From Deltaproteobacteria bacterium GWC2_42_11 (lineage in GTDB: Bacteria > Desulfobacterota > GWC2-55-46 > UBA9637 > GWC2-42-11), in the NCBI GenBank assembly GCA_001797495.1, contig MGPS01000070.1, forward strand, positions 15,879 to 79,878: a stretch of 64,000 nt of DNA, written 5' to 3'. Numbering within the stretch: position 1 is the first letter of the stretch; each line of letters starts with the position of its first letter. The translations under genes were made by a program, and so were the position numbers. Under the pieces are notes generated by a model. That model was given only the letters and a program-made list of their open reading frames with translations. It searched no databases and was not told where the DNA came from. Shown piece by piece: positions 1-64,000 of this stretch.

Positions 1-273
1 GGATATCTACTGGCAGGTTTTGGAACGAGGATGAGTTTTCATGTTTATGCGAGTTCAATTTTAGAGGCTATTAACATCACAGATATTATAGCATCACTAT
101 TGAAGAGTTTGTTTTTTGGTCTTATAATAGGCGCTGTGTGCTGCTATCATGGATTAAAGGTCGGGAGGAGCATAACAGAGATCCCGCAGGAAACAACAAA
201 GGCTGTAATAACAAGCCTTTTTCTTATCTTTGTGGTTGATGGAATGGTAACGATGATATTCTTTTTTATATAG
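1..273 (+). CDS. mlaE: MlaE-like ABC transporter permease, C-terminal fragment (gene starts upstream of the window)
   Basis: The ORF tail ...SLFFGLIIGAVCCYHGLKV...VVDGMVTMIFF matches the conserved C-terminus of MlaE/YrbE permeases. It lies directly upstream of an ABC ATPase and an MCE protein. Confidence 0.55.
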   Translation, partial: GYLLAGFGTRMSFHVYASSILEAINITDIIASLLKSLFFGLIIGAVCCYHGLKVGRSITEIPQETTKAVITSLFLIFVVDGMVTMIFFFI

Positions 274-280
274 GCTTATA

Positions 281-982
281 ATGTCTGCCCTCATAGAGAT
301 AAAAGACCTTACTTATATAAATGAAAACGGGGATTGCATTTTTAGCGACGTGGATGCAGCATTTTCTTCAGGGGAAAAGGCTGCCATAATAGGGGGAGGG
401 GGCAGCGGCAAGACAACACTTTTAAAACTTGTCATAGGCCTTTTGAAACCAACAGATGGCAGCATATATCTTTTTGGAGAGGATATATCTAAAATCAGCC
501 GTTCCAGACTGTACAGTATCAGGAGCCGACTTGGTTTTGTATTTGAAAATGCAATGCTTATAAGTAACTTAAAGGTGGTGGAGAATATAACACTGCCTCT
601 TTATTACCATACTGAGTATCTTGAGGATGAGATATTTAAAAGGGCTTTAACACTGTTAGATATAGTTGGTTATGAAGGTGATGTCTGGTCTTTGCCAGGT
701 CATCTTCCTGCACAGACAAAAAAGGCAGTTGCACTAGCAAGGGCAATGGCGATTGAACCTGATATTATGATATATGATAAGATCTTCGAAGAGTTTGACG
801 ATGCTCAAAGACAGGGAATGATAAATTTGATAGATAAATTTCATGCAGCAAAAAAGGAAAGGCTCTCTGTCATTACATTTGACAGAATTGATGAGATGAC
901 AGATATTCCATGCAGCAGGGTTTTAAAAATAGAAAACAAAAGGCTTGTCCCTGCAGATTTTAAGCAGGGATTGGTGGAGTGA
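281..982 (+). CDS. MlaF-like ABC transporter ATP-binding protein with an intact Walker A but degenerate Q-loop, signature, Walker B and H-loop
   Basis: Walker A is GGGGSGKTT. The LSGGQ signature is replaced by LPGHLPAQTKK, Walker B reads IMIYDK (the catalytic Glu is Lys), and there is no H-loop His. Position between the permease and the MCE protein supports the call. Confidence 0.65.
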   Translation: MSALIEIKDLTYINENGDCIFSDVDAAFSSGEKAAIIGGGGSGKTTLLKLVIGLLKPTDGSIYLFGEDISKISRSRLYSIRSRLGFVFENAMLISNLKVVENITLPLYYHTEYLEDEIFKRALTLLDIVGYEGDVWSLPGHLPAQTKKAVALARAMAIEPDIMIYDKIFEEFDDAQRQGMINLIDKFHAAKKERLSVITFDRIDEMTDIPCSRVLKIENKRLVPADFKQGLVE

Positions 983-2133
983 TGGCAAATATAGAGGAAA
1001 AAGACCCGAGGTTTAAATATCTTGAACAAAAGGTTGGGTTTTTCATAGTCCTTGTTATTGTCGGACTTCTGGCAGTCGTATTTTTTATTGGGAAGGAAAG
1101 GGAACTTTTTGCAGTAAGATACAGCATATATTTTATTGCACCCAGCGGAACAGGTTTTACAGAAGGCATGCCTGTAAAACTTTCAGGGTTCAAGATAGGC
1201 AAGGTAAAATCACTTGCATTGGATGAAAATGCAAGGGTAAAGATTATCCTTGATATAAATAAGAAATATGAAACATGGATAAGAAAAGGTTCTGTTGCGA
1301 GGCTTGTGAAAGAAGGTGTAATTGGTGAAGCAGTGGTAGAGATTACCGTTGGTCCTCCTTCAGGTGCGATCCTTGCGGGTGCTGATGAAATTCCATTTGA
1401 AAAAGTAGCAGGGTTTGAGGAACTCGCAAAAGAGGTTAAACCCCTTGTCAGGGATGTGAAGGAGATAATTGAATATATCAATGACCCTGACGGAAATGTA
1501 AAAAGGACGCTTTCAAATATTGAGGAGATATCATTTGGACTAATTGGAACGAGGGACAGGATTGACAGCCTCCTTAATGATGTAAAAGACCTTGTGAAAG
1601 ACATAAGCCGTGCAGCAGATAAGGCTGTTGCGCTTGAGGATAGGGCTATCCCGCTTCTGGAAGGGGCAGGGAAGGCTGTAAAGAATATTGAGATGGCAAC
1701 AGAAAAGATTGAGCCGATAGTTGATAGGGCAAAAAATATTGCAACTGATATTGAAAATGTAACAGGGAAACTGCAGGACAGACTGGAGAAGATTGACAGC
1801 ATACTGACAGATGTCAAGGATGCCTCTGTAAAATTGCCTGAGGTGATGGGAAAGGCGGACAAGGTTCTGGAAAATGTCAAAGAGGCTGCAGAAGGGCTGC
1901 CTGATGTCCTGGAAAAGACAAAAGAGGTAATGAATGATGTTAAAAAGGCAACAGGTATTATTGCAGAAGAAGGTCCTAGGATAAGGGAGATGTTAAATGC
2001 CACAGATAATATGCTTCAGGATACACGGGAGATTGTAAAAGGTGTAAAAGAAAGTTGGCCCGTAAACAGATTAATCCCTGAAAAAGAGGATATAAAACTA
2101 GTTCCTCTGGAAGGACTTGAAAGAGGGTATTGA
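979..2133 (+). CDS. mlaD: MlaD-like MCE-domain substrate-binding protein with a long C-terminal coiled-coil extension
   Basis: An N-terminal TM segment is followed by an MCE domain (PVKLSGFKIGKVKSL..., ARLVKEGVIGEAVVEI). The start overlaps the ATPase stop (ATGA). Confidence 0.65.
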   Translation: MMANIEEKDPRFKYLEQKVGFFIVLVIVGLLAVVFFIGKERELFAVRYSIYFIAPSGTGFTEGMPVKLSGFKIGKVKSLALDENARVKIILDINKKYETWIRKGSVARLVKEGVIGEAVVEITVGPPSGAILAGADEIPFEKVAGFEELAKEVKPLVRDVKEIIEYINDPDGNVKRTLSNIEEISFGLIGTRDRIDSLLNDVKDLVKDISRAADKAVALEDRAIPLLEGAGKAVKNIEMATEKIEPIVDRAKNIATDIENVTGKLQDRLEKIDSILTDVKDASVKLPEVMGKADKVLENVKEAAEGLPDVLEKTKEVMNDVKKATGIIAEEGPRIREMLNATDNMLQDTREIVKGVKESWPVNRLIPEKEDIKLVPLEGLERGY

Positions 2134-3134
2134 TGAACAATGTTAAATGTTCAGTGTTGAGTGTTCAATGGCTGTGGGTCAAAGGTTTTTTGCCTTTGCT
2201 TTTACTCATAACTCTAAACTCATCACTCATCACTATTCTGGCTGGCTGTGCCTCAAAACAGGTTGATAAGATACCCGCAGTAAAACAGAAAGCAGTTGAT
2301 TTGAATTATGCAGGTGTTAAGTACAGTGATAATTATAATAAGGCACTGAAAAATTTTGAAAGGGCACTTATTATAAATAAAAAGATAGACAATAGAACTG
2401 GGATAGTTGTAAATGAACTTAATATTGCCAGAACATACATTGCAGAGGGCAGGTATGAGACTGCATTCCCATTTATAAAAGAGGCTGTGGATATGGCAGA
2501 ATCAGAAAGTGATGTTTTACTTTTGAGTGAAGCATATGCTACTATTTCTAATTATTATTACCTTAACGGTGATTATAATAAATCACTCAGTTATATTGAA
2601 AAGGGGATTGATATAGATAAACATCATGGCTTATCATCTGTTGGCGGCAAACTGAATCTGAAGGCACTTGTATATAAAGCGACAGGTGAAGCGGATAAAT
2701 CAATGGAGGTAATAAACGAGGCGTTAAAGCAGAATGAGTCAGGCAATAACAGAAGAGGTGTTGCTGACACATACAGGGTGTCAGGGAGTGTGATGTTGTC
2801 AGGAAAGAAGTATGATGATGCTGTGCTGAATTTTGAGAAAGCACTGGCAATAGATAAGGAACTGGCAAGAGGCAGGGCAATAGCACTGGATTTGACAGGA
2901 CTGGCCAATGTATATGTTGGCAAGGGTGAATACAGGAAGGCTATTGATTATCTGAAGAAGGCATATGATGTAAATGCTGCAAACAGTTATAAGGAGAATG
3001 CACTGGCTGATATTGACAGGATTATAGAAACAGCAACATTACTCGGAGATACCAATATTGTCAGGATATTTTCAGAAGAAAGGGAGAGGTTTGTTTCTGA
3101 CAGCAATTTATCTGTTGGCAGAGGTTTAAAGTGA
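2130..3134 (+). CDS. TPR-repeat lipoprotein
   Basis: A signal peptide is followed by the lipobox LAGC. Repeated TPR-like motifs follow (AxxYxxxGxYxKA...). Confidence 0.55.
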   Translation: MMNNVKCSVLSVQWLWVKGFLPLLLLITLNSSLITILAGCASKQVDKIPAVKQKAVDLNYAGVKYSDNYNKALKNFERALIINKKIDNRTGIVVNELNIARTYIAEGRYETAFPFIKEAVDMAESESDVLLLSEAYATISNYYYLNGDYNKSLSYIEKGIDIDKHHGLSSVGGKLNLKALVYKATGEADKSMEVINEALKQNESGNNRRGVADTYRVSGSVMLSGKKYDDAVLNFEKALAIDKELARGRAIALDLTGLANVYVGKGEYRKAIDYLKKAYDVNAANSYKENALADIDRIIETATLLGDTNIVRIFSEERERFVSDSNLSVGRGLK

Positions 3135-3209
3135 AGGTAAGTCTTCTCAGGTCAAACTGCCGGCTAATGTCATAGAGGACATACCTGAAACAGGTATAGA
3201 CTTTAATAC

Positions 3210-3368
3210 ATGCTTACCGATGAGTTCGAAAGGGAACTGATAATAAAGGCACTAGAGAAGGCAAGGGGTGTAAAAAACAAGGCTGCACAGTTATTGGGTA
3301 TAAACAGGACGACCCTGATAGAAAAGATGAAAAAAAGGGGATGCTTGCATAGCATAAAACCCATCTGA
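3210..3368 (+). CDS. Small stand-alone Fis-family HTH protein (52 aa)
   Basis: The ORF is below the track size cutoff. The sequence MLTDEFERELIIKALEKARGVKNKAAQLLGINRTTLIEKMKKRG is a textbook Fis/NtrC C-terminal HTH_8 motif. A stop lies 2 codons upstream, so the frame cannot extend. Confidence 0.35.
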   Translation: MLTDEFERELIIKALEKARGVKNKAAQLLGINRTTLIEKMKKRGCLHSIKPI

Positions 3369-3535
3369 AAACAATCCTTAAGTTTCAGAAAACATTCAGA
3401 TTTATGTTATAAATCAACAAGTTATAAAATTGTTCGCGCTGATTTAAAAAATATCTTGTATTTTCAAAATAATTTTGATTATTATATACTGTATACAATA
3501 AGTTTTGCCGGAATTTGGCTTAAAATAAATGGAAG

Positions 3536-3733
3536 GTGGTGATGGTAGTGGCAATAAAGATTACTCAAGACTGTGTAGCATGCGGCGTTTGTCTGCCTGA
3601 ATGTCCTGTAAATGCCATAACTGAAGGGGAGATATATGTTATAGACCCTTCGGTGTGTGTGGAATGCAAGGGCTATTATGATTCACCCAAGTGCGCTGAA
3701 GTCTGTCCTGTTGATTGCTGTGTACCAGCATAA
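3536..3733 (+). CDS. 2x[4Fe-4S] ferredoxin
   Basis: Two CxxCxxCxxxCP motifs are present (CVACGVCLPECP; CVECKGY...CAEVCP). A GGTGGTG RBS precedes the start. Confidence 0.8.
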   Translation: MVMVVAIKITQDCVACGVCLPECPVNAITEGEIYVIDPSVCVECKGYYDSPKCAEVCPVDCCVPA

Positions 3734-3760
3734 GACCGTTATACGTGAACGTTATGCGTT

Positions 3761-3812
3761 AGATGCCTGTCCCACCGAAACATCACGCACACGTATCACG
3801 GCATTCAAGGAG
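3761..3812 (+). promoter_or_regulatory. Conserved ~50-nt leader motif, copy 1 (upstream of hdrB-like)
   Basis: agatgcctgtcccaccgaaacatcacgcacacgtatcacggcattcaaggag. It is nearly identical to 8035-8087 and ends in the RBS. Confidence 0.5.
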
Positions 3813-3822
3813 TATTTTTACA

Positions 3823-4776
3823 ATGAAAGATTTTGCAATATTCTGGGGCTGTACAATTCAATCCCGTTTCCCATTTCTTGAAAAATCAACAAGGATGGTT
3901 TTGGATGGGTTTAACCTGCCATACAGGGATGTTGACGGTTTCACATGTTGTCCTGAGAAATCACTTGTTAATAACATTGACCGCGGCTTATGGGTTTTAA
4001 CTGCTGCAAGGAATATTGCACTCCTTGATAAAGCAGGGCTTGACCTTGTAAGTCCATGTACAGGATGTGTATCAAATCTTGCAACCGTTAACTCCGAACT
4101 CCATTTAAGTTATAAAGAAAAGGAGAAGGTAAACTCTGTACTGCATGAGGTCGGGCTTGAATTTAAAGGAAAGAATAAACTCAGTCACCTTGTCCCGTTC
4201 TTCCATGACGAGGTCGGCATCCATGCTGTAAAGAATAAGGTTGTAAAGCCTTTCAACGGGATGAGGATAGCAATACATTATGGCTGTCACATGATAAGGC
4301 CGAGCCATACACTGAAGAATGATGACCCGCTTGAACCTAAGAAGTTTGATAACCTTATAAAGGCACTCGGTGCTGAGAGCGTGCAGCATATGACAAAACT
4401 TATGTGCTGCGGACAGGGGCTTGACAGGGTTGACCAGCATGAAAATTCGCTCCATTTTGCAAGAATTAAACTTAAAGAATTGAAGGCACTGGGAATTGAT
4501 GCAATGACACTGTGCTGTCCGTCATGCTATCTGCAGTTTGACAATAACCAATTCCTCATGGAAAAGGAAGGTGAGAAGTTAGGCATACCGATACTTTATT
4601 TTACAGAACTCCTCGGACTTGCAATGGGTTATAAACAAGAAGACCTTGGTCTTGAGTCTCACAGGATTGATGTTACACCATTTCTTGAAAAATGGAACAG
4701 GTTAAACGGAGAGTTGTCCCATGTCAGCGACTTAAACAGAGAACTGGAGGAAGGTTTTGGAATCGCTCAACCTTAA
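3823..4776 (+). CDS. Heterodisulfide reductase subunit B-like protein (two CCG domains)
   Basis: Cys-rich CCG signatures are FTCCPEK...CTGC and LMCCGQG...LCCPSCY. The start is taken at MKDFAIFWGC behind a GGAG RBS; the track ORF extends further 5' through a repeated leader motif. Confidence 0.7.
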   Translation: MKDFAIFWGCTIQSRFPFLEKSTRMVLDGFNLPYRDVDGFTCCPEKSLVNNIDRGLWVLTAARNIALLDKAGLDLVSPCTGCVSNLATVNSELHLSYKEKEKVNSVLHEVGLEFKGKNKLSHLVPFFHDEVGIHAVKNKVVKPFNGMRIAIHYGCHMIRPSHTLKNDDPLEPKKFDNLIKALGAESVQHMTKLMCCGQGLDRVDQHENSLHFARIKLKELKALGIDAMTLCCPSCYLQFDNNQFLMEKEGEKLGIPILYFTELLGLAMGYKQEDLGLESHRIDVTPFLEKWNRLNGELSHVSDLNRELEEGFGIAQP

Positions 4777-5215
4777 ATTATTAGAGATATGCTTAAAGTG
4801 CGGCGCATGTTACCATATATGCCCATCCTGTCTTAATATGGAAGGATATGACCCAAGACTCGTTATAAAGGATATACTCGCAGGGCAGTATGAAAAATGG
4901 CTTAAGTCTAAGTCAATCTGGCAGTGTCTTGAGTGCCATCACTGCCTTGAGATATGTTTCCAGCACTACGGCTTTGAAAATGCAATGACTGCGATGAGGA
5001 CACTTGCAGCAAAAAAAGGCACAACACCTCCACAGGTGAAGAAGGGCTGGGATATATTTATGAAGACAGGAAAACTAGGCGAACCAACGGCATCTGCAAG
5101 AAAGAAATTGAATCTGCCTGAGGCTGCAAAGAGCGGGGCAGAAGATTTTAAGAAGATAGTGAAGATTTATCAGGAGAGAAAAGAGACTAAAGAAAGACTG
5201 AAGACCAAAGACTGA
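4757..5215 (+). CDS. Heterodisulfide reductase subunit C-like protein (2x[4Fe-4S])
   Basis: Motifs CLKCGACYHICP and CLECHHCLEICF are present. The gene overlaps the hdrB-like stop. Confidence 0.65.
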   Translation: MESLNLKLLEICLKCGACYHICPSCLNMEGYDPRLVIKDILAGQYEKWLKSKSIWQCLECHHCLEICFQHYGFENAMTAMRTLAAKKGTTPPQVKKGWDIFMKTGKLGEPTASARKKLNLPEAAKSGAEDFKKIVKIYQERKETKERLKTKD

Positions 5216-5300
5216 AGACTTTAAATGCAGACTTTAGACCATAGACTTTAAAGCAGACCATAGACTAAAGGCTAAAAACCCTCTAGTCTATAGTCTTTGG
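5187..5300. repeat. TAGACT palindromic repeat element (family R3), copy A
   Basis: agactgaagac...agaccatagactaaaggctaaaaaccctctagtctatagtctttgg. It supplies the last codons and stop of the hdrC-like gene and ends at the RBS of the next gene. Confidence 0.65.
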
Positions 5301-5316
5301 GTGAGCGGAGGCTATT

Positions 5317-6402
5317 GTGAGTCATAACTTTCAAAAAGACATTTCAGGCTGCGGTCTGATTGGTATTATAAATAAAGACCGTACGAGGATAAGCGGGAGT
5401 TTCGTAACTAAATCACTCTGCCTTATGAGGGACAGGGGGAATGGACTTGGCGCTGGTTATGCAGCATACGGCGTGTATCCCAAATATAAAGACCTGTATG
5501 CATTCCATATAATGTATGACGAACCGTCTGCGCAGAGGGATACAGAAGAATATTTAAAGAAAAATTATTATATAGAGAAAAAGGAACCGATGCCGACAGC
5601 GCCTGTGGAGGGTATTAAAATCCACCCCATCCTGTACAGGTATTTTGTAAAGCCTCTGTCAGAAAAGGCTGAAAGGGAATCTGCTGAACTGGAGGACGAC
5701 GACTTCGTTGTAAAGACTGTCATGAAAATAAACTCCGAGATAGATGGCGCATATGTGTTTTCCAGCGGCAAGGATATGGCAGTGTTCAAGGGTGTTGGTA
5801 TGCCAGGTGAGATTGCAAGGTTTTTCAGGATTGACGAATATGAAGGTTATATATGGACAGGACATACGAGGTTTCCGACAAATACTCCCGGCTGGTGGGG
5901 CGGGGCGCACCCGTTTACACTCCTTGACTGGTCGATTGTCCATAACGGGGAGATTTCTTCATACGGTATAAACAAGAGATACCTCGAGATGTATGGTTAT
6001 AAACTCACACTCCTGACAGATACAGAGGTTGTTGCGTATCTTTTTGACCTGCTTGTCAGAAGGCATGGTCTGGATGTGCTAACTGCATGCACAGCACTTG
6101 CAGCACCCTTCTGGAAAAATGTTGATACCATGCATGATGAAGAAAAAGAAGCGATGACCGCTTTAAGGGTGATATACGGGAGTGCATTGCTGAACGGTCC
6201 TTTCTCAATACTCTTCGGGCATAAGAATGGTCTTGTCGGTTTTAATGACAGGATTAAACTGAGGCCCCTTGTCGCTGCGACAAAAGGGAAAACCGTCTAT
6301 ATGGCTAGCGAGGAATCTGCCATAAGGGAGATATGTCCTAGCCCTGAAAAGATATGGTCGCCTAGGGCAGGCGAGCCTGTGATTGTTGAGTTGGAGAGTT
6401 AA
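5317..6402 (+). CDS. Class II glutamine amidotransferase domain protein (archaeal-type glutamate synthase large-subunit domain 1)
   Basis: The GCGLIGI Ntn-hydrolase nucleophile region and a GATase-2 fold pattern are present. A GTG start follows a GGAGG RBS. Confidence 0.7.
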   Translation: MSHNFQKDISGCGLIGIINKDRTRISGSFVTKSLCLMRDRGNGLGAGYAAYGVYPKYKDLYAFHIMYDEPSAQRDTEEYLKKNYYIEKKEPMPTAPVEGIKIHPILYRYFVKPLSEKAERESAELEDDDFVVKTVMKINSEIDGAYVFSSGKDMAVFKGVGMPGEIARFFRIDEYEGYIWTGHTRFPTNTPGWWGGAHPFTLLDWSIVHNGEISSYGINKRYLEMYGYKLTLLTDTEVVAYLFDLLVRRHGLDVLTACTALAAPFWKNVDTMHDEEKEAMTALRVIYGSALLNGPFSILFGHKNGLVGFNDRIKLRPLVAATKGKTVYMASEESAIREICPSPEKIWSPRAGEPVIVELES

Positions 6403-6478
6403 TGAGTTTAGGAGTTAGAGAGTAAAAACTCCTTAACCCCAGAACTCCTCAACTCCTTAACTAATTTTGGAGGTTTAA

Positions 6479-7990
6479 ATGTTTAGAAGTTTAGTGCTGC
6501 CAGAATTTCTGGCAAAGATAGACCAGGTAAAATGCATCAGGTGTAAAAGATGCATACAAAACTGTGGCTGGAGTGTGTATTCATGGAGCGGCGACAAAGT
6601 ACTGATAGATACATTCAAGTGTGTAAAGTGCCTCAGGTGTTACCACTACTGCCCCGAAGAGGCTATCGCCATACTCGATAACCCTGTCAGGTACAGGAAT
6701 AATGCAAACTGGGGCTTTTACAATATAAGGAATATTAAAAAGCAGGCAGAGACAGGTGGGATACCTCTTACAGGCATGGGAAGCGACATGCCGTATCCTG
6801 TCCTTTTTGACAGCCTTCTTATAGATGCTTGTCAGGTTACAAATCCATCCATTGACCCTTTGCGAGAGCCAATGGAACTTCGGACATACCTCGGCAAAAA
6901 ACCTGCAAAACTTGAGTTTGAAAAGGGCAAAGATGGAAAACAAAAACTCAAGACAAAGATGCCGCCCCAGATTAAACTCGAGATGCCATTTATATTTGCG
7001 CCGATGTCATACGGCTCAATAAGCCTTAATGCGCAGAAGACCCTTGCGATCGCTGCAAAGGAACTTGGGATTGTAATGAATACAGGCGAAGGCGGCTTGC
7101 ACGAGGATATATACCCATATCGGGATAATATAATAGTCCAGGTCGCATCAGGCAGGTTTGGTGTAAATCCTGACTACCTTAATGCAGGTGTCGGAGTGGA
7201 AATAAAGATAGGTCAGGGTGCAAAGCCTGGTATAGGCGGACATCTGCCAGGTGAGAAGATACCCCTTGATGTTGCAAAGACGAGGATGATACCTATTGGC
7301 ACAGATGCACTTTCTCCTGCACCGCAGCACGATATATATTCCATAGAGGATTTGAGGCAGTTGATATTTGCGATAAAAGAGGCAACCGATTATGCAAAGC
7401 CAGTCTCAGTAAAGATTGCTGCTGTCCATAATGTCGCTGCTATCGCATCAGGCATTGTCAGGGCAGGCGCAGATATTGTGTATATAGACGGGTTCAGAGG
7501 CGGGACAGGCGCTGCACCTTCAATAATAAGAGACCACCTCGGTATCCCGATAGAACATGCAATTGCAGCAGTAGATGACAGGTTAAGGCAGGAAGGGATA
7601 AGGAATGAGGCATCAATTATAGCAGCAGGTGGGATAAGGAGCAGTGCAGACGCCGCCAAGGTAATAGCACTTGGTGCAGATGCTGTTGCACTCGGAACCT
7701 CAGCACTTATAACAATGGGGTGTACAGTCTGCGGTAAGTGTTATACAGGTAACTGCAGTTGGGGTATAACAACGCAGAAACCTGAACTCACTGTAAGACT
7801 TGACCCAGAGGTTTATTCGGAGAGGCTTATAAATATGATACACGCATGGAGCCACGAGTTGAAGGAGATACTGGGCGCACTGGGTATAAATGCTGTTGAG
7901 AGCCTGAGGGGGAGCAGGGAGAGGCTCCGCGGTGTCGGACTAGATGCGCAGACACTTGACATATTAGGTATTAAACCGGCAGGGAGATAA
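6479..7990 (+). CDS. Glutamate synthase FMN-binding domain protein (GltB domain 2) with an N-terminal 4Fe-4S ferredoxin domain
   Basis: N-terminal motifs CIRCKRCIQNC and CVKCLRCYHYCP are followed by the conserved FAPMSYGSIS...GEGG...KIGQGAKPG...GGTGAAP FMN/GOGAT central-domain motifs. Confidence 0.8.
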   Translation: MFRSLVLPEFLAKIDQVKCIRCKRCIQNCGWSVYSWSGDKVLIDTFKCVKCLRCYHYCPEEAIAILDNPVRYRNNANWGFYNIRNIKKQAETGGIPLTGMGSDMPYPVLFDSLLIDACQVTNPSIDPLREPMELRTYLGKKPAKLEFEKGKDGKQKLKTKMPPQIKLEMPFIFAPMSYGSISLNAQKTLAIAAKELGIVMNTGEGGLHEDIYPYRDNIIVQVASGRFGVNPDYLNAGVGVEIKIGQGAKPGIGGHLPGEKIPLDVAKTRMIPIGTDALSPAPQHDIYSIEDLRQLIFAIKEATDYAKPVSVKIAAVHNVAAIASGIVRAGADIVYIDGFRGGTGAAPSIIRDHLGIPIEHAIAAVDDRLRQEGIRNEASIIAAGGIRSSADAAKVIALGADAVALGTSALITMGCTVCGKCYTGNCSWGITTQKPELTVRLDPEVYSERLINMIHAWSHELKEILGALGINAVESLRGSRERLRGVGLDAQTLDILGIKPAGR

Positions 7991-8034
7991 AAAGAACCGT
8001 AGTGGCGCAGGCTTCCAGCCTGTGATGACAGGCA

Positions 8035-8087
8035 AGATGCCTGTCCCACCGAAGCATCAACGCACACGCATCACGGTTTTTAAGGAG
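8035..8087 (+). promoter_or_regulatory. Conserved ~50-nt leader motif, copy 2 (upstream of GOGAT domain-3 gene)
   Basis: agatgcctgtcccaccgaagcatcaacgcacacgcatcacggtttttaaggag. Confidence 0.5.
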
Positions 8088-8091
8088 AAAC

Positions 8092-8829
8092 ATGCTTACA
8101 ATAGACGCAAAAGGGGTTTACTACAGGGAATTAAATCAGAAGGTGCGGGAGGTTGTTTCCAAAGGCGAGAAGGAGATACTCCTCAAAAATGTCAACGGGC
8201 AGTATTATATCGGAGACGGCCTGCAGGGCGATGTAAAAATCACTATTGAGGGTGTGCCGGGCAATGACCTTGCCGCATTTATGGACGGCCCTACAATTAT
8301 TATAAAGGCCAATGCACAGGATAATATCGGCAATACAATGAACAGCGGTAAGGTTGTTGTGCACGGTAATGCAGGGGATGTGCTTGGTTATGGCATGCGC
8401 GGCGGCAAACTGCATATAAGGGGTGATGTTGGTTACAGGGTGGGGATACATATGAAGGGATATAAGAAGCAGATACCTGTAATTATTGCCGGGGGGAAAG
8501 CAGGGGACTTTTTTGGGGAATACATGGCAGGCGGTGTGCTTATACTGCTGAATCTGGATAACCGTGATGACAGGCATATAACAGGCGACTATCTTGGGAC
8601 AGGTATGCACGGTGGGACGATATTTATAAGGGGTAATGTTGATAAAGGACTATGCGGTGCAGAGGTCAGCATACATGAGCCAATAAAGGATGATATTGCT
8701 GTCCTTAAAGGGTATCTTGCAGAATACTGTGCGGATTTCAATTTAAATCTTTCTGATGTAATGAGCGGCTGTTTTAAGAAGATTATACCGACATCGCTTC
8801 GGCCTTATGGTAATTTATACGCATATTGA
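8092..8829 (+). CDS. Glutamate synthase domain 3 protein (GXGXG repeats)
   Basis: Repeated G-x-G-x-G beta-helix motifs are present (VHGNAGDVLGYGMRGGKLHIRGDVGYRVG). Confidence 0.7.
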   Translation: MLTIDAKGVYYRELNQKVREVVSKGEKEILLKNVNGQYYIGDGLQGDVKITIEGVPGNDLAAFMDGPTIIIKANAQDNIGNTMNSGKVVVHGNAGDVLGYGMRGGKLHIRGDVGYRVGIHMKGYKKQIPVIIAGGKAGDFFGEYMAGGVLILLNLDNRDDRHITGDYLGTGMHGGTIFIRGNVDKGLCGAEVSIHEPIKDDIAVLKGYLAEYCADFNLNLSDVMSGCFKKIIPTSLRPYGNLYAY

Positions 8830-8854
8830 CTTTTTTTTGCCAAAGGTTTATTAT
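8826..8854 (+). promoter_or_regulatory. Candidate sigma70-type promoter for zapB-like/zapA/ssrS
   Basis: TTGACT, a 17-nt spacer, then TATTAT. The -35 box overlaps the stop codon of the upstream gene. Confidence 0.35.
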
Positions 8855-8905
8855 TAAGCAGTATAAAGACATTTATTGCGGTTGTATTAATGGAGAAAAT
8901 GGCAA

Positions 8906-9136
8906 ATGGGATTGGACAGGCTAGATGCCCTTGAGCAGAAGGTAGGCAGCCTTATTAAAATGTATGAGGTGTTGGGAGAGGAGAACAGGAAACTTGCTGA
9001 TGAACTGGAATTCAAAGAAGAGGAGTTAAAGAAGGTTAGAGAGAGGCTGAACAGGATAGAGAGCGAAAAAGGGTTAATTAAGGAGAAGGTAGAAGGCATA
9101 CTGGGGAAAATAGATGGTTTGATGCAGAATGCATGA
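8906..9136 (+). CDS. Small coiled-coil protein, ZapB-like cell division factor
   Basis: A 76-aa all-heptad coiled coil (LEQKVGSLIKMYEVLGEENRKL...) lies immediately upstream of zapA. Confidence 0.45.
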   Translation: MGLDRLDALEQKVGSLIKMYEVLGEENRKLADELEFKEEELKKVRERLNRIESEKGLIKEKVEGILGKIDGLMQNA

Positions 9137-9154
9137 TATAAAAAGAGGTATGAA

Positions 9155-9433
9155 TTGAGCAGCCCTGTTGAAGTCAAAATTTTAGAGCATAAACTAATAG
9201 TCAGGAATGAAGAAGGTGAAGAATATACTAAAAATATAGCGGACTATGTAAACGGTAAGGTACACGAAATAAAAGGGAATGCAAAGGCTGCATCCAAACT
9301 TGATATTGCACTGCTCACAGCGATGAATATAGCGGATGATTACATGAAGGCGAAGAACAGGCTTGTAATGATCGAATCGAGGACAGGAAGACTTATTGAA
9401 CTGTTAGATAAAAAGATTTTCATGGAGGACTGA
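9155..9433 (+). CDS. zapA: Cell division protein ZapA
   Basis: The sequence VEVKILEHKLIVRNEEGEEY...LDIALLTAMNIADDY has the ZapA pattern. The gene lies in the conserved zapA-ssrS-ygfA synteny. Confidence 0.7.
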   Translation: MSSPVEVKILEHKLIVRNEEGEEYTKNIADYVNGKVHEIKGNAKAASKLDIALLTAMNIADDYMKAKNRLVMIESRTGRLIELLDKKIFMED

Positions 9434-9435
9434 AC

Positions 9436-9616
9436 TTTCCCCTGCTATGTTCGTGATTAGCAGAATATTCAGAACCAACACCATCAAATAGGGAGCCTTC
9501 CCTGACTGACAGCCGACAATCCTGCTGGACGGGAAGTCGAAAGCAGTTAATTAAGGCACCCACCTATTTTATAGGTTCGAATAGACTGCTGACACGGCAT
9601 TACAGCGGGGGAGATA
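9436..9616 (+). ncRNA. ssrS: 6S RNA (ssrS)
   Basis: It lies between zapA and 5-formyl-THF cyclo-ligase, as in many bacteria. The 5' end UUUCCCCUGCUAUGUUCGUG pairs with the 3' end CACGGCAUUACAGCGGGGGAGA to form a closing stem. An internal ACCUAUUUUAUAGGUUCGAAUAGACUGCUGAC region resembles the E. coli 6S central-bubble flank. Length is ~180 nt. Confidence 0.75.
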
Positions 9617-9656
9617 AAATTTTAAATAGGAATAGAGAGGTAAGAAAGGCAGAGTA

Positions 9657-9684
9657 CCCATCTGAAAACGATGGGTTGGGCTTT
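9657..9684 (+). terminator. Stem-loop downstream of 6S RNA
   Basis: cccatc-tgaaaac-gatggg hairpin followed by ttgggcttt; the U-run is weak. Confidence 0.3.
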
Positions 9685-9977
9685 AAAGAAGGTTAAAAGG
9701 GTTAGATACAAAAAAAAGGATATGTTTACTGGCAGTTTAAAGTTCATAAAGTTACAAGTTATAAAGTAAATGGCAATTCAAATGAAAAACATAGTGATAT
9801 TAAAGTTAATTAAAGTTCATAAAGTTGAAGGTCATAGAGTTAAAGAACATTTTAGGAACTCTATAAACTTTATGAGCTTTATAAACTTTATAACTTTATA
9901 ACTTTAAACCGATACATCTGTATATCCTTTGCTATAATCCCTTCTTTAAACCTTATCATTAGCCTTTCCTAAAAATT

Positions 9978-10583
9978 GTGGACACTGCTGCAAATGATAA
10001 GAGTGCCTTGCGAAATGTCATCCTTCTAAAGCGTATAAAAATGTCTTTTGAAGATGTGTTCAGGATAAGCAGCATAATTCAGAAAAGATTTTTGCGATTA
10101 AACTCATACAAGACTTTTAAAAAACTGGCGCTTTATGCAAGTTTTAAAAATGAGGTGCTTACAGATAGTATAATGAACCATGCGATTGCTAATGGTAAGA
10201 ATGTGTATTTCCCAAAGGTTGTCAATGAATATAAAGGGCATAGAGGACTCAAGTTTGTAGAAGTTAAGGGAAAGAATGATTTTGAGCCGGGCTCATACGA
10301 TATCCATGAACCAGTTGGTAAATGCGATATGCCAGATATCAAAAAATTTGATACTGTTGTTGTGCCGGGCATAGCATTTGATATTTCTGGCAGCAGGCTG
10401 GGTTATGGCAAGGGCTATTATGATAAGGTTCTGTTTGGTCTAAAGGGATATGCAATACTAATCGGTCTTGCATTTGATTTTCAGGTTGTAAAAACACTAT
10501 CTACTGAAAGTCACGATGTTAGTATGGATATGATAATAACAGAAAGACGGATAATCAGAACAGGTAATAATTTTAGGTTATAA
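9978..10583 (+). CDS. ygfA: 5-formyltetrahydrofolate cyclo-ligase
   Basis: The GYGKGYYDK motif is present, with the ...VVVPGIAFD pattern. Position after ssrS matches E. coli synteny. The true start may be the internal Met (MSFEDVF). Confidence 0.75.
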   Translation: MDTAANDKSALRNVILLKRIKMSFEDVFRISSIIQKRFLRLNSYKTFKKLALYASFKNEVLTDSIMNHAIANGKNVYFPKVVNEYKGHRGLKFVEVKGKNDFEPGSYDIHEPVGKCDMPDIKKFDTVVVPGIAFDISGSRLGYGKGYYDKVLFGLKGYAILIGLAFDFQVVKTLSTESHDVSMDMIITERRIIRTGNNFRL

Positions 10584-10615
10584 AAAAAATCCGAATCAGA
10601 AAGGAGTGATATAAG

Positions 10616-12175
10616 ATGGAAATAATGAATGTAATATTGATATCTGTTTTAGTCTTGGCTGTTGGTATTTTAATAGGTTATATCATCCGCAGATTATTTG
10701 TAGAGGCAGGTCTGGAGAATGCAAAAAAACTTGCGCAGTCCATTATTGAAGAGGCAAATAAAGATGCGGAAAATATAAAAAAGGAGGCAAACCTTCAGGC
10801 AAAGGATAGACTCTATCAGGGTAAGATAGAACTGGATAAGGAGATAAAGGAGAGAAGGCATGAACTCCAGAATCTGGAAAAAAGGCTCTCCAGCAAAGAG
10901 GAAAACCTTGACAGGAAAATAGAACTCTTTGATAAAAAGGAGGCGGAACTTCTTAAGAGGGAGAAAGATATAGTCAATCGCGATAAGATTGTTCAGGAAA
11001 AAGAAAGGCAATACACAGAACTTTTGAACGAGCAAAAGGTTAAACTTGAAAGGGTATCAGGGATGTCATCAGAGGAGGCTAAGAGGGTTCTCATAGAATC
11101 TATGGAGGATGAAGCAAAACATGATGCTGCAAAACTTATAAAAGCTATTACTGAAGAGGCAATAGAGAATGCCAATAAAAAGGCGCAAGAAATAATGGCT
11201 ACGGCCATACAGAGATATGCTGGTGAATATGTTGCAGAAAGGACTACATCTGTTGTTAATCTTCCAAATGATGAGATGAAAGGCAGAATCATCGGAAGAG
11301 AGGGCAGGAATATAAGGGCAATAGAGGCTGCAACAGGGATTGATATAATAATAGACGATACGCCTGAGGCTGTTATACTTTCAGGGCACAACCCTGTAAG
11401 GAGAGAGATTGCAAAGATTACAATAGAACGGCTTATAGCAGATGGCAGGATACACCCTGCAAGGGTAGAAGAGGTTGTTGAGAAGGTTGAACAGGAGATT
11501 GAACAAACAATGAAAGAGGCAGGTGAGCGGGCTGTTTTTGACACAGGAATGCACGGAATACATCCTGATATTGTAAAACTTATTGGCAGATTAAAGTTTA
11601 GGACAAGTTATGCCCAGAATGTATATGTCCATTCAATGGAGGTTGCATTTATTTGCGGCATAATGGCTGCAGAGCTTGGACTTTCTACAAAACAGGCAAG
11701 AAGGGCAGGACTCCTGCACGACATCGGTAAGGCAGTTGACCATGAGGTTGAAGGCCCGCATGCAGCCATTGGCGGTGATCTAGCAAGGAAATATGGCGAA
11801 TCGCCAAAGATTGTGTCAGCAATTACAGAGCATCACGATGATCATCCTGCTTCAATAATGGGCATACTTGTTCAGGCAGCAGATGCACTTTCTGCTGCAA
11901 GACCAGGTGCAAGAAAAGAGATGATGGAGACATATGTAAAAAGGCTTGAAGACCTTGAAAAAATAGCAACATCATTTTCTGGTGTTGAAAAATCATATGC
12001 AATTCAGGCAGGCAGAGAAATCAGGGTTATTGTAAGCAATCAAACAATCTCTGATGAGGGCGCTGTTGTATTATCAAAGGATATTGCAAGGAAGATAGAA
12101 AAGGAACTCTCGTACCCTGGTCAGATAAAGGTTACTGTTATAAGGGAAGCAAGGGCAGTTGATTATGCCAGATAA
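10616..12175 (+). CDS. rny: Ribonuclease Y
   Basis: An N-terminal TM segment and coiled coil are followed by a KH domain (GREGRNIRAIEAATGIDIIID) and an HD domain (HSMEVA...LLHDIGKA). Confidence 0.9.
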   Translation: MEIMNVILISVLVLAVGILIGYIIRRLFVEAGLENAKKLAQSIIEEANKDAENIKKEANLQAKDRLYQGKIELDKEIKERRHELQNLEKRLSSKEENLDRKIELFDKKEAELLKREKDIVNRDKIVQEKERQYTELLNEQKVKLERVSGMSSEEAKRVLIESMEDEAKHDAAKLIKAITEEAIENANKKAQEIMATAIQRYAGEYVAERTTSVVNLPNDEMKGRIIGREGRNIRAIEAATGIDIIIDDTPEAVILSGHNPVRREIAKITIERLIADGRIHPARVEEVVEKVEQEIEQTMKEAGERAVFDTGMHGIHPDIVKLIGRLKFRTSYAQNVYVHSMEVAFICGIMAAELGLSTKQARRAGLLHDIGKAVDHEVEGPHAAIGGDLARKYGESPKIVSAITEHHDDHPASIMGILVQAADALSAARPGARKEMMETYVKRLEDLEKIATSFSGVEKSYAIQAGREIRVIVSNQTISDEGAVVLSKDIARKIEKELSYPGQIKVTVIREARAVDYAR

Positions 12176-12959
12176 TACTGTCAACTGCCTCTTTATCGGC
12201 GATATTATAGGCAGACCCGGCAGGATTGCCGTGAGAGATTATCTGCCTACCCTGACTGCCAGATATTCTACTGATATTGTGCTTGCAAACGGTGAGAATG
12301 CAGCAGGGGGGTTTGGTATTACACCTCAGATCGCAGAAGAACTTCTCAATTCAGGTATAGATGTTATAACATCAGGCAACCATATTTGGGACAAGAAGGA
12401 GATTATTGATTATATAAAGGACAGGAAGTGGCTTATGAGACCTGCAAATTATCCTCCCAATGTCCCTGGTTCTGGCTCAACTATATTCAAAACAAAAAGA
12501 GGTTATAATATTGGAGTTGTTAATCTTTGCGGCAGGGTTTTTATGGATGCCCTTGACTGTCCTTTCAGGGTTGGAAAGGAAATAGTTGAATCAATGAGAG
12601 AAAAAACAAATATAATTATTGTTGATATGCATGCAGAGACCACATCAGAAAAGGCTGCGATTGCATTTTATCTGGATAGTATGGTAAGTGCAGTTATTGG
12701 GACGCATACCCATGTTCAGACAGCAGATGAAAGGATACTCCCAAACGGCACTGCATTTATAACAGATGCCGGCATGACAGGTTCTGTAAATTCTGTAATA
12801 GGCATACAAAAGGATATTATAATCCAGCGGTTTTTAACCCAGATGCCGAAAAAATTTGAGGTTGAAACAAAGGATATTGAACTTCAGGGTGTTGTGATTT
12901 CAATAAATGTTGAAACAGGTCTTGCAAATAGCATCGAAAGGATTAAAATAAAAGTCTGA
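12159..12959 (+). CDS. ymdB: YmdB-family metallophosphoesterase (2',3'-cyclic-nucleotide phosphodiesterase)
   Basis: The sequence FIGDIIGRPGR...GENAAGGFGIT...GNHIWDKKE shows the TIGR00282 pattern. The gene overlaps the rny stop, the usual rny-ymdB pairing. Confidence 0.85.
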   Translation: MIMPDNTVNCLFIGDIIGRPGRIAVRDYLPTLTARYSTDIVLANGENAAGGFGITPQIAEELLNSGIDVITSGNHIWDKKEIIDYIKDRKWLMRPANYPPNVPGSGSTIFKTKRGYNIGVVNLCGRVFMDALDCPFRVGKEIVESMREKTNIIIVDMHAETTSEKAAIAFYLDSMVSAVIGTHTHVQTADERILPNGTAFITDAGMTGSVNSVIGIQKDIIIQRFLTQMPKKFEVETKDIELQGVVISINVETGLANSIERIKIKV

Positions 12960-12965
12960 ACCTAT

Positions 12966-14174
12966 ATGGATAATACCGCTCTCATCAAACAGTTGTCTAT
13001 TATAAAGAGGGGCGCTGTTGAGATTATCCTTGAAGACGAGTTTATAAAAAAACTTGAGAAATCTCTCAGGACAGGCAAGCCTTTAAGGATAAAGGCAGGT
13101 TTCGACCCTACTGCCCCTGACCTGCATCTGGGGCATACCGTCCTTTTACACAAACTTAGGCAGTTTCAGGAAATCGGACACGAAGTGTTTTTTCTTATAG
13201 GTGATTTTACCGGTATGATAGGAGACCCGACAGGCAAATCAGAGACAAGAAAACCGCTTACAAAAGACGAAGTCTTGAAGAATGCTGAAACCTACAGGTC
13301 ACAGGTCTTTAAAATACTTGATGAGAAAAGGACAAAGATTGTTTTTAACAGCGAATGGATGAACAAGGTAAATGCCTCTGACCTTATATCGCTTGCAGCA
13401 AAGCACACAGTTGCCAGAATGCTTGAGAGGGATGATTTTCATAAGAGATATTCCTCACACCGTCCTATTGCCATACATGAATTTTTATATCCTATCATAC
13501 AAGGCTATGATTCAGTTGTATTGAACGCAGATGTAGAAATAGGCGGAACAGATCAGAAGTTTAATCTCCTTATAGGGAGGGAACTGCAGAGAGAATTTGG
13601 TCAGGAGCCGCAGATCGTTATAACAATGCCGCTTCTTGAGGGGCTTGACGGTGTACAGAAGATGAGTAAGTCCCTTGGAAATTACATAGGTATTACCGAT
13701 AGTCCGAAGGATATGTTAGGTAAGGTAATGTCTATATCTGATGAACTTATGATAAAATATTACGAACTCTTAAGTGATGTTACAGATGACAGATTCGAGG
13801 CTGTAAAGAAAGGCAATGTTCATCCTAAGACTGCAAAAGAGGAACTGGCAGAGGAGATTGTAAAAAGGTATCACGGCAGTGATGCTGCTAAAAAGGCAAG
13901 GGAGGAATTTAATGCAGTATTCAGAGACAAATGCCTGCCTGATGATATAGAAGGGATAATCTTAAAAAAGGATGGTAATTTTATCTGGCTTGCAAAGGCA
14001 GTGGTAATGGCAGGTCTTGCAGGTTCTACATCTGAGGCAAAGAGGCTCATTGAACAGGGCGGTGTGACAATTGATGGTGAGAAGATTACGGACAGCAGAA
14101 AGGAAATACCCACAGGCAAAAACTATCTGTTTAAGGTTGGTAAAAAGGGATTTAAAAGGATATATTTTTCTTGA
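12966..14174 (+). CDS. tyrS: Tyrosine--tRNA ligase with a C-terminal S4 domain
   Basis: HLGH (HIGH) and KMSKS motifs are present, with the GFDPTA...LHLGH pattern. Confidence 0.9.
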
Positions 14175-14372
14175 TAGTTTTTCTGGTGCGATTTTATATA
14201 GAGCGTCATAAATAATTACGCATCATAATCAATAAAACACAAGTATTTAATGCGTTTTATTTAAGCCATCAAATAGGTGATGGAGTTCACCTTTAACCGC
14301 TTTAATGGCTGATGACTCCTACAAATTATTGGGAACAGATTTAAAATCTGTCCCCAAAAGGAGGAGGCTGAC

Positions 14373-15533
14373 ATGAAGGCGGATTTTATTCCATTAGTTG
14401 TAGGTTTATTAGTCTTTATCTCAAGTCTGATTTCTTTAAGGGTTGGATTATCCGTAGCAATAATAGAGATACTCCTTGGAGCCATTGCAGGGAATCTGGG
14501 ACTTAAGACAGAGGATTGGATGATATATCTGGCAGGTTTTGGCGGGATTATTTTAACATTTCTGGCAGGAACTGAAATTGATACCCGGCTGATGAAGGAG
14601 AAATTCAAGGAAAGTTTTTTTATTGGTATATTTTCTTTTTTGGTTCCATTTATTGGGGTTTTTCTTTATACCTATCATATTGCAGATTGGTCACTATCCG
14701 CATCACTAATTGCAGGAACCGCATTGTCCACTACATCCCTTGCCGTGGTTTATTCAATTCTTGTGGAAACAGGTTTAACAAAGACGGAGATTGGTAAATT
14801 GATAATGGCATCTACATTTGTAACAGATATGGGGGTTGCGTTTGCAATGAGTATATTATTCATTAAACCTACTCTATATACCTTTGCCTTTATATCGATT
14901 TCTATTATTGTAATAATCTTTGCAATTAAATTTTCTCATTATATCTTTGACAATCCTGAACTAAAGAACAAGGTAGTTGAGCCAGAAATAAAATATATAT
15001 TCCTCCTCATCCTTATTTTTATATACTTTGCAAACATGGGAGATGGGCATGCGGTTCTGCCTGCATTTGTATTAGGACTTTTTATGTCAAGACATTTTAC
15101 CGAGACATCTGAGACAAAGGTAGTTCGGAATAGGCTCCGAACAGTTGCCTATGCAGTAATTACCCCAATATTTTTTGTTGTTGGCGGAATGAAGATTTCT
15201 TTGCCGCTTATTTTATCCGCATTTGGGCTCTTTGTTATCCTTTTTCTCCTCAAGATAGCGGCCAAGTTTATCGGTGTTTATTTTCTTGCAAAAAGATATA
15301 TCCCAGGTGGAAGTATGTACACCACACTTTTGATGAGTACAGGACTTACCTTTGGAACAATAGCGAGTGTATTTGGTTTAAATGCAGGTTTTATAAATCA
15401 GGTGCAGTACTCTGTTCTTGTTGGAGTAGTTGTGGCAAGCGCAGTAATCCCAACATTCATAGCCCAAAAGTGGTTTATGCCTGTTCACTCAGAGGATATA
15501 GTTGATATAAACGGCGATGACATAGATAGATAA
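14373..15533 (+). CDS. Cation:proton antiporter (CPA family Na+/H+ exchanger)
   Basis: Polytopic membrane protein with a Na_H_Exchanger-like helix pattern. Confidence 0.7.
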   Translation: MKADFIPLVVGLLVFISSLISLRVGLSVAIIEILLGAIAGNLGLKTEDWMIYLAGFGGIILTFLAGTEIDTRLMKEKFKESFFIGIFSFLVPFIGVFLYTYHIADWSLSASLIAGTALSTTSLAVVYSILVETGLTKTEIGKLIMASTFVTDMGVAFAMSILFIKPTLYTFAFISISIIVIIFAIKFSHYIFDNPELKNKVVEPEIKYIFLLILIFIYFANMGDGHAVLPAFVLGLFMSRHFTETSETKVVRNRLRTVAYAVITPIFFVVGGMKISLPLILSAFGLFVILFLLKIAAKFIGVYFLAKRYIPGGSMYTTLLMSTGLTFGTIASVFGLNAGFINQVQYSVLVGVVVASAVIPTFIAQKWFMPVHSEDIVDINGDDIDR

Positions 15534-15542
15534 CGGTGTAGA

Positions 15543-16742
15543 ATGTTTCAGCCTTTGAACAGTAAAACAGAACATAAGAAAATCTTTGGGTTCCAGAAAA
15601 ATGTTTTTGTTGCCGGTCTTGTAAGTCTTTTCATGGATATATCCTCTGAAATGATATATCCCCTTGTCCCGCTTTTTCTTGCAACTGTCCTTGGAACAAC
15701 TAAAACCACAATAGGTCTTATAGAAGGCATAGCAGAATCTACAGCCAGCATCTTAAAGGTCTTTTCAGGCTATCTTTCTGATGTGCTTGGCAGACGAAAA
15801 CTTCTGATGGCTATAGGCTATGGTGTATCTGTTTTAAGCAGGCCTGTAACGGCATTATCAACAACATGGTTCCATGTGCTTTTTGCAAGGTTTGTAGACA
15901 GGTTCGGCAAAGGCATAAGGACAGCGCCAAGGGATGCAATAATAGCAGATTCTGCAGATGGAAATAATCTCGGTAGGGCATTTGGTTTTCACAGGACAAT
16001 GGATACAATCGGCGCTGTTATAGGACCTGCCATTGCTTTTTTTATACTCCTGCTATTTGCAAATAATTTTAGACTTGTCTTCTGGCTTTCTCTGATACCG
16101 GGCATTATAGCGGTAATTTTAATAGTATTCTTTATCACTGAAAAGAGAAAAACAAGAGATGAACTTGCAAAATTGCCGAAGATTACATTCAAAGACTTTA
16201 ATGGAGACTTCAGGCACTATATAGTCGTGATTGCACTCTTTTCCATTGGCAATACAAGTGATGCATTCTTGATACTTCGGGCAGAAAATCTGGGGGTGAG
16301 TAAGGAATATATCCCGATAATCTATCTCATGTTCAATCTTGTATATTCTGTTTCATCAATGCCTTTAGGGATACTTGCGGATAAGATAGGCATGAGAAAG
16401 ATGATTATACTTGGGTTTATTTTTTACGCACTTATTTATTTTGGTTTTGGTATTGCAGACTCTTCATTCTATGTCCTACCGCTCTTCTGTCTTTACGGCA
16501 TATTCAAAGGCATGAGCGAAGGCACACAACGTGCCTATCTTGCAACCCTCGCACCACCTGAAAGGAAGGCAACTGCATTCGGAGTCTATCATACGGTTGT
16601 TGGAATCTCACTTTTGCCAGCAAGCATAATCGGCGGCATTTTGTGGGATAAAATCGGTGCAGAGGCAACATTCTTTTACGGGGCAGTTACAGGCTTTATT
16701 TCAGCAGTACTTTTCATTCTTCTGGTAAGGAACAGCAGGTAA
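15543..16742 (+). CDS. MFS transporter
   Basis: Twelve predicted TM segments. MFS loop motifs GRRKLL and DRFGKG are present. Confidence 0.7.
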   Translation: MFQPLNSKTEHKKIFGFQKNVFVAGLVSLFMDISSEMIYPLVPLFLATVLGTTKTTIGLIEGIAESTASILKVFSGYLSDVLGRRKLLMAIGYGVSVLSRPVTALSTTWFHVLFARFVDRFGKGIRTAPRDAIIADSADGNNLGRAFGFHRTMDTIGAVIGPAIAFFILLLFANNFRLVFWLSLIPGIIAVILIVFFITEKRKTRDELAKLPKITFKDFNGDFRHYIVVIALFSIGNTSDAFLILRAENLGVSKEYIPIIYLMFNLVYSVSSMPLGILADKIGMRKMIILGFIFYALIYFGFGIADSSFYVLPLFCLYGIFKGMSEGTQRAYLATLAPPERKATAFGVYHTVVGISLLPASIIGGILWDKIGAEATFFYGAVTGFISAVLFILLVRNSR

Positions 16743-16745
16743 TTG

Positions 16746-17633
16746 TTAAAGCGGGAGGTCTCTCTTCAGCGCGACCCTTGAACTCATCTCTATCAACGTG
16801 CCCCTTACATCGCCGAAGAATATCAAATCCTTTACAATGCCGCCCATTGGTATCATTTCCTTTGTGAAAAACGCCTCAATCTTGCCTGTCTGCGAACCGA
16901 ATAATTCCTTGTCTATTATAATATCTGCAAGATAGTCAACATCATCAGGGTCGCTGTGTATCCTTTTATTTTTTTCCTCTGCTTTGGCAATCCTTACATA
17001 CATTGTCTTTATACCTTTTTTGGGAAATGTAGGTATATGGTATTCTCTGCCTTCCTCAATTTGTCCGTATGTGCCAAAGCGGAAGTTGTAAAATGCGGCA
17101 AGCGGGTCGTCATATATGGTGTCAGGCGGTATTTCCTCTTCCCTATCCTCCTCCTGCTTATCCCCTGTCCACCTCTTCCATTTCATAAGCCCCTTCTTAT
17201 AGTCTAGATTGGTAACAGTGCGTTTTGTCTTTGTGCCTATTGTAATGGTTTTATCAAAGACACTTGTAATAAACCTCCTGCCGTCAGGGGTTTCATTCAT
17301 ATGGGTTATATATGTGTCTTTGCGGTATCTTGTTACCCAGCCTATAACGCCAAGTGTCTCTGCTTCCAATACAGCGGTATAGCCGCCATTTTCGTTCTTT
17401 TTCAGGCTCATCCTGCCTATTGCAGCCTTTTCAAAGAGCCAAAAGCCTATGTTGTATATGAGTTTCTCACCCTCGAATGCCTCACCTATGCTTTCTGCAT
17501 AGTTTGAATATATTAGCGGGGCAGTCCTGTTTCTGCCATATACTGCCGGAATGGAGTTAAACAATGGTATTCCTCTGCAGGAAGCAATGGCAAAAAATAC
17601 TGACAGGTTTTTTAAGAAAGTGCGTCTATTCAT
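16746..17633 (-). CDS. Secreted hypothetical protein (Tat-like signal; DUF3108-like)
   Basis: MNRRTFLKNL twin-arginine-like leader. No catalytic motif recognised. Confidence 0.35.
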   Translation of the reverse strand: MNRRTFLKNLSVFFAIASCRGIPLFNSIPAVYGRNRTAPLIYSNYAESIGEAFEGEKLIYNIGFWLFEKAAIGRMSLKKNENGGYTAVLEAETLGVIGWVTRYRKDTYITHMNETPDGRRFITSVFDKTITIGTKTKRTVTNLDYKKGLMKWKRWTGDKQEEDREEEIPPDTIYDDPLAAFYNFRFGTYGQIEEGREYHIPTFPKKGIKTMYVRIAKAEEKNKRIHSDPDDVDYLADIIIDKELFGSQTGKIEAFFTKEMIPMGGIVKDLIFFGDVRGTLIEMSSRVALKRDLPL

Positions 17634-18526
17634 TGGTCAGTAACCAGTGATGAGGCAGGTACAACATCTATACCTTCACCTTTTATTATCGGTGACATCT
17701 CTTTTATTGCGGCGAATGTTGCAGGGTGCGGATGCCCTATTGCTATTGCCGAATTATTCTTCTTCGCCTTTTTTATCAAATCGTTTATCTGTCTCTTTAT
17801 ATATGAAACATCCTGCTCGTTATCAAGGAATACCTGCCTCTCTGCCATGTTCAATCCTATCTCCTTTGCTATTCTCTTTACAGCAGAATTCGGTGTTGTC
17901 TTGCTGTCAAGGAAAAAAAGACCTCTTTCCTTTACTGCACTCAACACCACCCTCATGTGTTTTACATCCTCTGTTAATTTTGATCCCATGTGATTGTTTA
18001 CGCCTTTTATATGCGGGACTGCATCAATATCCCTCAAGACCTGCTCACGTATTTCAGCCTCTGACATGGTTGTTAAAATAGAACCCCTGCCAGGGCTGTG
18101 GTTCTTCATATCTTTTGGTTCCATTGGTATATGCAGGAGGATTTCCATATTTGCCTTGTTAGCCTCTTCTGCCACGTCCTTTGAATGGGGTAAGAACGGG
18201 ATGACTGCTATTGTTATCGGCATGTCAATGTCCATTAGTTCCCTGAGGTGCTTTATGTCCTGACCCATGTCATCAATAACTATTGCTATCCTTGGTTTTG
18301 TCTTTTCTACAATCTCTGGCAGAGGTTCAACTCCAGCAGGTTTTTCTTCTGGTTTTGCAAAGGGAGGTGCTGTTGAAGGTATTGTTTCTTTTTTTATGGG
18401 CTCAACACTTCTTTTTTCACCATAATATTTAAAAAAGATTATAACTATTGCAATGCCAATAACAATTCCAAAAGTAAGGGCATTTGACCTTTTCAAATGC
18501 CCTTTATTTTTTTTATTATTACCCAT
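17630..18526 (-). CDS. Divergent polysaccharide deacetylase (YibQ/COG2861 family)
   Basis: An N-terminal TM segment is followed by the PRIAIVIDDMG...PITIAVIP...HIPMEP pattern of the YibQ family. Position next to ctpA/envC is conserved. Confidence 0.65.
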   Translation of the reverse strand: MGNNKKNKGHLKRSNALTFGIVIGIAIVIIFFKYYGEKRSVEPIKKETIPSTAPPFAKPEEKPAGVEPLPEIVEKTKPRIAIVIDDMGQDIKHLRELMDIDMPITIAVIPFLPHSKDVAEEANKANMEILLHIPMEPKDMKNHSPGRGSILTTMSEAEIREQVLRDIDAVPHIKGVNNHMGSKLTEDVKHMRVVLSAVKERGLFFLDSKTTPNSAVKRIAKEIGLNMAERQVFLDNEQDVSYIKRQINDLIKKAKKNNSAIAIGHPHPATFAAIKEMSPIIKGEGIDVVPASSLVTDQ

Positions 18527-18547
18527 TTTAAGGATTTTCCAAAATTG

Positions 18548-18715
18548 CGGTGTGCCTAATGCACAAGATGTTCACACCCAAAAATGCCCAGATGCAAGGC
18601 GGAGCAAGGCTTCAAGCGAGGCATACTTTCATAGTATGTTGAGCGAAGAAGCCGCAGCGACAACACACGGGGCACCCATTGCGGAGCAATGGGTCGGGGT
18701 ATTTTTGGGCGTGAA
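18548..18715 (-). repeat. Dispersed ~170-nt intergenic repeat (family R2), reverse orientation
   Basis: The reverse complement aligns with 38976-39140 over the core GTTGTCGCTGCGGCTTCTKCGCTCAACATACT...AAGTATGCC...TTGCTCCGCCTTGCA. Confidence 0.7.
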
Positions 18716-20068
18716 CTACGATGCCTTTTTCATAATGTCTTTAAAAATATACCAACTCTTGAGATACTCTACAGCCCTTTTTAACTGTATATCTTCTGCA
18801 TCACCCTTTTCCTTTTCGGTTTTCTCCTCAACTTTTATCTTTTTATCCTTTTCAGGTGCGGCGCCTTCTGCCTCAAGATGTCTTTCAAGGTCTTTTTCCC
18901 TCAAAATGCCTCTTGCACCGCCGTCTTTCGGGTCCTCAACCACTATATCAGGTTCAATGCCCTTTGCCTGGATAGATCTGCCTGATGGTGTATAATATTT
19001 TGAAGTTGTAAGCCTTAAGGCAGAACCGTCGCTCAGCGGGATTATAGTCTGCACAGAACCTTTGCCGAATGTCTGCACTCCGAGGACTACAGCCCTCTTG
19101 TGGTCCTGCAAAGCGCCTGCAACAATCTCAGAGGCGCTTGCGCTCCCGCTGTTCACAATAACTATTATCGGATAGTCAGGCTGTGTCCCTTCTGCCTTTG
19201 CCTCAAATTTCATATCCTGTCCTGCAATTCTCCCCTTTGTATAAACTACCATGCCAGATTTGAGGAATTTGTCAGATACCTCAACTGCTTGTGTAAGGAG
19301 TCCGCCTGGATTGTTCCTTAAGTCAAGTATAAGCCCTTTGAAATTCTCATTTCTTGAACCGAGTTTGTTAAAGGCGTCTTCGAGGTCGCTGCCGGTCCTT
19401 TCCTGGAATTGTGTAATCCTTATATAGCCAATACCGTCTTCAAGCGGTTTAAATTTGACGCTCTTTACCTCTATTACATCTCTTATTATTTCAAACGGCT
19501 TCGGTTCCTTGAAACCTTCCCGCATAATATATATTGTAACCTTTGTACCTTTCGGTCCCCTCATCAGTTTTACTGCGTTTGTCAGGCTCATGTCCTTTGT
19601 ATGCGTATCATTAATTTTGACTATCCTGTCACCTGCCTTTAAACCTGCCCTGAATGCAGGTGTATCCTCAATTGGGGATATAACAGTCAAGATATTGTCC
19701 TTTACACCTATCTCTATCCCTATGCCGCCGAAACTCCCTTTTGTCTCGACCTGCATCTCCTTGTAGTCTTCAGGCGGCATAAATGACGAGTGCGGGTCAA
19801 GGCTCTGGAGCATCCCTTTTATTGCACCGTATATAAGTGTTTTTGGGTTAACCTCTTCTGTATAATTTTCCTGCACAGTTGCAAGTGCATCCGTGAAAAT
19901 CCTTATATTCTCATATGCCTTTACAGGGACTGCGGATACCTTGTAACTTATACCTCCGGTAAATATTATAACTGCCGCAGCAACAGCAGTTAATAGTAGT
20001 ATCTTCTGCCCGAAAATCCCTTTTACAATTCTCATGTCTTTACATTCCTCCTTAATTTTTATGTGCAA
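18716..20068 (-). CDS. ctpA: Carboxyl-terminal processing protease (S41 family, PDZ domain)
   Basis: A PDZ domain and an S41 core are present (GGLLTQAVEV, TSGSASASEIVAGALQD). Confidence 0.85.
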   Translation of the reverse strand: MHIKIKEECKDMRIVKGIFGQKILLLTAVAAAVIIFTGGISYKVSAVPVKAYENIRIFTDALATVQENYTEEVNPKTLIYGAIKGMLQSLDPHSSFMPPEDYKEMQVETKGSFGGIGIEIGVKDNILTVISPIEDTPAFRAGLKAGDRIVKINDTHTKDMSLTNAVKLMRGPKGTKVTIYIMREGFKEPKPFEIIRDVIEVKSVKFKPLEDGIGYIRITQFQERTGSDLEDAFNKLGSRNENFKGLILDLRNNPGGLLTQAVEVSDKFLKSGMVVYTKGRIAGQDMKFEAKAEGTQPDYPIIVIVNSGSASASEIVAGALQDHKRAVVLGVQTFGKGSVQTIIPLSDGSALRLTTSKYYTPSGRSIQAKGIEPDIVVEDPKDGGARGILREKDLERHLEAEGAAPEKDKKIKVEEKTEKEKGDAEDIQLKRAVEYLKSWYIFKDIMKKAS

Positions 20069-21287
20069 GCCATATCATGGGGTCCTTCGGCACCCCTTTA
20101 TACCTCACCTCAAAATATAGTCGTGGACCTTCCAAAGAGCCCGAATCACCTACCTCTGCTATGACGTCCCCGTTTTCTACTATATCGTCCAGTTCCTTTA
20201 ATACCTTTGAAAGATGGGCATACAGTGTATAAAAGCCGTCCCCGTGGTCAAGTATTATAATCCTTCCATAACCCTTCAGCCAGCCTGAATATATTACCTT
20301 ACCCCTGTAAACTGATTTTACATCAGTTCCAATAGATGCCTCAATAGATATGCCGTTATTGAAGGTTGTCGTATGGAATTTCGGGTGCTCGACCTTACCA
20401 TATAATAAAACGATTTTACCTTTCACAGGTATCATGAGTCTGCCCTTCATTGCACCGAACCCTGTTGACGGGAAAGGGGTTAAATCCCTTACCGCATAAT
20501 CTTTGTCTTTTGCTGTTTCCTTTTCACTTTCCTGTTTTTTCTTTAATTCGTCTATAAATGTCTGGAGTTCTTTTGATGTCTTTTCAAGTTCTTTTATTGC
20601 TGAAAAATGTAAGTCCTTTTCCTTCCTGATGGTATTCAGGAGTGCAACCCTTTTCCCCTTTTCTTGAGCGATATCCCTCTTCTTTGCTTCTACACTGCTT
20701 TTTATAGACAGCATATCAGTTCGCATATCTTCGAGTTTCCTTTTTTCACCCTCAAGGACATCCTTGTTTTCATTATACTCCTCAAGGAGCCTGACATCGG
20801 AGTCTATAACCAGATTAATATACTTATACCTTTTTGAGAGGTCGTTGAAAGAGTTGGAAGAAAACAGGATTCTTAAATTACCGCCGCCCCTCATCTTATA
20901 CATTGATACAACCCTTTTCCTGAGTAAGTGTAATATACGCCCCCTCTCCCTTAAGAGTTCAATTATCCGTCTGTCTGTAATATCTATCCTCGTTTTAAGC
21001 CTTTTGAGGCTGCTTTCTATCTTTGCGAGTTCGTCCTCTTTCTTTGCCAGTTCCCTTTCAAGTTCATCCAGCGAGGTTAAAACAGAGGTCTCTTTTCTGC
21101 CTATTATGTCAAGTTCCTGTTTTTTTGTCTGTATCTCCTTTTCTACTGTCTCCAGTTTTTTCTCTTTTTTAATAATCTCCTGCTTGGTTTTCTGACCCCC
21201 CTTTGCATATACATAGAGAGGTGTCAGCAGAAGACAGAGGGTTATGATTACTTGATATTTAAAGACTTTCTTTAAACCGTCCTGCAA
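20052..21287 (-). CDS. envC: Murein hydrolase activator EnvC-like protein (coiled coil + M23 peptidase domain)
   Basis: A long coiled-coil N-terminal region is followed by a C-terminal LytM/M23 domain (GISIEA...GKVIYSGWLKGYGRIIILDHG). Position after ftsEX supports the call. Confidence 0.75.
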   Translation of the reverse strand: MQDGLKKVFKYQVIITLCLLLTPLYVYAKGGQKTKQEIIKKEKKLETVEKEIQTKKQELDIIGRKETSVLTSLDELERELAKKEDELAKIESSLKRLKTRIDITDRRIIELLRERGRILHLLRKRVVSMYKMRGGGNLRILFSSNSFNDLSKRYKYINLVIDSDVRLLEEYNENKDVLEGEKRKLEDMRTDMLSIKSSVEAKKRDIAQEKGKRVALLNTIRKEKDLHFSAIKELEKTSKELQTFIDELKKKQESEKETAKDKDYAVRDLTPFPSTGFGAMKGRLMIPVKGKIVLLYGKVEHPKFHTTTFNNGISIEASIGTDVKSVYRGKVIYSGWLKGYGRIIILDHGDGFYTLYAHLSKVLKELDDIVENGDVIAEVGDSGSLEGPRLYFEVRYKGVPKDPMIWLAHKN

Positions 21288-21292
21288 TTTGT

Positions 21293-22198
21293 CTAACCCT
21301 GCTTTAAAAACCTTGTTAGGGAGATAAAACTCCCGAAAACACCCATAGCAGTACCAATGCCCAATAATATTATCATAAAATCCGTTACTGGAAAAGGTAT
21401 ATTTATAAGACTGCTGAAAGACGCAGGGATGTTCTTAAGCAGCATGTATCTTACTGCATTGAACATAATAAAGGCGAGTATTGCGCCTGCCAATCCTTCA
21501 AACAGCCCCTCTATAAAAAAGGGTGTTTTTATGAAAGATTCTGTTGCACCTACAAGCCTCATGATATCTATCTCCTCCTTCCTTGCATATACAGTAAGCC
21601 TGATAGTATTGGAGATTATAAAGATCGTTGATATAAGTAGGAATACACCTATAATCAGTCCGGCAGCCTTAAAAAAACTTAAAAATGCAGTGAACCTGTC
21701 CACCCATTCCTGTCCATAGTGGATGTCGTCTATCCCCTCCAGCACTTTTAGTTTTGCAACGATTGTCCTTACGCCGTCAGAATTTCTGAAAGGTTTCTTA
21801 AGCCCTATCTCAAATGAGGATGGGAGAGGGTTTGCGCCGAGTTCATCCAGTATCCCCTTTTGCCCCTTGAGTTCGTTTTTGAAAACCTGAATTGCCATTT
21901 CCTTTGAGACATAATTTATACTGTCAACCTCTGTAAAGCTTCTTATCTTCTCTTTCATCGGGGAAGTGCTGTCTGACCTGATATCTTCTTTCAGGTATAC
22001 GATTACCTGAACATCTGCGCCAAATGTGTCAAGCATGTCCTCCATATTGATAAAGAATACAGCGAATGATGTCAGGATGGTCAGGGCAAGGGATATTGTA
22101 AATATTGCGACCATGTTTGTGAAGAGGTTGCCCTTTATGTTATGAGATGCCTCTTTTACAAAGAACAGGATTCGTCTTATGAGGAGGGATATTGTCAT
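21293..22198 (-). CDS. ftsX: Cell division permease-like protein FtsX
   Basis: Four-TM FtsX topology with a large periplasmic loop. Overlaps the ftsE stop. Confidence 0.8.
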   Translation of the reverse strand: MTISLLIRRILFFVKEASHNIKGNLFTNMVAIFTISLALTILTSFAVFFINMEDMLDTFGADVQVIVYLKEDIRSDSTSPMKEKIRSFTEVDSINYVSKEMAIQVFKNELKGQKGILDELGANPLPSSFEIGLKKPFRNSDGVRTIVAKLKVLEGIDDIHYGQEWVDRFTAFLSFFKAAGLIIGVFLLISTIFIISNTIRLTVYARKEEIDIMRLVGATESFIKTPFFIEGLFEGLAGAILAFIMFNAVRYMLLKNIPASFSSLINIPFPVTDFMIILLGIGTAMGVFGSFISLTRFLKQG

Positions 22199-22857
22199 TC
22201 TTTTTCCTGTATTACCTTTCCGCCTTCAAGCGTTATTGTCCTTTTATTTAACTTCTTAATAAGGCTGCTGTCATGCGTTGCTATTACAACGGTCGTCCCT
22301 TTTGCATTTATGTCCAGAAATAATTCCATAATACTGTTCGTGAGTGCAGGGTCAAGATTCCCTGTTGGTTCGTCTGCAAGTAGTATGGTCGGTTCTTTTA
22401 CAAGCGCCCTTGCGATTGATGCCCTTTGCTGTTCTCCTCCTGATATAGAGAGGGGTTTATAATTTGCACGGTGCTGTAGCCCGAGGTACGAGAGCACATA
22501 CGAAACCTTTTTCTTTATTTCTCTTGGGCGATGTCCGATAATATCAAGGGGCAATGCCACATTTTTATATACTGTCTTATTGCTGAGCAGTTTAAAATCC
22601 TGGAATATAAAACCGATCTTCCTCCGGAGTTCTGCTATCTCCCTTGTGCCGAACCTTGAAGTATTTTTGCCATCTATTATTATCTGGCCGCCTGTTGGTT
22701 TCTCTGAACAGAAAATGAGTTTAAGGAGGGTTGTCTTGCCTGCACCGCTCGGACCTGTCAGGAATACAAACTCACCTTTTTCCACAACAAACGATATATC
22801 AGTCAGTGCAGGACTGCTGCCATTATAGTTCTTATATACATGGTATAACTGAATCAT
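22195..22857 (-). CDS. ftsE: Cell division ATP-binding protein FtsE
   Basis: Walker A (GPSGAGKTT), signature (LSGGEQQR), Walker B (ILLADEPTGNLD) and H-loop are all intact. Confidence 0.9.
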   Translation of the reverse strand: MIQLYHVYKNYNGSSPALTDISFVVEKGEFVFLTGPSGAGKTTLLKLIFCSEKPTGGQIIIDGKNTSRFGTREIAELRRKIGFIFQDFKLLSNKTVYKNVALPLDIIGHRPREIKKKVSYVLSYLGLQHRANYKPLSISGGEQQRASIARALVKEPTILLADEPTGNLDPALTNSIMELFLDINAKGTTVVIATHDSSLIKKLNKRTITLEGGKVIQEKE

Positions 22858-22861
22858 ATAG

Positions 22862-22996
22862 TTATAAATAATTCCTAAATCCTAATATCTAATTTCTAAT
22901 AAAATATCCAATGACTAAATTTCCAATGCCTTTATCTTTGACATTTGACATTTTATTAGGAATTAGGATTTAGAAATTAGACATTTTATTAGAGGC
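22862..22996. repeat. Large imperfect palindrome between nadE and ftsE
   Basis: ctaaatcctaat pairs with attaggatttag, and tctaatttctaataaaat pairs with attttattagaaattag. The arms flank a ~45-nt centre. Confidence 0.5.
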
Positions 22997-22997
22997 A

Positions 22998-24785
22998 TTA
23001 ATAACTTCTATACCTGTTTGTTATCGGCATCCTCCTGTCTTTGCCCAGTGCACGCGGTGTTATTTTTATTCCGGGAGGCGATTGTCTCCGTTTGTATTCA
23101 GAGGCATCAACCATCCTTATAACCTTTTTCACAATACCTTTATTAAAACCCATTGCCGCTATATCTTCAAATGATTTATCTTCTTCCACATAAGTCCTTA
23201 ATATGGAGTCAAGGATTTCGTATGGCGGCAGTGTATCCTGGTCAGTCTGGTTCGGGCGGAGTTCTGCAGTAGGTGCCTTTCTTAAAACCCTTTCAGGGAT
23301 TAACACATTAATTTTGAGTTTTGACCCCTGCTTGAAACCTGCAAGGGCAAGGTTTTGAGTTTTGAGTTTATTTCTGTATTCAGCAAGTTTATAAACAAGT
23401 GTCTTGGGCACATCCTTTATGACAGCAAAGCCGCCTGCCATATCGCCGTAGAGTGTGGCATAACCTACACTCATCTCGCTCTTATTGCCTGTTGTAAGCA
23501 CAAGCCATCCAAATTTGTTAGAAAGAGCCATCAGGATATTCCCTCTTATTCTTGCCTGTATATTTTCTTCTGTGACATCAGGTTTAATTTTTTTAAATGT
23601 TTTGGAGAGCGTGGTTAGATATTTTTCAAATGTTTCCTGAATGGGGATGGTAAGGAACTCAATCTCCATATTCTTTGCAAGGTTTTCTGCGTCCTCTGAA
23701 CTTGCCCCTGACGAGTACATGGAAGGCATAAATACACCTGTAACATTACTCTTACCGAGCGCATCAACTGCTATTGCAGCGACAAGGGATGAATCTATGC
23801 CGCCGCTTAAACCAACAACAGTATGACTAAAACCATTTTTCCTGACATAGTCCTTAGTGCCCAGGGTAAGTGCCTTATATACCTCTTCAATCTGTTCAGG
23901 TGGATTTATAGGTACTTGAGCCAGCCTTTTTAATTTTTTTCTCTTTCCTGGTTTTGTGTGGAGGACTATCTCTTTCACCTTTTTTATTTCTACTTCAAGG
24001 ACAATCTTTTCCTTTCGTTTCCTCGGGTCGTGCAAACTGGCATTGAATATCCCTTCAACATCCAGTTCAGCGGTTATGAAGTCTTCCTCAAATGCCTTAC
24101 CCCTTGCAATGATATTACCTTTTTCATCCGCTATCATTCCCTGTCCATCAAATACGAGTTCGTCCTGCCCACCCACCATATTATTATAGACAACTATCAC
24201 ACCGTTGTCAGCAGCCCTGGCAGCAATCATCTCCTCCCGGAACCGTGCCTTACCCATATGATACGGAGAGGCGTTTATATTTACAATAACCTCTGCCCCT
24301 GCAAGAGATTGAACCCTTGCAGGTCCTTCAGGGTGCCAGATGTCTTCACATATACCTATCCCTATTGTGATACCATTGAGGACAATGTTCAGTGGTGTCT
24401 TGCCTGCATGGAAGTACCTCTCCTCATCAAATACACCGTAATTAGGGAGAAACATCTTGTGATATACCCCTGCTATCTCACCGTTGTGTATAACAGCAGC
24501 AGCATTGTAGATATCTCCCATACTGTCAACAAAACCTACAATTGCGGTGATACCCTTTGTTTTTCGTGCTATTTTCTTTATAAATGTTATGTTTCCTTTT
24601 ACAAACTGCGGCTTTAAGAGGAGGTCTTCAGGTGGATAGCCAGTGATGGCAAGTTCAGGGAATACAATAAGGTCTATGTCAAGCCCGATTGCCCTGTCAA
24701 GAAATCCTGATATCTTCTCTGCATTACCCCTTAGGTCGCCAACAGTAGGGTTTATCTGTGCCATTGCAATGCGGAGTGCACCCAT
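22998..24785 (-). CDS. nadE: Glutamine-dependent NAD+ synthetase (CN-hydrolase + NAD synthase domains)
   Basis: An N-terminal nitrilase-like domain and a C-terminal SGGIDSS P-loop are present. Start is taken at MGALRIAMAQ; the track ORF begins 16 codons earlier. Confidence 0.85.
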   Translation of the reverse strand: MGALRIAMAQINPTVGDLRGNAEKISGFLDRAIGLDIDLIVFPELAITGYPPEDLLLKPQFVKGNITFIKKIARKTKGITAIVGFVDSMGDIYNAAAVIHNGEIAGVYHKMFLPNYGVFDEERYFHAGKTPLNIVLNGITIGIGICEDIWHPEGPARVQSLAGAEVIVNINASPYHMGKARFREEMIAARAADNGVIVVYNNMVGGQDELVFDGQGMIADEKGNIIARGKAFEEDFITAELDVEGIFNASLHDPRKRKEKIVLEVEIKKVKEIVLHTKPGKRKKLKRLAQVPINPPEQIEEVYKALTLGTKDYVRKNGFSHTVVGLSGGIDSSLVAAIAVDALGKSNVTGVFMPSMYSSGASSEDAENLAKNMEIEFLTIPIQETFEKYLTTLSKTFKKIKPDVTEENIQARIRGNILMALSNKFGWLVLTTGNKSEMSVGYATLYGDMAGGFAVIKDVPKTLVYKLAEYRNKLKTQNLALAGFKQGSKLKINVLIPERVLRKAPTAELRPNQTDQDTLPPYEILDSILRTYVEEDKSFEDIAAMGFNKGIVKKVIRMVDASEYKRRQSPPGIKITPRALGKDRRMPITNRYRSY

Positions 24786-24834
24786 GTTTTTTAGCCTATC
24801 AAAAGGTATCAGGATTGTAAATATTAAAAACAAT

Positions 24835-25018
24835 CCGTAAAATAGCGATTAAAAACCTCGCTATTTTACAAACCTGCGATTTGCCTGCCATACTTCGTTA
24901 TCGGACAATTTTTACTCCTCACCGTATCGGTGAACATACGGCTCGTCGTAAAAATTGTCCGCTGCCTCGTCTGGCAGGCAACTTGCAAGTTTCCCCAAAA
25001 ATCAAAGTCTATTTTTGG
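24835..25018. repeat. 184-nt structured dispersed element (family R1), copy 1
   Basis: More than 90% identical to 53828-54011. It contains several perfect hairpins (aaaatagcga/tcgctatttt; ggacaatttttac/gtaaaaattgtcc; gcctgcca/tggcaggc; cccaaaaat/atttttggg). Confidence 0.75.
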
Positions 25019-25142
25019 GCAATGGATAATGGTCTACGCTTGCAATAAATTTATCCTGTAATAAATCCTGTAATAAATTTATCCTTGACAACTTGAGTAG
25101 AATTGTATTATGAATTAACACACAATTTAATATAGATATATG

Positions 25143-25259
25143 CTTATTCAGAGTGGTGGAGGGACTGGCCCTGTGAAACCACAGCAACCGGCCTGTTGCA
25201 AACGGGCGGCAGGTGCTAACTCCAGCAAGGTTTGTGATTAAAAAGCCTTGAAAGATAAG
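25143..25259 (+). promoter_or_regulatory. SAM-I (S-box) riboswitch
   Basis: P1 pairs CUUAUUCAGAG with CUUGAAAGAUAAG. Conserved cores GGUGGAGGGACUGGCCC, GUGAAACC, CAGCAACC and GGUGCUAACUCCAGCA are present. Confidence 0.85.
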
Positions 25260-25274
25260 ATTAGGTAATAAAAG

Positions 25275-25307
25275 CCTCTTCTTGATTTCAAGAAGGGGTT
25301 TTTTTTT
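25275..25307 (+). terminator. Riboswitch expression-platform terminator
   Basis: gcctcttcttga-tttc-aagaagggg hairpin followed by a T9 run. Confidence 0.7.
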
Positions 25308-25341
25308 GCAAATCATCAAAAGAAACAATAAGGAGCAGGAT

Positions 25342-26595
25342 ATGAGTTATGTAAAAGGGCTTAAATGCAGGGAATGCGGGAAGGAGTATCCGAAAGAACC
25401 CTTGCATGTATGCGAGTACTGCTTTGGTCCCCTTGAGGTTAATTATGATTATGAGAAGATCAAAAGGGCAGTAAGCAGGGATATAATATCAAAACGACAG
25501 CCGAATATGTGGAGGTACAGAGAACTCCTGCCGATAGACGGTGAGCCGGCAGTAGGTTTTGATGTAGGTTATACCCCTCTGATAAGGGCAAAAAACCTTG
25601 CGAAGGCTCTCGGTGTAAAGGAGTTATATCTGAAAAACGATGCGGTAAATTATCCGACATTATCCTTTAAAGACAGGGTTGTTGCTGTAGCAATATCAAA
25701 GGCATTGGAATTCGATTTTAAGGTTGTTGCATGTGCGTCTACAGGTAACCTTGCAAATTCTGTTGCTGCAAATGCTGCTGCCTGCGGTATGGAAAGTTAT
25801 GTGTTCATCCCTTATGACCTTGAGCAGACAAAGATTTTAGGCACGCTTGTTTACGGCACAAACCTTGTTGCAATAAAGGGTAACTATGACGAAGTAAACA
25901 GGCTGTGCAGCGAGATAGCAGGCAAGTACGGCTGGGCATTCGTAAATATAAATATAAGACCTTATTATGCAGAGGGTTCAAAGGCATTCGGCTATGAGAT
26001 TGCAGAGCAGATGGGCTGGAAACTCCCAAAGCATATTGTTGTGCCAATGGCTGGAGGTTCCCTTATCACAAAGATATGGAAGGCATTCAAGGAATTCCAC
26101 AAACTTGGACTTATTGATAATCTTGGTACAAAGGTCTATGGTGCACAGGCAACAGGGTGTGCCCCGATTACCACAGCAGTGAAGGAAGGTGCAGAACTTA
26201 TAAAGCCTGTAAAACCGAATACAATTGCAAAATCCCTTGCCATAGGAAATCCGGCAGACGGCTTTTATGCTGCAAGGGTGATGAGGGAGAGCGGCGGTTG
26301 GGGAGAGGATGTGTCAGATGAGGAAATTATTGAGTCAATCAGACTTCTTGCTGAGACAGAAGGTATCTTTACTGAGACAGCAGGCGGCGTAACACTTGGG
26401 GTTACTAGAAAACTCATTGAGCAGGGAAGGATACCAAGGGATGAATCAATAGTTGTATCAATTACAGGCAACGGACTCAAGACACAGGAGGCACTTGCAG
26501 GACGGCTAACTGTTTCTATGACAATTGATGCAAAACTTTCTGATTTTGATGAACTACTGAAAAAGCAGAATAAGGTTTATGATGCGAAAGACTAA
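25342..26595 (+). CDS. Threonine synthase family PLP enzyme with N-terminal Zn ribbon; candidate O-phosphohomoserine-dependent homocysteine synthase (MetM-like)
   Basis: SFKDR PLP-lysine motif and the ThrC fold pattern are present. Start is at MSYVKGLKCRECG behind an AAGGAG RBS. The gene sits directly behind the SAM riboswitch and upstream of sulfur-carrier genes. Confidence 0.6.
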   Translation: MSYVKGLKCRECGKEYPKEPLHVCEYCFGPLEVNYDYEKIKRAVSRDIISKRQPNMWRYRELLPIDGEPAVGFDVGYTPLIRAKNLAKALGVKELYLKNDAVNYPTLSFKDRVVAVAISKALEFDFKVVACASTGNLANSVAANAAACGMESYVFIPYDLEQTKILGTLVYGTNLVAIKGNYDEVNRLCSEIAGKYGWAFVNINIRPYYAEGSKAFGYEIAEQMGWKLPKHIVVPMAGGSLITKIWKAFKEFHKLGLIDNLGTKVYGAQATGCAPITTAVKEGAELIKPVKPNTIAKSLAIGNPADGFYAARVMRESGGWGEDVSDEEIIESIRLLAETEGIFTETAGGVTLGVTRKLIEQGRIPRDESIVVSITGNGLKTQEALAGRLTVSMTIDAKLSDFDELLKKQNKVYDAKD

Positions 26596-26677
26596 CCAAT
26601 TTTGCAGGCACGGTTTCAACCGTGCTTTATTTGCACGAATAAATTCGTGCCTACATTTTTGAGGAAGGAGATAAAAT

Positions 26678-27637
26678 ATGAGCATAACAGACCATTTTAT
26701 AGAAGACAAGGTAACCCGAATTCCTGTCAAGAAAGAAGGACAGGATGTTAAGGTAGATTTTAATGAACTCAAATCCGGCGGTTTTATCAAGCAGAGGCAG
26801 AAGGATTTATTTACAGTAAGGCTCCGCTGCCCCGGAGGAAGGCTTACCACAAAGAAACTGATAGAACTTGCAAGGATTGCTGATAAATACAGCAAAAAGG
26901 GTGTTGTGCATTTGAGTTTCAGGCAGTCCCTTGAGATTCTGTATGTTGACTACAGAGACTTTGACGCATTGGTTGCTGACCTGAGAAATGTTGGGCATAA
27001 GGTTGCATCATGCGGCCCAAGGGTCAGGGTTCCGATTGCGTGCGGCGGCTGTGAATACAATCCGAATGGTCTTACGGATACACAAAAGATGGCTGAGATG
27101 GTTGATGAAAAATTCTTCGGTACATCAACCTATCATAAGTTTAAAATGTCGTTTTCAGGATGCCCTATTGACTGTGCCAGGACAAGGGAGGCTGATTTGG
27201 GGTTTCAGGGTGTTGTTGAGCCGGCATGGGATGAGGATACATGCACAGGATGCACAATATGTTCAAGGGCTTGCAAAGAAGGTGCGATTGTTTCACATCC
27301 TGAAACAGGCAAGCCCATATACGACCCTGCAAAGTGCATATACTGCGGAGACTGCATAAGGGCATGTCCTACAGAATCATGGAAGGCAGAAAGATACGGG
27401 CATTTTGTAAGGGTCGGTGGTAAGCACGGCAGACACCCGCGGGAGGCAAATGATGCTGCGGTATTTATCCCTGATGAAAAAGTTTCAAATGTAATAGAAA
27501 AGACGCTTGAGTGGTATAAGATAAACGGCAAAAAGGGAGAGAGGATAGGAACAACCATTGACAGAATAGGATTAAAAAGTTATATAGAGTTTATGAAAAA
27601 TACATTCAGTGATGCAACAATAATTACCGGAGTATAA
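26678..27637 (+). CDS. Small sulfite/nitrite reductase-like hemoprotein with a C-terminal 2x[4Fe-4S] ferredoxin domain
   Basis: Siroheme-[4Fe-4S] Cys motifs (CGGC...SGCPIDCA) are followed by CTGCTICSRAC and CIYCGDCIRACP. Confidence 0.6.
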   Translation: MSITDHFIEDKVTRIPVKKEGQDVKVDFNELKSGGFIKQRQKDLFTVRLRCPGGRLTTKKLIELARIADKYSKKGVVHLSFRQSLEILYVDYRDFDALVADLRNVGHKVASCGPRVRVPIACGGCEYNPNGLTDTQKMAEMVDEKFFGTSTYHKFKMSFSGCPIDCARTREADLGFQGVVEPAWDEDTCTGCTICSRACKEGAIVSHPETGKPIYDPAKCIYCGDCIRACPTESWKAERYGHFVRVGGKHGRHPREANDAAVFIPDEKVSNVIEKTLEWYKINGKKGERIGTTIDRIGLKSYIEFMKNTFSDATIITGV

Positions 27638-27638
27638 A

Positions 27639-27872
27639 ATGGATATAAAGATTGACAAATCCCTTGATTTAAGAAATGTCTTATGCCCAATAAATTTTGT
27701 TAAAACAAAACTTGCATTGGAAACAATGGAAAAGGGTCAGGTGCTTGAGGTTATTATAGATGACGGCGAACCTATTCAGAATGTCCCGAAAAGCGTTAAG
27801 GAAGAGGGGCATAAGATTGTTGAGGTAAAAAAGGAAGACAATCATTTTAGATTGAAGATAGAAAGAAGATAA
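27639..27872 (+). CDS. TusA-like sulfurtransferase
   Basis: LDLRNVLCPINFVKTKLAL matches the TusA/SirA LDxxGLxCPxP motif, with the second Pro replaced by Asn. Confidence 0.6.
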   Translation: MDIKIDKSLDLRNVLCPINFVKTKLALETMEKGQVLEVIIDDGEPIQNVPKSVKEEGHKIVEVKKEDNHFRLKIERR

Positions 27873-27880
27873 AAAACAGA

Positions 27881-27967
27881 TTAAAGACTGAAGACCCGAG
27901 ACTTCAGACACAAGACTCAAGACCACAGATTTAAGACTCAAAACTTTAGTCTATAGTCTTAAGTCTG
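27881..27967. repeat. TAGACT palindromic repeat element (family R3), copy B
   Basis: agactgaagac...aaactttagtctatagtcttaagtctg. Shares agtctatagtct and agac(t/c)-type units with 5187-5300 and 40112-40187. Confidence 0.6.
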
Positions 27968-27986
27968 CATTTAAACGGAGGTTAAG

Positions 27987-28268
27987 ATGGCAATAAAGGT
28001 AAGGATTCCAACACCACTCAGAAAACTTACAAATGGTAAGGATGAGGTAATAGGGGAAGGTAAGAATGTAAAGGAACTTATAAATAACATTGAGACACAG
28101 TATCCGGGATTAAAGGAAAGGATATGCGAGGAGGATGGGAAAATAAGGCGGTTTGTGAATATCTATGTAAATGACGAGGATATAAGATTTAAAAACAGCA
28201 TAGATACAGAACTGAAAGATAGTGATGAGGTTTCAATTATACCGGCAATAGCAGGGGGTAAGTTTTGA
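27987..28268 (+). CDS. MoaD/ThiS-family sulfur carrier protein (CysO/MetO-like)
   Basis: A 93-aa beta-grasp protein ending in the diglycine AIAGGKF is adjacent to E1-like and JAMM genes. Confidence 0.6.
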   Translation: MAIKVRIPTPLRKLTNGKDEVIGEGKNVKELINNIETQYPGLKERICEEDGKIRRFVNIYVNDEDIRFKNSIDTELKDSDEVSIIPAIAGGKF

Positions 28269-28501
28269 AGAAGAGGTTTTACCTTACATACCCAAAGGAA
28301 CTGATAAAAGAGCCGCTGATATATCAGGTAGGTAAACTCTACAATGTTATAACAAATATAAGGCAGGCAACTGTTTCAGATAATATTGGTCTTGTTGCCA
28401 TTGAACTTGACGGAGAGTCTGGAGATATAGAGAAGGCGCTAAACTATTTTGCTGAAAAGGGTGTTAAGGTAGAGCCTATTGAACTGGATGTGGTAGAGTA
28501 G
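28265..28501 (+). CDS. NIL-domain protein
   Basis: The pattern LIYQVGKLYNVITNIRQATV...GLVAIELDG...ALNYFAEKGVKVE resembles the MetN C-terminal NIL domain. Confidence 0.45.
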   Translation: MKKRFYLTYPKELIKEPLIYQVGKLYNVITNIRQATVSDNIGLVAIELDGESGDIEKALNYFAEKGVKVEPIELDVVE

Positions 28502-28623
28502 GTTGAAACAGTTTAGACCGTTCAAACCGTTTAAGTAATTATTATCAGGGTAAATTCGGGATAAGAGTTTGCCCTTTTTGTTTAAGAAGATTCTTTACCA
28601 TTCTTGTAAGGAAAGGTTATAAT

Positions 28624-29562
28624 ATGAGCATACAGCAAAAAATAATCTGGGGTTGCAAAAATCCGAAGGCTTCTGTTCTTGAACTTGTTGGGAATACGCC
28701 TCTTGTCAGGATTAACAGGATTACAGAGGGTTTGAGCAAGGGTGTTCAGGTCTATGCAAAACTTGAATCATATAACCCCGGCGGCTCTGTAAAGGACAGG
28801 GCAGCATTTGGTATGATAAAGGATGCAGAAGATGCAGGCAGACTCACAAAAGATAAGATTATACTTGATTCAACATCAGGGAATACAGGTATTGCTTATG
28901 CATGGATTGGCACTGTTAAGGGTTATTATGTTGAACTTGTTGTGCCTAAAAATGTGAGTGAAGAAAGGAAAAAGATTTTAAAGGCATTTGGTGCAAAGAC
29001 AATCTTTTCAAACCCGATGGAAGGCTCTGACGGTGCCATAAGGCTTGCATGGAAACTTTATGTTGAAAACCCGGATAAATACTGCAAACTAGACCAGTAC
29101 AATAATCCATCCAATCCTCAGGCACACTATGAGACAACAGGTCCTGAGATTATAGAGCAGACAGACGGCAGGGTTACGCACTTTGTTGCAGGGATAGGCA
29201 CAGGCGGAACAATAATGGGTACAGGCAGAAGGCTAAAGGAATTTAACCGTGCAATACAGGTAATAGCAGTTGAACCTGCAACAGCGCTTCATGGTCTTGA
29301 AGGTTTGAAACATATGCCGTCATCAATTGTTCCAGGCATATACCATGAGGGAGAACTTGACAGAAAAATATCAGCGCCAACAGAAGAATCCTATGGAATG
29401 GCAAAGAGACTGGCAAGGGAGGAAGGGCTTTTTGTGGGGCAGTCATCAGGCGCTGCGATGTGGGGGGCGCTTCAGGTTGCAAGGGAACTTGAGGAAGGCG
29501 TGGTTGTTGTTATATTTCCTGATGGGGGGGACAGGTATTTGTCCACAGCATTGTGGGACTAA
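28624..29562 (+). CDS. cysM: Cysteine synthase (CysM/CysK family, PLP-dependent)
   Basis: SVKDRAA lysine motif, TSGNTGIA and GIGTGGT loops are present. Confidence 0.8.
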   Translation: MSIQQKIIWGCKNPKASVLELVGNTPLVRINRITEGLSKGVQVYAKLESYNPGGSVKDRAAFGMIKDAEDAGRLTKDKIILDSTSGNTGIAYAWIGTVKGYYVELVVPKNVSEERKKILKAFGAKTIFSNPMEGSDGAIRLAWKLYVENPDKYCKLDQYNNPSNPQAHYETTGPEIIEQTDGRVTHFVAGIGTGGTIMGTGRRLKEFNRAIQVIAVEPATALHGLEGLKHMPSSIVPGIYHEGELDRKISAPTEESYGMAKRLAREEGLFVGQSSGAAMWGALQVARELEEGVVVVIFPDGGDRYLSTALWD

Positions 29563-29587
29563 GACAACATTCTGCGAATGTTGAATT

Positions 29588-29687
29588 GTAAATTGAAGAT
29601 TGGAAGTTGGAAATTTTAAAATGGAATAAAAAGACAATTTGCAATTTAAATTTTACAATTTTCATTTTACAATTAGAGCGAAGCGAC
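29588..29687 (+). repeat. 105-bp duplicated leader element, copy 1 (upstream of mec)
   Basis: Near-identical to 30083-30197. It contains tandem gaagattg/gaaaattg octamers, then ttgcaatttaaattttacaattttcattttacaattagagcgaagcgac ending at the start codon. Confidence 0.7.
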
Positions 29688-29688
29688 C

Positions 29689-30099
29689 ATGCTTTATCTA
29701 TCTAAAGACATATATAACGAGATTATCAGCCATGCTGAGAAATCATACCCTTATGAAGGATGCGGTGTTCTTGTAGGCAGGGATAAGAGGGTTGTGAAGA
29801 TTTGTCCTGTTGAGAACATAAACAAAGACAGGGCAAATGACAGGTATGAGATAGACCCAAAGGATTTGCTCAGGGTTGAGAAAGGGGTGTCCGAAAAAGG
29901 GCTGAATGTCCTTGGGTTTTTTCATTCACATCCTGACCATCCTGATATGCCGTCTGAGTTTGACAGACAAAGGGCATGGCAATTTTATTCGTATATGATT
30001 GTATCTGTGCATAATGGAAAATCTGTTTCAGTAAAATCATGGACATTTGAAGATGAAAATGAACCATTCAGAGAGGAGGAGGTAAAGATTGAAGATTGA
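29689..30099 (+). CDS. mec: JAMM/MPN+ metalloprotease (Mec-like sulfur-carrier peptidase)
   Basis: EGCG...HSHPDHPDMPSEFD JAMM motif. Confidence 0.8.
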   Translation: MLYLSKDIYNEIISHAEKSYPYEGCGVLVGRDKRVVKICPVENINKDRANDRYEIDPKDLLRVEKGVSEKGLNVLGFFHSHPDHPDMPSEFDRQRAWQFYSYMIVSVHNGKSVSVKSWTFEDENEPFREEEVKIED

Positions 30100-30197
30100 A
30101 AATTGAAAATTGGAAATTGGAAATTTTAAAATGGAATAAAAAGACAATTTGCAATTTAAATTTTGCAATTTTCATTTTACAATTAGAGCGAAGCGAC
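30083..30197 (+). repeat. 105-bp duplicated leader element, copy 2 (upstream of E1-like gene)
   Basis: See copy 1. The 5' part overlaps the last codons of mec. Confidence 0.7.
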
Positions 30198-31019
30198 ATG
30201 AATTTCACAGAAGAGCAAATAGAGAGATATTCAAGGCATATAATCCTGCCTGAGGTCGGCGGCAAAGGACAGGCAAAGTTATTAACTGCAAAGGTCTTTG
30301 TGCTTGGTGCAGGCGGGCTTGGATCACCTGCACTTTATTACCTTGCTGCAGCAGGTGTAGGCACAATCGGCATAGCAGATGCTGATTGTGTTGATTTATC
30401 TAACCTTCAGAGGCAGATAATCCATTCTACATCAAAAATAGGGCTGCCCAAAGTGGAGTCAGCAAAAAGGACTATTGAAGACTTAAACCCTGATGTAAAG
30501 GTTATTGCATACAACGAAAGGCTCAATATTGGCAACATAACACAGATAATAAGGGATTATGATGTAATTCTTGACGGCAGTGATAATTTCCCAACAAGAT
30601 TTCTGATGAACGATGCCTGCTTTTTTGAAAAAAAGACACTTGTTTCAGGGAGCATGTTCAGGTTTGATGGTCAGGTTACAATATTCCAGCCGCATGAGGG
30701 TAAGCCGTGCTACAGGTGTCTTTACCCTGAGCCCCCGCCAAAAGGGCTTGTACCCAGTTGTCAGGAAGCAGGCGTGCTCGGTGCACTGGCAGGCGTGATA
30801 GGTGTTATACAGGCAGTTGAGGCGATAAAACAGGTTTTAAAGATAGGCGATGAACTTGCAGGATACTTACTTATATTTGATGCACTTGCAATGACATTCA
30901 GAAAGGTTAAGGTCAGGAGAGACCCGCAGTGCAGCCTTTGCGGTGATAATCCGACAATAAAGGAACTGATTATGTATGAAGAGACGTGTGAGATAAGGGA
31001 AAAGAGGTGTGAAAAATAG
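30198..31019 (+). CDS. moeB: ThiF/MoeB-family E1-like sulfur-carrier adenylyltransferase
   Basis: GAGGLGS nucleotide-binding loop and CxxC...CxxC Zn motif are present. Start is taken at MNFTEEQIERYSRH; the track ORF starts inside the upstream repeat. Confidence 0.8.
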   Translation: MNFTEEQIERYSRHIILPEVGGKGQAKLLTAKVFVLGAGGLGSPALYYLAAAGVGTIGIADADCVDLSNLQRQIIHSTSKIGLPKVESAKRTIEDLNPDVKVIAYNERLNIGNITQIIRDYDVILDGSDNFPTRFLMNDACFFEKKTLVSGSMFRFDGQVTIFQPHEGKPCYRCLYPEPPPKGLVPSCQEAGVLGALAGVIGVIQAVEAIKQVLKIGDELAGYLLIFDALAMTFRKVKVRRDPQCSLCGDNPTIKELIMYEETCEIREKRCEK

Positions 31020-31048
31020 ATGGAAATCACGCATTATGGTATTTCTAT

Positions 31049-32263
31049 ATGAATAAGTATAAAACACTGCATAATCCTGCGTACCTCAAGATAGACCTTA
31101 TGCTTAACGGCATAAAGGCTGATAACGAGACTATCCAAAGACTCGGTTTAGACTTAAGATACGGTTATACAGGTGTTACAGGGGGACTGGATATTTTACT
31201 GCCTCATAATACATGGGTTAATGCATCGTTCCTTGAAGAGTTTGCAAAGTCCTCTAAATATGAACTTGTCTTAAGGGATAAAAAGACATTTATAAAGGCA
31301 GGAGATGAATCTGTTAAGGTTGATATTATGCCAAAGCCTGAGTTTTATAAACTGAGCACAGCAACAGGCATCCCTCTTTCAAAGATAGGGGCAATGCACG
31401 GCGGTTATGTGGCAATAACACCTGATACAAGGTGCGAGTTCTTTAACATGAATATAGAATGCAGATACTGTGCCGGGAATTTTAATTCCGGAGGCAGCGG
31501 CAGGGTCTATACAGTTGAAGAGGTTCTTGAGACTGTTGATGCTGCAAATAAGGAAGGCAAGGCAGAAATTGTTTATCTCTCAATCGGTTTTTCAGAGACA
31601 CCTGACGGAGGCATAGAATTTTTAAAACCTTATATAAAGGCGATAAAAAAGCACTTCAACACACTTGTTGCTGTAGAGGCGCTTCCGCCAAAGGAAAACC
31701 ATTTTATAGATGAGACTTATGCAGTAGGCGCTGATTCTGTTCTCTACAACATGGAGATATTTGATGAAAGGCTGTTTAAAGAGATATGTCCAGGAAGGGA
31801 TAGACTTATCGGAAGGGAAAGATACATAGATGCGCTTAAATATGCTGCGAAGGTATTTCCTAACGGCACAGTTGCAACACACCTGATTGTAGGACTTGAA
31901 CCCGCAGAGTCAACAATAAAAGGGATTGACTTCTTTACAGGTATAAGGGTTGTGCCTATACTTCCTATATACAGACCATCTGTCGGGGCTAATCTCCTCA
32001 ATTATAAAGTGCCTTCGCTGGATGATGTGCTGCCTGTTTACAGAGACCTGTATCATGCTGTAAAGAAGAATAAAATAAATATAAATTGGGTTAGGGATAT
32101 AAGTGTAATAACAACCCCTATTGAGGCAAGGTTTTTTGCAAAGACAAAGTTTAATAAGACTCTGATGGAAAGATTTTACAAAACAAAGTTAGGCGTTAAG
32201 ACTGCGTGGGGACTTTCAACATTACGGAGGAAACTGCGGGTTAGAGAAGGCGGGGAAGGATAA
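31049..32263 (+). CDS. Conserved hypothetical protein with a CX8CX2C motif (possible non-canonical radical-SAM/TIM-barrel enzyme)
   Basis: The Cys triad TRCEFFNMNIECRYCAG is followed by glycine-rich SGGSGR. No confident family assignment from sequence alone. Confidence 0.3.
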   Translation: MNKYKTLHNPAYLKIDLMLNGIKADNETIQRLGLDLRYGYTGVTGGLDILLPHNTWVNASFLEEFAKSSKYELVLRDKKTFIKAGDESVKVDIMPKPEFYKLSTATGIPLSKIGAMHGGYVAITPDTRCEFFNMNIECRYCAGNFNSGGSGRVYTVEEVLETVDAANKEGKAEIVYLSIGFSETPDGGIEFLKPYIKAIKKHFNTLVAVEALPPKENHFIDETYAVGADSVLYNMEIFDERLFKEICPGRDRLIGRERYIDALKYAAKVFPNGTVATHLIVGLEPAESTIKGIDFFTGIRVVPILPIYRPSVGANLLNYKVPSLDDVLPVYRDLYHAVKKNKININWVRDISVITTPIEARFFAKTKFNKTLMERFYKTKLGVKTAWGLSTLRRKLRVREGGEG

Positions 32264-32265
32264 TA

Positions 32266-33693
32266 ATGAATGTAGTTATAGACAAAAGACCTATATGGGT
32301 TATACTTTTATCAAGGTCTTTAAGACCTTTGTTTTTTGTAGTTGTTGCCATTATTTTCTGGTATCTTGTAAGTATTCCCACACCGGACGGGCTTGGTTTA
32401 GAGGGACAGAGGACTATAGCGCTTTTTGTTGTGTGCCTTATACTGTGGGTTTCAGGGGTTCTGCCCCTTGCTATAACAAGTCTTCTTGCGATTGTAATGG
32501 TGCCGCTTTTAGGGGTGCTGGATAAAAAGGCAGCATATGCACTTTTTGGGAATGAGGCTGTATTTTTTATACTTGGTGCGTTTATACTTTCAGGCGCTGT
32601 AATGCATTCAGGGCTTGCAGGCAGGACAGCAGTAGTAATAATGAGCAGATTCGGAGAGACGCCAAAGAGACTCATTGCATCCATCTTTTTCCTTGCTGCA
32701 GTTCTCTCGTTTTTTATGTCAGAGCATGCTGTTGCTGCCATGTTCTTCCCGATTGTGCTTGAGATAGCAAAGGGTCTGAATCTAAAGCCAGGAAAATCAG
32801 TTTATGCAAAATCACTCTTTCTTGCACTTGCGTGGGGCTGCATAATTGGCGGTGTTGCAACATTTTTAGGAGGGGCAAGGGTCCCGCTTGCAGTAGGTAT
32901 GCTTAAGGAGGCAACAGGTATAAATATAGGTTTTTTTGAATATACGGCTGCAGCATTTCCAACGGTCTTAATAATGCTGCTTATAGGTTATTTTATGCTT
33001 ACAAAATTTTTACCTTCAGATGTTGAGGACATACATAAGATAAAGGCAGTCTTTGAAAGGAAGATAAAAGAACTTGGGAAGATAGGTTATGCTGAATATG
33101 CAGTAGGCGTCTTAATGGCAGTAACCATATTTTTATGGCTGTTTCTGGGCAGGACAATTGGCATTGCAAATATTGCGATTGCCTCTGTAGTTGTTTTATT
33201 TGTGTTTAAACTTGTAAGATGGAAAGATATTGAAGAGTATGTGAACTGGGGGATAATACTTATGTATGGAGGCGCTATAACACTTGGCGCAGCAATGGAA
33301 AAATCAGGTGCAGCAGCATGGATAGCAAATACAGTTATAAGCGAATGGGCAAGGAGCCCTTTGATAATTATAGCGATACTTTCTTTGCTGACGATACTAC
33401 TGACAGAAGGGATGAGCAATGCCGCTGTTATTGCAATACTTCTGCCTGTGGGGATTGGCATAGCAGGAAAATTTAATCTTGACCCCAGGATTATTACTTA
33501 CACTATTGCAATTCCGGCAGGGCTTGCGTTCTGCTTCCCGATGTCAACACCTGCGAATGCAATAGCAGTATCATCAGGGTATGTAACAGCAAGAGATATG
33601 GCAAAGGCAGGGGTTTTAATGATGATATCAGCATGGGTGCTGTTTAATATAACTGTATTTATTTACTGGCCGCTTATAGGGATAAAAATATGA
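32266..33693 (+). CDS. Anion permease (SLC13/DASS - ArsB/NhaD superfamily), putative sulfate transporter
   Basis: About 12-14 TM segments in an internally repeated architecture. Sits within the sulfur assimilation context. Confidence 0.55.
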   Translation: MNVVIDKRPIWVILLSRSLRPLFFVVVAIIFWYLVSIPTPDGLGLEGQRTIALFVVCLILWVSGVLPLAITSLLAIVMVPLLGVLDKKAAYALFGNEAVFFILGAFILSGAVMHSGLAGRTAVVIMSRFGETPKRLIASIFFLAAVLSFFMSEHAVAAMFFPIVLEIAKGLNLKPGKSVYAKSLFLALAWGCIIGGVATFLGGARVPLAVGMLKEATGINIGFFEYTAAAFPTVLIMLLIGYFMLTKFLPSDVEDIHKIKAVFERKIKELGKIGYAEYAVGVLMAVTIFLWLFLGRTIGIANIAIASVVVLFVFKLVRWKDIEEYVNWGIILMYGGAITLGAAMEKSGAAAWIANTVISEWARSPLIIIAILSLLTILLTEGMSNAAVIAILLPVGIGIAGKFNLDPRIITYTIAIPAGLAFCFPMSTPANAIAVSSGYVTARDMAKAGVLMMISAWVLFNITVFIYWPLIGIKI

Positions 33694-34154
33694 GTTGCGT
33701 ACTTCTAATACTATCAACATCAAGGACATCGCAGAATGCCATTGAATATGCTGTTGACCTTGCAAAAAAGGGAAAGGCTAAACTCGTTGTCCTCTATATA
33801 ATAGAGACTGAACTTACAAATGAGGTCTTTGATAAATTTACAGACATAGGTTTCATTGGCGATAAGCCGTCAACTCAACTGACTGAAGCAATCATGAAGG
33901 AATACCGGCAGCGCGGTTATGAGGAGATGGGTAAGGTTCAAATCAGGGCAATGGAAGAGAATGTTGATTTTGATGCTGTTACGACACAGGGTGATTTTGT
34001 TGAAAAGGCCATTGAAGTGATTGATAGGTACAAGGTTACAACAGCAGTAGCAATAAAAAGGAAGAGGTCTGCATTTTTAAAATATTTTTCAAAATCAGTA
34101 GTTGATGAACTTGTTGAAAAGGCGCCGTGCAAGGTAGAGGTATTTGAAGAGTAA
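33690..34154 (+). CDS. Universal stress protein (UspA family)
   Basis: About 150 aa with the Usp alpha/beta pattern (KLVVLYII...VVDELVEKAPCKVEV). Confidence 0.6.
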   Translation: MSCVLLILSTSRTSQNAIEYAVDLAKKGKAKLVVLYIIETELTNEVFDKFTDIGFIGDKPSTQLTEAIMKEYRQRGYEEMGKVQIRAMEENVDFDAVTTQGDFVEKAIEVIDRYKVTTAVAIKRKRSAFLKYFSKSVVDELVEKAPCKVEVFEE

Positions 34155-34168
34155 AAAAAGGAGATGAT

Positions 34169-34780
34169 ATGATTCAGCAGAAGGCTACAAACATTAAATG
34201 GCATCATGGGAAGATTACAAGAGACGACAGAGTGAAACTTATGAAGCAGAAGGGTGTGACTATATGGCTTACAGGTCTTTCTGGTTCAGGGAAATCAACG
34301 ATTGCTGTTGAACTTGAGCATGCGCTTCTTGAAAACAGACATCAGGCATATATATTAGACGGTGATAATATTAGATATGGTTTGAATAAAAATCTTGGCT
34401 TCTCACCAGAGGACAGGTCTGAAAATATTCGTAGAATTGGCGAGGTTGCAAAACTGTTTACCGATGCAAATATTATAACAATTACAGCATTCATATCACC
34501 ATACAGTGCTGACAGGGACAATGCCAGAAAATTTCAAAAAGAAGGTGAGTTTGTGGAGGTCTATGTGAAATGCCCACTTAAGGTATGCGAGGAGAGGGAT
34601 ACAAAGGGATTATATAAAAAGGCAAGGGCAGGTGAGGTGAAAGAATTTACCGGCATATCAGCGCCATATGAAGAACCCTTAAATTCGGAGATAACCATTG
34701 ATACATCAAAACTTTCTGTTGAGGAGTCAACGAGGGTTATTTTGAATTATCTGGAGAAGAAGGGGTATATAAAATTTTAA
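34169..34780 (+). CDS. cysC: Adenylyl-sulfate kinase
   Basis: P-loop GLSGSGKST, APS-binding FISPY and DGDNIR motifs are present. Confidence 0.9.
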   Translation: MIQQKATNIKWHHGKITRDDRVKLMKQKGVTIWLTGLSGSGKSTIAVELEHALLENRHQAYILDGDNIRYGLNKNLGFSPEDRSENIRRIGEVAKLFTDANIITITAFISPYSADRDNARKFQKEGEFVEVYVKCPLKVCEERDTKGLYKKARAGEVKEFTGISAPYEEPLNSEITIDTSKLSVEESTRVILNYLEKKGYIKF

Positions 34781-34813
34781 TTATAAAGACTGTTTTTTTA
34801 AGCGGGGGGAGTT

Positions 34814-35905
34814 ATGGTCAAGAAGGATATTAATAAAGAATTAGAAAGACTTAAGGCGGAAAAGAATGAACTGGAGAGGATAAATAAGGAGATTGACGGC
34901 AGGGTGCTTGAGCTGTACATGCTTTATAATGTCAGCAAGATACTTAATCTGAGCCTGAACATTGAAGAGATTTTCAACGGCATAATAAATATTATCGGGA
35001 AAACCATTCATATTGACGAGTTCTGTATCATGCTGCTTGATGAAGCCACTCAGAAACTTGTGGTAAGGGCATGGTATCCCAACAGCGGTACACTACCTGA
35101 TATGTCTTTTGATATAGGTGAGGGCATTTCTGGCACTGTGGCAAAAACAGGTAATGCAATGCTGATTCAGGATACAAGAAAAGAGCCGAATTTTATGTTT
35201 TATAAAGGGGTTAAGATGGACATAGGTGCCTTCATGTCCATTCCACTGACAGGTAAGAAAGGGGATGTACTCGGCGTGTTTAACATTCATAAGAAAGAGC
35301 CTTTTTCTTTTACAGAGAACGACAGGAAGTTTTTCCAAGAGGTGGCAAATCAGATAGCGATAGCAGTAGAAAATGCAATAATATACGACAGGGCCCGGGA
35401 GGCTTCAATGCATGACGAACTTACAGGTCTTTATAACAGAAGATATTTTTTTGAGTATATTGAAAAAGAACTGGCAAGGGCGAACAGGTATAAAAAGAGT
35501 TTTTCAATTTTAATGATAGATATAGACAGTTTTAAGAATTTTAATGATAAAAATGGTCACCTCAAGGGTGATAAGGTCTTAAAAGAGACTGCAAAACTGT
35601 TTGTAAGTAACTTAAGGGCTTCTGATGTGGTTGTGCGGTTCGGTGGAGAGGAGTTTATATGCCTTATCCCTGAGACACCCAAAGAGATAGCGGTAACTAC
35701 TGCTGAAAAACTCAGGAGGGCGGTAGAAGAAAACATATATAAAGGCGGTGAGAACCAGCCCGGCGGGAAGGTAACAATTACAATAGGCGTTGCAACATGG
35801 CCTGACGATGCACAGTCTGCAATTGAACTGATTGACTATGCTGATAAGGCTATGTATCTGGGTAAGTGCAAAGGGAAGAATATTGTTTTCCCGCTGGTCA
35901 AATAA
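34814..35905 (+). CDS. GAF-domain diguanylate cyclase (GGDEF)
   Basis: A coiled-coil and GAF N-terminal half precede a C-terminal GGDEF domain with an intact RFGGEEF active site. Confidence 0.8.
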   Translation: MVKKDINKELERLKAEKNELERINKEIDGRVLELYMLYNVSKILNLSLNIEEIFNGIINIIGKTIHIDEFCIMLLDEATQKLVVRAWYPNSGTLPDMSFDIGEGISGTVAKTGNAMLIQDTRKEPNFMFYKGVKMDIGAFMSIPLTGKKGDVLGVFNIHKKEPFSFTENDRKFFQEVANQIAIAVENAIIYDRAREASMHDELTGLYNRRYFFEYIEKELARANRYKKSFSILMIDIDSFKNFNDKNGHLKGDKVLKETAKLFVSNLRASDVVVRFGGEEFICLIPETPKEIAVTTAEKLRRAVEENIYKGGENQPGGKVTITIGVATWPDDAQSAIELIDYADKAMYLGKCKGKNIVFPLVK

Positions 35906-35923
35906 TTCAAGAGGGCTGCAAAT

Positions 35924-36640
35924 ATGAGGATTGAAGACCTTACAGAAGAGACGTTAAAACAACTGAATGCAATGCCTGCAGATGAACTCATCAGATGGGC
36001 ATTTGATAATTTTGGTGAAAGGGCTGCAATAGGCACTAGTTTTCAATTGACAGGCACAGTAATTATTGATATTGCCAACAGGCATTTAAAAAAAATCAGG
36101 GTGTTTACTATAGATACCCTGCGGCTGCACCCAGAGACATATGAGGCACTCAATAATACTGAAGAAAGATATGGGTTGGCAGTGGAGAGGTTTTACCCTG
36201 ATGAAGATACATTAAAAAATATGCTGGAAAGGTTTGGAGAATACCTCTTTTTCATGGACAAGGCTAAACAGGAATACTGCTGTTTTGTACGAAAGGTTGA
36301 GCCGAACAGGCGCGCACTTAAAACACTTGATGTCTGGATAACAGGTTTGAGGAGAGACCAGTCGGATTACAGGAAAGATGTGCCAAAGGCATCTGTAATT
36401 GAAGAGGACAGCAGGAAGATATTAAAGATATCTCCGCTTGCTGACTGGGATATGGATAAGATATGGCACTATATAAAAGAGAACAATGTGCCATACAATA
36501 AACTCTTTGATATGGACTATGACAGCATCGGCTGCATAATATGCTCAACACCCCTTGTTGAAGGCGAGCCGCCCCGCTCAGGCAGGTGGAGGTGGTTTCA
36601 TAAAGAGGATGATAAGAAGGAGTGCGGGATACATAAATAG
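35924..36640 (+). CDS. cysH: Phosphoadenosine phosphosulfate / adenylylsulfate reductase (thioredoxin-dependent)
   Basis: PAPS_reduct fold with a C-terminal ECGIH catalytic Cys motif. Confidence 0.8.
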   Translation: MRIEDLTEETLKQLNAMPADELIRWAFDNFGERAAIGTSFQLTGTVIIDIANRHLKKIRVFTIDTLRLHPETYEALNNTEERYGLAVERFYPDEDTLKNMLERFGEYLFFMDKAKQEYCCFVRKVEPNRRALKTLDVWITGLRRDQSDYRKDVPKASVIEEDSRKILKISPLADWDMDKIWHYIKENNVPYNKLFDMDYDSIGCIICSTPLVEGEPPRSGRWRWFHKEDDKKECGIHK

Positions 36641-36775
36641 TTCACGCTGAAGAATGTCCATCTGCGGCGTTGTTGCTGCAGCTTCTGCGCTCAACATACT
36701 ACAAAGTATGCCTCGCTTGAAGCCTTGCTCCGCCTTGCATCTGTGCCATTCTTGAGCATGAACTTGTTGTGAAGT
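36638..36775 (+). repeat. Dispersed intergenic repeat family R2, shorter copy
   Basis: agttcacgctga...ctgcggcgttgttgctgcagcttctgcgctcaacatactacaaagtatgcctcgcttgaagccttgctccgccttgca. It begins at the cysH stop codon. Confidence 0.65.
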
Positions 36776-36805
36776 ATTTTCATTTTAGAAAAGGAGGCAT
36801 AAATA

Positions 36806-37963
36806 ATGCCAGGTTTGATTGAGCCGCATGGCGGTAAACTTGTAAACATGATACTGGAGGGAAAGGAGAGAGAAGATGCTCTAGAGAGGTCAAAGAAACT
36901 TAAGAAGGTGATTTTGAATGACAGGGAAGTTTCTGATATTGAGATGATTGCAATCGGTGCTTTCAGTCCTTTGGACGGCTTTATGAAAAGGGATGACTAC
37001 CACAGTGTTATGGACAATATGAAACTATCAAATGGTCTTCCGTGGACAATACCTATTACCCTGTCAGTTACAAATGATGAGGCAGCGGATCTGAAGGAAG
37101 GGGAAGATGTAAGCCTTGTCAATAAAGATGGGGAGATACTTGCTGTTATGCAGATTGAAGAAAAGCACAACCACGATAAGGAAAAGGAGTCGCTGCAGGT
37201 TTATGGGACAGGGGATATGGCACATCCCGGTGTTGCAAAGGTTTTTGAGATGAGAGATGTCCTGCTTGGAGGCAGGGTATCAGTTGTGCACAGGATAAAA
37301 CAGGAAAAATTTAATCAATACAGGCTTGACCCAGAAGAAACAAGGACGTTATTCAAGGAGAAGGGATGGAAAAGGGTTGTAGGTTTCCAGACAAGAAATC
37401 CTATACACAGGGCACATGAATATATCCAGAAATGTGCGATGGAGGTTGTTGACGGACTGATGATACACCCGATTGTAGGTGAGACAAAGGGTGATGATAT
37501 ATCTGCAGATGTAAGGATGAAATGCTACGAGGTTCTCCTTGAAAACTATTATCCGAAAGACAGGGTTATGCTTGTTGTTAATCCTGCAGCGATGAGGTAT
37601 GCAGGCCCAAAAGAGGCAATATTCCATGCCCTTATAAGGAAGAACTACGGTTGTACCCATTTTATTGTGGGGAGAGACCATGCAGGGGTTGGCAACTACT
37701 ACGGTTCCTTCGATGCCCATTATATATTTGATGAGTTTGACCCGCAGGAGATAGGCATAACACCGATGTTCTTTGACCATACATTCTACTGCAAAAGATG
37801 TGAAAGTATGACGTCGTACAAGACATGCCCGCATGACTCCAGTTGTCATATTACGCTTTCCGGGACAAAGGTTAGGGAGATGCTGAAGGCAGGAGTCATC
37901 CCGCCTGCTGAGTTTTCAAGACATGAGGTTGCAAAGATTTTAATAGATGCGATGAAGCAGTAG
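36806..37963 (+). CDS. sat: Sulfate adenylyltransferase (ATP sulfurylase)
   Basis: QTRNPIHRAHE and GRDHAG motifs are present. Confidence 0.9.
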   Translation: MPGLIEPHGGKLVNMILEGKEREDALERSKKLKKVILNDREVSDIEMIAIGAFSPLDGFMKRDDYHSVMDNMKLSNGLPWTIPITLSVTNDEAADLKEGEDVSLVNKDGEILAVMQIEEKHNHDKEKESLQVYGTGDMAHPGVAKVFEMRDVLLGGRVSVVHRIKQEKFNQYRLDPEETRTLFKEKGWKRVVGFQTRNPIHRAHEYIQKCAMEVVDGLMIHPIVGETKGDDISADVRMKCYEVLLENYYPKDRVMLVVNPAAMRYAGPKEAIFHALIRKNYGCTHFIVGRDHAGVGNYYGSFDAHYIFDEFDPQEIGITPMFFDHTFYCKRCESMTSYKTCPHDSSCHITLSGTKVREMLKAGVIPPAEFSRHEVAKILIDAMKQ

Positions 37964-38000
37964 GCAGAACGCGGGAAACGCGGGAAAGGTTACGGACATT

Positions 38001-38975
38001 ATGTCAAAAGGACCTATTTCAAAATTTATTGAGACGCATTATCTGCACTTTAATGCTGCTGTGCTTGTGGATGCTGCGAAGGCATACGAGTCGCATATAA
38101 ACGAACGCGGAAAGATGATGATAACCCTTGCAGGGGCAATGAGCACTGCGGAACTCGGGAAATCTCTATCTGAGATGATACGAAAGGACAAGGTTCATAT
38201 TATTACATGCACAGGTGCTAATATTGAGGAGGATGTCTTCAATCTTGTGGCACATAATTACTATAAGAGGGTTCCGCATTACCGCGAGTTAAGTCCTGAT
38301 GATGAGTGGAATCTTATGCAGGATGGTTTCAACCGTGTAACTGATACCTGTATTCCTGAAGATGAGGCAATCAGGAGGATAGAGCGCCATATATTTGACC
38401 TGTGGAAGGACGCTGACAGAAGCGGCAAAAGATATCTGCCCCATGAATATTTTTATCAGTTGTTGAAAAGCGGGGTATTAAAACAATATTATCAGATTGA
38501 CCCAAAAGACTCATGGCTTCTTACTGCATGTGAAAAGAACCTTCCTGTTATTGTGCCGGGCTGGGAAGATTCAACACTCGGAAATATCTTTGCCTCATAT
38601 TGTGTAACAGGCGAGTTAAAAGCGGTTACTGTAAAATCAGGGATAGAATACATGGTATCTCTTGCTGACTGGTACATGGAAAATTCAAAGGGGAAGGGAA
38701 TCGGCTTTTTCCAGATAGGAGGAGGTATTGCAGGTGATTTTCCAATATGTGTTGTGCCCATGCTTAGGCAGGATCTGAAAAAGGCTGATACACCTTTCTG
38801 GAGTTACTTCTGCCAGATTTCTGATTCCACAACAAGTTACGGCTCATATTCCGGCGCAGCGCCAAATGAAAAGATAACATGGGGTAAGTTGAGTAAAAAT
38901 ACACCAAGATTCATCATTGAATCAGATGCGAGTATAGTTGCACCGCTTGTGTTTGCATGGGTGCTGGGATGGTAA
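38001..38975 (+). CDS. Deoxyhypusine synthase-like protein (homospermidine synthase-like)
   Basis: Deoxyhypusine synthase family pattern (GAMSTAELG...ITCTGANIEED...GGGIAGDF). Confidence 0.65.
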   Translation: MSKGPISKFIETHYLHFNAAVLVDAAKAYESHINERGKMMITLAGAMSTAELGKSLSEMIRKDKVHIITCTGANIEEDVFNLVAHNYYKRVPHYRELSPDDEWNLMQDGFNRVTDTCIPEDEAIRRIERHIFDLWKDADRSGKRYLPHEYFYQLLKSGVLKQYYQIDPKDSWLLTACEKNLPVIVPGWEDSTLGNIFASYCVTGELKAVTVKSGIEYMVSLADWYMENSKGKGIGFFQIGGGIAGDFPICVVPMLRQDLKKADTPFWSYFCQISDSTTSYGSYSGAAPNEKITWGKLSKNTPRFIIESDASIVAPLVFAWVLGW

Positions 38976-39140
38976 AATAGTTAACGTTGAAAATACCCCG
39001 GCCCATTGCTTTGCAATGGGTGCCCCGTGCGTTGTCGCTGCGGCTTCTGCGCTCAACATACTGCAAAAGTATGCCCCCCGACAGTTTCAATCGGGGGTTT
39101 GCTCCGCCTTGCAGATGGGCAATTTTTGAGCGTCAACTAC
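38976..39140 (+). repeat. Dispersed intergenic repeat family R2, full-length copy
   Basis: aatagttaacgttgaaaatacccc...cccattgctttgcaatgggtgccccgtgcgttgtcgctgcggcttctgcgctcaacatactgcaaaagtatgcc...ttgctccgccttgcagatgggcaatttttgagcgtcaac. Confidence 0.7.
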
Positions 39141-39174
39141 CAATAAAATGTATTGTTAAGAGGTAGAGTATATA

Positions 39175-40131
39175 ATGTCTTCTTATCCTTTAAGTGTAAT
39201 GCACAACTTCGGCGGTCTGGATGAGAAGGCATCCTCATTCAAAAAGGCAAAGTTTGTTGTCCTGCCTGTTCCGTATGATATGACAGCATCTTATCAGAGC
39301 GGGACAAGAAAAGGTCCGTATGCAATCATTGATGCGTCAACCCATATGGAATTATATAATGAGGAACTGGACATAGAGGCATATAAGGTCGGGATACACA
39401 CAATGCCTTATCTGGAGCCAACCTCAAAAGGTCCTAAGGAGATGGTGGATATTGTTTATGAGGCATCCAGCTATATAGTGAACTTAGATAAAATTCCGGT
39501 TATGCTCGGCGGTGAGCACAGTATAACCCTGGGGCTTGTCAGAGCGCTTAAAAAAAAATATCCGAATATGTCTGTTCTTCAACTGGATGCACATGCAGAC
39601 ATGAGGGATAAATATCAGGAAAGCCCGTATAACCATGCGTGTATTGCAAGGAGAATATCAGAGATGTGTCCGATTGTTCAGGTTGGCATAAGGAGTTTAA
39701 GTGTTGAAGAGGCAGAGTTCTTAAAAAAGGGGTTGGAACACAGAACACAGAAGTCAGAAAAAACGCATCACGCATCACACATCACGCATCACAGTATCCA
39801 TACCTATTTTGCAAAGGATATTATAAGAGGCATCCCTGTAGAGGATATATGCAGTAATCTGACGAATGAAGTTTTTATTACCATTGACCTTGATGTGTTT
39901 GACCCTTCAATTATGCCTGCAACAGGAACCCCTGAACCAGGAGGGTTGATGTGGTATGAAGTGACGGGATTATTGAGGAACATTGCTGCTAAAAAAGAGA
40001 TAATCGGTTTTGATGTGGTTGAGTTGTGCCCGCTGGCAGGTAATTTATCTCCGGATTTCCTTGCTGCAAAACTTGTTTATAAGATGATGGGATATATAGT
40101 AAAAGACAAAAAAGCAGACTATAGACTTTAA
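39175..40131 (+). CDS. speB: Agmatinase / arginase-family ureohydrolase
   Basis: Arginase-fold Mn-ligand motifs are present (GGEHSIT, DAHADM, DLDVFDPS). It carries a His-rich insertion encoded by a nucleotide repeat. Confidence 0.8.
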   Translation: MSSYPLSVMHNFGGLDEKASSFKKAKFVVLPVPYDMTASYQSGTRKGPYAIIDASTHMELYNEELDIEAYKVGIHTMPYLEPTSKGPKEMVDIVYEASSYIVNLDKIPVMLGGEHSITLGLVRALKKKYPNMSVLQLDAHADMRDKYQESPYNHACIARRISEMCPIVQVGIRSLSVEEAEFLKKGLEHRTQKSEKTHHASHITHHSIHTYFAKDIIRGIPVEDICSNLTNEVFITIDLDVFDPSIMPATGTPEPGGLMWYEVTGLLRNIAAKKEIIGFDVVELCPLAGNLSPDFLAAKLVYKMMGYIVKDKKADYRL

Positions 40132-40187
40132 AGTAGACCATAGACTAAAGACTAAAAAGTCTAAAGTCTATAGTCTAAAGTCTAAAC
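40112..40187. repeat. TAGACT palindromic repeat element (family R3), copy C
   Basis: gcagactatagactttaaagtagaccatagactaaagactaaaaagtctaaagtctatagtctaaagtctaaac. It supplies the last codons and stop of speB. Confidence 0.65.
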
Positions 40188-40206
40188 AAGAAGGAGGACT
40201 TGAAAA

Positions 40207-40755
40207 GTGAGCATGGTGCCAAGAAGGGTATTCTTTACAAAGGGTGTAGGGACGCATAAGGAAGAACTCCATTCCTTTGAACTCGCGCTCAGGGATGCAG
40301 GCATAGAAAAACTCAATATCGTAACAGTCTCCAGCATATTCCCGCCGGGCTGTAAGGTTATTTCAAGAACTCAAGGATTAAAGATGCTTTCCCCCGGTCA
40401 GGTAACATTCTGCGTGATGAGCAGGTGCTGCAGTAACGAGCCCAGGAGGCTCATGGCAGCATCCGTAGGGTGTGCAATACCAATGGATAAAAAGGTATAT
40501 GGATACTTAAGCGAGCACCATGCCTTTGGCCAGACTGATAAGTTTGCAGGCGACTATGCAGAAGACCTTGCTGCAGCAATGCTTGCCTCCACACTGGGTA
40601 TAGAACTTGATGAGAACCTTGGGTGGGACGAGAAGAAAGAGATTTACAGGATAAGCGACAAGATAGTAAGAACAACAAACATCACGCAGTCGGCAATAGT
40701 AAAGGGTGACGGCAGGTATACAACCGTGATTGCTGCTGCTGTACTTATTCTTTAA
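40207..40755 (+). CDS. pdaD: Pyruvoyl-dependent arginine decarboxylase
   Basis: About 180 aa. The N-terminal pattern FFTKGVG...[27 protein letters not shown] matches the archaeal-type PdaD family. Confidence 0.65.
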
Positions 40756-41681
40756 TGGCAGATTTTTTCGACCTGGCGATAGCATGGGAATGGGAGTATG
40801 ACAGGGATTTCGTATGCAGTATTGACAGGGAGTGTCAGAAAAACATGCTAAGCAGTTATCTTATTTATCCGGCAAATCTTAATGAAACGCTTAATCTGCA
40901 GGCAGAAGGTAAGATTGCATTCAGGATGCTTTTTGACCGTGCATCAGACACAAACCCCAAGTTCCATGATATTATACATTTTGCAAAGAGATTCCCTTTC
41001 AAGATGGTAAATGAGGTATCTCTTTTACCAAGGGCAGTTGACAAGGCAACCATGCACCTTGAGTTTATTTCAAACGGTATCAATGTCCCTTACACGATAA
41101 TACTTTCGCCGTGGCAGAAGAATCAAGAGATTTATACCATGATGAAACTTTCTGACTTTAAAAAACTTGGTATGCCGTTTATAATAAAACCTGCACACGG
41201 CGGCGGCGGCGTTGGTGTGGTTATCGATGCAAGGACAATACAGGAGGTAGTAAAGGCAAGGATGGAAATTGCACATGATAAATATCTGCTGCAGGAGAAG
41301 ATAGTACCTGTATTTCTTGGCAAAGATTTGAGCCGCAAGGCATGGTTCAGGGTATTTTATGTATGCGGTGAGATAATCCCATGCTGGTGGAATAATGAAA
41401 CCTTCATTTACAACATGATAACATCTGATGAGGTAAAAAAGTATGATTTTTCAGAACTGCATGATATAACTAAAAAGATTGCAGATATATGCGGCCTTGA
41501 TTTTTTCTCTACAGAGATAGTAAAGGTGAAAGATGGCAGATTTATTGTTGTAGATTATGTAAATGATATGTGCGATATGAGAAGGAAATCCAGATACCCC
41601 GATGGTGTGCCTGATGAGGTAGTGGGAAAAGTTATTAAAAGACTTGTCAGATATGTGAAGGAAAATGCCAAGAAGGATTAG
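40755..41681 (+). CDS. ATP-grasp domain protein of unknown specificity
   Basis: The central IIKPAHGGGGVGV and downstream acidic residues are typical of ATP-grasp ligases. The start overlaps the pdaD stop (TAATG). Confidence 0.5.
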   Translation: MADFFDLAIAWEWEYDRDFVCSIDRECQKNMLSSYLIYPANLNETLNLQAEGKIAFRMLFDRASDTNPKFHDIIHFAKRFPFKMVNEVSLLPRAVDKATMHLEFISNGINVPYTIILSPWQKNQEIYTMMKLSDFKKLGMPFIIKPAHGGGGVGVVIDARTIQEVVKARMEIAHDKYLLQEKIVPVFLGKDLSRKAWFRVFYVCGEIIPCWWNNETFIYNMITSDEVKKYDFSELHDITKKIADICGLDFFSTEIVKVKDGRFIVVDYVNDMCDMRRKSRYPDGVPDEVVGKVIKRLVRYVKENAKKD

Positions 41682-41698
41682 ACATTTAGTAAATTAGC

Positions 41699-42721
41699 AT
41701 GAATGTTGCCATAACATACAACATAAAAAAGAAAGAGACTTTAACAGAGAATCTCCCCCCTGATTTTTATGCTGAATGGGATGATGATGAGACAATAGAC
41801 GCAATAAGGGATGCTGTCTCAAAAAGGCATGAGGTGGTTTTAATAGAGGCAGATAAAGAGGGGTATCAGAAACTTGTAAAAGAAAAACCTGATATGGTTT
41901 TTAATATTGCAGAGGGCATTAACGGCAGAAACAGGGAATCCCATATCCCTGCCATGCTGGAGATGCTCGGGATACCATATACAGGTTCAGGTCCTCTGAC
42001 ACTTGGCATCTGCCTTGATAAGGCAAGGGCAAAAGAGATACTCTCTTATTACAATATTCCAACTGCCAGATTTTTTGTATCACACTCAGCGCTCAGCGCT
42101 CAACACTCGGCGCTCTCCTTCCCCCTCATTGTCAAACCCCTTTATGAGGGTTCAAGTAAGGGCATAAGGAATGACTCTATAGTCTATAATATTGACGACC
42201 TCAATAAAAAGACTGAATGGGTCATTAACGAATACAGGCAGCCTGCCCTTGTCGAGGAATTCCTTGATGGGAGGGAGTTTACAGTCGCCGTGATGGGCAA
42301 TGGTGATGAAGTAAATTGCCTTCCTATTGTTGAAATAAATTATTCAACACTCCCTGAAGGGGTAAACCCGATTTATTCCTATGAAGCAAAGTGGCTATGG
42401 GATACACCTGATAACCCGCTGGAGATATTCACCTGTCCGGCACAGATAGAAGCCGAATTAACCCAGAGGATAGAAGAGATATGCAAAAGGGCGTTTCAGG
42501 TTCTGGACATCAAAGACTGGTGCAGGATAGATATAAGACTGGATGGTAAAGGTACTCCGCACATCCTGGAACTTAATCCGCTGCCGGGGATACTGCCTGA
42601 CCCTAAAAGTAATTCATGTTTTCCAAAGGCAGCAAGGGCTGCTGGCATGGATTACAATAGACTTATAAATACAGTACTTGATATTGCGTGTAAGAGATAT
42701 GGTATTTATGGCAACCGCTGA
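41699..42721 (+). CDS. D-alanine--D-alanine ligase family ATP-grasp protein, paralog 1
   Basis: Ddl-family motifs (GIPYTGSGPLTLGICLDK, LIVKPLYEGSSKGI, the ELNPLPG region) are present. The family tolerates an in-frame SALSAQHSALS repeat insertion. Confidence 0.65.
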   Translation: MNVAITYNIKKKETLTENLPPDFYAEWDDDETIDAIRDAVSKRHEVVLIEADKEGYQKLVKEKPDMVFNIAEGINGRNRESHIPAMLEMLGIPYTGSGPLTLGICLDKARAKEILSYYNIPTARFFVSHSALSAQHSALSFPLIVKPLYEGSSKGIRNDSIVYNIDDLNKKTEWVINEYRQPALVEEFLDGREFTVAVMGNGDEVNCLPIVEINYSTLPEGVNPIYSYEAKWLWDTPDNPLEIFTCPAQIEAELTQRIEEICKRAFQVLDIKDWCRIDIRLDGKGTPHILELNPLPGILPDPKSNSCFPKAARAAGMDYNRLINTVLDIACKRYGIYGNR

Positions 42722-43733
42722 AAAAATTACCATAACATACAATGACGATTTAGATATTGGAAGAAGGGATATTGATTGCTCAATTTCCTGCGAGGGGGTT
42801 ATTGATACAGCGATGTCCGTAAAAAAGGCGATAGAAGGGGGTGGTATAACTTTGGTACTTGTTCCATTGGAAGATAACCCTTATGCATTTATAGATACGC
42901 TCCGCCGAAGTGCACCCGATATAATCTTTAACCTGTGTGAAGGGGCATTAGGTTTGAGTTCAATGGAGATGAATGTGGCTTCTTTCTATGAACTGTTTGG
43001 CTTCAGATATACAGGTTCAGGACCTTTGACATTAGGTTTGTGCCTTAATAAGGGACTTGCCAAAAACATATTGTGTGCAAACAGCGTCCCGACGCCTGCA
43101 TATACTGTTGTTAAAGGCACAGGTTTACTTGCAGATATCGGCATAAATTTTCCGCTTATTGTAAAGCCTCTGCAGGAAGATGCAGGTATAGGCGTGGACA
43201 GCAGTGCGGTTGTGCACGATACCGAATCACTTAAAAAGAGGGTCCAATATATATTAGATGTTTGCAAACAGCCTGCACTGGTTGAGGAGTATATTAACGG
43301 GAGGGAATTCAATGTATCGGTCATGGGCAATGGAGATGATTTAAGGGTATTGCCTGTTTCGGAGATAGATTTTTCAGGACTGCCTGAAGACATGCCTCGT
43401 CTGGTTGGCTATGAGGCAAAATGGGTTGCCGCAAGCATATCTTATAAGAATACAGTACCTGTATGCCCTGCAAAGGTATCAGAAGATTTAAAAGAAAGGC
43501 TGTCGTCTATAGCAGTAAAGGCTTACAGGTTGATGGGCTGCCGTGATTATGCCAGGGTTGATATAAGGATGGGAAAGGATAATGTGCCAAAGGTGCTTGA
43601 GGTTAACCCCAACCCTGACATATCGCCTGATGCAGGTATTGCAAGAAGCGCTTTTGCAGCGGGAATGACCTACAGCACACTCATACATGAGATAATAAAA
43701 TGTGCCATGAGCAGATACGGCTGTAATGAGTGA
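42708..43733 (+). CDS. D-alanine--D-alanine ligase family ATP-grasp protein, paralog 2
   Basis: Same motif set as paralog 1 (GFRYTGSGPLTLGLCLNK, LIVKPLQEDAGIGV, EVNPNPD). Overlaps paralog 1 by 14 nt. Confidence 0.65.
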   Translation: MATAEKITITYNDDLDIGRRDIDCSISCEGVIDTAMSVKKAIEGGGITLVLVPLEDNPYAFIDTLRRSAPDIIFNLCEGALGLSSMEMNVASFYELFGFRYTGSGPLTLGLCLNKGLAKNILCANSVPTPAYTVVKGTGLLADIGINFPLIVKPLQEDAGIGVDSSAVVHDTESLKKRVQYILDVCKQPALVEEYINGREFNVSVMGNGDDLRVLPVSEIDFSGLPEDMPRLVGYEAKWVAASISYKNTVPVCPAKVSEDLKERLSSIAVKAYRLMGCRDYARVDIRMGKDNVPKVLEVNPNPDISPDAGIARSAFAAGMTYSTLIHEIIKCAMSRYGCNE

Positions 43734-43754
43734 CAGGAACAATACTGAACGGAT

Positions 43755-44231
43755 ATGGAGATACGAAAGGTTTCATCAGATGACAGGGATACAATAATCT
43801 CGATAATTAACAGAAATGTCAACTTTACAGCAGAAGAAAAAGATTGTGCTGCTGAACTTCTGGATATTTATCTCGGAAATCCATGTCAGAATGACTATGA
43901 CTTCTTCTGTGCAGTAAATGAAGGTAATAAGGTTATTGGATACATCTGCTACGGCAGAGTCCCTTTAACAGAATCCACCTATGACCTCTACTGGATAGTT
44001 GTTGACCCTCTGTTCCATAGCATGGGGATTGGCAAAATGCTTGTCAATTATCTTGAAAGTATGTTAATAAATATCAGGGCAAGAATGCTTCTGGCAGAGA
44101 CATCATCAAGGTCAGATTATTACAAAACCAGGGTTTTCTATGAACAGAATAGTTTTACAGAGGCAGCAAGGATAAAGGATTTTTACAGGGCAGGCGACGA
44201 TAAAATAATATATAAAAAGACTTTTGTTTGA
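43755..44231 (+). CDS. GNAT-family N-acetyltransferase
   Basis: Acetyl-CoA binding pattern (HSMGIGKMLVNYLE). Confidence 0.6.
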   Translation: MEIRKVSSDDRDTIISIINRNVNFTAEEKDCAAELLDIYLGNPCQNDYDFFCAVNEGNKVIGYICYGRVPLTESTYDLYWIVVDPLFHSMGIGKMLVNYLESMLINIRARMLLAETSSRSDYYKTRVFYEQNSFTEAARIKDFYRAGDDKIIYKKTFV

Positions 44232-44283
44232 TAAATAATAGAGAGAGGTATTAGTAAATACGGTTTTTTTTAAAGGAGGAGTT

Positions 44284-44904
44284 GTGTTGGAAACAGAAAC
44301 AATAAAAAAGATATATGCGGGCTATTCAAATGCATATGATGCAATCTTTAAAAGGTTCTTTTTCCCGAGAATAAAACATGCCATTGCAACTATGGATATA
44401 AGACATGGCGACAAGGTTCTGGATGTCGGCGTTGGTACAGGTCTTTCCCTCCCTCTGTTCCCCAGATACTGTGATGTTACCGGAATAGATATATCTTCCG
44501 CTATGTTAAAAAAAGCAAAGGAAAAGACAAACAAACTGAATTTGAACCACATTGAACTCATGGAAATGGACGCTATGAACCTGGAATTTCCTGATAACAG
44601 TTTCGACAAGGTCTTTATATCCCATGTTGTAAGCGTCGTACCTGACCCTTATAAAACAATGTCAGAGGTAAAGAGGGTATGCAAGAGAAATGGGAAAATC
44701 GTTGTAGTCAATCATTTCAGGAGTCCTAACAAAATGGTTGGGAGTGTTGTAAGGATGCTGAACCCTATAACGAAAAAGATAGGCTGGAGGACAGACCTGT
44801 CTTTAGACGAGTTTATAAAAAAAGCAAACTTATGTGTAGAAAAGAAATATAAATTGAAGAAGATAGACCTCTGGTATGTTATATTCGCCGTGAATGAAAA
44901 ATAA
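44284..44904 (+). CDS. Class I SAM-dependent methyltransferase
   Basis: Motif I VLDVGVGTG is followed by an acidic residue and post-I and II motifs. Confidence 0.7.
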   Translation: MLETETIKKIYAGYSNAYDAIFKRFFFPRIKHAIATMDIRHGDKVLDVGVGTGLSLPLFPRYCDVTGIDISSAMLKKAKEKTNKLNLNHIELMEMDAMNLEFPDNSFDKVFISHVVSVVPDPYKTMSEVKRVCKRNGKIVVVNHFRSPNKMVGSVVRMLNPITKKIGWRTDLSLDEFIKKANLCVEKKYKLKKIDLWYVIFAVNEK

Positions 44905-45421
44905 GCCAATCCCTGACAAGCCGTATATATGTCCTGATGCGGACATAACCATCCTTCCCATGTCCCGCAATGATATTGATGAAATTCTAGAAATAGAAAA
45001 TGTGTCTTTCCCTGGACCGTGGTCAATGTCCATTTTTGAAAAAGAACTCAAAAACCCCTTTTCTTTTCCGTTTGTGGCACGATTTGATAAGACTGAAACC
45101 AAGACCATTGCCGGATATATAATAGTCTGGCTTGTCGCAGAAGAGGCGCATATATTAAACCTTGCTGTCCATCCTGATTTCAGGAGAAAGGGGATAGCCC
45201 GATTACTGCTGGAATTCATGCTGGACTTTCTTGCCGGAAGGTCTGCAAGGGTTGTGTATCTGGAGGTGAGGAGGTCAAATATTTCAGCACAAAGACTTTA
45301 CATGGGTTTTGGTTTCAGCGAGATAGGAGTCAGGAAGGAATATTATTCTGACAATAAGGAAGATGCTATAGTTATGGGGCTTGAGATGGCTTGCAAAAGC
45401 AGGGCAGCAAAGGTCGTATGA
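44894..45421 (+). CDS. RimI-like GNAT acetyltransferase
   Basis: RimI-like pattern (IENVSFPGPWS...ILNLAVHPDFRRKGIARLLL). Confidence 0.6.
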   Translation: MKNKPIPDKPYICPDADITILPMSRNDIDEILEIENVSFPGPWSMSIFEKELKNPFSFPFVARFDKTETKTIAGYIIVWLVAEEAHILNLAVHPDFRRKGIARLLLEFMLDFLAGRSARVVYLEVRRSNISAQRLYMGFGFSEIGVRKEYYSDNKEDAIVMGLEMACKSRAAKVV

Positions 45422-46302
45422 TATCAGAGGTTCTTTATAATAAAAATGTATTACCGTCTTATTACAAACTGGGGCTTGCTGTTGGGAGAGAATTTGACGG
45501 TGCTGTGCCGGGACAGTTTGTTATGCTGAGGATAAGCGGACAATTAGACCCGTTTTTGCGCAGACCTTTTGGAATATACAAAAGGTGGGATCAAAAGATA
45601 GGATCACCCCGTTTAGATGGGTCAAAGGCGGGTGCCCTCTGGGCGCGGTCAAGCAGCAAAGGGCAAAAGATAGAGATACTTTATAAGGTAGTAGGGAAAG
45701 GCACAGGGATTATGTCAGGACTAAAAATAGGTGATAGGGTTGATATTCTTGGACCCTTTGGTAATACATTCCCTTCAGCAGAGAGAAATAAAAACATTAT
45801 TATGGTAGCAGGCGGTATAGGTATTGTGCCGTTTTACCTCCTTGCCAAAGGGTGCAAGAAAACATGGGTTGGGTTGAAACTTCTGTTTGGCGGAAAAAGC
45901 AAGGAAGACCTCCCTGGTCTGGATGATTTTAAAAAACTTAAGATTGATGTGTCTGTTTCCACAGATGATGGCAGCGTGGGAGAGAAGGGCATGGTAACAA
46001 AACTTCTCTTGAAGGAGTTATTAGGAAGGGATTTAAGTTCAGCAGTTGTATATGCATGCGGCACAAAACCAATGCTCAAGACAGTTGCAGATATAGCAGA
46101 TAGAAACAACATTCCGTGTTATGTTTCCCTTGATAATGTAATGGCTTGCGGTATAGGTGCATGTCTTGGGTGTGCTGTAAAAGTAACGGGGTCAAAGGTT
46201 CAAGGAGTCAAGGGGTATAGAAACAACTCACAACTCTACAAGATGGTTTGCAAGGACGGGCCTATATTTGATGCAAGGGATATAGATTGGGAAGCGATAT
46301 GA
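45418..46302 (+). CDS. pyrK: Dihydroorotate dehydrogenase electron-transfer subunit
   Basis: FAD/NAD-binding fold with C-terminal [2Fe-2S] cysteines (CGIGACLGC). Start is at MISEVL. It contains a ~25-aa low-complexity insertion. Confidence 0.75.
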   Translation: MISEVLYNKNVLPSYYKLGLAVGREFDGAVPGQFVMLRISGQLDPFLRRPFGIYKRWDQKIGSPRLDGSKAGALWARSSSKGQKIEILYKVVGKGTGIMSGLKIGDRVDILGPFGNTFPSAERNKNIIMVAGGIGIVPFYLLAKGCKKTWVGLKLLFGGKSKEDLPGLDDFKKLKIDVSVSTDDGSVGEKGMVTKLLLKELLGRDLSSAVVYACGTKPMLKTVADIADRNNIPCYVSLDNVMACGIGACLGCAVKVTGSKVQGVKGYRNNSQLYKMVCKDGPIFDARDIDWEAI

Positions 46303-47231
46303 AAAAGGGCAAAGGGCAAGAGATAAATTTATCTGTAACCATCGCAGGGATAGAACTTAAAAATCCTGTGATGACAGCATCAGGCACATTCGGGTACGGT
46401 GAGGAATTCAGCCCCTTTGTTGACTTTAATAAACTTGGCGCTGTTGTTGTGAAAGGGCTATCCCTTAAACCAAGGCAGGGCAACCCATCTCCAAGGATTG
46501 TTGAGACACCGGCAGGTATGCTTAATGCCATAGGGCTTCAGAATGTTGGTGTTGAAGTATTTATAAAAGAGAAACTTCCGTTTTTAAGAAAATATAATGT
46601 GCCTGTGATTGCAAATATCTTTGGCGAGAATGTCAGAGAATATGCAGAGGTGGCAAAAAGGCTTGATGAAACAGATGGCATTGCAGGTCTTGAAATAAAC
46701 ATATCCTGTCCAAATGTAAAAAAGGGCGGCATTGTATTCGGCATAAATCCGAAAGAATCTGCAAAGGTAATAAGGGCTGTAAAGAAGGCAACTCGGTTTC
46801 CTGTTGTTACCAAACTCTCCCCGAATGTTACGGATATAAAAGTCATGGCAAAGGCTGCGGAGGATGCAGGAAGCGATGCTATATCCCTTATCAATACTAT
46901 CACAGGCATGGCAATTGATGTTGAAACAAGGAAACCTAAACTGGCAAATATTACAGGCGGGCTGTCAGGTCCGGCAATAAGACCAATTGCTGTGAGGATG
47001 GTTTGGGAGGCTGCAAAGGTTGTTAAAATTCCGATTATCGGCATAGGCGGCATAATGACAGCCAGTGACGCCCTTGAGTTTATAATAGCAGGTGCAGCAG
47101 CAGTTCAGATAGGCACAGCAAACTTTGTTGAGCCTGATGCAGCGATAAAGATACTTGAAGGGATTAAGGACTACTGCATGAGGCATGGGGTTAAAAGATT
47201 GAAGGGACTGATAAGGAGTTTAGGTAGTTGA
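46299..47231 (+). CDS. pyrD: Dihydroorotate dehydrogenase catalytic subunit (class 1B)
   Basis: NPVMTASGTFGYG, LEINISCPN and IGIGGI motifs are present. Confidence 0.85.
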   Translation: MKKGKGQEINLSVTIAGIELKNPVMTASGTFGYGEEFSPFVDFNKLGAVVVKGLSLKPRQGNPSPRIVETPAGMLNAIGLQNVGVEVFIKEKLPFLRKYNVPVIANIFGENVREYAEVAKRLDETDGIAGLEINISCPNVKKGGIVFGINPKESAKVIRAVKKATRFPVVTKLSPNVTDIKVMAKAAEDAGSDAISLINTITGMAIDVETRKPKLANITGGLSGPAIRPIAVRMVWEAAKVVKIPIIGIGGIMTASDALEFIIAGAAAVQIGTANFVEPDAAIKILEGIKDYCMRHGVKRLKGLIRSLGS

Positions 47232-47345
47232 CGCTGACATGCGGCTTTTTCGCTCAACATTTCCATTGCAAAAGAAGCCCGAAGGGTTTGGATGTTAATC
47301 TTTTGCACCATGTTAGCCGCCGTTGCAGGCATCCATTAAAATAGA
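47229..47345 (+). repeat. Degenerate copy of repeat family R2
   Basis: agttgacgctgacatgcggctttttcgctcaacat... aligns with the R2 5' half. It begins at the pyrD stop codon. Confidence 0.45.
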
Positions 47346-47361
47346 ACCGTTCTATTTTTCT
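47337..47361 (+). terminator. Rho-independent terminator after pyrD
   Basis: aaaatagaa-ccg-ttctatttt hairpin followed by ttctc. Confidence 0.5.
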
Positions 47362-47429
47362 CAATCCCATTTCCCCTTTTTCTTTTTGCGAAATATTGAA
47401 ACAATGTCAAGAAAAATTTTATTATCCGC

Positions 47430-47996
47430 TCAATTCAACTCGTCATCTTTCCAGTACTTGGTTCCTTTAACCGTAGCCTGAAGCGCCAGCCCGCTTTTCG
47501 TTAACTGATAAATGGTTATGCCATCTATCAAGGCTTCGCCTCCCACGGCTGCGCCTTTGTCGCCGGCCTTAGCCGCTGCATCGGCATGCCCCCCGAATTC
47601 CCAACCGCTGTTGATGAACTTTGTCAGGGTTGTCCGGTCATGGAAAATAAATACAGCGCGAAAATCTTTAACGCCAAGCCCTAACCCGATACCGACCTCT
47701 CCCATTTTCATGAAAACAGGCCTGCCGGTTTTGTTGTCGTTAACAACCCCATAGCCGCCGCCGAAGCTGGCGAAAATTATATTGATGTTGACGTTGCTGA
47801 AAACTGCATAACCCGGCGCCGCTGCAATCTCGGCTCTTGCCTGAGGGTGAACTTTATAAAGCTCCGACAGGACTTCGTTTCTCATGGAGAGAATAGACTG
47901 ACGTTTGTCTTGAGTGGTTTTACCGCCGGTTGTGGCACAACCACTCAAAATGAAGATCATTACCATGCCGCACAATACAATTTTCACTTGTTCCAT
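47430..47996 (-). CDS. Lipoprotein with SYLF/Ysc84-like (DUF500) domain
   Basis: Lipobox LSGC is followed by the GGGYGVV...GIGLGLGVKD pattern. Confidence 0.45.
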   Translation of the reverse strand: MEQVKIVLCGMVMIFILSGCATTGGKTTQDKRQSILSMRNEVLSELYKVHPQARAEIAAAPGYAVFSNVNINIIFASFGGGYGVVNDNKTGRPVFMKMGEVGIGLGLGVKDFRAVFIFHDRTTLTKFINSGWEFGGHADAAAKAGDKGAAVGGEALIDGITIYQLTKSGLALQATVKGTKYWKDDELN

Positions 47997-48119
47997 AATA
48001 TCTCCAGACCATTTGATTATACTCTTTCACCTTATATCAGACGTCATACTAAAATACAACAACGAATTGCCTTGTCACCGAACAATTAAAAGTGCACTAG
48101 TTTAACGATCAAAAGTGCA

Positions 48120-48332
48120 CTATAGTGTCTTCTCGGTTTTTCTATCAACCAACAAATCAGGGAGTTGAGGTCTGGCATGTGCCTGCACAAAGTCTGTGGT
48201 TATCCTTAATTCTCTGGAGAGTATAATCTTCTTAAAATACTTAGACACAATAAAACCTATGGAGAGGGTAAGGACAACGATAAAGAAAAAACTGAGGATA
48301 GAAAACTTATATAGGGGATTGGTTCTTAACAT
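48120..48332 (-). CDS. Small membrane-anchored hypothetical protein
   Basis: One predicted TM helix. No homology recognised. Confidence 0.2.
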   Translation of the reverse strand: MLRTNPLYKFSILSFFFIVVLTLSIGFIVSKYFKKIILSRELRITTDFVQAHARPQLPDLLVDRKTEKTL

Positions 48333-48340
48333 TTAAGATA

Positions 48341-49714
48341 TTACCCTGCCCCGCTTATATCCATTTTGTGAAGGAGCAAACTAGGTGCGCCGATATTCCC
48401 GAAGAATCTTATATCGTTTCCAGTTTTGATTATCCTTGAGAACAGGTCAAGCAGGTTTCCTGCAATTGCCATGCCCCTTACAGGACAGGAGACCGTGCCG
48501 TTTTCTATATAAAATCCTGCTGCACCAATGGAAAAATCCCCTGATATTGTATTTACCGTATGAACACCAAGAAGTCCTGTAATAAAAACCCCTTTATTCG
48601 CCTCTTTCATAAGGCTATCCAGTTCAGTATCCCCGTTTTTTATATACATATTTGATATACTTATGCCAGGGACAGACTTGAAACCTGACCTTGAACTGTT
48701 TCCTGTAGATTCTACACCCTCCCTTTTTGCCCAGTATGTGTCATAGAGATAATTTTCAAGAACGCCGTTTGTTATAAGAGAGGTCTTTTGTTTTGGTATG
48801 CCCTCGCTGTCAAAAAGGGATGAACTCCAGCCTCTATGCATAATGCCGTTATCTAAAATTGTTATGCAGTCTGAAAATATCTTTTTACCTTTTTTATCCT
48901 TCAGCATGGATTTCCCCTTATGGATGTTATCTGCAAGGAAAGATGGTGCAATGACCTCAAGGAATTCTACTGCTACAGAGTTTTCAAGCACAACAGGGCA
49001 TTTAATGCTTTTTATCTCCCTTGCACCGAGCATAGAGACCGCCCTTTTTGCAGCGCCGATTCCAATCTTTTGTGCATCAATGTCATTTACAAAATGGGAA
49101 AAGTCCATTTCCCAGCCCATCTGGGAATCATTATTCTCTTCTGCTACTGCCATGATACTGCCTGATGCAAATGTCTTGTTATCTGTCAGGTTTATGCCTT
49201 TTGAATTTAGTATTGAAGATGAATAAGTTGTTTCGCTGTAAACAGCATTTCTAACCTGTCTGACCCTTTTGTCAAATGACCTTGCAGCATCTTCAAGCAG
49301 GAGAGACTTTTCTATCTTTTTTGCCTCCGGTGTGTCTTTGATTGTTTTGTCAAAAAGTCCGAGTTCTTTGGATTTTATATCTTCTGCTAAAGGGAAGGAA
49401 TAAAACTCATCTGCTGTAACAGCACTTCCTGCTGATAAGGCATTATCTATCATATTGGAAAGCGCATTATCTGATAGGTCAGAAGAGAATGAAAATCCGA
49501 GTCTTTTGTCTTTCAACACCCTGACACCAATGCCCTTGCTGCAGGAGACCTTCATGGATTCAACAGTTCCATCCTTTGCCTCTATGCTTATACCGTCCTG
49601 AGATGAATAGAATATCTCCCATTCATCTATCTCCTGTTTGCGTTTAAGCATCCTGACAAGATTTTCTAATACCCCTGATTTCTCATTTCTCATTTCTGCT
49701 CCCTGTTTTTTCAT
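48341..49714 (-). CDS. pmbA: TldD/PmbA-family metalloprotease
   Basis: PmbA_TldD pattern throughout (GIGVRVL...GRSSIG-like C-terminus). Confidence 0.75.
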   Translation of the reverse strand: MKKQGAEMRNEKSGVLENLVRMLKRKQEIDEWEIFYSSQDGISIEAKDGTVESMKVSCSKGIGVRVLKDKRLGFSFSSDLSDNALSNMIDNALSAGSAVTADEFYSFPLAEDIKSKELGLFDKTIKDTPEAKKIEKSLLLEDAARSFDKRVRQVRNAVYSETTYSSSILNSKGINLTDNKTFASGSIMAVAEENNDSQMGWEMDFSHFVNDIDAQKIGIGAAKRAVSMLGAREIKSIKCPVVLENSVAVEFLEVIAPSFLADNIHKGKSMLKDKKGKKIFSDCITILDNGIMHRGWSSSLFDSEGIPKQKTSLITNGVLENYLYDTYWAKREGVESTGNSSRSGFKSVPGISISNMYIKNGDTELDSLMKEANKGVFITGLLGVHTVNTISGDFSIGAAGFYIENGTVSCPVRGMAIAGNLLDLFSRIIKTGNDIRFFGNIGAPSLLLHKMDISGAG

Positions 49715-50160
49715 AGTTCAATCATTACCGCAGTCTCATCGCAATTCGGGAATTTAAAGCACTTTATACATTCTCCCCATATCTTATGCGGTAGTGTCAT
49801 CTTGTCAATGGATATAAATCCGAGTTTTTCAAAGAATACAGGTTTATATGTAAGTGCGAACACCCTTTTAATACCGAGTGCCTTTGCTTCATCAAGACAC
49901 GCGTTTACAAGGACACTGCCTATGCCTTTCCCTGATGACCCTTCTTTAACTGTAAGCGACCTTATCTCTGCCATGTCCTCCCAGATAATGTGTAAAGCAC
50001 ATGAACCGATGATAGCACTATCTTCCTCATATACATAAAAATCCCGCAGGTTGTCATACATATCTGTCAGGGGTCTATGCAGCATCTCGCCCTTGTTTGC
50101 AAAGGCCTCTATAAGTTTATATATCTCTTTTATGTCGCTTATGTTTGCCCTGCGTATCAT
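49711..50160 (-). CDS. GNAT-family N-acetyltransferase
   Basis: RSLTVKEGSSGKGIGSVLV acetyl-CoA motif. Confidence 0.6.
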   Translation of the reverse strand: MIRRANISDIKEIYKLIEAFANKGEMLHRPLTDMYDNLRDFYVYEEDSAIIGSCALHIIWEDMAEIRSLTVKEGSSGKGIGSVLVNACLDEAKALGIKRVFALTYKPVFFEKLGFISIDKMTLPHKIWGECIKCFKFPNCDETAVMIEL

Positions 50161-51464
50161 CAGTTCAGTACCTCTATTATTAGTGGTTTTGTTTCAACTT
50201 TATCCTTGCAAAACGAGAATGCATTTTCAAGCATTTTTATTGTTGGGTCCCTTTTTGAAATATTGTTGAAATAAATAACAGCCAATTCTTCATTTATTCT
50301 GACCTGGTCACCAACTTTTTTGTTCAGTATTATACCTGCTGCATGGTCAATTCTGTCATCTACCTTTATCCTCCCTGCACCGAGATGCATTGCAGCAATG
50401 CCAACCCGCTCTGCATCTATTCCTGATATGAAACCTTCTCCTCTGGCAGCAAAGGTCTCAGAATATCTTGCCGAACTAAAAAGGGACGGGTTATCAATTA
50501 CATCTGTAATCCCACCCTGACCTGCAACCATTTCTTTAAACTTCTTAAGACCGCTTCTGCTTTTGATTGCCTTCCTGATTTTCTGTCGTCCCAGAGCCAT
50601 GGAATCAGCCTTCCCTGCCAATAAAAGCATCCATGCACTTGTTTCAACGGTCAATTCTGCAACATCAGCGGGTCCTTTACCGTTCAGTACATCAATTGCT
50701 TCTATTACTTCAAGGCTGTTGCCGACTGCCATACCCAGCGGCTGGTTCATATCAGTCAATACAGCAATGACCTTTTTTCCCATCCCTTTGCCTATCTCTA
50801 TCATGGTCTTTGCAAGTTTCCTTGCATCATCCTGATTTTTCATAAATGCACCACTCCCGACCTTTATGTCAAGCACAAGGGCATCAATCCCTTCTGCAAG
50901 TTTCTTGCTCATTATGCTGCTTGTAATAAAGGGTATGCTTTCAACTGTCGCAGTTATATCCCTGATGGCGTATAATCTCCTGTCAGCAGGTGCAATCTCG
51001 CCTGTCTGTCCTATTATTGAGATACCTGTCTTTTCTACCTGTCTTGTAAATTCTTCAAGGGTGAGGTCTGTTCTGAATCCGGGTATGGATTCAAGTTTAT
51101 CAATCGTCCCGCCAGTGTGTCCAAGCCCCCTCCCTGCAATCATGGGTATATAAACGCCGCATGATGCAGCAAGCGGTGCAGCAGCCAATGTAATCTTGTC
51201 GCCTACTCCGCCTGTGGAATGTTTATCTATTTTCTTGTCTTTGATGGAATTAAGGTCAAGCACCCTGCCAGAATACAGCATCTCTCTGGTCAGTGCAGCA
51301 GTCTCTTCTTCTGTCATCCCTTGGAAATATACTGCCATGAGGAGGCTTGATATCTGGCAGTCAGGAATGCTGCCGGAGGTTACACCTTTAATAAAGAACG
51401 ATATCTCTTCACCGCTGAGTTCCACGCCGTCCCTTTTTTTCTTTATAATATCATAAACTCTCAC
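50160..51464 (-). CDS. pdp: Pyrimidine-nucleoside (thymidine) phosphorylase
   Basis: The N-terminal MRVYDIIKKKRDG...MTEEETAALT and KHSTGGVGDK phosphate-binding motifs are present. Confidence 0.85.
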   Translation of the reverse strand: MRVYDIIKKKRDGVELSGEEISFFIKGVTSGSIPDCQISSLLMAVYFQGMTEEETAALTREMLYSGRVLDLNSIKDKKIDKHSTGGVGDKITLAAAPLAASCGVYIPMIAGRGLGHTGGTIDKLESIPGFRTDLTLEEFTRQVEKTGISIIGQTGEIAPADRRLYAIRDITATVESIPFITSSIMSKKLAEGIDALVLDIKVGSGAFMKNQDDARKLAKTMIEIGKGMGKKVIAVLTDMNQPLGMAVGNSLEVIEAIDVLNGKGPADVAELTVETSAWMLLLAGKADSMALGRQKIRKAIKSRSGLKKFKEMVAGQGGITDVIDNPSLFSSARYSETFAARGEGFISGIDAERVGIAAMHLGAGRIKVDDRIDHAAGIILNKKVGDQVRINEELAVIYFNNISKRDPTIKMLENAFSFCKDKVETKPLIIEVLN

Positions 51465-51466
51465 CG

Positions 51467-51859
51467 TTACTTTCTGCCCTCGAGTATCCTTTCGGTTTGT
51501 TCTATTATTTCTGTTGCAGTTGCCCTGTCTTTTAAAATGATATTTTCTTGGGCATCCACGCTTATCTTTGTTGTTTTTGTCGTAATCCGTTCAAGGTCTA
51601 TATAAATTTTTAAATTTGGTGTTTTTGCTATAATCTTGATTCCATTTTCTATGTCTTTTTTCCCAACCTCTACAACCCCCATATTTTTTAAGGTGGTGTA
51701 TGTTGCAGCCTCTACATGGCTAAACGGATAACTCGTAGTTTTGTATGCAATATTTGTTACTGTATACACAATTGCACCGCTTGCGCCTGCTATTACAATG
51801 GCTGCACAGCCCGAGGAGGTAAATAAGATCAATACCAAATTAAGTGCTGTTTTCTTCAT
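51467..51859 (-). CDS. Hypothetical lipoprotein
   Basis: A signal peptide carries the lipobox SSGC. Confidence 0.35.
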   Translation of the reverse strand: MKKTALNLVLILFTSSGCAAIVIAGASGAIVYTVTNIAYKTTSYPFSHVEAATYTTLKNMGVVEVGKKDIENGIKIIAKTPNLKIYIDLERITTKTTKISVDAQENIILKDRATATEIIEQTERILEGRK

Positions 51860-52012
51860 TTTTTGTTCCTTTTAATATATTTTTGACCAGTATTCTGGAT
51901 TTCCTGCGGTTGTATGCAGTTTTTGTTCTATGTATGGCAGATGGTTTGGGCACAGGTTTTCTTACCTTTTCTAAAATATCTCTTGTTTTAATGAACATCT
52001 TCTTATTCTTTT

Positions 52013-53188
52013 TCACAGGAGTTGTTTTAAAAAACTTTCGCCGTTCTGCATCTCTTGAAGCCCGAATACATTTGCAATGGTCTGCCCTACATCCGCAAAT
52101 GTTTCCCTTGTCCCCATGTCTATCCCTCCCTTTAATCCTTTACCGTAAACCAGAAGCGGGACATACTCCCTTGAATGGTCGGTTGAGGGTGTTGTTGGGT
52201 CGCAGCCGTGGTCTGCTGTAATTATAAGCATATCGCTGTCTTTAAACAATGCCGTTATACCGGGTAATCTTGCATCAAATTCCATCAGCGATTTTGCATA
52301 ACCCTCTGCATCGTTCCTGTGCCCGTAAAGCATATCAAAATCAACAAGGTTTGTGAATAATAGTCCCCTGTCTGTATGTTTAATCGCATCGATGGTTTTA
52401 TCAATGCCGTCCATATTGTCCCTTATGTGGATTTCTCCTGTGAGTCCTCTATGTCCATATATATCGCCAATTTTACCGATACCGATAACAGGCAATCCAA
52501 TTGCTTTGAGTTTGTCAAGGACTGTCTCGCCTGTTGGGGCGATTGAAAAATCCTTTCTCTGTGCAGTCCTTTTGAAAGAGCCGGCACTGCCTTCAAATGG
52601 TCTTGCTATCACCCTGCAGACGCCGTAATCATCGAGTATCCTGCGGGTTATTTTGCAGACCTCGTAAAGTCTTTCACCCGGTATTACAGCCTCATGTGCG
52701 GCAATCTGGAATACGCTATCTGCAGATGTATAAACAATTAGTTTTTTAGTTTTAATATGTTCTTCACCAAACTTTTGGATGATTTCTGTCCCTGATGCAG
52801 CAATGTTGCCGATGTAGTCCATCCCTGTTTCTGTCTTAAACCTTTTCATTATCTCTTCAGAAAAACCATGCGGGTATGTAGGGAATGGCTTATCAAGGAT
52901 GATACCTGCAATCTCCCAATGACCTGTTGCAGTATCCTTGCCTTTTGATGCCGCCATCATCCTGCCGTAGGATGCGAGAGGGGATGATGTTCTCTTTAAC
53001 CCTTCAACACCCTTTATATTCCCTATGCCGAGCGACTCAAGATTTGGGATGCTGAACCACCTAATGGTCTTTACTATGTTACCCAGGGTATTGCTGCCTT
53101 TATCACCGTAATATTCAGCATCAGGGAGTTCCCCGATACCAAGACTGTCAAGCACAATGATGATTATCCTGTTCAGGTTATTATACAT
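52013..53188 (-). CDS. deoB: Phosphopentomutase
   Basis: IIVLDSLGIGELPDA, GNHE-like metal ligands and the DHGCDP motif are present. Start is taken at MYNNLNR. Confidence 0.85.
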   Translation of the reverse strand: MYNNLNRIIIIVLDSLGIGELPDAEYYGDKGSNTLGNIVKTIRWFSIPNLESLGIGNIKGVEGLKRTSSPLASYGRMMAASKGKDTATGHWEIAGIILDKPFPTYPHGFSEEIMKRFKTETGMDYIGNIAASGTEIIQKFGEEHIKTKKLIVYTSADSVFQIAAHEAVIPGERLYEVCKITRRILDDYGVCRVIARPFEGSAGSFKRTAQRKDFSIAPTGETVLDKLKAIGLPVIGIGKIGDIYGHRGLTGEIHIRDNMDGIDKTIDAIKHTDRGLLFTNLVDFDMLYGHRNDAEGYAKSLMEFDARLPGITALFKDSDMLIITADHGCDPTTPSTDHSREYVPLLVYGKGLKGGIDMGTRETFADVGQTIANVFGLQEMQNGESFLKQLL

Positions 53189-53292
53189 GTAAGACCTTTG
53201 TCTTAATGTTCTGGAGGGTATATCCAATATATACTGCAACAATAAAAAGAAAGGAAAGGCAGGCAATGTATTCCTGCCTTTATATAGCAGGG

Positions 53293-53622
53293 TTATAGAA
53301 CCTTGTCTATCAAAGCCTTTATCTGTGTTTTAGGCACAGCACCCACTACCTGGTCAACGACCTGTCCGTTTTTGAAGAGTATGAGTGTCGGAATGCCCCT
53401 GACGCCGTATTTGCCCGGTGTTGCAGGGTTTTCATCAACATTCATTTTTGTTATCTTAACCTTCCCTGCATAGGCATCAGCCATCTCCTCTACAACCGGG
53501 GCTATTGCCCTGCACGGTGCGCACCATGTTGCCCAGAAATCAACAAGTGCAGGTATGGGGGACTTTAGTACCTCTGTATCAAAATTACTGTCGGTAACAT
53601 GAATAACATTTTCTGACATCAT
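53293..53622 (-). CDS. trxA: Thioredoxin
   Basis: WCAPCR active site (WATWCAPCRAIAP) in a 109-aa protein. Confidence 0.9.
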   Translation of the reverse strand: MMSENVIHVTDSNFDTEVLKSPIPALVDFWATWCAPCRAIAPVVEEMADAYAGKVKITKMNVDENPATPGKYGVRGIPTLILFKNGQVVDQVVGAVPKTQIKALIDKVL

Positions 53623-53697
53623 TTTCTCCTTTCGAAAGTGTTTTGTTTAAATTTATGGTTTAAGTGGTTGTTTATCAATAATTATTGTTGTATTAAC

Positions 53698-53774
53698 TGG
53701 GGTGAGCGAGGGGATTTGAACCCCCAGCCCTCGGAGCCACAGTCCGATGCTCTAACCATTGAGCTACGCCCACC
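53698..53774 (-). tRNA. tRNA-His (GUG) with encoded G-1 and CCA
   Basis: The reverse complement folds as a cloverleaf: acceptor GGUGGGCG..CGCUCACC, anticodon loop CUGUGGC, T-arm GGGGGUUCAAAUCCCC, 3' CCA. Confidence 0.9.
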
Positions 53775-53827
53775 GTTTTTTAATTTATTATCATAGTGTG
53801 CATTATACTGTCAACATTTTAAAGTCC

Positions 53828-54011
53828 CCGTAAAATAGCGATTAAAAACCTCGCTATTTTACAAACCTGCGATTTGGCTGCCATACTTCGTTATCGGCCA
53901 ATTTTTGTTCCTCACCGTATCGGTGAACATACGGCTCGTCTCAAAGATTGTCCGCTGCCTCGTCTGGCAGCCAACTTGCAGGTTTCCCCAAAAATCAATG
54001 TCTATTTTTGG
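53828..54011. repeat. 184-nt structured dispersed element (family R1), copy 2
   Basis: See copy 1 at 24835-25018. Confidence 0.75.
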
Positions 54012-54077
54012 GAGTTCGGTAAACAATTTAAGAAATTTCATTGACTGCCGATTTAAAAGGTGTAAGAATATATATGT

Positions 54078-54461
54078 ATGAAATATACAGAAATATTGAA
54101 AGGGAGAAAAGGGTTTATTAAATTTAAGACCCTTTTTACGCTTTTGGTTCTTGCGCTCCTTGTTTATGCAGGGATAGAGGTTATCCCATTGTATATAGGT
54201 AATTATATGCTTGAGCAGGAGGTCAGTTCGGCTGCAGAGATGGCAATGCATAAATCCGATGCAGATATAAATAAAAGGCTTGTTGAGAGGGCAAATTCAT
54301 GGGGCATTACCCTGAAAGAAGGCGACATTAAGATTGAGAGGGGAGAGTATGATGTAAGCATTTATACTGCATATGATATAGAGGTGAATTTTCTGGGGCA
54401 GTACAAAAAGAAGTTTGCATTTGATATAGATGTCGTTAAACCGATACAAAAGGTGGAATAA
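54078..54461 (+). CDS. Hypothetical membrane-anchored protein (DUF4845-like)
   Basis: An N-terminal TM helix precedes a ~100-aa soluble domain. Confidence 0.35.
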   Translation: MKYTEILKGRKGFIKFKTLFTLLVLALLVYAGIEVIPLYIGNYMLEQEVSSAAEMAMHKSDADINKRLVERANSWGITLKEGDIKIERGEYDVSIYTAYDIEVNFLGQYKKKFAFDIDVVKPIQKVE

Positions 54462-54515
54462 GTCTGATTTTGATGTCGTACCATCTATAGGGCAGGAAAG
54501 GAATAAGGTGCCGCC

Positions 54516-54968
54516 ATGAGAAAAATAACATTAGCACTAAATTTGCTGCTTATACTTTTTATATGCCCTGTCTATGCAGAGGATTCATATACTATTATAT
54601 TAAACCATGATTACCCTGTAATGGTGCGCGGGGAGTATGAATACTATCCCACGATAGAACAGGCGTATGCTGTAAGTTCACATGTCCTGATGACAATGGA
54701 CTGGAGTTACGGTCACTTTCCTGATGATGGAAAAATAATTGATAGCGACAATGCAATATGGTTTTATATGGTTAATGTCCGTCAAGGGATAAAGGTATTT
54801 TTGGTTGGAAAGGCAGTAACTGTTAATAATAACCTGCCTGCGTGGGCTGTAGAATATCTTCCGTCTGTAGAGGCGGAACTGGAAAGAGACGGCGGTGTGG
54901 AAAAGGTGATAAGGAAGTTTGAGAAGTCATCTGATAAGCATAAGGCAGGGTATCAAGTGGAGATGTAG
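54516..54968 (+). CDS. Secreted hypothetical protein
   Basis: Signal peptide (LLLILFICPVYA). Confidence 0.35.
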   Translation: MRKITLALNLLLILFICPVYAEDSYTIILNHDYPVMVRGEYEYYPTIEQAYAVSSHVLMTMDWSYGHFPDDGKIIDSDNAIWFYMVNVRQGIKVFLVGKAVTVNNNLPAWAVEYLPSVEAELERDGGVEKVIRKFEKSSDKHKAGYQVEM

Positions 54969-55054
54969 CAGCAACATCATATTGCAAAATTTATATTGAC
55001 TAAGGATTTTAAAAGGTGTAATTAAGGTATAAAGGTTTTTTTAAAAACCCTTTT

Positions 55055-55168
55055 AATTTAACCCGGCGAGGTTAAGAAAGGGAGATATGATACCATCAAT
55101 AAACAAAAAAAGAATATGTACTTTACGATATACCTCCTTGTCCGAATGGGCGCGGAGGTATTTTTTTG
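55055..55168 (+). promoter_or_regulatory. PyrR-dependent transcription attenuator in the pyr leader
   Basis: AACCCGGCGAGGTT matches the PyrR binding-loop consensus ARUCCNGNGAGGYU. It is followed by the terminator hairpin acctccttgtccgaatgggcgcggaggt and a T7 run. Confidence 0.6.
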
Positions 55169-55210
55169 TCTGCTTTCAGCCTGACTGCAATGATTACATA
55201 GGAGGTTTAA

Positions 55211-55753
<543 letters not shown>

Positions 55754-55865
55754 AACATTCATGAGCCTTTGGCTTGCAAAAGATGATGAAAATCTGTAGT
55801 CGCACCCTTTATGGGTGCGTTTGCGCAGGCATAAAGCCTGCGGCTACCATTATTAGGATTTTCAG

Positions 55866-56789
55866 ATGAAACTCAATAGAAAGGACATACTCAGCATAGA
55901 AGATTTAACAAAGGAAGAGATAGAACTCGTCCTGAAGACTGCCGAATCATTTAAAGAGGTGTCTGAAAGGGATATCAAGAAGGTCCCTACGTTGCGCGGC
56001 AAAACTATTATTAACCTATTTTACGAGCCATCCACAAGGACAAGGACATCTTTTGAGATTGCTGCCAAGAGAATGAGTGCGGATGCTATAAATATATCTG
56101 CTTCATCCAGCAGTGTTGTGAAGGGCGAGACATTGAAAGATACTGCAAAAAACCTTGAGGCAATGAATCCTGACTGCATTGTCCTGAGGCATTCCTTCAG
56201 CGGCGCGCCACATATTCTGGCAGGTCTGGTAAAGTGTTCTGTTATAAATGCAGGGGATGGGTGCCATGAGCATCCAAGTCAGGCGCTGCTTGATATGCTG
56301 ACGGTTAAGGAAAAACTCGGAAGGATAGAAGGATTAAAGATTGCAATAATAGGCGACATCCTGCACTCAAGGGTTGCAAGAAGCAATATCTACGGCTTTA
56401 CAAAACTCGGTGCAGAGGTAAGGGCTGCCGGGCTTCCGACAATGATGCCGTGCAGGATTGAGCAGATGGGCTGCAGGGTATTTTACAATATGGAAGATGC
56501 TATTAAAGATTCAGATGTAATAATGATGTTAAGAATACAACTGGAGAGGCAGAATGCCGCACTATTTCCCACAGTCAGGGAATACTCAAAACTCTTTGGT
56601 CTGGATTCAAAAAAACTTGAGATGGCAAAGAAGGATGTAATTATCCTTCATCCAGGACCAATAAACAGGGGTGTTGAAATTTCATCGGATGTTGCAGATG
56701 GAAGGTCATCACTTATACTTGATCAGGTTACAAACGGTGTGGCTGTGAGGATGGCTTTGTTTTATCTCCTGCTTGGGAGGGAGTTATGA
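55866..56789 (+). CDS. pyrB: Aspartate carbamoyltransferase catalytic subunit
   Basis: STRTR carbamoyl-phosphate motif and HPxQ are present. Confidence 0.9.
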
Positions 56790-58072
56790 GTAAACTTCTA
56801 ATAAAAGGCGGGCATGTTGTTGACCCTGCAAATGGGATTGACGGGATATTTGATGTTTATTGTGTTGACGGCAAAATCGTTGAAATCACGCATCACGCAT
56901 CCCGCATCACGCACAACGATTGCACTGTCATAGATGCAACGGGTCTTCATGTTTTCCCGGGTTTTATTGACATGCACACGCATTTAAGAGAGCCGGGCTA
57001 TGAATATAAAGAGGACATAAGAACAGGCACAATGGCAGCAGCAGCAGGAGGTTTTACATCTGTTGCATGTATGGCAAATACTGACCCTGTTAATGACAAT
57101 TCATCTGTTACAAGATATATCCTGAAAAAGGCACAGGAAGAGGGTATTGTAAATGTCTTTCCTGTTGGTGCAGTAAGTAAAGGTTTAAAAGGTGAGATAC
57201 TTGCAGAGATTAGCGATTTGAAAGATGCGGGATGTGTTGCGATTTCAGATGACGGCAAGCCTGTTTCTGACAGCAGGTTGATGAGGCTGGCACTGGAATA
57301 TTCAAAACCTTTTAATCTGCCTGTTATATCCCACTGCGAGGATTTAACCCTTGCAGGGGATGGTGTTATGAACGAAGGTTTTATTTCTACAAAACTGGGT
57401 TTAAAGGGCATCCCGAATGCAGCAGAGGATATTATGGTTGCAAGGGATATTGCCCTTGCAGAACTTACACACGGGAAACTGCACATTGCCCATGTATCTG
57501 CATCTGGGAGTGTTGAACTTATAAGAAATGCCAAGTCAAGAGGTGTAAATGTTACAGCAGAGGTTACGCCGCACCACTTTACACTAACAGATGAATGTGT
57601 AACCGGCTACAACACCAATGCAAAGATGAACCCTCCGCTTCGCAGTATTAGTGATATAGAGGCATTGAAACAGGGGCTTAAACACGGAACAATAGATGTC
57701 ATTGCAACAGACCATGCACCACAGAATGCTGATGAAAAGGATGTGGAATTTGATAAGGCAGCAAACGGTGTTGTTGGACTTGAGACTGCATTCTCACTTT
57801 CTTTAAAACTCGTTTCAGACGGGCTTATTTCATTATCTGTCCTGATTGAAAAAATCTCTCTAAACCCTTCAAGGATTTTAGGGCTTGATAAAAAAGGCTC
57901 TCTAAAAGTCGGCAATGATGCTGATATAACGATTGTGGATTTAAATAAGGAATGGTTTGTTGATGTAAATAAATTAAAATCAAAGAGCAAAAATACTCCG
58001 TTTGAAAACTGGAAGATGAAAGGTAAAGTTGTGAAGACAATAGTTGGAGGGAAGGTGGTGTATGAGGGATAG
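56786..58072 (+). CDS. pyrC: Dihydroorotase (multifunctional-complex type)
   Basis: [10 protein letters not shown] metal-binding motif. It contains an in-frame CATCACGCATCACGCATC repeat coding [10 protein letters not shown]. Confidence 0.85.
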
Positions 58073-59240
58073 GAATAAGGCAGTCCTTGCACTTGCAGAC
58101 GGCACTGTATTTGAAGGTTATTCATTCGGCGCTGAAGGTGAGTCAATAGGTGAGGTAGTTTTCAATACCTCAATGACAGGGTATCAGGAAATTTTAACTG
58201 ACCCGTCTTATAAAGGACAGATTGTTACAATGACCTATACCCAGATTGGAAATTACGGGATAAATAGTGAGGATATTGAATCAGCAAGACCATGGATTGA
58301 AGGATTTATTGTAAAGGAATTTTGCCAATATCCAAGCAACTGGCGTTCAAAAGAGACTCTGGATAGTTATCTAAAAAGGCACAATATTGTTGGGATACAC
58401 GGAATAGATACAAGGGCTTTGACAAAGCATTTAAGGGATAATGGCGCTATGAATGGGGTTATATCAACTGTTGATTTGGACCCAGAAAGACTTGTTAAAA
58501 AGGCAAAGGGATTTCCATCCATGGCAGGGCTTGACCTTGCAAAAGAGGTAACATGCAAAGAGCCATATAAATTGAAGCAGGGTTTGTGGAATATAGAAAG
58601 AGGTTACTCATCACTCAGCACTCATCACTCGCCACTCTATAAGGTGGTTGCATATGACTTTGGCATAAAATACAACATCCTCCGAAACCTTGTTAATGTC
58701 GGGTGTGATGTTACAGTTGTGCCTGCATGGACATCTGCTGATGATGTTTTGAAGATGAACCCGGACGGCGTATTCCTTTCAAATGGCCCCGGCGACCCTG
58801 ATGCAGTTAAATACGCAATTGAGAATGTGAGAAAACTCATTGGCAAAAAACCAATATTTGGAATCTGTCTCGGACATCAGATACTTGGGCTTGCTCTTGG
58901 CGGAAAGACATATAAACTAAAATTCGGTCATCGCGGGGGCAATCAGCCTGTTATGGATTTAACAACAAGAAAGGTTGAGATTACATCCCAGAATCACGGC
59001 TTTGCAGTTGATGTTAATTCTTTAAAAGGCATTGCTGAACTTACACATATAAACCTAAATGACAAAACAGTTGAAGGGCTTGCACACAAAAAACTACCGC
59101 TATTTTCTGTCCAGTATCATCCAGAGGCATCGCCAGGTCCGCATGATGCAAGTTATCTTTTCAAAAGGTTTGTGGATTTGATGGAGGGTAAATGGTCATT
59201 GAATTTAAGCCTTTCAATGCAGGCTTTGAAGAATGCTTAA
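58062..59240 (+). CDS. carA: Carbamoyl-phosphate synthase small subunit
   Basis: Class I GATase triad region (GICLGHQ). It contains an in-frame CTCATCACTCAGCACTCATCAC repeat. Confidence 0.85.
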
Positions 59241-59845
59241 AAGAGTTTAAAGACTATTTTATAAATGAGACATTTGCCGAAGAGATAAAACTTGCAAAAG
59301 AAGAATTTACAAATTCTGGCATAGATTTAAATGAGGGTGAGAATTATGAGGAAAGGCTTAGTATATTTTTTGACTGGTATCTGTTTGACAGACCATTGTC
59401 AGATACAAATCTAACCCCTGTCAGATATTTTGTTGAAACCCTTTCAAACAAAGGAGATATATACGATGGATTTTCAAAAACCATACAAAGCATATTTGTT
59501 ATAAAGCGGAGGGGTATTGGATATGTAAAGGTAAAGGATATGTTTACAAGAAAAAAATATATAGTGAATGGCGATAATCTTATAGGTTTTGAAAAGAGGG
59601 ATATAATGGAGGCAAGGCTTATCCCGTTTGAGAGGTCTTACAGATTTTCAGAGACATTCTGTTTTTATCCTGATGATATAAAGACTATGCTGAAAAAAGA
59701 GATAAAAGAGGCAAAAAAACAGGAAGAGGCAGACTTTTATCCTGTTTTATTAAAGTTTAGAAGATTAAAAACCATGTCAGAGAGATTTACAAGGATGGAT
59801 ATAAAAAAGGTTTATACCTTAATGGAGGAAGGATTGCTTGCCTAA
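59192..59845 (+). CDS. Hypothetical protein encoded between carA and carB
   Basis: A 217-aa ORF with no recognisable domain. It overlaps the carA 3' end by ~49 nt and its stop overlaps the carB start. Confidence 0.35.
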
Positions 59846-62800
59846 ACGAACTGACATAAAAAAAATACTCATCATCGGCGCGGGACCTATTGTCATAGGC
59901 CAGGCATGCGAGTTTGACTATTCAGGCACGCAGGCGTGCAAGGCTCTAAAAGAAGAGGGTTATAAGGTCATCCTCATCAACTCAAACCCTGCGACCATTA
60001 TGACTGACCCGGAGATTGCTGACAGGACATATATTGAGCCGATTACGCCTGAAATAGTTGAAAAAATCATTGAGAAGGAAAGACCTGATGCAATCCTTCC
60101 GACTATGGGCGGACAGACCGCGCTCAATACAGCGGTGGCTCTGGCGGAATCCGGCGTTTTGGAAAAATATCATGTTGAGCTCATCGGCGCTAAACTCCAT
60201 GCAATAAAAAAGGCAGAAGACAGGGAACTCTTTAAAGAGGCAATGGAAAGGATTGGTCTTGAGGTGCCAAGAAGCGGTTATGCAAAGACCCTGACAGATG
60301 CAATGAGTATAATGGAGACCATGGATTATCCTGCAATCATAAGGCCATCTTTTACACTCGGCGGCACAGGCGGCGGTATCGCATATAACAGCGAGGAATT
60401 TAAGGACATGGTTCAGTATGGACTGGATGCAAGCCCGTATAGCGAAATCCTCATTGAAGAATCTGTAATAGGCTGGAAGGAATATGAACTGGAGGTTATG
60501 AGGGATGGTAAGGACAATGTTGTTATTATCTGTTCAATAGAGAATTTTGACCCTATGGGAGTCCATACAGGGGATTCCATAACTGTTGCGCCTGCCCAGA
60601 CATTAACAGATAAGGAATATCAGATAATGAGGGATGCGGCACTCAAGATTATAAGGGAAATCGGTGTTGATACAGGAGGCTCAAACATCCAATTTTCTGT
60701 TAATCCTCAAAATGGGAAGATGCATGTGATTGAGATGAACCCCAGGGTTTCCCGCTCATCTGCACTTGCAAGCAAGGCAACCGGTTTTCCTATTGCAAAG
60801 ATTGCCGCAAAACTTGCGGTAGGATATACGCTTGATGAGATTCCCAATGACATAACAAAAAAGACACCTGCCTCATTTGAGCCGACAATTGACTATGTGG
60901 TCACAAAGGTTCCGAGGTTTACATTTGAAAAATTTCCTGAGGCGGATGCTATACTCACAACACAGATGAAGTCTGTGGGAGAGGTAATGGCAATAGGAAG
61001 GACATTTAAAGAGTCTTTACAGAAGGCACTCAGGTCGCTTGAGATAGGGAGTTATGGGTTTGAAGAAAGGGTTCAAGGGGTCGGGGGTTCAAGGGTTAAG
61101 GAAGAGATTACTGAAAAACTCAGGACACCTAATTGGGAGAGGCTTTGGTATATTGCAGATGCCTTCAGAGCAGGCATGACTGTTGATGAGATATTTGATT
61201 TATCAAAGGTTGACAGGTGGTTTCTGAATAATATAAGGGAGATTGTGGAGTTTGAGAGTGAGTTAGAGAGTTTAGGAGTAAAAGAAAAGACAGTTAAGGA
61301 GTCAACTCCTCAACTCCTCAACTCATTACGGCAGGCAAAAGAACTTGGATTTTCTGACAAACGGATAGCACAGTTATCAGGTAAAACCGAAGCAGAAATA
61401 AGAGAGGCGAGAAAACAGGCAGGGGTTGAGCCTGTATATAAGACAGTTGATACATGCGGCGCAGAGTTTGAGGCATATACACCGTATCTGTATTCTGCAT
61501 ATGAAAAACCATTTTATAGCATAGAGCATGGAGCAGAGAGCAAAGAGCAAAAGAAATATCCCTATGCCCTATGCCCTATGCCCTATGCGCTTACTGTTGC
61601 TTGTGAATCCAACCCCACCACCCGCAAAAAAGTCATAATCCTCGGCAGTGGTCCCAATAGAATCGGTCAGGGCATTGAGTTTGATTACTGCTGTGTCCAT
61701 GCAGCATTTGCATTAAAGGAAGATGGCATCGAGACCATAATGGTAAACTGCAATCCTGAGACAGTATCAACTGATTATGACACTTCTGACAGGCTCTATT
61801 TCGAACCCCTCACATTTGAAGATGTTATGAACATAATTGAAAAGGAGAAACCTTTTGGCGTTATTGTCCAGTTCGGCGGGCAGACGCCTTTAAAACTTGC
61901 AGTGTCTCTGGAAAAGGCTGGAGTAAAAATCCTCGGCACATCGCCTGATTCCATTGATATCGCAGAAGACAGGGAAAGGTTTGACAAACTCCTCACAAAA
62001 CTAAATCTAAAAAGACCTGAAAGCGGCATTGCCCGTTCAATTGATGAGGCAATAAAGGTTGCAAATAAAATTGGGTATCCTGTTATGGTAAGACCTTCCT
62101 ATGTACTCGGCGGAAGGGCGATGGAGATAGTCTATACAGAGGAGAGTTTAAAGGACTACATGAAAAGGGCTGTTGAGGCATCCCCTGAACACCCTGTCCT
62201 GATTGATAAATTTTTAAACAATGCAACAGAGGTGGATGTTGACTGCGTTTCTGATGGTAAGGATATTGTTATTGGTGGTATTATGGAGCATATTGAAGAG
62301 GCAGGCATACATTCAGGTGATTCGGCATGCTCAATACCGCCGTATTCTCTTGATTTAAATATCATTGATGAGATAAGAAGGCAGACAATTTTGCTTGCAA
62401 AAGAATTAAATGTAATAGGACTAATGAATGTCCAGTTTGCAGTGAAAAAAAATCCCCCCATCCCCCCCTTTGAAAAAGGGGAGATTGAGGGGGGATTAAA
62501 CAAGGGGCAAGGGTCAGAAATATATGTTCTTGAGGTTAACCCAAGGGCATCAAGGACTGTTCCATTTGTAAGCAAGGCAATAGGAAAACCCCTTGCAAAG
62601 ATTGCTGCAAAGGTTATGGCAGGTAAGACCCTTAAGGAATTAGATTTCACAAAAGAGATTGTGCCAGGGCATATTTCTGTAAAGGAATCTGTCTTTCCAT
62701 TTATAAAATTTCCGGGTGTTGATACGATCCTTGGTCCTGAGATGAAGTCAACAGGAGAGGTAATGGGCATAGATAAAGATTTCGGCAGGGCATTTGCAAA

Positions 62801-63266
62801 GGCACAGATTGCAGCAGGGACAAAACTGCCACCCCCACCTTTATCCTCCCCCTTAAAGGGGGAGGGGAGGGGAGGGGGCAAGGTTTTTATAAGCGTAAAA
62901 GATGAGGATAAACAAGAGGCCATATCAGCGGCAAAACGGCTGAGGGAGATGGGCTTTGAGATAGTTGCTACAAGCGGTACAGGAAAATATTTAAAAGATA
63001 ATGGGGTTGATACAGAGTTTGTATATAAGGTTGGAGAGGGAAGGCCGCATATAGTGGATAAGATAAAAAGCGGCGATATTGCTATGGTTATAAATACTTC
63101 ATTTGGTGCAAAGGCAGTTAAGGATTCCTTTTCAATAAGAAGGTCAGCGCTTGTCTATGGTGTGCCTTATTTTACAACGATTTCAGGCGCAAAGGCAGCA
63201 AGCCTTGGTATAGAGGCACTCATAAAAGAGGGCATGGGAGTAAAGCCGCTGCAGGAATACAATTAA
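59838..63266 (+). CDS. carB: Carbamoyl-phosphate synthase large subunit (with several short in-frame insertions)
   Basis: Two ATP-grasp halves and an MGS-like domain are present. It is collinear with E. coli CarB except for insertions at 61559-61586, 62446-62515 and 62844-62865. Confidence 0.9.
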
Positions 63267-63390
63267 GTTCGTAAAGTTAATAATGTTAAAAGTTATTAAA
63301 ACTTTCTGCGGGAGCAGGTTTGTAACCTGCTCCTCTATGGGTTCAGGTTGCAAACCTGAACCCGCATTAGAACCTGAACCCGCATTAGGT

Positions 63391-63425
63391 CAAGGGTCAT
63401 GAGAGAACTTGCCCCTTGTTTTTGG
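63391..63425 (+). terminator. Rho-independent terminator after carB, preceded by two perfect stem-loops
   Basis: caaggg...cccttg stem followed by ttttt. The upstream hairpins are ggagcaggtttgtaacctgctcc and gggttcaggttgcaaacctgaaccc. Confidence 0.45.
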
Positions 63426-63452
63426 CATAGAGTTTGCTACTAAATTAAAAGC

Positions 63453-64000
63453 ATGAGGCACAAGATTTTCAAAGTTTCTCTATTTTTCATCTTTTCCCTA
63501 ATCCCTATTACCTATCACCTATCGCCCGCCTTTTCCCAAGACCGTCTTACCCTCGGCATTGTCCCGTTCCAGAGCCCCTCTAAGACAGCAGAGATGTTTA
63601 TACCTCTTGTGAATTATCTCACTGAAAAAACAGGTATAAAGATTGATTTTGCAGTTGCCAGAGACTTTAAGATATATCAGGAGAGAATGGAAAGGGGAGA
63701 ATATGACATAACATTTTCAAACCCATTTCAGTATATTGCTGCAAACAGCAGGGCAGGGTATAAGGCATTTGCAAAGGTGGCGGGAGAACCTTTTACAGGT
63801 ATAATCCTTGTCAGAAATGATTCAGGTATAAAAAGGATTGAGGACTTAAAAGGCAAGACAATTGCATTTGCATACCCAACTGCATGGGCTGCTGCTGTTC
63901 AGACAAGGAAATGGCTGGAGGATAAATACAGCATTGATTATTACAGGGATATGAAACCGCTGTTTGTTACCTCTCATGATTCTGCAATTCTGTCTGTATA
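63453..64000 (+). CDS. PhnD/SsuA-like ABC transporter substrate-binding protein, N-terminal part (runs off the window)
   Basis: A signal peptide is followed by LTLGIVPFQSP...DITFSNPFQY, as in phosphonate-binding proteins. Confidence 0.55.
   Translation, partial: MRHKIFKVSLFFIFSLIPITYHLSPAFSQDRLTLGIVPFQSPSKTAEMFIPLVNYLTEKTGIKIDFAVARDFKIYQERMERGEYDITFSNPFQYIAANSRAGYKAFAKVAGEPFTGIILVRNDSGIKRIEDLKGKTIAFAYPTAWAAAVQTRKWLEDKYSIDYYRDMKPLFVTSHDSAILSV

Follow-up and report, generated by a model that had tools for sequence, protein, structure and literature searches.

How did the same short repeat come to lie in frame in three different genes of one bacterium? We looked into this question in a stretch of 64,000 nucleotides from Deltaproteobacteria bacterium GWC2_42_11 (here, the window). 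The original prediction was that a frame-neutral repeat family had been inserted in frame into a Ddl-like gene, carA and a TPR lipoprotein gene. The three strings on which it was based are all present in the window, and their translations are correct. Each site consists of five tandem 7-nt units on the plus strand, with xACTCxx as the unit common to all three. In the Ddl-like ATP-grasp gene (41699-42721, plus strand, 340 aa; Pfam Dala_Dala_lig_C), the array occupies positions 42083-42117 and reads CACTCAG CGCTCAG CGCTCAA CACTCGG CGCTCTC. The array of carA, the gene for the carbamoyl-phosphate synthase small subunit (58044-59240, plus strand, identified by alignment to E. coli CarA), lies at 58605-58639 and reads TACTCAT CACTCAG CACTCAT CACTCGC CACTCTA. 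That of the TPR lipoprotein gene (2133-3134, plus strand) lies at 2203-2237 and reads TACTCAT AACTCTA AACTCAT CACTCAT CACTATT. The Ddl-like and CarA proteins are each 100% identical to a protein of Deltaproteobacteria bacterium GWC2_42_11. TRF called a period of 7 at all three sites, and the predicted nucleotide-level direct repeats are indeed read in frame.

We compared the occurrence of these strings with expectation across the window. The string CACTCANCACTCA, allowing at most one mismatch, had six matches in four arrays where 0.23 were expected, and none of 100 shuffles reached six. The 11-mer CTCATCACTCA occurred twice (0.00 expected), and CAGCGCTCAGCGCTC occurred a single time. These results confirm that the three-site repeat is real and highly non-random, and that its recurrence in three genes goes beyond chance.

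The repeats are also frame-neutral, as had been proposed: a CACTCAN tandem contains no stop in any of its seven circular codons, whichever base stands at N, while a TGA appears in the reverse complement. Successive units of a tandem heptamer pass through all three reading frames, and such an array can therefore persist in an open reading frame only if its seven circular codons are free of stops. Because the reverse complement of CACTCAN has TGA, every genic copy lies on the coding strand. It follows directly from the sequence that a strand-specific insertion mechanism would be superfluous as an account of the orientation of the arrays.

The claim that the arrays were inserted held for one of the three sites. 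In the Ddl-like gene, a search for a net insertion relative to orthologues gave 0 aa. Measured from IPT to VKP, the window has 28 aa, as do the closest outgroups (L005, L010 and L011), and among more distant orthologues many also have 28 aa, within a range of 27 to 30 aa or more. The array encodes HSALSAQHSALS, and the 13 array-coded residues have the same length as the non-repeat outgroup segments ARTSSLEIEKYLS and SETANLDFGKYLS; the window's array-coded SHSALSAQHSALS stands in place of a non-repeat segment such as SETANLDFGKYLS. In the AlphaFold model, residues 129-142 form a coil between the strands at 125-128 and 143-147, with a pLDDT of about 66 compared with 85.7 overall.

In carA, the array lies in a linker, directly before the strand (V)VAYDFG. 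The segment that it encodes aligns without gaps to the E. coli CarA linker segment LPQAKKEDELPF and is about 1 to 3 residues longer than in orthologues lacking the repeat. Its pLDDT was about 63, in a CarA model that was mediocre as a whole (mean pLDDT of 74) and from which we used only local confidence and secondary structure. The deposited CarA protein, P0121, has 392 aa, and its start would fall six codons into the open reading frame given above. An insertion in CarA and the Ddl-like protein was considered and rejected, as comparison with solved structures shows substitution instead.

Among the three reported sites, only the lipoprotein array behaves as a net insertion, with 7 aa more (three units, +21 nt) than two distant orthologues, P0339 and P0340. 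It encodes NSSLIT within the signal peptide MNNVKCSVLSVQWLWVKGFLPLLLLITLNSSLITILAGC, upstream of the lipobox ILAGC. This array has an imperfect inverted copy at 2138-2172 on the minus strand, 35 nt upstream of its partner; read on the minus strand the copy contains CACTCAACACTGA, and the opening part of the lipoprotein open reading frame translates it as NVKCSVLSV. A fold of 2133-2240, which spans the two copies, had a z score of -4.2. We also considered a hairpin or RNA element at the two main arrays and rejected it (fold z = -2.15 for the Ddl-like array and +0.54 for the carA array). Rfam had no match at the arrays; its only matches in the window, to 6S RNA, a SAM riboswitch, a fluoride riboswitch and tRNA, all lie elsewhere.

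Heptamer arrays occur in further genes of the window. The agmatinase gene carries two adjacent in-frame arrays at 39736-39792 (plus strand), about three units of GAACACA followed by about four of CACGCAT, which encode EHRTQKSE and THHASHITHH; the relative L081 has (AAAACTC)5 at this site. The dihydroorotase gene (pyrC) carries an in-frame array of about four CACGCAT units at 56885-56913 (plus strand), which adds 3 aa compared with Aquifex PyrC, and the relative L166 has 17 more residues at the same site. Both the agmatinase and the dihydroorotase arrays coincide with array-bearing, length-variable sites in relatives. In carB, an inverted pair formed by an AGCATAG-like array and (CCCTATG)4 at 61518-61588 (plus strand; fold z = -3.9) lies inside an insertion of about 30 aa placed exactly between E. 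coli residues 549 and 550. The arrays of agmatinase, PyrC and CarB all fall at indel-prone sites. On the minus strand, the NAD synthetase gene has an in-frame AAACTCA array of about 2.6 units at 23352-23369. The genic arrays are confined to variable loops or linkers, where they are read through in frame as a peptide with a period of seven residues. Spacer arrays are usually inverted pairs that fold into long hairpins. One such hairpin at 40134-40186 (no strand assigned), formed from the inverted arrays (AGACTAA)n and (AGTCTAA)n, is a non-coding form of the same phenomenon; the fold of 40128-40192 had an energy of -19.2 kcal/mol and a z score of -6.1, and several other spacer pairs had z scores of -4 to -5.

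We next counted arrays of each period. The window holds 18 to 21 period-7 arrays compared with 0.4 to 1.3 in shuffles (18 versus about 0.4 by one scoring rule), and each of the other periods from 4 to 12 has between 0 and 4 arrays. TRF reported more than 20 different heptamer units in the window, and these are unrelated to each other (for example, AAGACTG, ATTAGGA, ATTGAAA, CACGCAT, GAACACA, CCCTATG and AAAGTCT). Across loci of the clade totalling 193 kb, we found 93 non-overlapping period-7 arrays and at most 21 for any other period. In the close relatives and the window, period-7 arrays are more than 40-fold over-represented and have many different units. Among 80 genomes with the Ddl-like gene, heptamer richness is limited to a few groups, and most genomes have none. 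The closest relatives (L001 to L003, about 42% G+C) carry 2 to 8 arrays per 10 kb and L081 is similarly rich; the other heptamer-rich loci belong to two of four Nitrospinota (L018 and L047), one member of the Bacteroidota and some Acidobacteriota.

These results indicate that the CACTCA-type repeats are one facet of a genome-wide heptamer burst in an uncultured groundwater bacterium. The idea of one shared repeat family was not borne out: the three sites have nothing in common beyond the 7-nt unit, and their flanks are unrelated. What exists instead is a collection of heptamer arrays across the whole genome, built from many units. With at least three head-to-tail copies, a period-7 excess and, in relatives, rapid unit turnover, the arrays qualify as heptanucleotide simple sequence repeats (SSRs). 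At the two main sites, we found no shared sequence beyond the unit, no conserved ends and no palindromic structure of the kind expected of RPE- or MITE-like elements. Nor do the arrays look like phase-variable contingency loci, which switch surface, restriction or virulence genes: their hosts are carA, pyrC, carB and the genes for agmatinase and an ATP-grasp ligase, and among the cluster members examined we found no allele that was frameshifted at an array.

The site in the Ddl-like gene allowed us to follow one array across relatives. Orthologues at 67 to 79% identity carry five-unit arrays in the same register that are built from other units: CACTCTC in L081, where (CACTCTC)5 is perfect, CACTCAC in L001, AACTCTC in L165, CACATCT in L162, AAATCCG in L163 and ACATCCC in L170. 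The original prediction had named residues shared among orthologues as the outcome that would speak against it, and the alignments went part of the way there: several relatives encode HSPLSTLHSPLS or HSPLATHHSPLS where the window encodes HSALSAQHSALS. Peptides at this one site can be chemically very different (NPKSEIRNPKS versus HSPLSTLHSPLS). All arrays at the site share TC at positions 4 and 5 of their central units, and the last unit of every one is xxxTCTC (ATCTCTT in L162; ATATCTC in L170), overlapping the codons of a conserved Leu-Ser. At the Leu-Ser position, the outgroups without an array have AAATATCTCTCA (L005) and CGGTATCTCTCC (L010). The presence of the non-repeat form TATCTCTC in outgroups at the position of the 3' unit suggests a local seed for the array. 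Since the last unit overlaps the Leu-Ser codons and outgroups have TATCTCTC there, the alignment suggests that the array arose on the spot from a local 7-mer and then extended across the loop.

The carA linker also carries different units in relatives: AACTCCG in L167, AATCCGC in L168 (as (AATCCGC)4), CACGCAT in L169 and CATTCCG in L166. A metagenome scan based on the CarA alignment was of little use for the hotspot, as the relatives among the matches listed had at most 71% identity; the close relatives for the hotspot comparison were retrieved individually.

We then looked at how fast the arrays change. Only relatives were informative here; no variation in length or unit was seen for the window's own arrays, which counts against the microsatellite reading. 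Between the Ddl-like alleles of L163 and L170, identity is 97.8% outside the array and 68% inside it, plus a 6-nt indel. The three central units of the two alleles differ at the same two unit positions (AAATCCG versus ACATCCC), and these parallel unit substitutions are, on the evidence of this allele pair, concerted evolution. Within protein clusters of at least 90% identity, hotspots have been replaced wholesale (for example, ISNPKSEIRNPKS versus CTTSRIPHPIS), and there are three different CarA linkers. Between L170 and L171, an N-terminal hotspot is 39 nt longer in L170, which has a palindromic array pair there that is absent from L171, at 98% flank identity. Length differences between alleles or orthologues comprise 21 nt (lipoprotein), 6 nt (L163 and L170) and 39 nt (L170 and L171). 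The 6-nt indel is not a multiple of 7, which counts against simple slippage. The 39-nt difference resembles gain or loss of an element more than slippage of units.

Array lengths over the 193 kb of clade DNA pile up at 30 to 35 nt, with very few above 36 nt, and the longest perfect runs in the clade are exactly five units; longer arrays are present in other phyla. This distribution is not the monotonic decay that simple slippage predicts. Within the clade, identical unit classes occur at non-orthologous loci in 38 pairs compared with 5.6 expected. CACGCAT, for example, recurs in four different genes, and AAGGCTG occurs three times within 5 kb of L163. Such recurrence would also fit copying between arrays. 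We considered a heptamer vocabulary shared across phyla, which would have hinted at a horizontally spread agent, and rejected it (11 unit classes shared versus 9.2 expected, with a simulation maximum of 18). In an essential gene, gaining or losing a single unit shifts the reading frame, and homogenisation without a passage through dead alleles is a difficulty for the microsatellite reading.

Taken together, we consider it probable that the arrays are hypermutable heptanucleotide microsatellites that are born and re-homogenised in place and filtered by reading frame, stop codons and structural tolerance. An array would arise in place by tandem duplication of a local 7-mer and would then extend through a loop in which selection acts on length. 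Afterwards it would be re-homogenised continually, by replication slippage, intra-array gene conversion or template switching, the last of which would also yield inverted partner arrays and hairpins. Selection would act as a filter, such that housekeeping genes keep only in-frame, stop-free arrays in tolerant segments. The encoded peptide would be a passenger and not a functional module, and the occurrence of CACTCAN in three genes would reflect the small, biased unit set of the genome and not the copying of one element.

The closest rival to microsatellites born in place is what had first been proposed, namely a mobile, frame-neutral repeat family of the RPE or MITE type that inserts in frame into unrelated genes, with CACTCAN as one such family. 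The recurrence of one unit in several genes of a genome and the narrow array size of about 35 nt fit this picture, as do the 7 aa added by the lipoprotein array. It is also consistent with the net insertions with palindromic pairs, which we observed at carB (+30 aa), in the Ddl-like loop of L164, L003 and L002, which holds an inverted array pair, and at the N-terminal hotspot that distinguishes L170 from L171. Furthermore, a palindromic element of about 120 nt with heptamer arms is multi-copy and conserved between genomes. However, the Ddl-like array has caused no net length change relative to outgroups and the carA array only 1 to 3 aa; the copies share nothing past the 7-nt unit, and neither terminal structure nor a hairpin exists at the two main sites. 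Moreover, orthologues have other units in the same register, with the last unit continuous with the ancestral flanking codons, and units change by parallel substitution and not by replacement with a foreign block. We therefore regard a mobile family as unlikely.

An active, sequence-independent process could also be at work, one that, at defined sites, writes or re-homogenises five-unit blocks (5 x 7 nt, about 35 nt) together with inverted copies of them. A specialised polymerase, primase or recombinase would be a candidate, as would repeated footprints of 7-bp target duplication. If true, it would explain the five-unit ceiling, the recurrence of units across loci and the replacement of arrays between near-identical alleles. 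Because of the length ceiling, the recurring units and the odd indel sizes, a mechanism that is active or based on copying stays in consideration as a minority view; we judge the one described here distinctly unlikely.

We give a similarly low probability to the arrays being selected DNA or RNA cis-elements, in which a periodic binder (such as a cold-shock or S1-type OB-fold protein or a nucleoid protein) would recognise the 7-nt period and the roughly five copies, or in which these would tune translation or the stability of mRNA, with the genic copies functional as well. The size of about five units is kept in genes, spacers and relatives despite the change of units, and the intergenic inverted pairs, with z scores of -4 to -6, lie between co-directional genes as terminators or stabilisers do. 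For TAACTGA repeats, the binding of one heptamer per protein by CspB has been discussed, as have S1, Csp and CsrA as candidate binders (PMC4679880). However, dozens of units with a nearly unconstrained sequence leave no binding motif to be recognised, the two genic arrays lack significant structure, and the host genes are functionally unrelated. Arrays have been gained, lost or replaced between alleles with identities of 90% or more, which also argues against strong purifying selection.

Protein-level selection for a flexible linker rich in Ser, His, Pro and Leu, with the DNA periodicity secondary, is very improbable. In its favour, loops of low model confidence hold the peptides, which are small and polar, and the length of the Ddl-like loop is conserved. 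Perfect repeats such as (CACTCTC)5 in L081 and (AATCCGC)4 in L168 cannot arise from selection on amino acids, peptides at the same site differ as widely as the pair given above, and the same periodicity fills non-coding DNA. The nucleotide perfection of orthologous arrays already largely refutes this reading.

The clade offers a clean handle on heptamers, as arrays can be tracked at orthologous, length-constrained positions in conserved enzymes. Because the arrays lie inside such enzymes, the flanking codons give their exact register and the outgroup state. Exposed in this way are the proposed origin of an array on the spot from a local 7-mer, a concerted change of units by substitution at more than 10 times the rate of the flanks, and a size limit of about 35 nt. 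In essential genes, the arrays generate hypervariable loops and a frameshift load. They also call for caution in the annotation and phylogenetics of proteins from metagenome-assembled genomes (MAGs), as "insertions" of low complexity in CarA, CarB, PyrC and proteins like them are artefacts of the DNA repeats of this lineage. The clade is well suited to asking why a period of 7 is so common in prokaryotic DNA.

The class of array is itself already known, and the present case belongs with the heptanucleotide SSRs. In cyanobacteria, heptamers are known as short tandemly repeated repetitive (STRR) sequences; three tandem heptanucleotides occur in Calothrix PCC 7601, and mixed heptamer arrays occur in Microcystis. 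As in our window, a genome there has several heptamer units in dispersed, short tandem arrays. In contrast, the phylum and the units are different, and the in-frame occupation of conserved enzymes is not part of the description of the cyanobacterial repeats in the literature that we compared. None of the STRR units CCCCAGT, TTGGTCA and CAACAGT is among the array units of the window, and with other units and a deltaproteobacterial MAG as their source, the arrays fall outside the STRR class.

In 2007, Mrazek and co-workers described an over-representation of heptameric repeats in bacteria, for which a link to polymerase slippage has been proposed, according to the summaries in PMC4679880 and PMC4692102. 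In a SPADE survey of 7,006 genomes, heptamers were the most abundant intergenic tandem repeat, with "no clear clue" to their function (PMC6344855). Our arrays resemble these prokaryotic heptanucleotide SSRs in their period of 7, short length and scattered distribution over lineages; the known repeats are mostly intergenic, and slippage has been proposed for them. Unlike them, the arrays described here lie in frame in housekeeping genes at orthologous hotspots, are capped at about five units and show fast concerted turnover. In addition, the heptamer-rich lineages named in the literature that we compared do not include the uncultured groundwater "Deltaproteobacteria" clade (about 42% G+C).

Two well-described single-unit systems share some of these properties. 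The TAACTGA direct repeats of marine Beggiatoaceae occur in 2 to 6 copies just upstream of start codons and have one dominant unit, with related heptamers rarely repeated (PMC4679880). There, too, stop codons dictate the orientation relative to open reading frames, as the forward repeat terminates translation and the reverse is translatable (PMC4679880), whereas dozens of units occur in our clade and none is dominant. The GGGNATC repeats of Xanthomonas and Nostoc have G-quadruplex potential, are under-represented on the coding strand, prefer four copies and lie near the ends of open reading frames (PMC4692102). They share with our arrays the heptamer period, a favoured copy number (four in those repeats, about five in ours) and a location close to the ends of open reading frames, but the units here are mostly G-poor and cannot form a G-quadruplex.

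The Rickettsia palindromic elements are true insertions and form families of about 150 bp in which both the sequence and the encoded peptide are conserved (PMC10969869). Our arrays are similarly tolerated in frame in unrelated metabolic genes at permissive places. In contrast to the Rickettsia elements, they share only the 7-nt unit and mostly replace existing loop sequence. Relative to all of these systems, the in-frame hotspots in housekeeping enzymes, the concerted turnover of units and the ceiling of about five units appear to be new.

We compared the hotspot at the N-terminal end of the Ddl-like gene, an ATP-grasp ORF, between two loci from other genomes, positions 6030-6100 of the clade relative L163 and the corresponding part of L171 (alignment A5, columns 27-100). 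The genes differed there by 39 nt and were about 98% identical over the 750 nt downstream. This 39-nt difference is an in-frame palindromic pair of arrays, (AAGGCTG)n...(CAGCCTT)n, and the AAGGCTG unit was found at three loci inside 5 kb of L163.

Separately, we observed that the Ddl-like genes lie in a polyamine-related-looking cluster at 38001-43733, which encodes, in order, a deoxyhypusine-synthase-like protein, agmatinase, a pyruvoyl-dependent arginine decarboxylase, a RimK-like ATP-grasp protein and two Ddl-like ATP-grasp paralogues. The synteny of the cluster is kept in relatives, and its Ddl-like genes probably do not encode cell-wall D-Ala-D-Ala ligases.

The lengths of period-7 arrays were surveyed across 193 kb of clade sequence (the window and the related loci L001-L003, L081 and L162-L169). 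The lengths clustered at 30 to 35 nt, and perfect runs reached a maximum of five units. The distribution of unit counts was nonmonotonic, with 31 arrays of two units, 23 of three, 40 of four, 9 of five and 4 of at least six. L031 and L057, which come from other phyla, contain arrays of 9 to 13 units.

Inverted heptamer arrays also form the arms (TAATTCC... and ATTAGGA...) of a palindrome spanning roughly 120 nt at 22869-22985, the middle of which contains TTTGACATTTGACATTT. The clade relative L003 carries a near-identical version in reversed orientation, and of its two copies (10283-10392 and 12581-12690), the second has an extra GC-rich hairpin mid-element. The occurrence of the palindrome in the window and twice in L003 indicates that the element is multicopy and conserved between genomes; it could be MITE-like, give rise to a small RNA or act as a promoter element. 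Two nearly identical hairpins of about 100 nt each (29580-29680 and 30080-30190; fold z = -4.9 and -5.2 against shuffled sequence), with heptamer arms AATTGGA/ATTGAAA and ACAATTT, bracket a small ORF at 29689-30099.

Not every repeat hairpin in the window has period 7: at 6388-6462, in the spacer flanked by ORFs 5317-6402 and 6479-7990, the inverted pair GAGTTAGA and AACTCCTT has period 8. Rfam matches above the gathering score were a 6S RNA (9436-9615), a fluoride riboswitch (14267-14328) and a SAM riboswitch (25141-25261), all on the plus strand, and a tRNA on the minus strand (53701-53773).

The carB product (ORF 59838-63266) is 1142 aa long, whereas its E. coli counterpart has 1073 aa. Some 30 aa are inserted at 61509-61598, precisely at the junction of E. 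coli residues 549 and 550, and this insertion includes a pair of inverted heptamer arrays with a fold z-score of -3.9. Further carB arrays, with periods of 8 and 12, occur at 61067-61101, 61248-61271 and 61302-61324, the latter two falling at an 8-aa gap in the alignment with E. coli CarB.

Follow-up and report, generated by a model that had tools for sequence, protein, structure and literature searches.

The window analysed here, a stretch of 64,000 nucleotides on contig MGPS01000070.1 of Deltaproteobacteria bacterium GWC2_42_11, contains carB, the gene for the large subunit of carbamoyl-phosphate synthase, with carA upstream. The predicted product is alignable over its full length to E. coli CarB (PDB 1bxr_A; E = 0, 1417 bits, residues 1-1128), has the CarB set of Pfam domains on record (CPSase_L_D1, D2 and D3 plus MGS) and yields an AF2 model with a pTM of 0.81. 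Within the gene there are five repeat cassettes of 35-85 nt, at sites that we number 1, 2, 3, 5 and 6:

59838-63266, + strand: carB, carbamoyl-phosphate synthase large subunit; open reading frame of 1142 aa (1073 aa in E. coli), host of the five repeat cassettes
61067-61101, + strand: site 1, tandem octamer AAGGGTTC × 4.5 (TRF), an 11-aa segment at the start of the oligomerization domain
61248-61325, + strand: site 2, hairpin with octamer-repeat arms (inverted repeat, 81% complementary; TRF) within the oligomerization domain
61508-61590, + strand: site 3, hairpin with heptamer-repeat arms (inverted repeat; TRF) where the oligomerization domain meets the second ATP-grasp half
62451-62513, + strand: site 5, nested G/C-run palindrome with a G-rich tail, encoding 21 aa (0 expected by chance)
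62829-62878, + strand: site 6, double-stem GC palindrome (inverted repeat), 16 aa at the border of the allosteric (MGS-like) domain

The first-pass annotation of this DNA had reported three insertions in carB. All three are present within 1-5 nt of where it placed them and none is expected by chance, but the actual count is five. All cassettes except site 1 are imperfect inverted repeats (4/5), and those at sites 3, 5 and 6 fold better as DNA than shuffled sequence does (z from -2.1 to -2.7). The cassette at site 1 substitutes for a variable loop with no net lengthening of the protein, forms no hairpin (DNA fold z = -0.24) and encodes a segment that differs in every relative compared. At site 2, a GAGTTAGA-type arm (61259-61279) is paired with CAACTCCT × 2.9 (61305-61325), and the 20-aa stretch encoded is 8 to 10 aa longer than in E. 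coli and most relatives. The right arm contains the octamer repeat CAACTCCTCAACTCCTCAACTC (61303-61324), which differs from intergenic positions 6442-6463 by 3 mismatches (no such match expected; identity by blastn 95% over 20 nt); a likeness between 61302-61325 and 6440-6462 had been noted before and is borne out.

At site 3, the left arm is a degenerate GCAnAGn array (61519-61545) and the right arm is (CCCTATG) × 4.1 with 100% matches (61560-61588; TRF). This array had been recognized as four units at 61559-61586; its description as a stand-alone insert was incomplete, as the array forms one arm of an imperfect hairpin (61519-61545 / 61562-61588, 78% complementary; DNA fold z = -2.46). The left arm deviates from a perfect repeat exactly where an in-frame TAG would arise. 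The encoded stretch is 25 aa long, and the gap relative to E. coli amounts to about 31 aa (query residues 558-588 against a single residue) instead of the 12 aa first ascribed to the heptamer. The palindrome of site 5 (62451-62497) reads AATCCCCCC-AT-CCCCCCCTTTGAAAAAGGGG-AGATTGA-GGGGGGATT, with perfect 9-nt termini AATCCCCCC/GGGGGGATT and a DNA fold z of -2.12. It agrees with the nested palindrome reported at 62446-62515 and with its estimated contribution of about 21 aa: the gap relative to E. coli is 21 aa, no such palindrome is expected from shuffles, and the site spans 26 aa in the window CarB against a median of 5 aa in 120 homologues. At site 6, the perfect core CCTCCCCCTTAAAGGGGGAGG (62845-62865, 1 nt from the 62844-62865 given earlier; 0 expected by chance) is embedded in 23-nt arms (62832-62854 / 62856-62878), of which the right one, GGGGGAGGGGAGGGGAGGGGG (62858-62878), is also a G-quadruplex-type motif (TRF: GGGGA × 3.8); 13 aa of this site are missing from most relatives and its fold z is -2.66. 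The GC palindromes, described as conspicuous in an AT-rich genome, are real, but with a GC content of 41% the window is moderately rather than strongly AT-rich.

The five sites vary in length across the 120 homologues. Sites 3 and 6 coincide with the domain limits of E. coli CarB at residues 552/553 and about 933-937 (PMC6245113), and site 5 lies at the tip of a β-hairpin in the second ATP-grasp domain, between strands 860-871 and 893-901. In the AF2 model, residues 571-580, 875-890 and 1003-1012 (sites 3, 5 and 6) are coil with pLDDT < 50. The cassettes are modelled as flexible surface loops at domain junctions or loop tips; buried positions, named by the first-pass annotation as an observation that would speak against its reading, are not predicted for them. 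Each of the five is in frame and free of stop codons, and at sites 2 and 3 all five frames other than the one in use are closed. Stops are absent from all three frames of the units in long intragenic heptamer arrays but present in intergenic arrays. From the conservation of frame we infer that the cassettes are translated, and they are presumably harmless. Matches with complete open reading frames are an ascertainment-biased sample of carB alleles, because out-of-frame alleles would not show up as full-length CarB.

Related repeats occur elsewhere in the window, both within and between genes:

6388-6463, + strand: intergenic octamer-armed hairpin of the site 2 family, overlapping the stop codon of ORF 5317-6402 (DNA fold z = -4.32)
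56885-56913, + strand: ATCACGC heptamer array × 4.1 in a variable loop of pyrC (TRF; 11 aa)
58604-58637, + strand: ACTCATC-type heptamer array, located in the linker between the domains of carA (TRF; 11 aa)
63307-63388, + strand: repeat hairpin 41 nt 3' of the carB stop, with arms 63307-63329 / 63344-63366 and an 18-nt direct repeat at 63353-63388

Hairpins with arms of at least 14 nt number about 20 in the window as compared with 1-5 in shuffles. Exact tandem heptamers number 10 against 0.03 expected, with no enrichment of periods 4, 5 and 9-12; units of 7 nt are thus specifically over-represented, as in heptanucleotide repeats of the SSR/STRR type. Runs of at least five C or G show no window-wide enrichment (39 vs 43 ± 7 in shuffles), and 7 of the 39 fall in the two carB palindromes. 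Heptamer or octamer units are also found within carA, pyrC and ORFs 2130, 39175 and 41699; the ATCACGC unit of pyrC, where the array-bearing loop is 3 aa longer than in Aquifex DHOase (3d6n), recurs at 39763-39792 in ORF 39175-40131. The intergenic copies, the hairpin at 63307-63388 among them, sit directly downstream of genes in a REP-like position and are devoid of T-runs; a reading as intrinsic terminators was rejected on this ground. Coding copies of the cassettes fold worse than intergenic ones. Hairpins with heptamer and octamer arms are multi-copy within the window, and in this genome multi-copy status is seen for these two families only; the GC palindromes of sites 5 and 6 and the site 3 hairpin have no second copy in the 64 kb. 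Among relatives, all three GC palindromes of L005 and the single one of L003 (L-numbers denote relatives compared with the window) lie inside open reading frames.

Relatives that lack a given insert, or carry a different one, were found at each site, so that the outcome which the first-pass annotation had considered damaging to its reading, an absence of such relatives, did not occur. Between L004 and L245, whose carB genes are 96.4% identical, the site 3 cassette is replaced entirely. L002, L246 and L247, with carB genes 94-95.5% identical, each have a cassette of their own at site 2 and likewise at site 3, and at site 5 they differ in length by exactly 21 nt, that is by 3 × AAGTCAG, a slippage step of three heptamers. 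The linker of carA holds five different cassettes in five relatives, window included; in that of L246 a GC hairpin is nested in a heptamer array. Conversely, cassettes are shared between backbones that are far less alike: identity to the window is 59/63 nt for the site 2 cassette of L002, 94% over 70 nt for the site 3 cassette of L004 and 47/51 nt for the site 6 cassette of L003, as against 78-81% for the carB backbones of the three (51-57% at third codon positions). The element of site 2 occurs at two sites of L002 carB (sites 2 and 3). This excess identity is limited to the cassettes and the background level resumes directly outside them, including the flanks of site 3; a recombination tract as the source of shared cassettes was rejected on this ground. 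The L005 copy of the site 6 palindrome retains 32/51 identical positions and folds poorly (z = -1.5 vs -4.2 to -4.4). The distribution of cassettes is incongruent with the tree of the carB backbone and, as judged from these alignments, the swapping, resizing and loss of cassettes far outpace the evolution of carB.

Wider scans gave a mixed picture of specificity. A 19-nt core of the palindrome has at least 120 matches in public genomes of many phyla, often within open reading frames and in the same frame. At least 119 metagenomic contigs contain (CCCTATG)3, which is unspecific, and the whole hairpin cassette was found only in L004 among the matches listed; degenerate GCAnAGn arrays similar to site 3 are present in an unrelated contig of 51% GC. 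As the palindrome core and the octamer array had two matches apiece among viral contigs, these searches provide no evidence for a phage vector. L003 has a RAYT-like gene directly upstream of carB (NF047646, 75 bits vs a cutoff of 80; PF01797), flanked by a 14-nt inverted repeat, AAAGGGGACGGTTC / GAACCGTCCCCTTT. In the 64-kb window, tblastn with the L003 Y1 transposase as query detected no Y1 transposase, and the terminal inverted repeat motif of L003 is absent. For none of the carB cassettes did we find a transposase or a conserved terminal tag (GTAG or CGTC); on reading the sequence, these tetranucleotides and their complements are absent from the ends of the cassettes at 62451-62513 and 62829-62878. 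Target-site duplications were not seen by eye at junctions of filled versus empty sites or of swapped cassettes, and no parent IS was found for a MITE-type origin. Inteins were rejected on size. A literature search with encoded peptide motifs (SPLKGE, PPFEKGG and similar) retrieved no papers.

Several known systems resemble the carB cassettes in part. Tandem heptamers specifically over-represented genome-wide are reportedly also a feature of the cyanobacterial heptamer repeats (STRR) described, together with small dispersed repeats, by Elhai et al. in 2008, and a further likeness is said to lie in tiny (tens of nt), apparently mobile repeats in or near heptamer arrays, here the nested GC hairpin of L246 carA. 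The heptameric SSRs of Xanthomonas and Nostoc are under-represented within coding sequence (PMC4692102), whereas the present heptamers, from another phylum, stand in frame in many housekeeping genes and are paired as inverted arrays. Intragenic REPs and the REP/RAYT and TIR/TIRYT systems have been reviewed by Di Nocera et al. 2013 (PMC3733652). REPs are GC-rich palindromes of 20-40 nt, usually located just 3' of genes and in some cases in open reading frames, where dimers encode 20-30 aa and may be present twice in one gene or share their site between related species (PMC3733652). Sites 5 and 6 likewise are short, GC-rich, imperfect palindromes, and L003 has its RAYT-like gene with flanking inverted repeats. 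REPs have copy numbers from tens to hundreds per genome, most of them downstream of genes (PMC3733652); the GC palindromes have two copies in the 64-kb window, both in carB. The carB cassettes differ from REPs in lacking the GTAG or CGTC tag, heptamer-armed hairpins fall outside the REP description, and the window has no RAYT. Rickettsia palindromic elements (RPEs; Ogata et al. 2000, 2002; summarised in PMC10969869) are palindromic, lie in frame in housekeeping genes and are translated. Both RPEs and the carB cassettes are palindromic families that add peptides at fold-compatible positions of unrelated housekeeping genes, with several families per genome and intergenic copies too. As described there, RPEs measure about 100-150 bp, encode a conserved peptide and are restricted to Rickettsia, whereas the carB cassettes are 35-85 nt long and come from a deltaproteobacterial-type MAG; many of their arms are tandem 7-8-nt units or G/C runs, their arrays are resized by slippage, and unrelated families replace each other at the same codons of near-identical strains. 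Coding palindromes are also known from mitochondrial genes of Nematomorpha (PMC6649704), where, as in carB, inverted repeats in translated sequence compromise between DNA/RNA structure and protein function; those repeats are long and perfect and each arm codes for conserved protein segments, while the carB repeats are decaying insertions in non-conserved loops.

Cumulatively, we consider it probable that the carB cassettes are REP/MITE-like selfish hairpin repeats, together with heptamer arrays prone to slippage, and that they have passed a filter of selection and are translated. They would be copies of small non-coding hairpin-forming repeat DNA that landed in, or were copied into, permissive positions of carB, and would come in two architectures: hairpins or arrays of tandem 7-8-nt units, and double-stem G/C-run palindromes. 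The process would act at the DNA level and have two components. Replication slippage would resize the arrays, with only steps of three heptamers (21 nt) surviving within genes, and whole cassettes would move between sites and genomes, replacing each other at the same positions. This movement might be the work of a RAYT-like HUH tyrosine transposase that uses single-stranded hairpins as substrate, of insertion directed at repeats already in place, or of ectopic gene conversion or template switching. The essential enzyme would impose selection only as a filter, for a length divisible by three, for the absence of in-frame stops and for placement in domain linkers or loop tips; surviving cassettes would be translated as disordered low-complexity loops, and their hairpins may decay with age. 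The suggestion in the first-pass annotation of hairpin mini-elements tolerated in surface loops is supported by the relatives, the modelled loop positions and the repeat families elsewhere. Replacement at the same codon could also come from rapid evolution of arrays in situ, or reflect short gene-conversion tracts between co-occurring strains, and both possibilities count against movement of cassettes.

An origin in situ without mobility, by which slippage would build arrays in variable linkers, strand-switch (quasi-palindrome) template switching would turn them into local hairpins, and differing cassettes would be diverged descendants of one array, appears unlikely to us. It draws on the 21-nt step at site 5, where slippage is seen directly, on hairpin arms that represent one heptamer in opposite orientations, on sub-motifs common to the carA linker arrays (e.g. 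ACTC), and on the GCAnAGn-like arrays of the unrelated 51%-GC contig, which suggest a general mutational process. It cannot, however, explain why the window and L004 cassettes are about 94% identical, non-repetitive loop included, in backbones that are 79% identical, nor the unrelated site 3 cassette in the 96%-identical sister of L004, and it leaves unaccounted for both the presence of one element at two sites of L002 carB and the cross-phylum recurrence of the palindrome core.

Somewhat less credible still is an adaptive role, in which the hairpins, with the G-quadruplex-type run of site 6, would make ribosomes pause to aid co-translational folding or would modulate the stability of the mRNA, or in which the peptides would serve as flexible linkers. 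The match of sites 3 and 6 to domain junctions (PMC6245113), conservation of the cassettes above the level of synonymous sites, and the location of intergenic copies at gene 3' ends, as for REPs, whose effects on mRNA have been proposed (PMC3733652), are all in keeping with such a role. Domain junctions are, however, also simply the places most tolerant of insertion, close relatives exchange unrelated content at a given site or have none, the hairpin is lost in the older L005 copy, and the absence of a hairpin at site 1 and the poorer folding of coding copies are not what a structural function would lead one to expect.

That the inserts are cut out of the transcript or passed over by the ribosome, and so are missing from the protein, is highly improbable. 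Small GC-rich hairpins in a gene of lower GC content bear a superficial likeness to the GC-rich 'byp' elements of Magnusiomyces mitochondria and to the gap of T4 gene 60, which are inserts bypassed by the ribosome, and an intervening-sequence-like excised insert had been offered as an alternative in the first-pass annotation. The frame-preserving, stop-free state of all five cassettes, the openness of sites 2 and 3 in the used frame only, the limitation of intragenic arrays to stop-free units and the length changes in 21-nt steps argue against it, as untranslated sequence would be under no such constraints; in addition, a search of Rfam (E ≤ 1, positions 59000-64000) returned only two sub-threshold chance matches of eukaryotic snoRNA type and no family for the region. 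An assembly or sequencing artefact through chimeric joins or mis-assembled repeats can practically be dismissed: repeats and hairpins are well known to cause assembly errors, and the window comes from a metagenome-assembled genome, but the identical 1142-aa protein is present on 4 contigs (including GCA_003532155.1), assemblies made independently from other samples have homologous cassettes at the same codons, and the frame is intact throughout carB.

Going beyond translated selfish repeats as such, it is conceivable, though we regard it as doubtful, that an undescribed insertion and replacement process targets hairpins or repeats and uses existing cassettes as landing pads. Such a process would create persistent, fast-evolving cassette sites at fixed codons of housekeeping genes (carB, carA and others) in Deltaproteobacteria and Nitrospirota-type lineages, with heptamer-armed hairpins and the cross-phylum G/C-run palindromes as substrates and possibly RAYT/TIRYT-like HUH enzymes as agents.

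Until now, accounts of selfish palindromic DNA in essential genes have mainly concerned Rickettsia and scattered intragenic REPs; the case of carB shows the phenomenon to be common in uncultured subsurface lineages. Strains that are 94-96% identical and have different cassettes at the same codons are natural experiments, and their comparison exposes a tempo faster than synonymous change, a filter of frame, stops and loop position, and a three-heptamer mode of slippage. The cassettes lengthen proteins with low-complexity segments that mislead annotation and alignment, and they mark insertion-tolerant sites of CarB and CarA that might be used in protein engineering. If there is indeed a dedicated targeting mechanism, it would represent a new kind of very small mobile DNA.

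The carB gene was called as an ORF at 59838..63266 on the plus strand (1142 aa), the product of which aligns end to end with E. coli CarB (1073 aa, PDB 1bxr; E = 0). Upstream lie, in order, pyrC, carA and a small conserved DUF7986 gene, within a window of 41% GC. An exact copy of this CarB occurs on four contigs, one of them from the MAG GCA_003532155.1, and its closest relatives come from groundwater and sediment MAGs labelled 'Deltaproteobacteria bacterium'. The DUF7986 gene (59192-59845, 217 aa) overlaps the end of carA and the start of carB; our Pfam scan gave no match for it, despite PF25948 being on record. Its position is kept in five of six relatives' loci and it is absent in L003 (GCA_016219285.1), while in L246 (GCA_001798355.1) a HEPN/nucleotidyltransferase pair of toxin-antitoxin type (L246:3648-4327) sits between carA and the DUF7986 gene.

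Rather than the three insertions described in the first-pass annotation, we counted five repeat cassettes in carB (sites 1, 2, 3, 5 and 6). All elements listed earlier were found, displaced by 1-5 nt, and each had an expectation of 0 in shuffles.

Repeat elements of the carB cassettes
61067-61101: site 1, AAGGGTTC x4.5 array
61259-61279 / 61305-61325: site 2, hairpin arms
61303-61324: octamer repeat, matching 6442-6463; 0 expected in shuffles
61560-61588: site 3, right arm, (CCCTATG)x4.1 by tandem-repeat detection
62451-62497: site 5, nested palindrome AATCCCCCC...GGGGGGATT; 0 expected in shuffles
62845-62865: site 6, perfect 21-mer palindrome CCTCCCCCTTAAAGGGGGAGG; 0 expected in shuffles

The heptamer array, previously taken for a stand-alone insert of 12 aa, is one half of an imperfect hairpin: it forms the right arm, opposite a left arm (61519-61545) in which the complementary heptamer is repeated in degenerate form, and alignment with E. 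coli CarB gives ~31 extra residues at site 3. Similarly, the octamer repeat and its intergenic match are real, the point missed being that it forms the right arm of a further carB hairpin. On the sense strand, the right arm of site 6 (62858-62878, GGGGGAGGGGAGGGGAGGGGG) shows four runs of G separated by 1-nt loops; an essential ORF here contains a canonical G-quadruplex-type motif, which would compete with the site-6 hairpin.

Sites 3 (549/551) and 6 (just past 936), placed by alignment in E. coli numbering, coincide with the junctions between the oligomerization and carbamate-phosphorylation domains (552/553) and between the carbamate-phosphorylation and allosteric domains (933) (PMC6245113). 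Sites 1 and 2 lie in the oligomerization domain, and site 5, between E. coli residues 835/836, is at the tip of a β-hairpin (strands 860-871 / 893-901) in an AlphaFold2 model (pTM 0.81), in which the cores of cassettes 3, 5 and 6 (residues 571-580, 875-890 and 1003-1012) are coil with pLDDT < 50. The five positions are the length-variable ones in 120 homologues, the median length being 5 aa vs. 26 here at site 5 and 6 vs. 19 at site 6. The original reading of hairpin mini-elements in surface loops is supported.

All five cassettes are in frame, and at sites 2 and 3 the frame used is the sole open one of six. Were the left arm an exact complement of (CCCTATG)n, it would carry an in-frame TAG every 21 nt; direct reading of the site-3 left arm shows that the unit in the TAG phase is GCAGAGA, with GAG in place of TAG. 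The units of long intragenic heptamer arrays have no stop codon in any of the three phases, unlike those of the intergenic families, in which stops do occur, and the site-5 array differs between close relatives by exactly 21 nt (three heptamers). Such constraints would be expected only if ribosomes read through the cassettes, and they speak against excision or bypass and so against the intervening sequence once proposed; the cassettes are probably translated. An Rfam search of the carB region found no family.

Masking the cassettes leaves the CarB protein P0006 nearly identical to P0010 and P0012-15. The carB loci L004 and L245 share 96.4% DNA identity, yet the entire site-3 segment between ...GAGAAACCAT and TGCGAAGCA... 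differs, being a CCCTATG hairpin in the former and (GAAGTCA)n in the latter, and sites 2 and 3 each hold three unrelated cassettes among three loci that are 94-95.5% identical (L002, L246, L247). Cassettes of the window also recur, with little change, in the distant relatives L002 (site 2, 59/63 nt), L004 (site 3, 94% over 70 nt, non-repetitive loop included) and L003 (site 6, 47/51 nt), against a backbone identity of 78-81% (51-57% at third codon positions). Short recombination tracts between orthologues were considered as a sufficient cause and rejected, since the excess identity is limited to the cassette and falls to background in the flanks. Further, L002 bears one element at both sites 2 and 3, kindred peptide motifs appear at other sites in remoter CarBs (e.g. 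SPLEGEGNGGGG at site 5 of P0057), and the carA interdomain linker holds five different cassettes in five relatives, with L246 distinguished from L247 by a hairpin with a GC stem that sits within a heptamer array. Two processes have direct support: array slippage, and movement or replacement of whole cassettes faster than synonymous divergence. L005 holds an older version of the site-6 palindrome (32/51 identical) in which little of the hairpin remains (fold energy vs. shuffles, z = -1.5 vs. -4.2 to -4.4); the hairpin structure itself is therefore not under strong selection.

The last ~15 carB codons are also swapped for unrelated sequence between the 96.4% identical genes of L004 (4450-4494) and L245 (5860-5919), which makes the C-terminus a sixth variable position.

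The best lead to a candidate mover is a RAYT-like HUH tyrosine transposase near the L003 carB. This 236-aa Y1 transposase gene (L003:9170-9945; PF01797; NF047646 at 75 bits, slightly under the model cutoff) directly precedes carB, at the position where the remaining relatives that were compared have carA-DUF7986. A perfect inverted pair of 14 nt, AAAGGGGACGGTTC / GAACCGTCCCCTTT, brackets the gene and departs by one base from the TIR motif GGGGWSAS (PMC3733652). Both gene and repeat are absent from the 64-kb window, and no target-site duplications were seen where relatives' cassette junctions were compared. Template switching and ectopic gene conversion may contribute to cassette replacement.

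The 19-nt core of the site-6 palindrome has at least 120 matches in species-representative genomes (~4 expected). Roughly half of those examined (34/67) lie inside ORFs open for ≥60 codons on each side, with the two reading frames seen in carB (...SPLKGE... or ...LPLKGG...). In Nitrospirae, Omnitrophota and Actinomycetota MAGs the core is the inner stem of a site-6-like double-stem palindrome, and in rumen Bacteroidales it belongs to a TIR-bounded, MITE-like element. GC palindromes in relatives' loci (three in L005, one in L003) are all inside ORFs. In rumen Bacteroidaceae and Prevotellaceae MAGs (L006-L125, e.g. L031:3362, L104:3338, L019:4983, L102:2424) the core belongs to a multi-copy element ~80-100 nt long, with AGACCCTCTCTAA ... 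GGGTCT as its limits and CTCCCTCCCTTTAAGGGAGGG as a further palindrome inside it; often found within very long ORFs, where it is read as ..QTLSNSPLKGE..LPLREGWG.., it is apparently an in-frame MITE-like family of another phylum. Degenerating GCAnAGn arrays resembling the site-3 left arm occur on an unrelated 51%-GC metagenome contig (L127), where long ones lie between genes (2490-2560 and 3560-3660). Two ORF ends there (430-918, 2834-3310) have repeat-encoded tails (TNKTNKTNETNETNE.., DTMDTMDT), indicating that heptamer arrays enter ORF ends in other lineages too.

In behaviour the cassettes are closest to Rickettsia palindromic elements (RPEs), selfish palindromes that sit in frame within housekeeping genes (PMC10969869), and to intragenic REPs (PMC3733652), but they are members of neither. 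They are much shorter than RPEs, lack the GTAG / CGTC tags of classical REPs, and differ from both in that the arms of many consist of heptamers or octamers in tandem. An excess of heptamers is known from cyanobacteria and Xanthomonas, where they are reported to be depleted in coding regions (PMC4692102), whereas heptamers of the window lie in frame inside genes. As far as we could find, exchange of unrelated repeat families at fixed codons between near-identical strains has no description in the literature.

Two copies of an 84-nt heptamer-armed hairpin (AATTGRA.. / ..ACAATTT; 29591-29674 and 30101-30184), each followed by AGAGCGAAGCGAC, bracket a small ORF (29689..30099). Heptamer arrays within 2138-2234 and 63495-63523 (CAATGTT x4.7, ACTCATC x2.4, CCTATCA x2.9) fall in the signal-peptide regions at the N-termini of two proteins predicted to be exported or to be lipoproteins, and signal peptides appear to be another tolerated location.

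Across the window, ~20 hairpins have arms of ≥14 nt (1-5 in shuffles), many with arms of tandem 7-9-nt units, and exact tandem arrays number 10 for heptamers (0.03 expected) and 2 for octamers (0 expected), with no enrichment at periods 4, 5 and 9-12. Intergenic copies, situated a few to a few tens of nt downstream of genes as described for REPs (PMC3733652), fold far better than shuffles (z = -4.3 and -6.2); no T-run was found at the window's intergenic hairpins. Further heptamer arrays lie in frame in pyrC (ATCACGC), carA (ACTCATC) and the ORFs at 2130, 39175 (ACGCATC) and 41699, those of pyrC and carA occupying segments that differ from solved homologues. The hairpin and heptamer repeats appear to be a genome-wide habit rather than an oddity of carB.
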